Below, piece by piece: positions 1 through 36,055 of a stretch of 36,055 nucleotides of DNA. The first letter of the stretch is position 1; the number at the start of each line of letters is the position of its first letter. Under the pieces are notes generated by a model. That model did no database searches, had not been told where the DNA came from, and worked only from the letters and a program-made list of their open reading frames with translations. The translations under genes were made by a program, and so were the position numbers. This DNA is from a virus (lineage: Duplodnaviria; Caudoviricetes), in IMG/VR virus record IMGVR_UViG_3300020045_015080, positions 1-36,055 of that record, one strand, 5' to 3'.

Positions 1-218
1 ATTTCTACGGTGGTGTCTGTGCTACCTTGCCAATCGGACCAACTACAAAGGATATACCTTCCTCCTTTTGTGTAATAGATGCATTCGTGTGCTGTTTGGC
101 TTCCTGTTGCCATACTGATTTGATTACGTCCGTTCCATTTGGTGTTTTCTGAAAACTTCTCGGCTGTTTCGGTTGAGAACCATTTGCCTGAGTTGTCTGT
201 TAGTGCGATTCTTGCCAT
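1..218 (-). CDS. hypothetical phage protein, runs off the window edge
   Basis: Hand translation from ATG at 218 gives MARIALTDNSGKWFSTETAEKFSENTKWNGRNQ..., open to base 1; not in the ORF track. Confidence 0.65.
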   Translation of the reverse strand, partial: MARIALTDNSGKWFSTETAEKFSENTKWNGRNQISMATGSQTAHECIYYTKGGRYILCSWSDWQGSTDTTVE

Positions 219-341
219 TTTGATTCGGGAAGGTTGCCCGATACCTTTAGATTGTTATTTAGAAATTCCGGTTGGTGGTGCGATTAAATTGGCAGGACAT
301 TAAAGATAGTATAATATTCCTGCCAATTGGTTGTTGTTTGT

Positions 342-773
342 TTAATCCACTTTTAGGTAAGCTTTGTAGGTATTACCTGCTTTGCTTACTCTTGTGTAGT
401 ACAGTTTACCGTTCTTGCTAATGAATAGCGGATATACCTTACCAGATTTGTCGGTAAAGGTTTTACCAGTTGGTTTACCTGTTGTTGCGGTGTCTTGTTT
501 TTGGGTGGCAATGTAGTTGCCGTCTTTGGTTTTGGTTGCTGTTTGGGCAGATAGGGCAAAGGTTAGCATCAGACAAAGGATTGTCAGCAATGTGCGGATG
601 GCTTTGGTCCTGCTGCCGTACTTCTTTTCAATGAAGGTATTTTGTGCAGGTGTTAGCTGCACTCCGTAGGTTTTCACCTTTTCCTTTTCGGGTTTTGCTT
701 TTCTGCCGCCGCCTGGCGCCCGTTGTTTAAGGTCTTTGCCTCTTTGGCCTTGTGTGCGTGTTGTTTCTTTCAT
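342..773 (-). CDS. hypothetical protein: basic N-terminus (possible DNA-binding), hydrophobic segment, small C-terminal domain
   Basis: RAPGGGRK basic motif; internal LLTILCLMLTFALSAQ. Confidence 0.6.
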   Translation of the reverse strand: MKETTRTQGQRGKDLKQRAPGGGRKAKPEKEKVKTYGVQLTPAQNTFIEKKYGSRTKAIRTLLTILCLMLTFALSAQTATKTKDGNYIATQKQDTATTGKPTGKTFTDKSGKVYPLFISKNGKLYYTRVSKAGNTYKAYLKVD

Positions 774-806
774 GTTGATTTAAATTGAATTGGTTGAAAA
801 TATGGT

Positions 807-1025
807 TTATTTACATTCCATGCCGTCGCAGGTGCACTCATTATCGCAAGTTGCGTGTGTTGTATCGGTGCAGATGTGAATCAGGTCGCTTTTTGCGTGG
901 CGTTCGATATTCTGCTCTTTTACCTTAAATGCTCTCCAACCTCTTTGTTCGGTTGCCATAAATCCCCATGCGCAAAGGAATATGATGAACATTGCCGGAA
1001 ATATTGCTGCTATTGCTTTTTTCAT
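807..1025 (-). CDS. small membrane-anchored protein with Cys-rich C-terminus
   Basis: N-terminal hydrophobic helix; CTDTTHATCDNECTCDGMEC. Confidence 0.6.
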   Translation of the reverse strand: MKKAIAAIFPAMFIIFLCAWGFMATEQRGWRAFKVKEQNIERHAKSDLIHICTDTTHATCDNECTCDGMECK

Positions 1026-1029
1026 GGTG

Positions 1030-1326
1030 TTAGTTTTTACTTGCTCTTAGTTCAATGTGGTGATTTGGTTGCATGTATATCTGTGCATCTAATTGGAAGT
1101 GCACAAAATACCATCCTGTTTGAAATCCATCTACCTTATTTGGTATATTCAAATCATTAAGAAATTTGGTTAACTCATTCTTTGCTTTTTCTTCCATGGA
1201 TACCCGCCAGTGGCCAGCCTTTTGCATGTGAAAAAAATCAATTTCAAAACTTTCCATCATTGCCATTATTGAGGTATTGAAAGATGAAAATGACAGGTCG
1301 ATAACTAAACTGGTTGTTTTTTTCAT
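1030..1326 (-). CDS. hypothetical protein
   Basis: Tightly packed in the minus-strand early operon. Confidence 0.6.
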   Translation of the reverse strand: MKKTTSLVIDLSFSSFNTSIMAMMESFEIDFFHMQKAGHWRVSMEEKAKNELTKFLNDLNIPNKVDGFQTGWYFVHFQLDAQIYMQPNHHIELRASKN

Positions 1327-1335
1327 GGTGGGGTT

Positions 1336-1536
1336 TTAAGATTGTGTGCAAATGTATTTTTCGTTATGGTTGGCCCACTCGTCGCCTTCTTCCGCTTCGG
1401 TGGCCCATTCGTGCAGGGCTTCACCATTCCAGTTTGTCACATCATCGCTCTCCTTGATAATATCAACGGTTAGGTTATTGGCTTTGAATCCTCTACCGCT
1501 TAGGTCTTTCCAGTAAAATAATTTTTCGTTGTTCAT
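1336..1536 (-). CDS. hypothetical acidic phage protein
   Basis: Packed ORF with A-rich leader. Confidence 0.6.
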   Translation of the reverse strand: MNNEKLFYWKDLSGRGFKANNLTVDIIKESDDVTNWNGEALHEWATEAEEGDEWANHNEKYICTQS

Positions 1537-1589
1537 GTGTTTGAGTTTTTAAGGTGGCCGGTGGTTAGCCGGCCGGTTTAAGGATTGAA

Positions 1590-2048
1590 TTATAAAATGC
1601 CTTCATCAGCAAATGAGTAATAAGATAGGCTGCCGCAAACATCAGGCGCCAGTATGATATGGTCTAACACTGTTATATCGAAATACGATAAACCGGTTTT
1701 GATTTTGGCGGTTAAATCTTGGTCTGCCCTGCTTGGTTTAAGATTGCCTGATGGGTGGTTGTGAATCAGGATAATACTGGTAGCAAGACTATCAACTGCA
1801 TACTTCGCAATGATACGGGGGTCTGCTACTGTGCCCGTTATTCCTCCGGCTGATATCTTCACATACCCGATTGTCATATTAGCCTTGTTAAGCAGGATAA
1901 GAAACATTGATTCAAAAATTTCAATGTCCTGATAATAGAATTGGCGGGCGTATTGTGCACCATCTTTAGAAGTGGTAATTGATGCCTGCTGGTATTTACT
2001 CTTTTTAAGTTTGAGTGTTAACTCGTTTAATTTGGCGTAGGTTGTCAT
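1590..2048 (-). CDS. radC: RadC-like JAB/MPN domain protein (UPF0758)
   Basis: IHNHPSGNLKPSRAD and VLDHII JAB metalloenzyme motifs. Confidence 0.92.
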   Translation of the reverse strand: MTTYAKLNELTLKLKKSKYQQASITTSKDGAQYARQFYYQDIEIFESMFLILLNKANMTIGYVKISAGGITGTVADPRIIAKYAVDSLATSIILIHNHPSGNLKPSRADQDLTAKIKTGLSYFDITVLDHIILAPDVCGSLSYYSFADEGIL

Positions 2049-2308
2049 TGTATTTGCGGCGTTTTTATTCGGTTGCCTTCCGATCTGTATGCAAGGTAGT
2101 AATTCTTTTTATATTCCCAAACATTTAAAAGAAATATAGACAACTATTAATGTTATACCTTATGACATTTCGATTTGGTTAAAAAATGTATGGTTTATTT
2201 AATTGTTTTCGAATCTTTATAAAATGTATGGTTTTATTGTTTTAATTTATAACTTTACAATTCAAACCAAAGCGGTAGCCGACCGCATACACAAATGGCA
2301 CAAATAGC

Positions 2309-2467
2309 ATGAAAACATTTATCTTTTATTACTTCGTTACACTGGCCGTTGTTGCCTTTATTTCCATCATTGCATTATTCACAACATTAGAATACACTGG
2401 TGCCATCTTTGGCGGGTGTGTTGTTGTGTTTAGTTTGGCCCTTTGCTTCATCACTTCAAAACGTTAA
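2309..2467 (+). CDS. small two-TM membrane protein (52 aa)
   Basis: Hand translation MKTFIFYYFVTLAVVAFISIIALFTTLEYTGAIFGGCVVVFSLALCFITSKR; below the ORF-track cutoff; ends 6 bp before the next ATG. Confidence 0.65.
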   Translation: MKTFIFYYFVTLAVVAFISIIALFTTLEYTGAIFGGCVVVFSLALCFITSKR

Positions 2468-2473
2468 TACACC

Positions 2474-2803
2474 ATGACAAAATCCATGAAAATAAACATC
2501 GGCAGGGTTGAACAACTTAAAACCGCTGCAAAGCTGGCTGAAAGGCTGGCGGCTGAATTTTCAACCATTCTACACGAATGGTTGAACAAAGATCAGGTTG
2601 AAGATATCAACCGGAAAAACGCCAGCCCTGAGTATAAGGATGGCTGTTGTGCAACACATGATTATTGCGACCCAAACGAAGCAATGATACAGGCCTTTGA
2701 AAAGGTAATAGGCAGGAAAATAAATATGCAGCAACAGAGCGATATTAACCTCATTAACATTGCCTGGAATGTAGCAAGGGCACAGGAATTTGTCATTTAT
2801 TAA
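2474..2803 (+). CDS. hypothetical phage protein
   Basis: CCATHDYCDPN motif; plus-strand operon. Confidence 0.7.
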   Translation: MTKSMKINIGRVEQLKTAAKLAERLAAEFSTILHEWLNKDQVEDINRKNASPEYKDGCCATHDYCDPNEAMIQAFEKVIGRKINMQQQSDINLINIAWNVARAQEFVIY

Positions 2804-2841
2804 TCTTAAAAAGCGTCAGGCCACGAACGGCCGCAAACAGA

Positions 2842-3249
2842 ATGAAAAGTATCGCAGAAATTAAAATTGAAAAAGAGGTAAAAGTATCTCAGCTAATTAC
2901 CAGTTGTTTAATGTTTTTTGCCTTTAATGATAAGCAATGGGAGGAAAATAAAACACCATTGCAGGAGGGCGAAAAGTATGTATCTATTGGGGCAGGCGCT
3001 TACCTACCAAAAGGTAAGGTACAAAGTTATTCGGACGGCATTGATGAACTTAATAAATGGTACAAATCTGAAGTTAAGGCCAATAAGCAACGGAAGGCTA
3101 ATATAGCCTATGAACTGGCAAACCATGAAGCGTATTACACTGGCAGCATTGAGGACACAGTTGATGCATTGGGCAGTGATTACACAGAGGCGGAAGTAAG
3201 GGAGGTTTACAAGCAAGGTTACAAAGAATGGGTTTCAGCGAATTGTTAA
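2842..3249 (+). CDS. hypothetical phage protein
   Basis: FFAFNDKQW and YELANHEAYY segments; operon context. Confidence 0.7.
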   Translation: MKSIAEIKIEKEVKVSQLITSCLMFFAFNDKQWEENKTPLQEGEKYVSIGAGAYLPKGKVQSYSDGIDELNKWYKSEVKANKQRKANIAYELANHEAYYTGSIEDTVDALGSDYTEAEVREVYKQGYKEWVSANC

Positions 3250-3295
3250 AAACTAACCGGTAAACCACCGGCACAATAAAGGGTTAAAAAACGAT

Positions 3296-3493
3296 ATGGA
3301 TAATAAAACTATAATTAAAGCTAAAAAAGACCTGCACAATGGCGGGTTATGCTTTACAAAAGGTAAGCAGTATGAAATTATTGGCTGGCCAATTCACAAC
3401 CAATCGGACTTAATTGACGCCAAAGTTACCAATGATATGGGCCAGCCGCATATTATTGGTATGTGGTGGAAAAGTTTCAAAATAGTAAAATAA
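3296..3493 (+). CDS. hypothetical protein
   Basis: ORF followed by a GC hairpin. Confidence 0.6.
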   Translation: MDNKTIIKAKKDLHNGGLCFTKGKQYEIIGWPIHNQSDLIDAKVTNDMGQPHIIGMWWKSFKIVK

Positions 3494-3504
3494 ATCATCC
3501 AACC

Positions 3505-3530
3505 GGCCGCCAGGTATCCGCCTGGCGGCC
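3505..3530. terminator. GC-rich hairpin, possible terminator or processing site
   Basis: GGCCGCCAGG-TATCCG-CCTGGCGGCC, a perfect 10-bp stem. Confidence 0.55.
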
Positions 3531-3575
3531 AAAATTTTAAAACCGGAAGGCAACCGATAAAACGCCATAACCAAA

Positions 3576-3800
3576 ATGTTGCATAATCTTCACACCGTAA
3601 AGGTAAAATTTAAGGATCCTCAGTACAATTACATCACCAATGTAAGCAGCCAAACTACTGCTCGGGCAGCGGAAAACTATTTTGTGGGCAATCATTTTAA
3701 CGTGGCCAGTTTCCCGGGAGAAAATTTTCAGCGTTGCATGGCCATTGATTTCATCGAAAATAAAGTAGTTAACCTGCAAAAAGAATACGCCAATGGATAA
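3576..3800 (+). CDS. hypothetical protein
   Basis: Overlaps the next start. Confidence 0.6.
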   Translation: MLHNLHTVKVKFKDPQYNYITNVSSQTTARAAENYFVGNHFNVASFPGENFQRCMAIDFIENKVVNLQKEYANG

Positions 3801-4032
3801 GCTAACAGTAAACGCAACCAATACAGTAAACCGGCTTAAAGAAAACTGGTTGCAAGATCCTGCAATGATGGATTTTCATTGCGCACAGGTTATAAGCGGC
3901 AACCATAATAAAACGCTGCGGCAGGAAATTGTAAAGCAGCTAACCGGCGAAGTAAGGCCCATCAGCCAGTGCGGTATGTATGCCGTTTCGGATATTATGA
4001 AAGCCAGCTTTATGCAATACTCATTATTTTAA
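3793..4032 (+). CDS. hypothetical protein
   Basis: Coupled ORF. Confidence 0.6.
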   Translation: MDKLTVNATNTVNRLKENWLQDPAMMDFHCAQVISGNHNKTLRQEIVKQLTGEVRPISQCGMYAVSDIMKASFMQYSLF

Positions 4033-4046
4033 AAAACTAAACGAAG

Positions 4047-4262
4047 ATGGCAACAAAACGTCACAATTGCATGGTAGATAATCTGGGAGATTTAGTAAAT
4101 GCTCAGGTGGATATTAACAGGGCTGTATGGGCTGGGAATGCTCATTCATTCCCTAATGATAAAACCAAAGCGGAACGGGAGGTATATATCATTAAATGCG
4201 CTCAGGATGCCATCAAAAGCCTAAATGAGTATTTGGTAAAAACACAAAATTTATTATTCTGA
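4047..4262 (+). CDS. hypothetical protein flanked by 23-bp direct repeats
   Basis: ORF; repeats at 4024-4046 and 4254-4276. Confidence 0.6.
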   Translation: MATKRHNCMVDNLGDLVNAQVDINRAVWAGNAHSFPNDKTKAEREVYIIKCAQDAIKSLNEYLVKTQNLLF

Positions 4263-4278
4263 AAAACTAAACGGAGCC

Positions 4279-4635
4279 ATGAAGCCAATAGAAAAGAAAT
4301 CAGCGAACGATCATTTAATCCTGGCAATGCTACACAATAGCATTGCCAGGAACTTTTTGCAGTATGTAAGGCATGAGGTACACGGAGAAACTAAAGACTT
4401 CATAAACCGGCTGATTAAACGCAGCGAAGCCAACGAACTGGATACAATCTCCCGAATGACGAACGAAGCCAACCGGGAGAAATTTAAAAAAGAAATTCGT
4501 ATGGGCGATACTTTGCAAATTTCTTATATAAACATGCAAATATTAGAAATGGACCAACCAAAACGTGATTTGGTTGAAAAATTAATAAACTTAATTCACA
4601 AAGGCGAAGAAATTAACATCGAAACTACATTATGA
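4279..4635 (+). CDS. hypothetical protein
   Basis: ATGA overlap with the methylase. Confidence 0.65.
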   Translation: MKPIEKKSANDHLILAMLHNSIARNFLQYVRHEVHGETKDFINRLIKRSEANELDTISRMTNEANREKFKKEIRMGDTLQISYINMQILEMDQPKRDLVEKLINLIHKGEEINIETTL

Positions 4636-6275
4636 AAAAAGAAGAACCACTGTTTTTAATAGTTGATTTGTTTTGCGGTTTTGGTGGCACCAGTACCGGT
4701 TTTGCAAATGCAGAAATCAACGGCAATAAAATCTGCAAAGTAATTGCCTGCGTTAACCATGACCCGAAAGCAATCAAAAGCCATTGGTTGAATCATAGCG
4801 AGGTTAAGCACTTTGAAGAAGATATCCGGACACTTGATTTAACCGAGCTCACCAAAATTGTAAACTACTGGCGTGGCATATACCCAAATGCGTATGTGTT
4901 GTTATGGGCCAGCCTGGAATGCACCAATTTTAGCAAGGCAAAGGGAGGGCAGGCAAGGAACGCAGATAGCCGGACCTTAGCAGAACATTTGTTCCGGTAC
5001 CAGGAAGCTTTGCAGCCTGACTATATTCAAATCGAAAATGTGGTTGAATTTATGGCCTGGGGACCACTGGATGAAAAAGGCAAACCGATCAGTAAGAAAA
5101 ATGGCGAAGAATGGGTAAAATGGAAAAACCAAATGTGTGCGTATGGCTATTATGATGAATGGAAGGAATTGAACTCTGCCGATTTTGGAGCATACACCAG
5201 CAGGAACCGGTTATTTGGTTGTTTTGCAAAGGACGGCTTACCAATCGTATGGCCTGATAAAACGCATTACAAAACCATTGCCGTAAAAAGTAAAAAGGCG
5301 GTAACGCAGCAACAAAACATGTTCAATAAATCACTTTCACCATGGATGCCAGTTAAGGATGTATTGGATTTTAGTGATGAAGGAACCAGTATTTTTAACC
5401 GAAAAAAAAACCTAAGCGATAAGACATACGAACGCATTTATGCAGGCCTTTTAAAGTATGTGGCGAAAGGTGATACTTCTTTTATCAGTAAATACTATTC
5501 AGGTAGGCCAGCCGGAAAAGTAGGTAGCACAAGCCAGCCAGCCGGCACAATTACAACAGCAGGCACTCAAAGTTTAATACAGGCGCAGTTCATTGCTGCT
5601 CATTACAGCACTGGCGCCAATGTAACACCAGTAACAAGGCCATGCCCAACGATCAGCACGAAAGACAGGTTTCAGTTAATCAATCCAATGTTTTTTATAG
5701 ATAAGCATTATCGTGTTACTCAAAACCAAAGCGTTGATCAGCCGGCCGGTACCATTATGCCAAACGATAAACACCGGTTGATTGAAGCTACACCGTTTAT
5801 CATGCCGACTAATTTTAATAACTTGCCACGCAGCACAGAAGAACCGGCACCAACGCTCACAGCAAGCAGAAGGCATACATACATTGTAAATCCTTCGCAT
5901 GGCGGGCATTGCACCAGCACAGAAGCGCCATGCCCTGTAATTGTAGCCAGGCAGGATAAAGCGCCGTTGTATGTGGTGCAATGTGAAACCGGACCGGTAA
6001 CAATACCAGTGTATGATACAGACAGCGAGGTAATGATCCGGATTAAGAAATTTATGGTAGCGTTTAATCTGGTGGACGTAAAAATGCGGATGCTTAAGGT
6101 ATTGGAATTATTGAAAATACAAGGCTTTCCGGAAACGTATCAAATGATTGGCAACCAAACAGACCAGAAAAAGTTCATCGGCAACAGTGTGCACCCATTA
6201 GTACCTAAGCATTGGGCAGAAGCATTGGGCGGCCGGTTAATTAAATTAGGAAACAGAATTTCAAAAGCAGCTTAA
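4632..6275 (+). CDS. DNA (cytosine-5) methyltransferase, phage type with repeated P-x-P/G-T-I-T modules
   Basis: DLFCGFGG (motif I), ASLECTNFS (catalytic Cys), IENVVEF, SRNRLF, IQGFP...IGNSV. Confidence 0.93.
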   Translation: MKKEEPLFLIVDLFCGFGGTSTGFANAEINGNKICKVIACVNHDPKAIKSHWLNHSEVKHFEEDIRTLDLTELTKIVNYWRGIYPNAYVLLWASLECTNFSKAKGGQARNADSRTLAEHLFRYQEALQPDYIQIENVVEFMAWGPLDEKGKPISKKNGEEWVKWKNQMCAYGYYDEWKELNSADFGAYTSRNRLFGCFAKDGLPIVWPDKTHYKTIAVKSKKAVTQQQNMFNKSLSPWMPVKDVLDFSDEGTSIFNRKKNLSDKTYERIYAGLLKYVAKGDTSFISKYYSGRPAGKVGSTSQPAGTITTAGTQSLIQAQFIAAHYSTGANVTPVTRPCPTISTKDRFQLINPMFFIDKHYRVTQNQSVDQPAGTIMPNDKHRLIEATPFIMPTNFNNLPRSTEEPAPTLTASRRHTYIVNPSHGGHCTSTEAPCPVIVARQDKAPLYVVQCETGPVTIPVYDTDSEVMIRIKKFMVAFNLVDVKMRMLKVLELLKIQGFPETYQMIGNQTDQKKFIGNSVHPLVPKHWAEALGGRLIKLGNRISKAA

Positions 6276-6284
6276 AATTAAAGT

Positions 6285-7124
6285 ATGAAAGAGAAATTAA
6301 TTATAAGCTTTTCTGGTGGCCGCACCAGCGCTTACATGACATGGTGGCTTTTAAATTGCTGGCAGGATAGAGATAAATATGATATCATCGTGGTTTTTGC
6401 AAACACCGGTAAGGAAGTAGAAGGTACGTATTTTTTCATAGATGAATGTGCCCAGGAATGGGGTATTGATATTGTGTGGGTAGAAGCTGTTCCTATTTCA
6501 GCTAAAGGATGGAAAGTAAAGGCTAAGGTAGTTACCTATGAAACCGCTTCCAGGAAAGGTGAGCCATTTGAGGCAATGATTAAAAAATTAGGGATACCAT
6601 CTTCCAAAATACCATTTTGTTCACCACAATTAAAACGGCAGGCTGTTCGGGCTTATGCAAAGCAAATTGGATGGGTAAAATATTCGGTAGCTATTGGATA
6701 TCGTACTGATGAACCAAAACGGGTTAATAGGAAAAATAAAAGGCAGAAATTGATTTATCCCCTGGTAGATATAAATCCAAAAAGTAAAAAAGAAATTTCA
6801 GAGTGGTGGAGTAAGCAGCCGTTTAATTTGGATATTCATGTGGATGATGGTAATTGCGATAATTGCTGGAAAAAAAACGCAGCTTTATTATGCAGAAATA
6901 TGCAACGCAATCCGGCGTCTTTTACCTGGTGGGAAAGCATAGGGCTGCAGTATGGACAGCATAACCCAAGAGATATAAAACTAAAACCACCATATAATTT
7001 TTTTAGGGGTAATATGTCCGTTCAGGATATACGGGAATTAAGCTTAAAGCCACAATCTGAAATAAAACAACTAACCATGTTTGAACCATTGAGCAGCTGC
7101 GGTGAAAGTTGCGAAGCATGGTAA
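6285..7124 (+). CDS. PAPS reductase family (PP-loop) protein
   Basis: SFSGGRTS PP-loop, FANTGKE, FCSPQLK, IGYRTDE, NCDNCWKK, SCGESCE. Confidence 0.85.
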   Translation: MKEKLIISFSGGRTSAYMTWWLLNCWQDRDKYDIIVVFANTGKEVEGTYFFIDECAQEWGIDIVWVEAVPISAKGWKVKAKVVTYETASRKGEPFEAMIKKLGIPSSKIPFCSPQLKRQAVRAYAKQIGWVKYSVAIGYRTDEPKRVNRKNKRQKLIYPLVDINPKSKKEISEWWSKQPFNLDIHVDDGNCDNCWKKNAALLCRNMQRNPASFTWWESIGLQYGQHNPRDIKLKPPYNFFRGNMSVQDIRELSLKPQSEIKQLTMFEPLSSCGESCEAW

Positions 7125-7151
7125 TTTATCATTAAAAACAAAATAGTAGTT

Positions 7152-7484
7152 ATGCCAAAAATAGTAGAAAAGTTTGTGTACATAGAATTACCCGGAGCAG
7201 TGTATATCCTGCATACCCGGGAGCCTTTTGTAATTGGAAGGGTATGGCTGTATAAATCATTACCAGCCCTGCAGGAGCAACTTGAAAAGCTTCAGCCACT
7301 ATCCTATGCGCAGATGGAATTATACGCCATTGCGATAACGATGCGGGCAGTTTTGGGGGATCGTATGATTGCACACGCAGGAACAAAAGAAGAATTGCAG
7401 CGGATTATGAACGGAATGCTGGATTTCTATAAAGAAACAAGGTTGGAGAAAAGTATAAGGTGGCACGAGAAATTTAAAATCTGA
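7152..7484 (+). CDS. hypothetical protein
   Basis: Last gene of the plus-strand operon. Confidence 0.6.
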   Translation: MPKIVEKFVYIELPGAVYILHTREPFVIGRVWLYKSLPALQEQLEKLQPLSYAQMELYAIAITMRAVLGDRMIAHAGTKEELQRIMNGMLDFYKETRLEKSIRWHEKFKI

Positions 7485-7833
7485 TGCCAAAATTAAAAGC
7501 AATCAAATTTTTGCATAAACCGGTTTTGATGTTTACCTGGTTGCGGCGCCAGTTTTGATATTGCGTAACATGATCATAGTCATGCAGCATAATATTCGAT
7601 AACTGGCGCCGCAAAATATCCATTTCCACATCACTGATACCAATCACCTGCTGTACTTCAGTAAGCGGAACGCCGGTTACAATAGCGAGGTTGATAAAAA
7701 CTAAAATACCCAATTCCTTTTGAAAATATTCGTGCTCCCTGGCAACATTGGCAAGCATCCACTTGCCGGCACTTTTGTTATCCCAAACAAATTGAGGCCG
7801 AAGGCAAATGGATAGTTGTTTTGCTGTTAGCAT
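7474..7833 (-). CDS. hypothetical protein
   Basis: Convergent ORF. Confidence 0.55.
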   Translation of the reverse strand: MLTAKQLSICLRPQFVWDNKSAGKWMLANVAREHEYFQKELGILVFINLAIVTGVPLTEVQQVIGISDVEMDILRRQLSNIMLHDYDHVTQYQNWRRNQVNIKTGLCKNLIAFNFGIRF

Positions 7834-7869
7834 TCTTATTACATTTGTGAACTGTTAAAATCAAAAAAT

Positions 7870-8106
7870 ATGCCCCGTCAACGAATCAATGAGCCGCGAT
7901 ACACACCCGAAATTGCCCACCGTTTTATGCTTACCCGTAAAACTGCCAATCTCACCATTAAAGAAATATCCGAAAAAATGGGTTTTAATACTTCCTATAT
8001 CAAAGCAGTTGAGTATGGCAATATTTCCCCTAACATTGATTTTCTAATAAAATGGCACAATACTTTTGATAAGTCTTATACCTGGATATTAGAAGGCAGG
8101 ATCTAA
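7870..8106 (+). CDS. XRE-family helix-turn-helix regulator
   Basis: LTIKEISEKMGFNTSYIKAVEYGNISP, HTH_3 pattern. Confidence 0.85.
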   Translation: MPRQRINEPRYTPEIAHRFMLTRKTANLTIKEISEKMGFNTSYIKAVEYGNISPNIDFLIKWHNTFDKSYTWILEGRI

Positions 8107-9680
8107 TCTTTGTGGTAAGCAACGATACAATCCGTATTCAGGAACGCAAGGGCTATACTTACCGCATTTTCAAGCGCTACCCTGGCCACTTTAGCACTAT
8201 CCACTACACCGGCAATACACAGGTCCTCAATCTCCCCTGTTTTGGCATTCAGGCCAATATTCATTTTACCCTCGCCTTTTTCTTTTATTTGCTTTAAAAC
8301 AAAATCAGAATTATAGCCGGAGTTTTCACAAAGCTGCAAGAAGATACTTTGCAGTGGCTTTTTAAGAATTTCAAGTGGTCCACCGGAAAGTAAATAATAC
8401 ACCCGGCCACCACCTGGAAGGTAACCTTCCTCAATAGCACTACGCACAGCCAATACTGCATCTTCAATACGATCCAATGTTTCCCGGCGCTCTACTTCGG
8501 TGGTACCACCGGCATAGATATACGCAATACCTCCCTGAAGCTTGCTGATACGTGCCTGCAGAAATTCCTTTTCCCATGGTCCGTTTTCCGGTTTCACCAG
8601 CGTATTAATTTGTGTAATCCGCTGATCAATCAGGTTGGTATCACCATGGCCGCCCAGGATCAATGCATCTTTCGCAGTAGCATTTAAAAAATCTGCAGAA
8701 CCCAGGATGCTTTCAATATCTGAAGGTGTAATATTATCAATATTCTTCCCTTCGTTTTCACTGAAAAAACTGGCGCCGGTATAAATGGCAATATCTTTCA
8801 GTACATCAACATAACCTTTGGTATAATTGGGGATTGTAACAGCACAAACCGGTAACTGGATATTGCGCCGGTTAAGGTTAAGCGAAGCAAGCGCCTGGCC
8901 TTCGATATTACCGCAGAAAATTATAAGTGGTTTTTTGGCATCAAACGCATATGTTACAATTTTAGCAATATCTTTTGTTTGGGTAATGTTTTTATCGGTA
9001 ACGAATATATACGGATCCATGTATTCGCAAATATCCTTGTTGTTTTTTTGACCATTGCTAAATAAACTGGATGCCCAGCCATGATCTATTTTCATTCCCG
9101 GGTAAGCTTCAACGTAACTTTCCGTTTTTTTACTTTCCTCCCACATCACTGTTCCGTTTGGTCCAATGGTATCGTAAGCCTGCTTAAACAGGTCGCCAAT
9201 AAATTCGTCATTGTTAGCAGATATGGTAGCTACCTGCTGCACCTTATTGATATCAAAAAGCGCAGCCGTTTTAATTGGGATGGCATTGTGTTTAATATCA
9301 GCAACGCATTGCTTTAATTCCTGCTGCAGCTGGTGTTTTAAATTTACCGCAGTGGCACCTTTGCTAAGATGCCAGTTAATCTCTTCCAGTAAATCTTCAC
9401 AAAGGATCGTCGCAGTAGTGGTGCCATCGCCGGCATCGTCCACTGTTTTCATGCTTGCCTGCCTGATCACCTGGATAGCAGCATTTACGAACGGATCTGC
9501 ACTTTCAATGCTACGGGCAACCGTTACACCATCTTTGGTAGTATAGGCCATTTCTCCCTGTTCCGATATCATCACATTTTTACCGTTTGGGCCCAATGTT
9601 ATTTTTACCGGTTCCGCCAGTTGCCTGGCAGCTTCTAAAAAATAATCCCTAGCCTTCTGGCCATATACTGTTTTCTTCAT
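8103..9680 (-). CDS. groEL: phage-encoded chaperonin GroEL (divergent Cpn60)
   Basis: ITLGPNGKNV, TTKDGVTVAR, AGDGTTTAT, VATISANND, IEEGYLPGGG, VVDSAKVARVALENAVS; no GGM tail. Confidence 0.96.
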   Translation of the reverse strand: MKKTVYGQKARDYFLEAARQLAEPVKITLGPNGKNVMISEQGEMAYTTKDGVTVARSIESADPFVNAAIQVIRQASMKTVDDAGDGTTTATILCEDLLEEINWHLSKGATAVNLKHQLQQELKQCVADIKHNAIPIKTAALFDINKVQQVATISANNDEFIGDLFKQAYDTIGPNGTVMWEESKKTESYVEAYPGMKIDHGWASSLFSNGQKNNKDICEYMDPYIFVTDKNITQTKDIAKIVTYAFDAKKPLIIFCGNIEGQALASLNLNRRNIQLPVCAVTIPNYTKGYVDVLKDIAIYTGASFFSENEGKNIDNITPSDIESILGSADFLNATAKDALILGGHGDTNLIDQRITQINTLVKPENGPWEKEFLQARISKLQGGIAYIYAGGTTEVERRETLDRIEDAVLAVRSAIEEGYLPGGGRVYYLLSGGPLEILKKPLQSIFLQLCENSGYNSDFVLKQIKEKGEGKMNIGLNAKTGEIEDLCIAGVVDSAKVARVALENAVSIALAFLNTDCIVAYHKD

Positions 9681-9934
9681 AAAATTAAATGGATTTGATT
9701 TTCAGTTAAAACGATACCTGGCTCTCCTTCCCAATCGGAAAACGGCAGGCCACAATCTCCCGGGTATATAATGATATCACCCTTTTTTACCGTCATTGGC
9801 GCTCCCTGGTGGCCCGGACCGGTAAATACCACTCTCGCCTGTTTATAATCGGTATTATCCAAAGCAAGACCGGAAGCGGATTTTTGTTCTTTAGGAATGG
9901 GAATCGCAAAAATTTTGTCAAATAAAGGTTGCAT
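9677..9934 (-). CDS. groES: co-chaperonin GroES (Cpn10)
   Basis: MQPLFDKI, mobile loop KSASGLAL, VVFTGPG, VKKGD; overlaps the groEL start. Confidence 0.9.
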   Translation of the reverse strand: MQPLFDKIFAIPIPKEQKSASGLALDNTDYKQARVVFTGPGHQGAPMTVKKGDIIIYPGDCGLPFSDWEGEPGIVLTENQIHLIL

Positions 9935-9965
9935 GCTTCAAAGTTAGATTTTATAACAATAAATT

Positions 9966-10394
9966 CTATTTTTTTTGTATGCTAATTTTTATAGCCTCCA
10001 AATCAAACTGCAGGTTTAGGTAATTGATAGCTGTATATCTGTACACTTTCCATCCTAATTGCTGTGCTGCATTGTACTTTTCAGTATCGCCGGTAAAGCC
10101 TGTTGGCGTAGTATGCCTGCTTTTTTGAGAAAAGATACCTTCGTATTCAAACGCAAGCAGGTGGTCATTAAAACTCCAATCAAATTTCCATTTCCTTTTT
10201 GGATGAAATTTATATTCTGTATCCAGCTGTAGTTTATTATCCCTGGCAAACTCAGCCAGTTTGAAGTTGAACCATTCTTTTTCCTTCGATGGCTTACTGA
10301 TGCGCTTTTTTTTTGGCTCCGCAAATAAATGCTCATTTAATTTTGCGCAGGGCCGGTTTTTTAAATCGTTTAAAGTGAATGGTGTTCCTTTCAT
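9966..10394 (-). CDS. PD-(D/E)XK endonuclease (Vsr/DUF559-like)
   Basis: EYKFHPKRKWKFDW...FEYEG...EKYNAAQQLGWKVYRYT. Confidence 0.75.
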   Translation of the reverse strand: MKGTPFTLNDLKNRPCAKLNEHLFAEPKKKRISKPSKEKEWFNFKLAEFARDNKLQLDTEYKFHPKRKWKFDWSFNDHLLAFEYEGIFSQKSRHTTPTGFTGDTEKYNAAQQLGWKVYRYTAINYLNLQFDLEAIKISIQKK

Positions 10395-10406
10395 GGTTAT
10401 TTTAAA

Positions 10407-10619
10407 TTAATCATACATCCAATCCGGCATATCCCTTTTAATAGCCAGCGGAGCAGCAATACACCTAATACGGCTTGCTGGAAATTCTTCTAAATCAATT
10501 GCTGGCATTTCGCAATAAGGCGAGTATTCAAGCCTGCCGGATCTTAATCTTTTGTATGCCGATTCCCTTTTTATACCGGCTAATTTTGCCCATGTTGTTA
10601 TTGTTACGAATCGTTGCAT
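10407..10619 (-). CDS. small HTH DNA-binding protein (start re-called at 10619)
   Basis: MQRFVTITTWAKLAGIKRESAYKRLRSGRL; the longer 10742 call reads across the cassette boundary. Confidence 0.6.
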   Translation of the reverse strand: MQRFVTITTWAKLAGIKRESAYKRLRSGRLEYSPYCEMPAIDLEEFPASRIRCIAAPLAIKRDMPDWMYD

Positions 10620-10795
10620 AGTTGTAAATTTAGTTACACCGTGTAGCCTTAATGTCGCATATTTACGAGTTAGCCGCCATCCTACAACCAAAATGCCGAA
10701 GAACAGCTTGGTATCTCTTTGTTTTTTTTCCTGTTGCCACAAATACAGAAAGGCAGAATACCTGCCATCGGAATTAACGAGGGCAGGTATTGTCT

Positions 10796-10951
10796 TTACA
10801 TAAATCCAAAAGCAATTGCAGCCGCTTCGCCAATGTCACAAAGGTCTCCGCCTTCATCATCTAGCAATTCATTACCATCATCGTCTAAGTAAAACTTTGC
10901 AATTTTCTGCTCTAACTCATCCCATTTTTTGGCTTTTTCTTCAATAGTCAT
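10796..10951 (-). CDS. cassette 0 gene, 51-aa acidic protein
   Basis: Hand translation MTIEEKAKKWDELEQKIAKFYLDDDGNELLDDEGGDLCDIGEAAAIAFGFM. Confidence 0.7.
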   Translation of the reverse strand: MTIEEKAKKWDELEQKIAKFYLDDDGNELLDDEGGDLCDIGEAAAIAFGFM

Positions 10952-11148
10952 AAAATTTATTTAAGGTTAAAAAATACAAATACATGCTCCGCAGCTTAAA
11001 AAAAACAAAGAAATAATCTGTTTATATCTTCGCATTTTGGTTGTAGACGCAATGTAAAACCGTTCCTACGTCACTCCTTTTTACAAATGCTGATGGCGGC
11101 TAACGGCCCCGAAAACTCAGGAAAGCTAACACTCATAGCCCGGACGGC

Positions 11149-11264
11149 GGCTAACACACAAATTGCCGACAATGCGCCGGTTCCTTCGACCGCAGTACAC
11201 CACTTACTTTATTTCGTGCCTCAATAAAACGTGGCGCACTGCGGCAATTTCGGGGCCGTTAGTT
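11149..11264 (+). repeat. attC-like site 1
   Basis: GGCTAAC..AAATTGCCGaCAATGCGCC / GGCGCACTGCGGCAATTT..GTTAGTT. Confidence 0.8.
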
Positions 11265-11265
11265 T

Positions 11266-12021
11266 CTATTTTTTTTTCCCTTGCCACACATTCGGCTCCG
11301 TATCACCATCGGTTCTAACATTAAACATTCCTATATCCGTTTCTCTATTAAATCTGTTTAAAGCTGCATTGTAATAGTTGGTATCAATTTCGCAGCCTAC
11401 AAAATCAAACCCTAATTTCTCAGCAACAATAGCAGATGATCCGCTACCTAAATGAGTATCTAATACTTTAAACCCATCATTACAATAGCGTTTGAATAAC
11501 CAAGCATATAAGGCAACAGGTTTTTGTGTTGGGTGTATTTTAGTTTCTTTATTCGCTCCTCCTGTATTTGAATAAGAAAATAATGCTGCAGGCTTATCAA
11601 ATGAAGTCCAAGCCATTTCCCATTGTGAAAAGTTTTCCCAGGGTTGGCGTTTATCCCAACAAACAATACATCTTGTAGGTGGTAATGGAAAGTAATTTCC
11701 GCCCCAAATTATTTGATGCTTACTAACTCTAAATAATTGCTCAAAGTATTCAGGTGTAGGCTTTTCAAAATCCCAATCACAAGACATTGTATTTAATGCT
11801 CTATTTTTTAACTTACCAGAACCGCCATTTAATCTTCCTTTTTTTATTTTCACAGCAGTGCTTTCATCTCTAACCCAACCATCTTTACGGTTAAGATTTT
11901 GCCCCATTGACATATTAGGCGCATTGATGCCATAAGGCGGATCCACAATAGCAATATCAAAATGCTTATCAGGTACAGTTTTCATGTACTCTATGCAATC
12001 AATATTTAGTAATTCAGTCAT
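11266..12021 (-). CDS. cassette 1 gene, beta-class N6-adenine/N4-cytosine DNA methyltransferase
   Basis: IVDPPYG, IIWGGNYF, IHPTQKP, LDTHLGSGS, GCEID. Confidence 0.93.
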   Translation of the reverse strand: MTELLNIDCIEYMKTVPDKHFDIAIVDPPYGINAPNMSMGQNLNRKDGWVRDESTAVKIKKGRLNGGSGKLKNRALNTMSCDWDFEKPTPEYFEQLFRVSKHQIIWGGNYFPLPPTRCIVCWDKRQPWENFSQWEMAWTSFDKPAALFSYSNTGGANKETKIHPTQKPVALYAWLFKRYCNDGFKVLDTHLGSGSSAIVAEKLGFDFVGCEIDTNYYNAALNRFNRETDIGMFNVRTDGDTEPNVWQGKKK

Positions 12022-12069
12022 TCTTTAAAATTTATAGTTTAAAGTGCTCCGCGGCTAAAAAAAAACAAA

Positions 12070-12195
12070 AACTAACAAAGGCATTTATGCAAGTTGGCAT
12101 GACAGCGAACTTTGAGCATTTACTAAAGCCTGGCATTTATTGTTTGTGATCGGAAGTACAAAGCCTCCAACCTGCATAAATGCCCAGCGTAATAT
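12070..12195 (+). repeat. attC-like site 2
   Basis: AACTAAC..GGCATTTATGCAAGTTGG / CCAACCTGCATAAATGCC..GTAATAT. Confidence 0.8.
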
Positions 12196-12251
12196 GCAAT
12201 GCCAGCCAACGCCACACATTCGTACTTCGTGGCGGCTGGATGTTCCGACAA

Positions 12252-12677
12252 TCAACTTGTCAGCAACAATTGCGTATCCCCCTGAATGTATTTGTACATC
12301 GTTTCACCAGTTTTTGTAACAGCATACGGCAAAAAAACCTCTGCCATATCTGCAAGTTGTGCTTCTACAATTGCCATTTGTGCCTCAACCCAATCTTTTA
12401 CAATTCTCCAGGCAACTCTTTGCGCCTGTTCCGGTGTACATTTTGAATTAGGCACTTTCTTATCGTTTTTCATTGCCTTTAATACGCCTGAATAATTAGC
12501 CGGTAAAATATAACCAACCATTCTGTCATTTATCATCAGGCAAAAAGTTACAGCAGACGGTGATCCGTTTTCATAATCAGTAACAATTTTATTTGCGCCA
12601 TGTGACACTAAGCATTTTTGTATTTCACTGATTGACTTTTCACAAGCAATCATTGTAGTGTAATTAAGTATAGCCAT
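12252..12677 (-). CDS. cassette 2 gene, phage-type hypothetical protein
   Basis: ILNYTT, QAQRVAWRIVKDWVEAQMA, EVFLPY. Confidence 0.8.
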   Translation of the reverse strand: MAILNYTTMIACEKSISEIQKCLVSHGANKIVTDYENGSPSAVTFCLMINDRMVGYILPANYSGVLKAMKNDKKVPNSKCTPEQAQRVAWRIVKDWVEAQMAIVEAQLADMAEVFLPYAVTKTGETMYKYIQGDTQLLLTS

Positions 12678-12733
12678 CTTTTTTATTTTATTTAATTATT
12701 ACGGTTTTTAAATTCACCGCCCAATGGCACTGC

Positions 12734-12821
12734 ATATTACAAGCGGTTTTGCGTCAGCCTGGAATCAGTATTTAGTTTGTTAGTGTTTTCGGGGCCGAAC
12801 GCAAAGCCGAAAACGTTACCT
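12734..12821 (+). repeat. attC-like site 3
   Basis: ATATTAC..CGGTTTTGCGTCAGCC / GGCCGAACGCAAAGCCG..GTTACCT. Confidence 0.8.
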
Positions 12822-12834
12822 GCCATGCGCCAAG

Positions 12835-13083
12835 CTAAAGGAACTCGGATTGAATGTATAGCAACATATCATCTGCACATCTATCGGTATCAGGCAAGCC
12901 ATTTACCGTCAACCGCCACCTATATCTAAGCCCACGAATGGTATTGTAGCTTTCGTGCAATTCCTCATCTTCAATCCAAAAATGGCTATGCCTTTCATCA
13001 CGCCAAAGCACGGCAGGTAACAAACGGCTTTGTGCTATACTGGCATCAGTAGTTTCTTGGTCTTGATTTTCGCTATTCAGCAT
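12835..13083 (-). CDS. cassette 3 gene, hypothetical; start lies inside attC4
   Basis: ATG at 13083 (MLNSENQDQ...); the alternative start at 13131 is also inside attC4. Confidence 0.55.
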   Translation of the reverse strand: MLNSENQDQETTDASIAQSRLLPAVLWRDERHSHFWIEDEELHESYNTIRGLRYRWRLTVNGLPDTDRCADDMLLYIQSEFL

Positions 13084-13149
13084 AAGTTTATATTTTGAGC
13101 ATTTAGTTAATAAATTCCAGTACAGACACAAAGCCGCCGAACGTTAGCC
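13015..13149 (+). repeat. attC-like site 4
   Basis: AGGTAAC..CGGCTTTGTGCTATACTGG / CCAGTACAGACACAAAGCCG..GTTAGCC. Confidence 0.8.
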
Positions 13150-13410
13150 GCCATCCTCCCCCATCACATTCAACCGGCTTTCAATCTTTAATTCCACCCA
13201 ATAATCGCAATCCATTTTTAAAATAGCCATCATGTGTTTTACCCTAAATGCCACACTTATCCGGTTTAATGCTTTTTCACGCCGCTTACAATTTCGCTCA
13301 AATACCAGGTTAGGATCATCGCCAGGTTGAAATAGTTCATTATCCGGAAGGTATATCACCTCTGATGTAATATAAACGCCCTTTAAATATAATTTCAACT
13401 TACCCTTCAT
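13144..13410 (-). CDS. hypothetical protein; its stop codon lies in the array's right boundary
   Basis: Overlaps the upstream gene; TAA lies within GGCGGCTAAC. Confidence 0.65.
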   Translation of the reverse strand: MKGKLKLYLKGVYITSEVIYLPDNELFQPGDDPNLVFERNCKRREKALNRISVAFRVKHMMAILKMDCDYWVELKIESRLNVMGEDGG

Positions 13411-14164
13411 TGGTATTCTTTACGATTCCCAAAGCTGGAGCATAGCCAAATTCGTGAGTAATTTCTGGCTGAAAGATTTGTTTTTTCGCCTCAGCTTCAT
13501 TTGAAATATTTTTATGCGCAGTCAGCCGGCTCCTTATCTGCTCAATTCCTGCCGCCATTTTTTCGGCACCTTGCATCATCTTCGCATCTTCCGGATGCAT
13601 GTTATCCAATAGTTTATTAGTGCTACCTAAGCTATCCAGCTGCTTTATAGGCTCCTCATGCGCTTTTTTTGCAGCGGCTTTCCTTCGGATCCAATATTCA
13701 TCCAGCATGGCCGTTATTACAGTAATATCAATGCGGTCCATAATTTTCACCAGGTCGCCACGTTTGGCCAGGCTAAACATCATTACATAATCTTCCAGCC
13801 TGAAATTATCACATTCATCCAGCAACATGGATGCCGCTTCAATCATCTGGTCGTCGTTCATATTCCGGACCACATTCACCGAATTGCAAAAATCTTTGAT
13901 CAGCAGTAGTAATAATTTCAGCATCACATTTGGGCCACGTTCTTTTGCAAGGTCTTTAATCATCGGGTATTTAATAATTTCTAAAAAGGCTGGTTTGCCT
14001 GCAGGCATCAAATCCCTGCTTACTGTAATCATTTCCATCTTGCCCTGCATCCGCTGGTTAGGATCCTCCATTTGCAGCAGTGAGGATATCAATTTTGTCG
14101 AAAGCTGTTCGGGTATCGATGTTACCGCCAGTTGGTTGTTTGTTGAAGTTTGATCCTGGTGCAT
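13400..14164 (-). CDS. putative replication accessory protein / helicase loader
   Basis: Directly downstream of the initiator; inferred from position. Confidence 0.45.
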   Translation of the reverse strand: MHQDQTSTNNQLAVTSIPEQLSTKLISSLLQMEDPNQRMQGKMEMITVSRDLMPAGKPAFLEIIKYPMIKDLAKERGPNVMLKLLLLLIKDFCNSVNVVRNMNDDQMIEAASMLLDECDNFRLEDYVMMFSLAKRGDLVKIMDRIDITVITAMLDEYWIRRKAAAKKAHEEPIKQLDSLGSTNKLLDNMHPEDAKMMQGAEKMAAGIEQIRSRLTAHKNISNEAEAKKQIFQPEITHEFGYAPALGIVKNTNEG

Positions 14165-14945
14165 GTTGAATTGGGTTTACGATTTTATCAAATTTTTGGT
14201 TTAAAACTGGTAGCATAAAATTTGCCGCAATCCAGTTGTCTTTTTTTGCCATTTCTAAAAATTTTAAAAAACAAGTTGTAGCATGTTCGCTTGTCCATTC
14301 AAAACTTTTTTCCTTTGTCCTTTTTTCCAGCTGCGATAAAATGTTTTTTAAAGCTTTTGCGCTGGCGCCGTCAAAAGTTGGTTTTATTTGAAAATGTGTT
14401 TCATAAAAACCAAACCAGTCATCTACAAGTTTTTTCCAGTAAAGCACCGCTGTTGCTTTTTTTTCAGGTCCTTTTTTTTTCACCGGCGGTTTATCGCCGG
14501 AAGAAATAATTTTAGTTTTAGTTTGGTTTAAGTTTGGTTTTAGTTTATCTATTATACTGTCTGAACCTTTTTCACCCTTTTGGTTATCCATTGGGTTATC
14601 CATTGGGCTGCCCGATTGGTTACCCTTTTGGTTATCCGATTGGCTGCAAATTTTGAGGTAGTTAAATGAATAAGTACCAATCTGCTTCTTACTTTTACCT
14701 GATTTATATAAGATTAAACCAGCTTGAATTAAATGCTGTCTGTAGTCAATCAGTGAGTTTTCTGATACCTTTAGCGCAGAACATAATTCATCGTTGGAGC
14801 ACTTAAATTCATCTACCCAATCCTCCTCGTTGCATATAGCTACCAGTTCGTAGTATAGTGCCTGCGTTGGAGCGCTCAGGTGATGCCGTCTGCGTGCTTT
14901 TCTTAATTTTTCGGTTAAAGTATAACCATCCAGTTTTTTCCCCAT
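14058..14945 (-). CDS. phage replication initiator (N-terminal winged helix, lambda O-like layout)
   Basis: LSAPTQALYYELVAICN..W...LCSALKVSENSLIDYRQHLIQAGLI; internal iterons. Confidence 0.75.
   Translation of the reverse strand: MGKKLDGYTLTEKLRKARRRHHLSAPTQALYYELVAICNEEDWVDEFKCSNDELCSALKVSENSLIDYRQHLIQAGLILYKSGKSKKQIGTYSFNYLKICSQSDNQKGNQSGSPMDNPMDNQKGEKGSDSIIDKLKPNLNQTKTKIISSGDKPPVKKKGPEKKATAVLYWKKLVDDWFGFYETHFQIKPTFDGASAKALKNILSQLEKRTKEKSFEWTSEHATTCFLKFLEMAKKDNWIAANFMLPVLNQKFDKIVNPIQHAPGSNFNKQPTGGNIDTRTAFDKIDILTAANGGS
14575..14646. repeat. six 12-bp tandem repeats, probable origin iterons
   Basis: CCCTTTTGGTTA TCCATTGGGTTA TCCATTGGGCTG CCCGATTGGTTA CCCTTTTGGTTA TCCGATTGGCTG, next to an AT-rich tract. 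Confidence 0.75.
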
Positions 14946-14950
14946 CCTTA

Positions 14951-15133
14951 CTATTGTTTCAATATTAGTTCCGCACTGATTAATAACTGATCAAACTCTT
15001 TCTCCGATTGTTTGGATAAGGCTAAAATATTCTTCCGCTGAACGGGATCCTGCTCTTTAAAAAAAGCCTTCTGCAGCTTGCGCATATTGGCGCCATGCTC
15101 CAATAGCTTTTTCGCTAAATACACTGGTGTCAT
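14951..15133 (-). CDS. hypothetical protein
   Basis: Packed between the helicase and the initiator. Confidence 0.6.
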   Translation of the reverse strand: MTPVYLAKKLLEHGANMRKLQKAFFKEQDPVQRKNILALSKQSEKEFDQLLISAELILKQ

Positions 15134-15136
15134 AGA

Positions 15137-17875
15137 TTACTGGTTTGGTTGTTTAGAAAAAATACCAATCAATTGGTCCACCATATTCTTTTCCACGGTT
15201 TCAATATCGTCGTGTGCACCCGTTACCTGGTTTACAATCACCCGCTTTTTCTCAATAATATCATAGATATATTCATCAATGGTGTTTAATCCTAAAAAGT
15301 AACTACACTGCACACTATCCTTCTGGCCTATACGATGACAACGATCCTCGCACTGCTCTGCATCTGCAGGGTGCCATGGAAGCTCAATAAAGGCCACCCT
15401 GCTGGAAGCGGTCAACGTAATACCTACTCCACCACTCTTGATATTGCAAAGTATAACCTGCACCTTCGGATCATTCTGAAAACTGTCCACTGCTCTCTGC
15501 CGGTTATCCATACTGTCATCACCTACAATCGTAACGGATCCCGGGATGGCTTTTTTAAGGTCAAATACAATCTCCTTATGCCAGGCGAACACCACGATTT
15601 TTTCGCCCGATTCCACCACCTCCTGTATATGCGCAATTACCTCCTCTACCTTTCCCCTTGCAGCAATCTTTTTCAGGATCCCAATTTTTACCATCACCTC
15701 ACCCCGCAAACTTTTGGTAATTTCTTCGTCCGATTTTAACAGGTTTTCCTTCAGGAAATTTTTAAGGTCATTCTCTGCCTTATTGTATTCCGTCCTGGTC
15801 GTAATATCGCAGCTAAGTATTTCACGCATTTTATCCGGCAGGTCTTTAAGTACTTCCGTTTTCTCCCTCCTGTAAAAACAGTTTTGATGTAATAGATAAT
15901 TCAGTTCCTTTAGGTTGCTGGCTTGGTTGTATCCCTGGCAATACCGGTCGATAAAACCTTTGTAGTTACCAAATTTATCCAGCTGTTGAATAATATGAAG
16001 CTGCGGTATAAGATCCACCGGCTTATTCACCACTGGCGTGCCCGTTAGCGCCAGCACATACTCCTTCCCTTTTGCAATCCCCATACATAATTTACTTTGC
16101 ATGGTCTTACCATCTTTCGTACGATGTACTTCATCAATGATGATGCAATCGAAAAGGTCAATCGTTTCCCTGAACTTGATGTGATTCAACCGAAGCGGTA
16201 CCGGTTTACCATCCTTGCCCATTGGCTTTTCAATGCTTTCCACAAAATACTTTTTCAAGCTTTCGTAATTCACTATAAAATACTTGATCATACCTACCTT
16301 ATAGAAAGTATGCCACGTTTTCAATACCCGGTCGCTAAGTATCAGCGCTTTCCTGCTCGTCCATTTATCTTCAATCTCCCGCTTCCAGTTCTCCCGAATG
16401 GTGGCCGGGCAAATGATCAGTACGCATTTACATTTTGCACCCTCTGCAGTAGCAATGGCTTGGCCGGTATTATGAGTAACAATAAAACTATCAGTTAAGT
16501 AAAGATGATCTTGCGCAGCAACCTTTATACACTGCGTTGGCATTATTCCAATTGGCTCTATTGAGCTTATATATCTTGATGCGTGGTTTGTTTTTTTACT
16601 AACTCCCCAATGATCAACTTTCCTTTGCATATAAAACGGACACTCATTAATCCTGATATTAACCTGCCACTCAATACTTTTACCTTGGTGTGTTCTATTA
16701 TACTCCCTTAATATAGCTTGCCCTCCCAATGAAAACACAAGGTCTGAAATAGATTTTGCTAAAGATTCTGAGCATGTATGAAATGTAATACGATTCATCT
16801 TCGCACTTCCGTCAGTATCCATCAAACCCCTTAGTAGATCAAGCCTCTGTTGTTTTGAAGCAAATAAATACTCTTCCGGAATAAACTTTACTTTACCTTT
16901 TACATTAATTCCCAACCTTTCAATTTCCGCAGTAAATGGATTTTTATTTGTTGTTTTAGTTTGAGTGATATAATACTGTGGGCAATCTGTGTACTTATTT
17001 AGCCAAAGTTTAAGGTTGACAGGTAAAAGGGATTCAATTATATTTTTTGTTTCAATTTCAAAATCAGGGATTGAAATACAAATATCCTTACCGCAAATGC
17101 TACCATCGCCTAATAATGCACCTAAAATATAAGGATGGATAACAAAATCCCTGTCAGGCAAATCAAATGCTTTTAATACCGGTATCTCCCACTTTAAAAC
17201 AGGTTTCCTTCCGGTAGATTGCCTGGCGATATTATCACGATACTGCAACCCTGCATCCAGCAACTCTTTTGTTGACTTTACAATCCATCCTGTATTCCTT
17301 CTACGTCTATTCACATCCCTTACACGCCATAAATGCTCAATATCACATTCAGTTGAAGTACCATCATTGAAAGTTATTTTATAAACTGGTCTATCTCCCT
17401 GCGGAAACACGCCTTCAATTTGATATAGGTTACCATCTGCCCCAATAATAGGAGTGCCCTTTTTTGCATCGCCCATTTTAATCCATCCTTTTGGCGTTGC
17501 TATTTTAGCAGTTAATGGTTGTGCCTTCCCTAATCCGGGCTGATCCCCGACAATTACCCGTTTGTATTTAAGCGCATACGCCACACCATTAGCCTGGTAA
17601 GGAAACAATTGCATTTTCAAAGGGATATCAATTTCCAAATCCGGCAATGGATCGATTTCACCAATTTGAGTAAGCGTAGCGTTTTTAGCACTCACTCCCA
17701 ATCCTGCAGCCCAATTCAATAAAGCCGTTCCGCTTGAAGATGGCACATGCCAGTATTTTTTACCACCGCTTTGTCTGAACCCGGCACCCGGTATTTTTTT
17801 AATGGCGCTCACCAGCCATGGCTTGTATGCAAATTGTACTTCAAACCCATTCGGTGTTTCTAAAATATCTAACAT
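15137..17875 (-). CDS. SNF2-family helicase with N-terminal HARP-like domain, interrupted by an intein
   Basis: LFPYQ, DQPGLGK|T, IICPA, IIDEVH, LTGTP, GVGITLT, QCEDRCHRIGQ. Confidence 0.93.
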   Translation of the reverse strand: MLDILETPNGFEVQFAYKPWLVSAIKKIPGAGFRQSGGKKYWHVPSSSGTALLNWAAGLGVSAKNATLTQIGEIDPLPDLEIDIPLKMQLFPYQANGVAYALKYKRVIVGDQPGLGKAQPLTAKIATPKGWIKMGDAKKGTPIIGADGNLYQIEGVFPQGDRPVYKITFNDGTSTECDIEHLWRVRDVNRRRRNTGWIVKSTKELLDAGLQYRDNIARQSTGRKPVLKWEIPVLKAFDLPDRDFVIHPYILGALLGDGSICGKDICISIPDFEIETKNIIESLLPVNLKLWLNKYTDCPQYYITQTKTTNKNPFTAEIERLGINVKGKVKFIPEEYLFASKQQRLDLLRGLMDTDGSAKMNRITFHTCSESLAKSISDLVFSLGGQAILREYNRTHQGKSIEWQVNIRINECPFYMQRKVDHWGVSKKTNHASRYISSIEPIGIMPTQCIKVAAQDHLYLTDSFIVTHNTGQAIATAEGAKCKCVLIICPATIRENWKREIEDKWTSRKALILSDRVLKTWHTFYKVGMIKYFIVNYESLKKYFVESIEKPMGKDGKPVPLRLNHIKFRETIDLFDCIIIDEVHRTKDGKTMQSKLCMGIAKGKEYVLALTGTPVVNKPVDLIPQLHIIQQLDKFGNYKGFIDRYCQGYNQASNLKELNYLLHQNCFYRREKTEVLKDLPDKMREILSCDITTRTEYNKAENDLKNFLKENLLKSDEEITKSLRGEVMVKIGILKKIAARGKVEEVIAHIQEVVESGEKIVVFAWHKEIVFDLKKAIPGSVTIVGDDSMDNRQRAVDSFQNDPKVQVILCNIKSGGVGITLTASSRVAFIELPWHPADAEQCEDRCHRIGQKDSVQCSYFLGLNTIDEYIYDIIEKKRVIVNQVTGAHDDIETVEKNMVDQLIGIFSKQPNQ
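16469..17524 (-). mobile_element. intein (352 aa) with LAGLIDADG homing endonuclease, class-3 signature
   Basis: Starts AQPL, ends VTHN/T; LGALLGDGS and LRGLMDTDGS motifs; EHLW, TQCI, THN. Confidence 0.92.
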
Positions 17876-18147
17876 GCTTCTTCTTCTTTTAAGTTTTCTA
17901 AAAAACGGATGGCTGTTACCGCTACCTGTATGGCCTCGTCACGCATGGCGTCAAACTGTGCGCTCTTCACCATTTCATTGTGTTCATCACGCTCGTATTT
18001 CCATTGCAGGCAGGCCCTTGTAAGTTCACCAGCTTCTTCGCTGACTATTGCGGATCTTGCTACAATATGCTCCGGCCATTTAGGGAACTTCTTTTTTGCC
18101 CTGCGCAGTTCCAATTCTATTTGCTGCCAAATTTTTTGTCTTTCCAT
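17869..18147 (-). CDS. MazG-like nucleotide pyrophosphohydrolase domain protein
   Basis: IVSEEAGEL...RDEAIQVAVTAIRF. Confidence 0.7.
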   Translation of the reverse strand: MERQKIWQQIELELRRAKKKFPKWPEHIVARSAIVSEEAGELTRACLQWKYERDEHNEMVKSAQFDAMRDEAIQVAVTAIRFLENLKEEEAC

Positions 18148-18173
18148 TGCCGTTATTTGAAAATTGATAATAA

Positions 18174-18713
18174 TTATTCCGCTCCTTCCTCTGGTCCTGA
18201 TTCGTCAGCGCCTTCTTCCGCTCCTTCGTCAAATAATTCCAGCTGCTTTTCCGGAGCCCGTTTGCCATGGAATAGGTATTGCTCCACTTCATAGATACAT
18301 TCTTCAATTTCTGCCTGCAGGTCGCCAATGAACTTGTACTCGCTGGCCTCCCATTTCTGAAAGGGAGAATTCAGGTTGATGTTTCCATAATCGCCTTCTT
18401 TAAACCCGGTAAGCGTAATACCTTCGTTGTCATCATTGCCACCTATACTAAAGCTTTTTACTGTGAATGCTGCAATAGCTTCATCCACCCACTGGCTGAT
18501 ATCTTTCACTTTTGCAGGAACAGTCAGGTAATCACTCAGCACCGACAAATGTTTATGCAGCTTTTGGAATGCCGCTTTTAAATCATCATGAATCGGTACA
18601 GTGCAACTAAGCTTTGTATCTTTTTTACTGTGCCCTGGCAAATCTTCGATGTACTCTACATCAAGAAACAGGTCGTCTTTAATTTTCGCCTTGCGAATTT
18701 TTACATTGTCCAT
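18174..18713 (-). CDS. hypothetical phage protein with acidic tail
   Basis: ORF in operon; ends QLELFDEGAEE. Confidence 0.7.
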   Translation of the reverse strand: MDNVKIRKAKIKDDLFLDVEYIEDLPGHSKKDTKLSCTVPIHDDLKAAFQKLHKHLSVLSDYLTVPAKVKDISQWVDEAIAAFTVKSFSIGGNDDNEGITLTGFKEGDYGNINLNSPFQKWEASEYKFIGDLQAEIEECIYEVEQYLFHGKRAPEKQLELFDEGAEEGADESGPEEGAE

Positions 18714-18731
18714 TGTAGGGGTGTTTTATTA

Positions 18732-18974
18732 TTAAGAAAAAATTTTACGTTTTGGTTGGCAGTTAGAATGAAATTGAGCATCACAAACAGCATTCAATTC
18801 CTTAATCGCTTCCGAATAAGGAAGGAAGTAAATCATTTCCACTGCCTGGACGATGCTTATTCCTTTTTTTTGGGCGTAGTTCCGGATTCGGTTTTTCCTC
18901 CACTCGGTCAATACTCTTAGGAATGGTATCCCGCTGAATTGCGCTGTTGTTGTTGTCCTTGTTTGTAGGTTCAT
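18732..18974 (-). CDS. hypothetical protein
   Basis: Overlaps 18802-19146 in a different frame. Confidence 0.45.
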   Translation of the reverse strand: MNLQTRTTTTAQFSGIPFLRVLTEWRKNRIRNYAQKKGISIVQAVEMIYFLPYSEAIKELNAVCDAQFHSNCQPKRKIFS

Positions 18975-19146
18975 TGATTATAAGGTTTGTTTTGTTTACA
19001 GAAAATTTATTTCCATCCTTCTCTACAATTGCCATATTCACCATATCCATTACAAGTATTACCACATCATCCTTATGGCCGTAATATTTCAATGCCTGGT
19101 TAGGTTTAAAGCAACTGGTCACATCATCTTTTAACCTATACTCCAC
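18802..19146 (-). CDS. hypothetical protein
   Basis: Start overlaps the upstream stop. Confidence 0.5.
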   Translation of the reverse strand: MEYRLKDDVTSCFKPNQALKYYGHKDDVVILVMDMVNMAIVEKDGNKFSVNKTNLIINEPTNKDNNNSAIQRDTIPKSIDRVEEKPNPELRPKKRNKHRPGSGNDLLPSLFGSD

Positions 19147-19594
19147 GCATTTGTTTTTGTTGTTTCGCTTTCACTGCTTTCCAGGCCTTGTCAGGCGAAG
19201 GGATTACCACACCTAAATACTCTGCAGCCCACTTGCATATCTCCTCCACATAAGCATTGAATTCAGGTATGGTAAATCTCGCTGTACTACCTCCTTTCAC
19301 TTCCATCATTTCGCCGGTTTTTACATTTATAATTTCCCTGCGTATAAAATTGCTTTTAAGGTATTCATGCGCCGCTGCATTGGTGCGTATTTCATCCCAT
19401 CCTGCCTCATACAATCCCTCATGCACCATTGGTACCACAACGGCAAAATAATAATCATTCATAGGCAAGCTGCGGCGCCTCAAATCAGTACTTTGGATAT
19501 GATGCCTGCCATCCTTTAGCAATAGAAACTGCCGGCGCAATTCATCTATATTCAGCACTTCCCTGCCCTGTATGGTAATGATGGTATCAATCAC
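19136..19594 (-). CDS. NinB/YbcN-like recombination protein (probable GTG start at 19594)
   Basis: RSLPMNDYYF, HEYLK, STARFTIPEFNAYVEEI..WAAE..GVVIP. Confidence 0.6.
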   Translation of the reverse strand: MIDTIITIQGREVLNIDELRRQFLLLKDGRHHIQSTDLRRRSLPMNDYYFAVVVPMVHEGLYEAGWDEIRTNAAAHEYLKSNFIRREIINVKTGEMMEVKGGSTARFTIPEFNAYVEEICKWAAEYLGVVIPSPDKAWKAVKAKQQKQMRGV

Positions 19595-20259
19595 GCTGCG
19601 ATGTATTTCATATCTCCAAACAAATACCAATAGCGAAAACTTGCCTCCTGGTACTTAGCTTTACCGCTGTTGTAAATGCTGCCCCCACGCTTCACCGGCA
19701 CCTTGAATATTTTCAGGTTCTTTTTACTGATCCCGATAAACATAAAATTGCTTTTATTTTCAAGGTCCATATACAGGGCCGCCTGCCGGTCGTAATTATA
19801 ATGGAAGATGCTTTCCTCAAATTGTTTTTGCGTTGTACTCGCTGTTGTTTTTAAGTCACCAGATAAATCAATCTTTGGTGCAAAAAAATCCCACTTGGCC
19901 CTCATATCCATCAGGAAGGTTAACCCTTCGTAAGTAATTTGGAAACCATGGCGAATACTTACATACTGCATCGCACACTGGCCGGCCAATGCCCTGCAAA
20001 AAGGATCTGCAAAAAATACCTTCTTCATATCGATGGCCATATCAAACTCCTGCTTACTAAATTGTGTACCGCCTACCGTTAGTTTGTAATAATCTACCAT
20101 TTCCGGTTCTGTGATCATAGCATCCAGCAGGCTGCCAAACCGGAAAGCATTTTCCAGGTCAATCACATAGGTCTGCGGTGCCCAATACTTATCAATGCTA
20201 CCCAACTCACTGTTGGATACTTCCGGACGGCTGTAATATGGATCTACGATGATGCTCAT
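19591..20259 (-). CDS. PD-(D/E)XK exonuclease (RecE/ExoVIII C-terminal, DUF3799-like)
   Basis: VSNSEL, FGSLLD, RAKWD, GDLKTT, YDRQAALY. Confidence 0.8.
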   Translation of the reverse strand: MSIIVDPYYSRPEVSNSELGSIDKYWAPQTYVIDLENAFRFGSLLDAMITEPEMVDYYKLTVGGTQFSKQEFDMAIDMKKVFFADPFCRALAGQCAMQYVSIRHGFQITYEGLTFLMDMRAKWDFFAPKIDLSGDLKTTASTTQKQFEESIFHYNYDRQAALYMDLENKSNFMFIGISKKNLKIFKVPVKRGGSIYNSGKAKYQEASFRYWYLFGDMKYIAA

Positions 20260-20495
20260 TTTGAAAATACTGTTCTTTTTAAAATCCTTTTTCCTGCCTT
20301 AGTTATCGTTATATGCGAAACATCATCTATTTTAATGATCCCAATTGTTTCTGCATCATGCAAACTCTTCGCAATTATACTATATGTTGGATAGCGTTTT
20401 TGTAAGATGCAAACCTTACCTACAACCATTTTCAGGATATTTCTTTTATGCCGGTTGATATCTCTCATTGGCCAGTTGCTTTTTTGATGGCGCAC
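20256..20495 (-). CDS. hypothetical basic protein (likely start at 20468)
   Basis: ATGA overlap at 20465-20468. Confidence 0.5.
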   Translation of the reverse strand: MRHQKSNWPMRDINRHKRNILKMVVGKVCILQKRYPTYSIIAKSLHDAETIGIIKIDDVSHITITKAGKRILKRTVFSK

Positions 20496-20785
20496 AAACT
20501 CATTTCATAAACACCTTGCCATCCTCCTGCAGGTTCTACCTCCTCGTACATGCGAACCATTTCCTTCAATGCTTCAAGCAAGTCCGGTGCTGCTGAAATC
20601 ATAGACGCCAACTTGCTATTCCCTACACTTTCACATACTAAATACCCTCCATAGTACTTAACATCTTCATCAGCGCTTTCTTTGTTATTTGGTGGAGAAG
20701 GAAAGTTGTTATTTTGTATTTTAACATCCGAAACAATAACAGACGGATGATTTCCTACTTTCCAGTTTTGTTCTATTTGTTCCAT
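20465..20785 (-). CDS. phage hypothetical protein with AAPDLLEAL motif
   Basis: ISAAPDLLEALKE. Confidence 0.7.
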   Translation of the reverse strand: MEQIEQNWKVGNHPSVIVSDVKIQNNNFPSPPNNKESADEDVKYYGGYLVCESVGNSKLASMISAAPDLLEALKEMVRMYEEVEPAGGWQGVYEMSLCAIKKATGQ

Positions 20786-20787
20786 AA

Positions 20788-21096
20788 TTATAGTGTTGCT
20801 TTTCTTACAGCGTCGTTCATTAACAGTATATTTTCGCCAAACATTCGATGGAATTGATCAATACCCTGCGCCTTAAACAGTGCAATAGCAAACTTCAACC
20901 CTTCCAGTAAATCCGGTGATGCAGCTATTAGTTTTGCATCTGCAAGACTGCGCCCGTCCTTGTCAGCATCGTCCGAATAAACGGAACAGATCGTTTCCTC
21001 CCCCACTACAATATCACGTATCACCCAATCAGGAGAAAATTCACCCGGACCTACAGCATGCCATGGCCCGGGTGTGTGTGTAATTGGATTATCCAT
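20788..21096 (-). CDS. phage hypothetical protein with HTPGPW and AASPDLLE motifs
   Basis: HTPGPW...LIAASPDLLEGL. Confidence 0.7.
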   Translation of the reverse strand: MDNPITHTPGPWHAVGPGEFSPDWVIRDIVVGEETICSVYSDDADKDGRSLADAKLIAASPDLLEGLKFAIALFKAQGIDQFHRMFGENILLMNDAVRKATL

Positions 21097-22468
21097 TATC
21101 CTTTACTTTTTTGTTAACTGCCTTAAATGAATCATTGTACTGCAGGAATTTGCTTTCAATGGTGGTGTTGTCCTTTAAAGCTTTCTTCTCGCAAAAGGCT
21201 TTCATTTGGTCCATCTTCGTAGCGCCAATTTTATCCACGCCCAAATTCTTCCCTTCATTCTCAAACCAAAAAGCAAAAATCTGCGTATAGCCTACCGGGT
21301 GCAATACCACCAGGTCAACGCCCTGCCTAACCTGTGCGCCACTGCTCAACTCTGCCGTAGATGCACTTTGTTCAAACATAATCATAGCAGCCTCACCCTG
21401 TTTCTTAATCTCAATATCCTGCTCTGCCGCCTCCCGTGATTGTGCCAAATCTGCTTCCAGTTTACGCTGCTCCTCCTGTTCTCTTTCCAGCTTTTGCTGT
21501 GCAGCTTTATCCTGCTCTGCTTTCAAAATGGCATTGCGTTTTTCATTCTCAATCCGCTGCTCCTCCTGCTCTGCCTGCAACCTTGCTTTTTCCTTGGCAC
21601 CGGCTGCCGCAATTTCTGCGTCCTTCTTTTCCTTTTCAATGCGCTGCCGCTCCAATTCTGCCGCTGCTTCATCTGCCAGGCGCTTTTCTTCTTTCAGCGC
21701 ATTTAGCTTTGAAGGCAATTTGTCCACCAGTTCATCTTTCAGCAGGTTTAATTCCGCTGCGTAGTTTGAAGTGAATTCTGCTACCTTTTGTCTGAACACT
21801 TCATCAGCAAATTCTTTAAGTTCCTGTGAACTATGAATTACAGAAGGGATACGTAATTCAATTTCCCTTACCGCATCTTCCTTCATAGCCGGATTGAACT
21901 TTTTGAGCAGCAAGGCTTTCTCTCCGTAAGTTTCCAGTGAAATTTTATTAAAGGAATCGTGCAAATTTTGTTTGCGTGTGTACAGGTAGTTTTGATAATG
22001 CTCTGTGTACTTCAATTCAATCTTCGCTTTAATTTCCAACGCCTCTTTAGCCCTGTCTGCCACCAGCTGTGCGGCTTTCGCCTCCTCTGCCTTACGCTTG
22101 GCTTCTGCCGCTGCAAAGGCGTTCCGGTGGGCCTGTATTTTTGCCGGCACCGTATCCGCTCTTTTAATGTCAATCTCAGCTTCCACCTCGGTGTACATTT
22201 TTTTAAGCTGGTCCATAATCTGCGTTACGCCGGCACGTTCGTCTTTCATGGAAGTGCTCGCCTTATTGATATTGGCCAGGTAGTTATTGCACCGTTCATC
22301 CAGTGTAATACTCATACCCTCCTCGCCAATAGTTGCAAGGATTTTATTGCCGGTTTCAATCGCCTTGTTTTTCCGGATCTGGTTGGCCTGTAAAATCTCC
22401 GGGGCCGATTTAAGCAGTTCGATACTGTTTTGTATCACCGCCAACTGGTTGTTTGTTTCTTCTGCCAT
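21089..22468 (-). CDS. long coiled-coil protein of the recombination module
   Basis: E/K/A/Q-rich heptads; adjacent to recT. Confidence 0.8.
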   Translation of the reverse strand: MAEETNNQLAVIQNSIELLKSAPEILQANQIRKNKAIETGNKILATIGEEGMSITLDERCNNYLANINKASTSMKDERAGVTQIMDQLKKMYTEVEAEIDIKRADTVPAKIQAHRNAFAAAEAKRKAEEAKAAQLVADRAKEALEIKAKIELKYTEHYQNYLYTRKQNLHDSFNKISLETYGEKALLLKKFNPAMKEDAVREIELRIPSVIHSSQELKEFADEVFRQKVAEFTSNYAAELNLLKDELVDKLPSKLNALKEEKRLADEAAAELERQRIEKEKKDAEIAAAGAKEKARLQAEQEEQRIENEKRNAILKAEQDKAAQQKLEREQEEQRKLEADLAQSREAAEQDIEIKKQGEAAMIMFEQSASTAELSSGAQVRQGVDLVVLHPVGYTQIFAFWFENEGKNLGVDKIGATKMDQMKAFCEKKALKDNTTIESKFLQYNDSFKAVNKKVKDNG

Positions 22469-22495
22469 TTTTTGATTTAGTATTTAGGTGGTTAA

Positions 22496-23506
22496 TTAAA
22501 ATTCGTCGTCCTCAAACTTTTTCCCGGCTGATTTAGGCTTGGGCGATTCCTCTGCAAAATCATCATCTGTTCCATTGAAGCGATTATCCTTTGCAGTTGT
22601 TTTGGTAGATACCACTTCCGCCTCTTCAAACTCCGCTTTAGGCTTTTCCGCAACAGGTGCTTCCAGTGGTTTTTCAATAGCCGGTATTGCCGCTTCCTGC
22701 ATATCTGCAATACCGTAATCAATCTGCATTTCCTGGTTATGATCTGTCACTTCTGTTTCCAGTTTAGAGAAGTTACCCAGCTTTACTTTCGGGTAACTGC
22801 GAAAGGCGTGTTTAATGGTTTTGGTTTGTATCATTCCGTTTAAACCGGCCGTCCATGCAACTGAATTCGGCTGCTTGCTGATCGATTTGAGTTTCATGAT
22901 TTCATCAATACCAAATACTTTGTAATCCACCGATGCATCCGGGCGTTCAATGCGCAGGTAACAGGCAATCACTTCGGAATCTTTTTTTCTTGGGTGAATA
23001 GCTTTGTGCTCCAAATACACTTTATCATCCTTGGTACCATGCACAAACTCGTCGCCATCAAAAACCAGTACCGGATTATCGGCATATTTAATCTGCCCCT
23101 GTTTCTGCCTGATCACCAGTTCACCACGCCCATCAATACGCAATGTGGCTCTTTGCTCCCATGTTTCACGCCCTTGCACAATTACCTTAAATGAATCAGG
23201 AATAACATACGCATGCTTCATACCTGGATCGAATGAAAGCCCGTTTACTGCCATATCAATGAAACAGCCATACAGCGAAAGCTTGGTGCACTGCTGCAGT
23301 TTAGCGTTGTCGGTTATCAATTTCATAAAGTGAAATTTTTCCGCTTCGTACTTTAGCGTTGCTACATTACTGTCACCACCATTCATGATTTTGTAAATGT
23401 TTTTAAACCGGTCTGCCACTTCCGGAAGATTGGCTACGCCGGCAGGGCTGCTGCTGTTAAGCTTATCAATAAGCGTAAGCTTGGTGTTTACATTGGTTGT
23501 TTCCAT
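22496..23506 (-). CDS. recT: RecT-family ssDNA annealing protein
   Basis: CTKLSLYGCFIDMAVNGLSFDP, AYVIP, VFDGDEF, MIQTKTIKHAFRSYP, acidic tail ending EDDEF. Confidence 0.85.
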   Translation of the reverse strand: METTNVNTKLTLIDKLNSSSPAGVANLPEVADRFKNIYKIMNGGDSNVATLKYEAEKFHFMKLITDNAKLQQCTKLSLYGCFIDMAVNGLSFDPGMKHAYVIPDSFKVIVQGRETWEQRATLRIDGRGELVIRQKQGQIKYADNPVLVFDGDEFVHGTKDDKVYLEHKAIHPRKKDSEVIACYLRIERPDASVDYKVFGIDEIMKLKSISKQPNSVAWTAGLNGMIQTKTIKHAFRSYPKVKLGNFSKLETEVTDHNQEMQIDYGIADMQEAAIPAIEKPLEAPVAEKPKAEFEEAEVVSTKTTAKDNRFNGTDDDFAEESPKPKSAGKKFEDDEF

Positions 23507-23530
23507 TGTTATTTTAAATTTTGAAATGAA

Positions 23531-23794
23531 TTACTTGGATTGATACGACCTGCCTGGTTGGTCGTTGGTTACCTCAATATCCATCGGGGTAATAATCATA
23601 ATAACCGGCCTTTTAAGTGTATCATCCTGCGCCACTACTACGGATGATCTAAACTCTTTCATTTGAGCCCTGATGTTTTTGATCACACCCGCCTTCCGGT
23701 TAAATCCCTGTTTGGATCCCGAAAGAAAACTGCCGTTACGTGCAGTGGTCACTACGTCGAATTTTCCAGCCTTGTTTTTGATGATATGTACCAT
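23531..23794 (-). CDS. DUF1508/YegP-like small protein
   Basis: KNKAGKFDVVTTARNG..LSGS.QGFNRK pattern. Confidence 0.5.
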   Translation of the reverse strand: MVHIIKNKAGKFDVVTTARNGSFLSGSKQGFNRKAGVIKNIRAQMKEFRSSVVVAQDDTLKRPVIMIITPMDIEVTNDQPGRSYQSK

Positions 23795-23813
23795 GTTGAA
23801 TAATTTACTTTTT

Positions 23814-23845
23814 AAAAAGGGGCGGCTTCATCTTCCACCGCCCCC
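23814..23845 (-). terminator. intrinsic terminator downstream of the tRNA
   Basis: GGGGCGG/CCGCCCC stem followed by TTTTT on the minus strand. Confidence 0.65.
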
Positions 23846-23882
23846 TGGTCCTTACTGTGTTATACGGTACAGATAACCGCTG

Positions 23883-23956
23883 TGGAGAGTGAAAGACTCG
23901 AACTTCCGCCCCGTTATTAACTGTAACGTTGCTCTAACCAACTGAGCTAACTCCCC
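23883..23956 (-). tRNA. atypical tRNA: Ala-type acceptor stem, GTT (Asn) anticodon, A33
   Basis: GGGGAGT TA GCTC AGTTGGTTA GAGC AA CGTTA CAGTTAA TAACG GGGC GGAAG TTCGAGT CTTTC ACTCTCC A. Confidence 0.8.
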
Positions 23957-24282
23957 ATTTTTAAAAGAACTGTATGCTAATGTATATGGATGCACATACC
24001 CTTATTTCTAAGGTCAATGTTATTAACGGGCCAACCCATTTACGGGATGTATTTTAAATGGCCCATATCTGCATCTACAACATCCATTTCAATTAGCGTT
24101 ACCGCCACTATACAAAAGCAATACAGTCTTTTTTTTATGTTGGTGTAAGTTTTTTTGCTGCATCAAAATGGAATGCTTTTCACCTCCAACACATTTATTT
24201 TAATCAAAGAACTTTTTTAAAAATGAATCAACCTGTAGAAACAGGTTGATATCTCTTACTACTGTTGAATCAAAAAACAGAC

Positions 24283-24627
24283 TTAATTCAGCATACAGTT
24301 GCGTAACTCAATGACATTCTCCTGCTCGTCTGCCATCCGCCGCAAATCATTGGTCGCTAAAATCAACATAGTGTTATTCACCTTGTTTCTATACCTGATA
24401 TTGAATACTTTAATTTGTTGTTTAGCCATGCTGAGGCATAATAGATTGGGCGCTGACCGGATCACTTTTTCCAGGTTCATCAGATCAATTTCGTAGTGAA
24501 AACAATCATTGAATTCTGCCACTTTTGGGGCAAATGGTTTCAATGGTGGCTTTTTCCTTCGTTTAAAAAATAAAGCCACAAAAAACAAGGCATACAGACA
24601 GCATAAAGCAAGCGTTACTTTTTCCAT
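24283..24627 (-). CDS. membrane-anchored hypothetical protein
   Basis: N-terminal TM followed by KRRKK. Confidence 0.6.
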   Translation of the reverse strand: MEKVTLALCCLYALFFVALFFKRRKKPPLKPFAPKVAEFNDCFHYEIDLMNLEKVIRSAPNLLCLSMAKQQIKVFNIRYRNKVNNTMLILATNDLRRMADEQENVIELRNCMLN

Positions 24628-24767
24628 ATAGTTGTATTTATTTTTGATTGATTGATTTTCGCTCTGATAGAATCCCGTTGATCAAAATGGTGCTCGTTAC
24701 CACCTACCCATTTGCCAGGCCTGCAACTTATCAGCAGGATGGTAAAAACAAATAGTAAAAGTTTCAT
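24615..24767 (-). CDS. small putative lipoprotein
   Basis: MKLLLFVFTILLISC lipobox-like. Confidence 0.5.
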   Translation of the reverse strand: MKLLLFVFTILLISCRPGKWVGGNEHHFDQRDSIRAKINQSKINTTIWKK

Positions 24768-24768
24768 G

Positions 24769-24981
24769 CTATTTAGTTTGATGAATAATGATTGAGTTTT
24801 CAAACAATGCATCCAGTTCAGCCACCCGGTAATAATTCTTTCCATTGATAGCTGCTACTGACAGGTTTAATCCTTTAAAAGTTTCGGGCGACATATCCAT
24901 ATAGCTGCAGGCTTCACTAATACTGAGGTATTTTTTCACCGGGTACATTTCTGCAATCCGCTTCTTTTGCATGGTAGCCAT
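24769..24981 (-). CDS. excisionase-like HTH protein
   Basis: KYLSISEACSYMDMSPETF...YYRVAELDALF. Confidence 0.7.
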   Translation of the reverse strand: MATMQKKRIAEMYPVKKYLSISEACSYMDMSPETFKGLNLSVAAINGKNYYRVAELDALFENSIIIHQTK

Positions 24982-24984
24982 ACC

Positions 24985-25155
24985 TTACTTCTTTTTTGTT
25001 TTTGATTTCAAATAATCATTGATCGCTTCCTCTGAAAATCTTACCAATCCCTCTACGTCCATTTCAGGTATCTCACCTTTCTGGCGGATCGTGTACAGCG
25101 TTTTACGGCTAATCTTCAACTTTTCGCAAACCTCTTCAACCGTTAAAAGTGTCAT
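24985..25155 (-). CDS. Cro/Xis-like HTH_17 protein
   Basis: MTLLTVEEVCEKLKISRKTLYTIRQKGEIP..VRFSEEAI; divergent from the repressor. Confidence 0.8.
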   Translation of the reverse strand: MTLLTVEEVCEKLKISRKTLYTIRQKGEIPEMDVEGLVRFSEEAINDYLKSKTKKK

Positions 25156-25205
25156 ACCGATAAAAATTATTTTATATAACAATGACGAAAATCATCGCAT
25201 TTATG

Positions 25206-25295
25206 TGTAAGAATGTGTATTATTGTGTAACTGTTGGTAAAGATAGGATACATCATGTAAGATTTTGCAAGCTTTTGTAAGATTTTGTAAGATTT
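25206..25295. promoter_or_regulatory. 10-bp-phased operator array in the lysis/lysogeny switch
   Basis: TGTAAGATTT x3 plus TGCAAGCTTT at 25256-25295; in-phase degenerate copies from 25206. Confidence 0.7.
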
Positions 25296-25330
25296 AATAA
25301 TTAGTCAAAAAACACTTAATAATTTAGATT

Positions 25331-25837
25331 ATGTCTAATAATTTAAAGGAATTGATAGATATCGTTCAGTTTAAATTGAAGGTTAATCAGGAAGAAATCG
25401 CAAAACGATTGGGCTATAGCCGTGGGCACCTATCCACACTGATCAAATCAAATGATCCGTCATGCATCCAGAAGGTTAAGATAGAGTTTGCAGATATATT
25501 ACAAAATCATACAGAAGGCAATAATTCACCACAAACAGATTTTACCGCAGAAACAATCCGGGATTTAGCAAAAAGCAGTATGGCATTAGCTGAAGCCAAT
25601 AAGGTGCTTGCAGAAGCCAACAGGCGCCTGGCAGACAATAATACACATCTGATACAAAAGGTTAATTCAGCCGCTCCAAAACAAAATGATGCAGCTGCTC
25701 CGGTTGACCTATTAAAGACCGCTTCCTTACTGGCGCAAAGGTTTGAATTAAACGTGAAGGAGGTTGCAATAGAATTGGGCAGGATCTTAGCTGAAGATCT
25801 GCTGGCAAGGTCGGGATTGGGCATTTCCCATCAATAA
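25331..25837 (+). CDS. XRE-family prophage repressor candidate
   Basis: NQEEIAKRLGYSRGHLSTLI HTH; divergent from the cro-like gene; coiled-coil C-terminus. Confidence 0.75.
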   Translation: MSNNLKELIDIVQFKLKVNQEEIAKRLGYSRGHLSTLIKSNDPSCIQKVKIEFADILQNHTEGNNSPQTDFTAETIRDLAKSSMALAEANKVLAEANRRLADNNTHLIQKVNSAAPKQNDAAAPVDLLKTASLLAQRFELNVKEVAIELGRILAEDLLARSGLGISHQ

Positions 25838-25998
25838 TACATGTTTTGCAAGGCGTTTTCGTCAACATCGTACGTAAGAGTTATATCTTTTATATAGTAG
25901 TAGATAAAAGGCTTGCAGGAGGAAGATGGATAGTTAATTGCAGCACTAAAGTACAGTATTGGATTTTAAAAAAGGACAGGCCCCTGAAATATTTATTT

Positions 25999-26400
25999 AT
26001 GCAACATGTTATTACAAAACAAATTACGATCAAGGTATTCCGCTGGATCGTTATGATTCCTGCATCATTCGCTGCATTGCTAATCATAACCTGGGCAATT
26101 ATACACTTTAATAACCAGCGCTTATTGGATATGGGCGTATCCGAATGGGTAGTGGTATATATGATCCCCGTCCTGGCCGGCATAGCAGGTGGCGCAGTGT
26201 ACATCTTATCCGCCATCCTACTGGCGCCAAGCCATAAAGCCGAAGCCGGCATTGTAATGATTGCCGTACTATCCGCCATATCCGGCATCAGCTGTTTTTT
26301 AAATTACACCAGCCTGCTTCAAACCATCGCCATTATCATCGCATCCCTCGCATGCTACTTCAACCTAAAACAAGAAAACTTTCAACTAACGTTTAAGTAA
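25999..26400 (+). CDS. four-TM membrane protein (lysogeny cargo)
   Basis: Four hydrophobic helices; probable ATG at 25999. Confidence 0.65.
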   Translation: MQHVITKQITIKVFRWIVMIPASFAALLIITWAIIHFNNQRLLDMGVSEWVVVYMIPVLAGIAGGAVYILSAILLAPSHKAEAGIVMIAVLSAISGISCFLNYTSLLQTIAIIIASLACYFNLKQENFQLTFK

Positions 26401-26648
26401 TGTTTATCAAAATGTTTAAACAACCATTCGTAAATTCCTCTGAAACCGTTATTGGTATTCGCTTTTGTGCAAATAGGGGATATTCCTTTCGTGGGCACTA
26501 CCAGCTATTTTACAAAAGCCGCTCTCGTAGCGGCTTTTGCTTTGTAGGTAAGGGTTTCGGCTGATTTTCATTTCCCCAATCCGCCCTAAAAAACCCTATT
26601 TTTTCCCTCAATTGTTTAATAAAATGTTGAAACAAGATGTTTAAACAA
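26389..26648 (+). other. putative attP: tRNA 3-prime core flanked by arm-type repeats
   Basis: Core ATTCCTTTCGTGGGCA at 26482-26497; ATGTTTAAACAA-like repeats on both sides. Confidence 0.6.
26513..26539. terminator. bidirectional intrinsic terminator
   Basis: CAAAAGCCGCT-CTCGT-AGCGGCTTTTG. Confidence 0.75.
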
Positions 26649-27734
26649 AATATAAAGGCTGTTTTAAACAGCCAGCGGCCAGACAGTAAAGGTAATTTCC
26701 CGCTTCGCATACGGGTAACCATCCAGCGCCAGGTTACTTACTACCCTACCGGCATCATGCTGAAGGAAGATCAGTTAAAAGACGGTATCATTATCAATCA
26801 TCCAAACAAGGCCCTGCTCAATACCGAATTGCGCCGTAAAATATCGCAACTGGAAAAGGATCACCTGGAATCTGCCATTACCGGCGAAAATGTTGCCCGG
26901 GTAAAAAAGAACATGGACCTGAAATTTACCGAGTATGCGGAGAAGAAAATAAAACAATGGAAGGGCACCCAGGCAAAAAGTACCATCAAGCATAAAAACA
27001 GTTACCTGGCAAAACTCAATGCTTTTAATCCAAGGCTGAAATTAAAGGATATGGATAAGGACATGCTCACCAGTTTTGAAGATTACTGCAGGGGTTTAGG
27101 AAATGTGTCCAATACGGTTTGGAGTGCGAGCAAGTTTGTTAAATCAATATTAAATGCAGCTGTAGAAGATGGTATCATGGCCAGGTCGCCGGCAAAAGGA
27201 TTTAAGGGAGCAAAGTATTCAGATCCATTGCGGCAAGGTTTAAGCGAAGAAGAAATACAGCTGATAGAAACCTTTGCAGATAATCCGCTCAATAGCCAGA
27301 AATTGCGAAATGTAGCCAACTGGTTCCTGTTTGGTTGTTATACCGGGTTGCGGTATGGAGATATGCACCGGTTTAAAGGTTTTGTAAATGGGAAGATCAT
27401 ACTTGCTACAGAAAAGACCGGGGAGCCGGTTAGTATTTTTGCCACCGAAAAAATCAAACAGGCTTATAGCCGGATTGACAAAGGAGTGTACACCAACCAG
27501 AAGATGAATGATTATTTAAAAATCATTGCAGCAGGGGTAGGAATTGACCGAAATGTAACCTGCCATCTGGCCAGGCATACATTTGCCATAAATTTTTTGG
27601 ACCGTGGAGGAGATATCTATATCCTGTCTAAAATATTGGGCCATACAAATTTAAAAACCACTTCTATATACGGCAAGGTCAGTAATAAACTTGCCGATGC
27701 AGAAATGGCCCGGGTTTGGGATTGTGCCGGCTAA
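26637..27734 (+). CDS. int: tyrosine integrase, Bacteroidota type (Arm DNA-binding, SAM-like and catalytic domains)
   Basis: FPLRIRVT..YYPTGI; CYTGLRYGD, EKTG, HLARHTFA, LGHTNLKTTSIY. Confidence 0.95.
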   Translation: MFKQNIKAVLNSQRPDSKGNFPLRIRVTIQRQVTYYPTGIMLKEDQLKDGIIINHPNKALLNTELRRKISQLEKDHLESAITGENVARVKKNMDLKFTEYAEKKIKQWKGTQAKSTIKHKNSYLAKLNAFNPRLKLKDMDKDMLTSFEDYCRGLGNVSNTVWSASKFVKSILNAAVEDGIMARSPAKGFKGAKYSDPLRQGLSEEEIQLIETFADNPLNSQKLRNVANWFLFGCYTGLRYGDMHRFKGFVNGKIILATEKTGEPVSIFATEKIKQAYSRIDKGVYTNQKMNDYLKIIAAGVGIDRNVTCHLARHTFAINFLDRGGDIYILSKILGHTNLKTTSIYGKVSNKLADAEMARVWDCAG

Positions 27735-28234
27735 ATGTTTTTTTGGATCACCTGGATCACCTTTTTTAAATTAGCAGCATAATTGGGGTCTGTTGCATAA
27801 CCAGCCTTCGCAATTTCCTCAAAGAATTTCACCGGGTCGTTTTTTACGGCCAACGCTTTGGTGTACCGCTTGTTCCGGATAAAGAAATTACCATGATCGG
27901 TGAAACATTCTGCAGGCGTTGCATACTTGCGGAAATAATCTTTGATTTTGTATTTAAACATGCTACGGCCGTTCCGGATCACTGGCGTTACGGATATGAT
28001 CACCGGAAATTTAAGATCCTGCCTGCTGCTGTATTCATGCGTAATGAGCAGCTGTTCATTACCGTTAACGCCATCAGTATCTTTTACGCCAAAATACATG
28101 TTACCAGGTACCGCTTTCCCCCAGCCGCTCTCCCATGCAGCTTGTGCCAGTATTGCTAAATAATGAATACCGGTATTTTTCTGCGCCAGCAAGGCATGCG
28201 GCATAAGTAGTGTTACAAACTCTTTTGGTGTCAT
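27731..28234 (-). CDS. endolysin, glucosaminidase/FlgJ (GH73) family
   Basis: LAQAAWESGWG, NMYFGVK, FRKY, GYATDPNY. Confidence 0.92.
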   Translation of the reverse strand: MTPKEFVTLLMPHALLAQKNTGIHYLAILAQAAWESGWGKAVPGNMYFGVKDTDGVNGNEQLLITHEYSSRQDLKFPVIISVTPVIRNGRSMFKYKIKDYFRKYATPAECFTDHGNFFIRNKRYTKALAVKNDPVKFFEEIAKAGYATDPNYAANLKKVIQVIQKNI

Positions 28235-28259
28235 AATTTTAATTTTTAGTACTTAAGTA

Positions 28260-28868
28260 TTACTTAACAACTGATTTAAGAATAAACAATCCCCCGGCGA
28301 TTGCAGCCGCTTTCCATCCAAACCTTCCGGCCTGCGTCCATTTTACTTTGCGTTCTAACTTCCTGGTATAATCGCTCCAGAGTTCCTGTTGATCTATGGA
28401 CGAATTAAATGCAGTTCGTAAAGTGCTATACATTGAATCCTTTAGCGCAATTATTTCAGTTTGCTTATCAACAACACTTTCCAAAACGGAAACAGTTGCG
28501 TTACAAATACTGTCACTGGTTGCCACATTATCAATAAAGTCCGTTATTACTTTATCTTGATAGATTGTATCAATCTGCAACGCAAGGCCACCAAGGCGCT
28601 TATTTTCGTTCTGGTAATATTTTAATGATTGGAGTAATTTTGATTTCTCTGATTGCAATTTCTGCACAATCAACTGAGTGCTGTCTACCTTGGCAGTAAT
28701 AATAGATTCTTTTTTTTTAACTACTTCAACCTGAGTTTTAACTGGTATAATTATAGGCTTCTCTACCTTATTGCAATTGCCTGAAAATAGCAGTATAACC
28801 GCTACAAGTGCGAAGCCTATTATAGCAAGGCTGCCAGCATTTTTAAGGTGTTCAATTAATATTTTCAT
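28260..28868 (-). CDS. spanin-like coiled-coil membrane protein
   Basis: N-terminal TM/Cys, coiled coil, hydrophobic C-terminus; next to the endolysin. Confidence 0.5.
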   Translation of the reverse strand: MKILIEHLKNAGSLAIIGFALVAVILLFSGNCNKVEKPIIIPVKTQVEVVKKKESIITAKVDSTQLIVQKLQSEKSKLLQSLKYYQNENKRLGGLALQIDTIYQDKVITDFIDNVATSDSICNATVSVLESVVDKQTEIIALKDSMYSTLRTAFNSSIDQQELWSDYTRKLERKVKWTQAGRFGWKAAAIAGGLFILKSVVK

Positions 28869-28870
28869 GA

Positions 28871-29242
28871 TTAGTCTTTTTTGCGTGCTGGTTCCAAAAA
28901 CTGCATAATATTTGTCTTCTCCATCAGGAACTGAATTGCTTTATCTAATCCAAATGAAACAAAGAAACCTACCCCTATCATTGCAAAAGGGTTGCTAAGG
29001 TCAAATAGCCTGAACAGGATAAACATTACAATTATTGACATAGTGATTCGTTTAAAATTATCCCACAGTAAAAAACCCCAACTGAATTTTATAGGAGTAT
29101 TTATAGAATATTTATCCCTTGTTTTCGAGTGCTGATGTAGAGACAATATGATTGCTAAAAGAGAAAAGAAAAATCCTGCTAAATAGTAGCCGCCCGACTT
29201 GCCCCCTAATATTATCTGTAATGCTTCGTTAATTGATTCCAT
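28871..29242 (-). CDS. putative holin (3 TM)
   Basis: Hydrophobic helices, charged tail, lysis module position. Confidence 0.6.
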   Translation of the reverse strand: MESINEALQIILGGKSGGYYLAGFFFSLLAIILSLHQHSKTRDKYSINTPIKFSWGFLLWDNFKRITMSIIVMFILFRLFDLSNPFAMIGVGFFVSFGLDKAIQFLMEKTNIMQFLEPARKKD

Positions 29243-29247
29243 GATGA

Positions 29248-29499
29248 TTATTTGTTTAAAAGTTTACCAATATTTATTTCCATTTTATGTAATGATTCCT
29301 GGATTTTATCAATTTTCATTACGGCATTATCTTCAATTTCATTTACCCGGTGCTCTAATTTATTCACCTCTGTTTGTAAATATTCATGCTTCTGCTTTGC
29401 AAGTGCTGCATCAGTAACCATTTTAACGTACAGCCCTATTAACGCTCCGGCAAGAGTTATAAAAGAAAATGTACCTGCTATAATTTGTCCTGCTCCCAT
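29248..29499 (-). CDS. TM plus coiled-coil protein (holin/antiholin-like)
   Basis: Single TM followed by a coiled coil. Confidence 0.5.
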   Translation of the reverse strand: MGAGQIIAGTFSFITLAGALIGLYVKMVTDAALAKQKHEYLQTEVNKLEHRVNEIEDNAVMKIDKIQESLHKMEINIGKLLNK

Positions 29500-29500
29500 C

Positions 29501-32494
29501 TTAATAATCTTTATTAAGTTTCAAATTTTGTACTGTAACATTTGCGCCTTCAACACTTCCACCGGCTGTTGTGGTTGTGAATCTAAATCGTATTGATGCA
29601 GGCGTTCTCCAATTTCCGGTACCATCTGAAATGGTTGTTGTTCCGGTGTAACTGCCGTAATTAAAAGTTACATTTCCACCGATACAAATGATTTCAAAGG
29701 CTTTTAAATCCCTTAAATATTCATTAAAAGTCGAACCCGTTTCAGTGATATTTATTAAGTTCAACGTATTGCCTTTTAGTCGGTAATTAACGGAAGGGTA
29801 TGCAGATAAATCACGGACAGGGTAGAAGGTTGTTAGTACTTTTCCGGCTGCATCCAGTACTTCAAAATATTGCGCTGTAGGGCCATAGTTAGCTGCATTT
29901 ACAGGATAGGCAATGTTCCCTGTTATCTTCCAATTAGTCGTTACATTGTTACTTCCTAAATTAATCTTCACCGAATCAATTACCGCCGCTGTGTTGGGGT
30001 TACTATATGCCATTAATACATCGTTATCTTTCAAACGATCATAGCTGAAACGGCTTGTATTCATCGTAAGTCCACCACCTGTTGTTGGGTATCTTGTCCA
30101 TGCTCCTGAATTGCTAAAAGTTGCATCAAACGAAATACCAGCCATTAGATTGGTATATCCCAAAGCCGGTGCAACATAAGCAGATGGGAACGCCAAACTG
30201 ATAGATTGTTCCGCAATTGTATTTAATCCTGAGACCTTCCACCTGTGCAAACTTGAATGATCCGATTCGTCTCCATGATATATATAACCGGAATCAGTAC
30301 CAGATGCAATATATACCGCAGTTAAAGCGTTCCCTGCCATTCCTTCGGCTGCATGGTTAAGAAATCCTACATCGAACCGGGTTGTACCAAATTGCCCGAT
30401 AGCTAACCCATTTTTGTAGTAATGATTGAACTTATTTGTTTGCCCGTCTTTCCAAAATTCGCCATGATATGATGTAAAAATATTTGTGCCTGAAATACTC
30501 ATTGAACCACCTGCATAATTATTAACCTTGTTCCCAACATCGAACCAACCTGAACCAGGATAACCCCCTTCATAATTTCGGTGTGTAGATTTTTCTGTAT
30601 TGAATAAAGTAGAGCTGCTGCCCCGTGTTGATACTGATAAATGACACCCTGTTGTATAAACCGGCCCGCTGTTTGACTGATAAGAATTATAATTGAAAAA
30701 TGCTACCCTATGACCTGAAAATGCCTGGCTGTTTGGATATGTTATCGGGTTATTCCCGTAGGGCAAAATGGCTAATACTTCGCCTGTGATGCTCCATGTT
30801 GGATTGTTGGAACTGAAGCCCGACAACGGGTATCTCCTTAGCGTTGCGGTGCCGCCGCTTTCTGTATAATCCTGCAGGCTACCATCATCACATAGTACCT
30901 GTGAAAGTGCAATCATCACGCCCGTAAATCTTGTTTGCCCCCCGGCCACCAACTCCACTATTTCATAAGTGCTACCGATGCGAATTACTCCGTATGTCCT
31001 GCCATTGCTTAGCGTTGTTTGAAATCTCATTTGGCCGAATCCATCATACAGATTGCTAACCGTTGCGCCCCAATTATTTGTAAGCGCCCAACCGCTGCCA
31101 CCAGTTAGCGTTGTGTAATCGGTACTAAATTCCAAGTAACCGGCAAATATTCTATTGATATTATTTTTGTCAGGATAAACGCTGTATGTGCTGCCTAAAT
31201 TCATCACCCTATTTACAAATACATTGCTTGAATTATAATGCTGCACCCGAAAGTTCCCCGGATCATTTACCCAATAACTGTTATCTGATTGGTAAGCTAC
31301 GAAGGGCAATTTATTCCCAATTGCATCGCTAAAATAAAACTTTGAATTATTTACAACCGAACTGGTTGCATACCCTCCGGCGCTGCCCAATGTGCTTTGC
31401 AATACGCCCGATGTATCGTAAAATTGAACCTGCTGTGAAGTTCCGGCATTGCAAACAGCTATTCTATTATTACCGTATGAAATTGCAAGTGGGTTATCCG
31501 TTCCGCTCAATGCTAATACCTGTGAAGAAATCACCCCGGTACCTGATACATAATACTTACCAACTGCCCCGGCAACTGTCATCCAAAGGTTATCATTCGA
31601 ATCGACACATAACCCGGTAGGACTTGAGAATGTCAATGTTGACACCAATGCACCGGTGCTCTTATTAAGCACCTGCAATTGATTTAATGCAGCCCTCGAC
31701 ACAAATAAATAATTACCTGCTCTTTGAACAGCCAATCCTGTGATTAGAGAGTTGACTGTGTTTAATTTTGAAATGCAGTTGTACGTCTGCCCATTCCCGT
31801 ATGTGATGATATAATTTGCCCCGGCGCTAAAATCCACAAGAGCATCACTTGTATTTGTCGCATAGACAAAGGTGTTATTTGGGCTGTTAGAATCGAATGC
31901 ACCCCAATAAACTTTTGTACCATCTGTTGCCACGTAATTATTATCTGCCTTGTAATTTGCATCGCCTGAAAAGAACTGAATTTTTTGATTTGGAGTAGCA
32001 ATATTGAACTTTGCAATTGATGGGCCACCCTCTGAATACCCGGTGCAAAAATATCCGTATGATCCGGCGAAAACTAAACCACGCATACAGTAATAATAGC
32101 CCCGGTGTTTGGTGCTTCCTGTCATCGAATCCGATGTATTACCGATTGTACCCTGCCAGGTGTGAGCTACATTATTGCTCAATACTTTCACTTTGTAATT
32201 CGCATCCGGCGAAGGAATTACATTGCCGTAATCGTCTGTGCCATCCCAATACTTTGTATATGTTCCGGCTGAATAACTTTCATCGTTCCAAAGAGTTTTA
32301 ACTAAAATAGAATCGTTACGGAATACTCCGGCGCTTGTTTTCAATTGGCTGCCTAATGTAAATGTAAAGGCCCCGGTATTACCTGGTACCGGAGTCGGGG
32401 GAACATAAGGTGGTGTGTAAGAACCGGCCTGCAATTTTAATTGAACCTGTGCAGAACAACTAATGGAAAATAAAAGTGCGATTAATAATTTCAT
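29501..32494 (-). CDS. large signal-peptide protein with FlgD-like Ig domain and beta-propeller repeats
   Basis: MKLLIALLFSISCSAQ; TSAGVF..LVKTLW..WDGTDDYG; NHL-like repeats (PTGLCVDSNDNLW). Confidence 0.75.
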   Translation of the reverse strand: MKLLIALLFSISCSAQVQLKLQAGSYTPPYVPPTPVPGNTGAFTFTLGSQLKTSAGVFRNDSILVKTLWNDESYSAGTYTKYWDGTDDYGNVIPSPDANYKVKVLSNNVAHTWQGTIGNTSDSMTGSTKHRGYYYCMRGLVFAGSYGYFCTGYSEGGPSIAKFNIATPNQKIQFFSGDANYKADNNYVATDGTKVYWGAFDSNSPNNTFVYATNTSDALVDFSAGANYIITYGNGQTYNCISKLNTVNSLITGLAVQRAGNYLFVSRAALNQLQVLNKSTGALVSTLTFSSPTGLCVDSNDNLWMTVAGAVGKYYVSGTGVISSQVLALSGTDNPLAISYGNNRIAVCNAGTSQQVQFYDTSGVLQSTLGSAGGYATSSVVNNSKFYFSDAIGNKLPFVAYQSDNSYWVNDPGNFRVQHYNSSNVFVNRVMNLGSTYSVYPDKNNINRIFAGYLEFSTDYTTLTGGSGWALTNNWGATVSNLYDGFGQMRFQTTLSNGRTYGVIRIGSTYEIVELVAGGQTRFTGVMIALSQVLCDDGSLQDYTESGGTATLRRYPLSGFSSNNPTWSITGEVLAILPYGNNPITYPNSQAFSGHRVAFFNYNSYQSNSGPVYTTGCHLSVSTRGSSSTLFNTEKSTHRNYEGGYPGSGWFDVGNKVNNYAGGSMSISGTNIFTSYHGEFWKDGQTNKFNHYYKNGLAIGQFGTTRFDVGFLNHAAEGMAGNALTAVYIASGTDSGYIYHGDESDHSSLHRWKVSGLNTIAEQSISLAFPSAYVAPALGYTNLMAGISFDATFSNSGAWTRYPTTGGGLTMNTSRFSYDRLKDNDVLMAYSNPNTAAVIDSVKINLGSNNVTTNWKITGNIAYPVNAANYGPTAQYFEVLDAAGKVLTTFYPVRDLSAYPSVNYRLKGNTLNLINITETGSTFNEYLRDLKAFEIICIGGNVTFNYGSYTGTTTISDGTGNWRTPASIRFRFTTTTAGGSVEGANVTVQNLKLNKDY

Positions 32495-32835
32495 TTGATT
32501 TGTTTTGAAAATAAAATATTGTTGTACACCCTTAGTACCCCGTTTGTGTCAACCTTTAAATTGCCCGTAAGTGAATCGGCCATATATTTTTTTATTGAAA
32601 TAATACTGTCTGAATTCGCTTTTATTTGGATGCTTTGTTGTGCTGTCAGGTTTTCAAGAAAGGCTATTCTTAGCAGATCATTTGTTCGTTGCATTTTCAG
32701 CCAGTTAATCTCTTTGTACAAGTTGTCGGATGAAGTTTTAATCATGCTCGTTACCTGCTTGAATTGGTTAGTGCTTAGCTGCGCCTGTGAACATATTCCA
32801 GACAATAGCAAGAATGTGATTAAAATATATTTCAT
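32491..32835 (-). CDS. signal-peptide coiled-coil protein
   Basis: MKYILITFLLLSGICSQAQ. Confidence 0.65.
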   Translation of the reverse strand: MKYILITFLLLSGICSQAQLSTNQFKQVTSMIKTSSDNLYKEINWLKMQRTNDLLRIAFLENLTAQQSIQIKANSDSIISIKKYMADSLTGNLKVDTNGVLRVYNNILFSKQIK

Positions 32836-33371
32836 AATGCTTCAAAAATTAATTCAAAAATCAATGACCGAACTGAATATATCCCCAACTTTCTGATGAC
32901 TAAATAACCTACCCTTTCCCAACCTTTGTACATCTTCCACTCTCTTTTAAAATCACTCAAAACGAAGTAGCTGCCCACTGTTAATGTCAAAGTATTAGCC
33001 GCCCCCATGAGATGATTACCGTCTGTGAACATTACAAGGAATGTTTTTGATCCGGGGAACTTTTCTCGTTTATCGCCTTTATCCCAATTCTTATACTTGT
33101 TCTTCCAGCTTGTGTTAATGTCCCAAAACATTTCTCCTTTCCCAAAGCCTCTGTAGTTGATTGCCTCCCTTGTTGCCTTATAATATGCACTAAGGGACAT
33201 CAAAGGCATACCGATTATTTCATTTTTTGAAAAATGGTAGAACTTTGGCACCGATGCTTTCGCCGGTATTTGTTCAGTCCAAGTTAGCTGCTCTGCATAG
33301 GTTGTGTCCTGTGCGTTTAGCGTGAATGGGAATAGTAATATGGTAAGTAACTTTACCATGCCGCTTGCCAA
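32832..33371 (-). CDS. signal-peptide/membrane protein
   Basis: MVKLLTILLFPFTLNAQ; SWKNKY..FPGSKTFLVMFTDGNHL. Confidence 0.65.
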   Translation of the reverse strand: MASGMVKLLTILLFPFTLNAQDTTYAEQLTWTEQIPAKASVPKFYHFSKNEIIGMPLMSLSAYYKATREAINYRGFGKGEMFWDINTSWKNKYKNWDKGDKREKFPGSKTFLVMFTDGNHLMGAANTLTLTVGSYFVLSDFKREWKMYKGWERVGYLVIRKLGIYSVRSLIFELIFEAL

Positions 33372-36055
33372 GTTGTTCCATCAAAAACATATAGCTTATG
33401 CAGCGTTAAGTCATACACTGACAATCCTTCCGCAGGGCTGGGAATAGCTGTACGTTGAGTTGTTGTCATAGATGGGAACGGCCTTGATCCTTGTGTTGTC
33501 GAGTTAACATCTAAAATAGAAGATGGTACTACAGTTAAATTTGATCCTATATTTACTTCCTTTGTTGGGAATAGCGTCATATTTTGAACCGCTGTACTTC
33601 CTGTTGCAAAAAATAGCTTTTTATCTGCACCAACTGAATATGCCCGTATTACCATGTCACCTTGTGCCGATGCTGTAACGTCTTTTGCAGACCCCGACTG
33701 GCTTAATGTAAGCATCTCATTTGTACTATTATTCCCGACATTGAACCGTAATAATGTAGATGTTGAATTGCCGAAAAAATTATACTGCGTTCCTGCTGAT
33801 GCCGAGGATGTATAGGTTAATGCTCCTGTCAAAGTTCCTGTTGTAGTGCCAGTGTTTGTCAACGTCCACCCAACTGCGGTAACAGTATGCGCCCCAGATG
33901 AAGATAGTAAGTACCGTGTTGCAGAATTACTTTGTATTGCAAGTGAATTAGCCCCAACAGATCCAATAAATTGCCCTGATGCGCCCTGCGAAAGCAAACG
34001 TAAATAGTTGCCTGTTGTGTTTGTGCTAACCTGGAAAATTGAATTAGCAGTACTACCATTAAAAGTTATAAAATTAGTTCCCTGTTGTGCTTTAAAATTA
34101 CCTGTAATTGAGCCATCTCCATCTGCATATTCTGTTGTCCCTACCCCTAATTTATTGTAAATAGTTGCTGACCTTTTTACAATTAAACTACCGTTTATTT
34201 TTGCACTTCCCAACGCCATATTAATAGCGTCTGCAATGGCTAAATGTCCGGCATTGTTAGGGTGAATAGAATCAGAACTTATCAGTGATCTTCCACCAGA
34301 GTTCATCATGTATTTAAACACATCAATTAAAATAACACCCTTGCTTTTAGCTACTGCAATAGTAGCATCTGAATATAATTTCATTGAATCATAATTCTTT
34401 CCGGCTACGGTTGACCAACTGACTGATGGAGTAAGCACGACTATTTTTTTTGCTGGATAATTTCGATTTAATAGAAGCGTATCAATCGCATTTGAAAGCG
34501 AAGTGATGTAAATGCCAATCCCTGAAGTTAAATTGCAATCATTTACAGCGTAGGTACCGATAATAAAATATCTCATAGTAGACCTATAACTTGGGATTGA
34601 TGAGAGACGGTCTATAAATGAATTATCCCCATTAGTCAATTTAACCATGCGAGTGCTACTAATTCCATTATTCGATTCAAAAGTGGATAATTTATTTGAT
34701 GCGGATAGCAATGTTGTATATTTAAATGGGGCCGAGGTTGCACCTGTTCCAACTTCTATACTTGTACCATAATAAAATACGGAATCGGTTTGTGCTGTTA
34801 TGCTATCTCCAATATTTACCGAGTTGCTATAATTTACATTTGAAATACTGCTATCCCTTGACAATATTTTCTGTGTTGAAATTAACTGATGCGTTGTATT
34901 ACTATCAATTGCCATCGCTGCATCTAATCCTGATGCACCGCCGCTTGCTGCATTAATAGTTTGATTTGGCCACGTTCCTGTTATGGAAGTGATGTTTGTA
35001 CCTGCAACTAAGCCCGGCGTACCTGTTCCTGTACCGCCGTTTAAAACCGGCAAAGGATCGGTTAAATAACTGATGGTACCGGCTGTAGACTTTACGATTC
35101 CAGTTCCAGATAATGCTGCCTGCTTTGTTGCAATAGCCGATGTATTCGCTCCTATCCTTATATTGTGTGCGGCTAATGTATCGGAATGATCGTTTATTTT
35201 ATCGGCATAATTTGCAACCAATGCAGCCGTATCGCTGATATTTAATTTGCCTGCTATTGAATCCGATACAATCTCCCTAATAAGGGAAGTGTCTGTAGGA
35301 CCTGAACCACTGCCAACACAATAAGGATTTAATCCAATGGTATACTGTCGTGGTCCGATGCTATCAATTACAATACAGGTATCCCGGGGAGTTAGATTCA
35401 CCATTAAAGTAGGCAATGTAAAAACTCTTACCCCGGTGTATTTATTATAAAATTCGTAAAGCGATGTATCTGAATTAATTTTTGCACTGTCTGAAAATGC
35501 TCCGATCACATTTCCGGTCATTCCGTTGAAAGAGGTAACGCCTGAACTGATTGTAATACCCCCGCTTTGAAGCTGAACATTATCAATCTGAAAAGCACTA
35601 CCTGATCCACTTGTTACAAAATATAGTTCATTGAAGTTTACGTCATCATAAATGAATTCATTCATCGGTATTGCTACCAGTTGCCAGGTGTTTAACAGAT
35701 TGGCATTAAAGCCATAACTGCCGTTTGATATTGCTAAATAATTGGTTCTCTTTGTGCCGCTCTCATTGAATTTTACACTGATGTATTTACCGGAGAAACT
35801 GGCGCCTAATCTGATGTAAAATTTCACATAGCTGTAATTATCCAGGTCGTGCAAAACTCCGTCTGTAAACTTAAAATATTGACCGTTAGTAAACCCTGGG
35901 AAGTAAGCGGATTTTAACCCGGAAAATGGGTTAATGGTATAATCAAAATCTGCCCCTGAAATATTTGTCATAGGCGTCCATTCTGTGTTCTCCCGGTAGA
36001 TTGTATTGCTGCCCAGCTGGTAAGGGCTTGTGCTGCCTGATTTAATCTCATACAC
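33353..36055 (-). CDS. tail fibre/spike-like protein with CBM-like and SGNH hydrolase domains, N-terminus outside the window
   Basis: NTWQLVAIP..FQIDNVQL; VTSFNGMTG; YGTSI, GISST, AVND, DSIHPNNAGH; C-terminal MTTTQRTAIPSPAEGLSVYD..FDGTTW. Confidence 0.75.
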   Translation of the reverse strand: MYEIKSGSTSPYQLGSNTIYRENTEWTPMTNISGADFDYTINPFSGLKSAYFPGFTNGQYFKFTDGVLHDLDNYSYVKFYIRLGASFSGKYISVKFNESGTKRTNYLAISNGSYGFNANLLNTWQLVAIPMNEFIYDDVNFNELYFVTSGSGSAFQIDNVQLQSGGITISSGVTSFNGMTGNVIGAFSDSAKINSDTSLYEFYNKYTGVRVFTLPTLMVNLTPRDTCIVIDSIGPRQYTIGLNPYCVGSGSGPTDTSLIREIVSDSIAGKLNISDTAALVANYADKINDHSDTLAAHNIRIGANTSAIATKQAALSGTGIVKSTAGTISYLTDPLPVLNGGTGTGTPGLVAGTNITSITGTWPNQTINAASGGASGLDAAMAIDSNTTHQLISTQKILSRDSSISNVNYSNSVNIGDSITAQTDSVFYYGTSIEVGTGATSAPFKYTTLLSASNKLSTFESNNGISSTRMVKLTNGDNSFIDRLSSIPSYRSTMRYFIIGTYAVNDCNLTSGIGIYITSLSNAIDTLLLNRNYPAKKIVVLTPSVSWSTVAGKNYDSMKLYSDATIAVAKSKGVILIDVFKYMMNSGGRSLISSDSIHPNNAGHLAIADAINMALGSAKINGSLIVKRSATIYNKLGVGTTEYADGDGSITGNFKAQQGTNFITFNGSTANSIFQVSTNTTGNYLRLLSQGASGQFIGSVGANSLAIQSNSATRYLLSSSGAHTVTAVGWTLTNTGTTTGTLTGALTYTSSASAGTQYNFFGNSTSTLLRFNVGNNSTNEMLTLSQSGSAKDVTASAQGDMVIRAYSVGADKKLFFATGSTAVQNMTLFPTKEVNIGSNLTVVPSSILDVNSTTQGSRPFPSMTTTQRTAIPSPAEGLSVYDLTLHKLYVFDGTTWQAAW

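What the first reader, a model, noticed from the sequence alone, without database searches (positions are those of the whole stretch)
10669..13157. Phage-borne integron-like cassette array with inverted genes and no IntI
Seen: four 88-135 bp imperfect hairpins with AAC...GTT ends. Each cassette's left end is complementary to the start of its own downstream hairpin: GTTAGCCGCCATCC (10669)/GGACGGCGGCTAAC (11142), 13/14; GTTAGTTTCTATTTTTTTTT (11258)/AAAAAAAAACAAAAACTAAC (12057), 18/20; GTAATATGCAATGCCA (12189)/TGGCACTGCATATTAC (12725), 15/16; GTTACCTGCCATGC (12815)/GCACGGCAGGTAAC (13008), 13/14. Each unit holds one ORF. Nearly all mismatches are A.C on the plus strand and G.T on the minus strand, so the minus strand folds better. 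Established: this is the signature of integron cassettes, which recombine as folded bottom strands at G|TT. All four ORFs are antisense to the attC top strand but co-oriented with the phage operon, and they look like phage genes. Inference: a phage gene-shuffling system that borrows a host IntI in trans, placed just downstream of the replication genes.
Basis: partly seen in the sequence, partly recalled or inferred. Interest (0 to 1): 0.92.

Follow-up and report, generated by a model that had tools for sequence, protein, structure and literature searches.

The report
Swappable gene cassettes in a phage
This phage carries four small genes in a row, each bounded by matching ends and a DNA hairpin as in bacterial integrons but with the genes turned round; a close relative holds different genes and a short recombinase at the same spot, so the units are likely swapped by that enzyme rather than by the classical integron integrase.

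Summary
Observation confirmed: four hairpin-bounded single-gene units, genes antisense, far above chance. They belong to a widespread cassette system of Bacteroidota phages and hosts. Of 251 related cassettes, 244 are inverted. Near-identical phages switch sequence exactly at G|TT. A colinear complete relative holds different cassettes in the same slot plus its own recombinase. That enzyme is Xer-sized and lacks IntI's I2 insertion. The hairpins lack attC's extrahelical G and have an uneven spacer and a fixed outer G·T wobble. In host genomes this hairpin type sits beside the short enzyme, while canonical attC sits beside IntI. So 'borrowed IntI' is probably wrong, though IntI exists in 50 of 151 sampled genomes. 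This contig (63% complete) has no such enzyme, and its left junction does not score as attI. Prior art: phage CALINs (PMC9892861) and rAID-1 host arrays (10.1101/471110). The scan noted this system before in at least 70 other genomes. No recombination is shown. Verdict: new variant of a known kind.

The parts
10669..10671 (+). Left array boundary, G|TT. No hairpin to its left; does not score as the attI-like site of relatives, so possibly a secondary insertion site or a decayed attI
   Evidence: rank 116 of 2500 GT[TA] sites, score -2.9 against 5.0-15.9 leave-one-out
10670..11258 (+). Cassette 1 (top-strand sense), with roughly 60-bp inverted ends interrupted by a 45-nt insert
10796..10951 (-). 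Cassette 1 gene, 51 aa, no family; three homologues at 57-98% identity
11092..11114 (+). Perfect 23-nt reverse-complement copy of the cassette 1 circle junction (hairpin right arm plus own left end); unexplained
11149..11264 (+). Hairpin site 1, spacer 4 against 7 nt, crossover inferred at G11258|TT
11259..12189 (+). Cassette 2
11266..12021 (-). Orphan N6/N4 DNA methyltransferase, 251 aa (PF01555, phrog_67)
12070..12195 (+). Hairpin site 2, crossover inferred at G12189|TA
12190..12815 (+). Cassette 3 (GTA/TAC core variant)
12252..12677 (-). Cassette 3 gene, 141 aa, common phage protein of unknown function (phrog_17260)
12734..12821 (+). Hairpin site 3, crossover inferred at G12815|TT; its arm pattern matches 102 viral loci
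12816..13143 (+). Cassette 4
12835..13083 (-). Cassette 4 gene, 82 aa if it starts at the ATG inside the hairpin (start inferred); no family
13015..13149 (+). Hairpin site 4, spacer 3 against 6 nt, crossover inferred at G13143|TT
13144..13410 (-). Native 88-aa early gene whose stop codon is the TTA of the last G|TTA; its homologue in L270 bounds a different array in the same way
10407..10619 (-). 70-aa ORF, no Pfam match, standing where relatives L270/L271 carry the recombinase
9966..10394 (-). Left flanking gene (phrog_503); its 60% homologue follows the recombinase in L270/L271

Best explanation
The region is an array of four single-gene cassettes in the early operon of a likely temperate Bacteroidota phage, likely inserted and excised at G|TT by a short Xer-like recombinase that relatives and hosts encode but this contig does not. 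Shown by sequence: each cassette runs from TT to G, carries its hairpin in front of the gene, and has ends that pair over about 14 bp with one fixed G·T wobble at +10. The array fills the slot between a native gene's stop codon and the position of the recombinase in a colinear relative. Inferred: the minus strand folds when single-stranded, for example during replication. The enzyme would bind the inner stem and the outer arm and exchange one strand at G|T with a double-stranded attI-like site, another hairpin or a plain GTT, and replication would resolve the junction, as in integrons. The uneven spacer and the wobble would replace attC's extrahelical bases in choosing the strand. Because the genes are inverted, insertion at a stop codon (TAA-C on the coding strand) puts the new gene in line with the early transcript without breaking the upstream gene. 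The cargo, such as an orphan methyltransferase, would then be expressed early, likely against host restriction. This phage would have to borrow the enzyme from the host chromosome or a co-resident phage, or has lost it (about even odds that the array still moves).
For: Polarity: in 64 distinct copies of one hairpin the 10 nt outside AAC are 92-100% conserved, while +4 to +6 after GTTA fall to 33-47%. Own-end match of 9/11 or better is upstream in 66 of 87 sites and downstream in 0 of 87 (GTWA itself was fixed by the pattern). Family traits in 251 cassettes out of 410 hairpins: 244 antisense, 5 sense, 2 without ORF; minus strand folds better in 242; A/G at +10 in 237; spacer 2-4 nt longer on the right in 234. 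Precise exchange: L266, L267 and L269 share 105 of 107 columns up to GATGTTA and are then unrelated; 9 cassettes recur at 89-98% identity between different neighbours (13 pairs). Enzyme link: hairpins lie on the 5' side of the recombinase in 56 of 73 phage loci and on the 3' side in 10. L270/L271 are colinear with the window (11 segments, 66-82%; G157 100% complete) and have different cassettes and the recombinase in this slot. The enzyme is about 41 aa shorter than VchIntIA across residues 185-247 and below the TIGR02249 cut-off (116.7 and 207.6 against 265). Hosts: 51 of 151 genomes carry it. Beside it, 25 of 25 well-paired cassettes have the +10 wobble and 0 of 45 hairpin calls fit the canonical model; beside IntI, 1 of 6 have the wobble and 6 of 25 calls are canonical.
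Against: No recombination was observed; everything is comparative. No such recombinase is on this contig, and the left junction does not score as attI. Cassette 3 folds slightly better on the plus strand. Canonical IntI is common in the same phylum sample (50 of 151), so it cannot be excluded as a helper. My loose family model also labelled 19 calls near IntI as family-type, so only the wobble and the canonical model discriminate. None of the window's own four cassettes was found whole in another context. The 251 cassettes are not independent, as many share one hairpin family, and the folding bias is partly due to the fixed wobble itself.
Confidence: 0.72

Rival explanations
1. One reading: the sites are ordinary attC and a canonical host IntI acts on them in trans (a phage CALIN).
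For: AAC...GTT cores, own-end complementarity and bottom-strand bias are integron traits. IntI above cut-off is in 50 of 151 sampled genomes. IntI1 recombined 5 of 6 phage attC sites in PMC9892861.
Against: The canonical extra C in the left arm is present in 2 of 251 sites. Sites beside IntI are canonical while this type sits beside the short enzyme. Phage arrays adjoin the short enzyme. The one tested site of this shape, P12002L attC1, was the failure, although only its 7-nt boxes were cloned.
Confidence: 0.12
2. Relic: the array was built by the short recombinase in an ancestor, the enzyme gene was replaced by the 70-aa ORF, the attI decayed, and the cassettes no longer move. This shares the origin of the best explanation and differs only on present activity.
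For: The relative has the enzyme in this slot. The left junction is not attI-like. Cassette 1 shows a rearranged right end.
Against: All four end pairs and stems are intact with the +10 wobble. Only 1 of 76 hairpin-bearing viral loci showed a recombinase motif within the fetched DNA (regex only), so enzyme-less arrays are the common state. One third of sampled host-phylum genomes could supply the enzyme. About 37% of this genome is missing.
Confidence: 0.25
3. The hairpins are RNA elements (terminators or processing sites) and genes are shuffled by the phage's RecT-type homologous recombination between them.
For: The window encodes RecT and an exonuclease, and the hairpins precede the genes on the transcribed strand.
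Against: The four hairpins share little sequence. Boundaries fall at one base. Each cassette's ends pair only in the circle form. Terminator-like and promoter-like counts equal shuffles. No Rfam family matches. There is a fixed link to a tyrosine recombinase and its upstream site.
Confidence: 0.05

Closest known systems
Phage CALINs (Qi et al. 2023, PMC9892861; main text parts 1-4 of 7 and supplement part 1 of 2 read), especially Polaribacter phage P12002L
   Same: Cassette arrays without integrase in phage genomes, carrying orphan DNA methyltransferases. P12002L attC1 (NC_028924 about 30005-30059) has the same 3/6 spacer, no extra base and antisense methylase genes.
   Different: That paper treats them as rare attC sites for IntI (17 CALINs in 10,705 phages) and does not describe the inversion, the site type or the short enzyme. 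attC1 was the one site IntI1 did not integrate, and it lacks the +10 wobble.
rAID-1 clusters of Bacteroidales (Ross et al., 10.1101/471110; abstract and passages read, supplements closed)
   Same: XerD-like recombinase followed by co-directional genes with repeated intergenic sequences described as reminiscent of integrons. The host loci here have that layout: enzyme, attI-like G|TT downstream, then 21 forward, 3 inverted and 1 ORF-less cassette of 25.
   Different: rAID-1 is chromosomal with immunity genes, and no hairpin or crossover was defined in the passages seen. Phage arrays lie on the enzyme's 5' side with inverted genes. Identity to the B. fragilis enzyme was not tested.
Classical integrons (IntI, attI, attC; passages of PMC4792948, PMC4889954, PMC8138268, PMC8618304)
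   Same: G|TT crossover, hairpin site belonging to the cassette on its left, own-end pairing, bottom-strand bias, attI just upstream of the enzyme gene, Phage_int_SAM_4 plus Phage_integrase domains.
   Different: No I2 insertion, no extrahelical G, uneven spacer, longer outer arm with fixed wobble, and genes inverted in phage arrays.
attG secondary sites (Loot et al., 10.1101/2022.09.11.507474; passages read)
   Same: Cassettes inserted at short GWT sites outside an integron; fits both array boundaries here.
   Different: Shown for IntI1-3 in E. coli. Here the right boundary is specifically a stop codon, and the enzyme is probably different.
CTXphi integration by XerCD (as discussed in PMC4792948; passage read)
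   Same: A folded single strand without extrahelical bases recombined by an enzyme without I2.
   Different: CTXphi integrates a whole phage at dif with host XerCD; here there is a dedicated enzyme and many single-gene cassettes.

Membership tests
Classical integron | intI gene on the element | tested here: not met
   The only tyrosine recombinase on the contig is the arm-binding lysogeny integrase 26637-27734, 48.7 bits against the 265 cut-off; the contig is 63% complete.
Classical integron | Associated enzyme has the I2 insertion | tested here: not met
   L154 and L231 enzymes are about 41 aa shorter than 2a3v in that stretch and below the TIGR02249 cut-off.
Classical integron | attI next to the first cassette | tested here: inconclusive
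   Present upstream of the enzyme in relatives. The window's junction shares TCG-N11-GTT with 7 of 11 training sites but ranks 116 of 2500.
attC site | AAC...GTT cores around an imperfect hairpin, cassette ends complementary in the circle | tested here: met
   4 of 4; cassette 3 uses the GTA/TAC variant.
attC site | Extrahelical G in the L'' arm | tested here: not met
   0 of 4 in the window; 2 of 251 in relatives. Cassette 1 has one extra base in the left arm, and cassettes 3 and 4 have one in the right arm.
attC site | Bottom strand folds better | tested here: met
   3 of 4 in the window; 242 of 251 in relatives.
attC site | Gene co-oriented with the top strand, site downstream of the gene | tested here: not met
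   0 of 4; 5 of 251 in phage loci.
attC site | Recombined as a single strand by IntI | not testable with these tools
   Needs an assay; a similar site failed with IntI1 in PMC9892861.
CALIN | Cluster of attC called by IntegronFinder or HattCI, no intI nearby | not testable with these tools
   Neither program nor an attC model is available; no Rfam match in the region. The no-intI half is met.
rAID-1 | 5' XerD-like recombinase more than 44% identical to BF9343_RS08045 | not tested
   That protein was not among the fetched sequences; the window lacks any such enzyme.
rAID-1 | Two or more co-directional genes downstream of the recombinase | tested here: not met
   Not met for the window or the phage loci, where arrays lie upstream; met in host loci.
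Bacteroidota short-recombinase cassette system (defined here) | Right spacer longer than left, and A/C mismatch at +10 of the end pair | tested here: met
   +10 mismatch in 4 of 4; spacer asymmetry 3, 1, 2 and 3 nt.

The most novel reading that the evidence does not exclude
Bacteroidota phages run a cassette factory: a Xer-sized recombinase without I2 works on folded single strands without extrahelical bases, resident phage genes are turned into cassettes by gaining a hairpin in front and using the stop codon as the crossover, and the cassettes pass between phages and host chromosomes. This would be a living intermediate between XerCD/CTXphi recombination and integrons, and a place to watch cassette birth. 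Supporting hints: close homologues of two cargo genes are plain genes (0 of 70 and 1 of 42 in cassette form), 53 of 244 genes stop on the TTA of their own GTTA, inverted cassettes occur in host arrays, and cassette 1 carries a perfect copy of its own circle junction.
Probability: 0.35. Interest if true: 0.88.

Novelty: new variant of a known kind. Interest (0 to 1): 0.68.

Why it matters
The I2 insertion is described as essential for integron function (PMC8138268), and extrahelical bases as the key to strand choice; the same paper says no reliable model of cassette genesis exists and speculates on a viral origin of integrons (PMC4792948). A second cassette system that lacks both features, spans about a third of sampled Bacteroidota genomes and many of their phages, and draws cargo from ordinary phage genes would make both questions testable. 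It would also explain the variable early regions and methylase rows of these phages. Cultured carriers exist: Polaribacter phage Leef_1 has the enzyme, an attI-like site and five short inverted units after its primase region. This window itself is an enzyme-less member; its special value is the syntenic relative that has the enzyme.

Tried and rejected
No close strain of this phage was found: gene 13400-14164 gave no viral loci, gene 13144-13410 no metagenome loci and only itself in the protein search, and no sequencing run was listed, so excision could not be read from reads. A 16-nt cassette-end pattern gave 42 loci, nearly all coding-sequence chance matches; only L096 is a real junction. 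A cassette 1 gene pattern found nothing in viral contigs; a 98% identical protein exists on a 3.3-kb contig whose context could not be fetched. The metagenome scan with the left flanking gene was not analysed further. Rfam gave only a tRNA and one weak chance hit outside the region. Promoter and terminator scans equal shuffles. An attI matrix for the left junction gave rank 43-143 of 2500 with noisy site picks and 116 of 2500 with corrected picks: rejected as support. The translation of the 70-aa ORF was out of frame, so that search is void; the in-frame Pfam scan was empty. The Atlas search for the cassette 3 protein returned only unnamed clusters. The model of the L154 enzyme (5-sequence alignment, pLDDT 77.5, catalytic end poorly modelled) matched XerA first and VchIntIA next, adding little. 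The lysogeny integrase 26637-27734 was rejected as the cassette enzyme: it is an arm-binding type, 13 kb away, and weak against the family. Seven of the 80 loci (near contig edges or duplicate) were left out. Literature searches for a description of this site type found none, but the library lacks most subscription papers, and the rAID-1 motif figure is in a closed supplement.
Full report
Context. The window is a whole 36,055-base virus record, linear and about 63% complete. It holds RecT, exonuclease, SNF2 helicase and replication-initiator genes on the minus strand, then the array, a phrog_503 gene and GroES/GroEL; elsewhere an arm-binding integrase beside an endolysin, and a tRNA. A Bacteroidota host is inferred: the hairpin pattern hit 10 Bacteroidota records among 12 genome loci.

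Observation. All quoted strings and match counts are correct, and the four hairpins measure 116, 126, 88 and 135 bp. Four chained units occur in the window against one unit in 40 shuffles. The five end mismatches are all A·C on the plus strand, and every cassette has one at +10 from the G. The minus strand folds better for three of four circle forms. The last G|TTA is the stop codon of the native gene 13144-13410.

A widespread family. A pattern from site 3 matched 102 viral loci with 94 distinct contexts. In 76 distinct loci of 2 kb or more, the ORF left of the site was antisense in 74; the right one was antisense in 64, sense in 3 and absent in 9. Polarity is fixed by conservation: in 64 copies of the commonest hairpin the ten bases outside AAC are 92-100% conserved and the bases after GTTA drop to 33-47%; the own-end match is upstream in 66 of 87 sites and never downstream. 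Pooling these loci with 73 of the 80 recombinase loci gave 410 hairpins, 251 with a matching own end: 244 antisense genes, 242 folding better on the bottom strand, 237 with the A/G pair at +10, 234 with a right spacer 2-4 nt longer, 173 without any bulge, 58 with an extra T in the R'-side arm and 2 with the canonical extra C. These counts are not independent, since hairpin families repeat.

Mobility. Three phage contigs are identical in 105 of 107 columns through the enzyme's start and up to GATGTTA, then unrelated; L262 and L263 behave alike. Nine cassettes recur at 89-98% identity between different neighbours. Records G156 and G157 are colinear with the window across the early region. In L270 the same flanking genes (60%, 31% and 28% identical) enclose a different set of cassettes, the right boundary is again the flanking gene's stop codon, and a 293-aa recombinase stands where the window has a 70-aa ORF. 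None of the window's own cassettes was found whole elsewhere.

The enzyme. A lead from earlier scan notes pointed to a short recombinase, which I tested. The L154 and L231 proteins have Phage_int_SAM_4 and Phage_integrase domains, stay under the integron-integrase cut-off and skip about 41 residues of VchIntIA where the I2 insertion lies (placing I2 there is from my knowledge of that structure). In 73 phage loci hairpins lie on its 5' side in 56 and on its 3' side in 10, behind a conserved G|TT some 37-53 nt before the start codon. That is the intI-attI layout with the genes turned round. It is found in 51 of 151 sampled genomes of the phylum, where the attI-like site follows the gene and cassettes are mostly forward. 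Canonical IntI is as frequent, 50 of 151, so I compared neighbourhoods: in 16 short-enzyme loci, 25 of 25 well-paired cassettes carry the +10 wobble and none of 45 hairpin calls is canonical; in 20 IntI loci, 1 of 6 carries it and 6 of 25 calls are canonical. The looser family model did not discriminate. The window has no such enzyme, and its left junction does not score as attI.

Mechanism. Shown: unit boundaries, polarity, inversion, exchange at G|TT in relatives, linkage to the short enzyme. Inferred: single-strand folding, one strand exchange with replicative resolution, the role of the uneven spacer and wobble, expression from the early operon, supply of the enzyme in trans, and an anti-restriction role of the methylase. 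Close homologues of the cassette 3 gene and the methylase are nearly all plain phage genes (0 of 70 and 1 of 42 in cassette form by a strict test; L004 is a cassette by eye, with other ends), which suggests that cassettes are made from resident genes.

Known work. Qi et al. (PMC9892861; main text parts 1-4 of 7, supplement part 1 of 2) reported 17 phage CALINs. Their P12002L attC1 has this site shape between antisense methylase genes and was the one of six that IntI1 did not integrate. Ross et al. (10.1101/471110; passages) described XerD-like recombinases heading gene arrays with integron-like repeats in Bacteroidales; the host layout matches, identity is untested and their motif figure could not be seen. 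Loot et al. (10.1101/2022.09.11.507474; passages) showed insertion at GWT sites. Escudero et al. (PMC4792948; passages) give the roles of I2 and extrahelical bases and the CTXphi analogy. PMC8138268, PMC4889954 and PMC8618304 were seen as passages. Ten searches found no description of this site type or of inverted phage cassettes, within a library that lacks most subscription papers. The scan itself holds 73 unchecked notes of this kind from at least 70 genomes.

Verdict. Real feature; works like an integron cassette array; not a member of the classical IntI/attC family on three tested features. New variant of a known kind, interest 0.68.

Noticed in passing
window 11092-11114 and 10669-10730 against 10990-11104: Cassette 1 has a second, perfect copy of its circle junction in reverse and about 60-bp inverted ends with a 45-nt insert; an inner AAC...GTT pair (about 10685 and 11041) brackets the gene itself. 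Possibly a trace of cassette formation or a failed recombination.
   Followed up: partly
window 13143-13160 against L270 (flipped) 7616-7630: The native gene's 3' end has six extra bases relative to its L270 homologue, making it identical to cassette 1's left end over about 15 nt. The direction of copying is unknown.
   Followed up: partly
window 10985-11009 and 12045-12069; L154, L261, L266, L272: A shared leader motif (TGCTCCGC..GCT..A-run) lies between hairpin and start codon in unrelated cassettes.
   Followed up: partly
G005 contigs C14, C27, C32, C33, C39, C41, C43, C47, C61; L252: About 30 copies of the last roughly 43 codons of the recombinase, in L252 each followed by the attI-like site and a new gene, instead of normal hairpins.
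   Followed up: partly
L418 (MT732473) 4995-7831; L419 (MT732435) 5231-6792: Cultured phage Leef_1 carries the enzyme, an attI-like site and five short inverted units; Ingeline_1 carries the enzyme and an attI-like site, with cassettes less clear.
   Followed up: partly
L236 46-369: Sequence that looks like the 3' end of a group II intron (recalled motif, not tested) lies just left of a family hairpin.
   Followed up: no
window 8103-9934: Phage-encoded GroEL and GroES directly downstream of the array.
   Followed up: no
window 15137-17875: SNF2 helicase with a LAGLIDADG-containing insert, likely an intein.
   Followed up: no
window 4632-7124: C5 cytosine methylase next to a PAPS-reductase-family gene on the plus strand, a possible second DNA-modification module.
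   Followed up: no
window 23883-23956: tRNA gene with an unusual anticodon arm in the early region.
   Followed up: no
L507-L526: Canonical integron integrases above cut-off in 50 of 151 sampled Bacteroidota-phylum genomes, with canonical attC nearby in several; some genomes hold both systems.
   Followed up: partly
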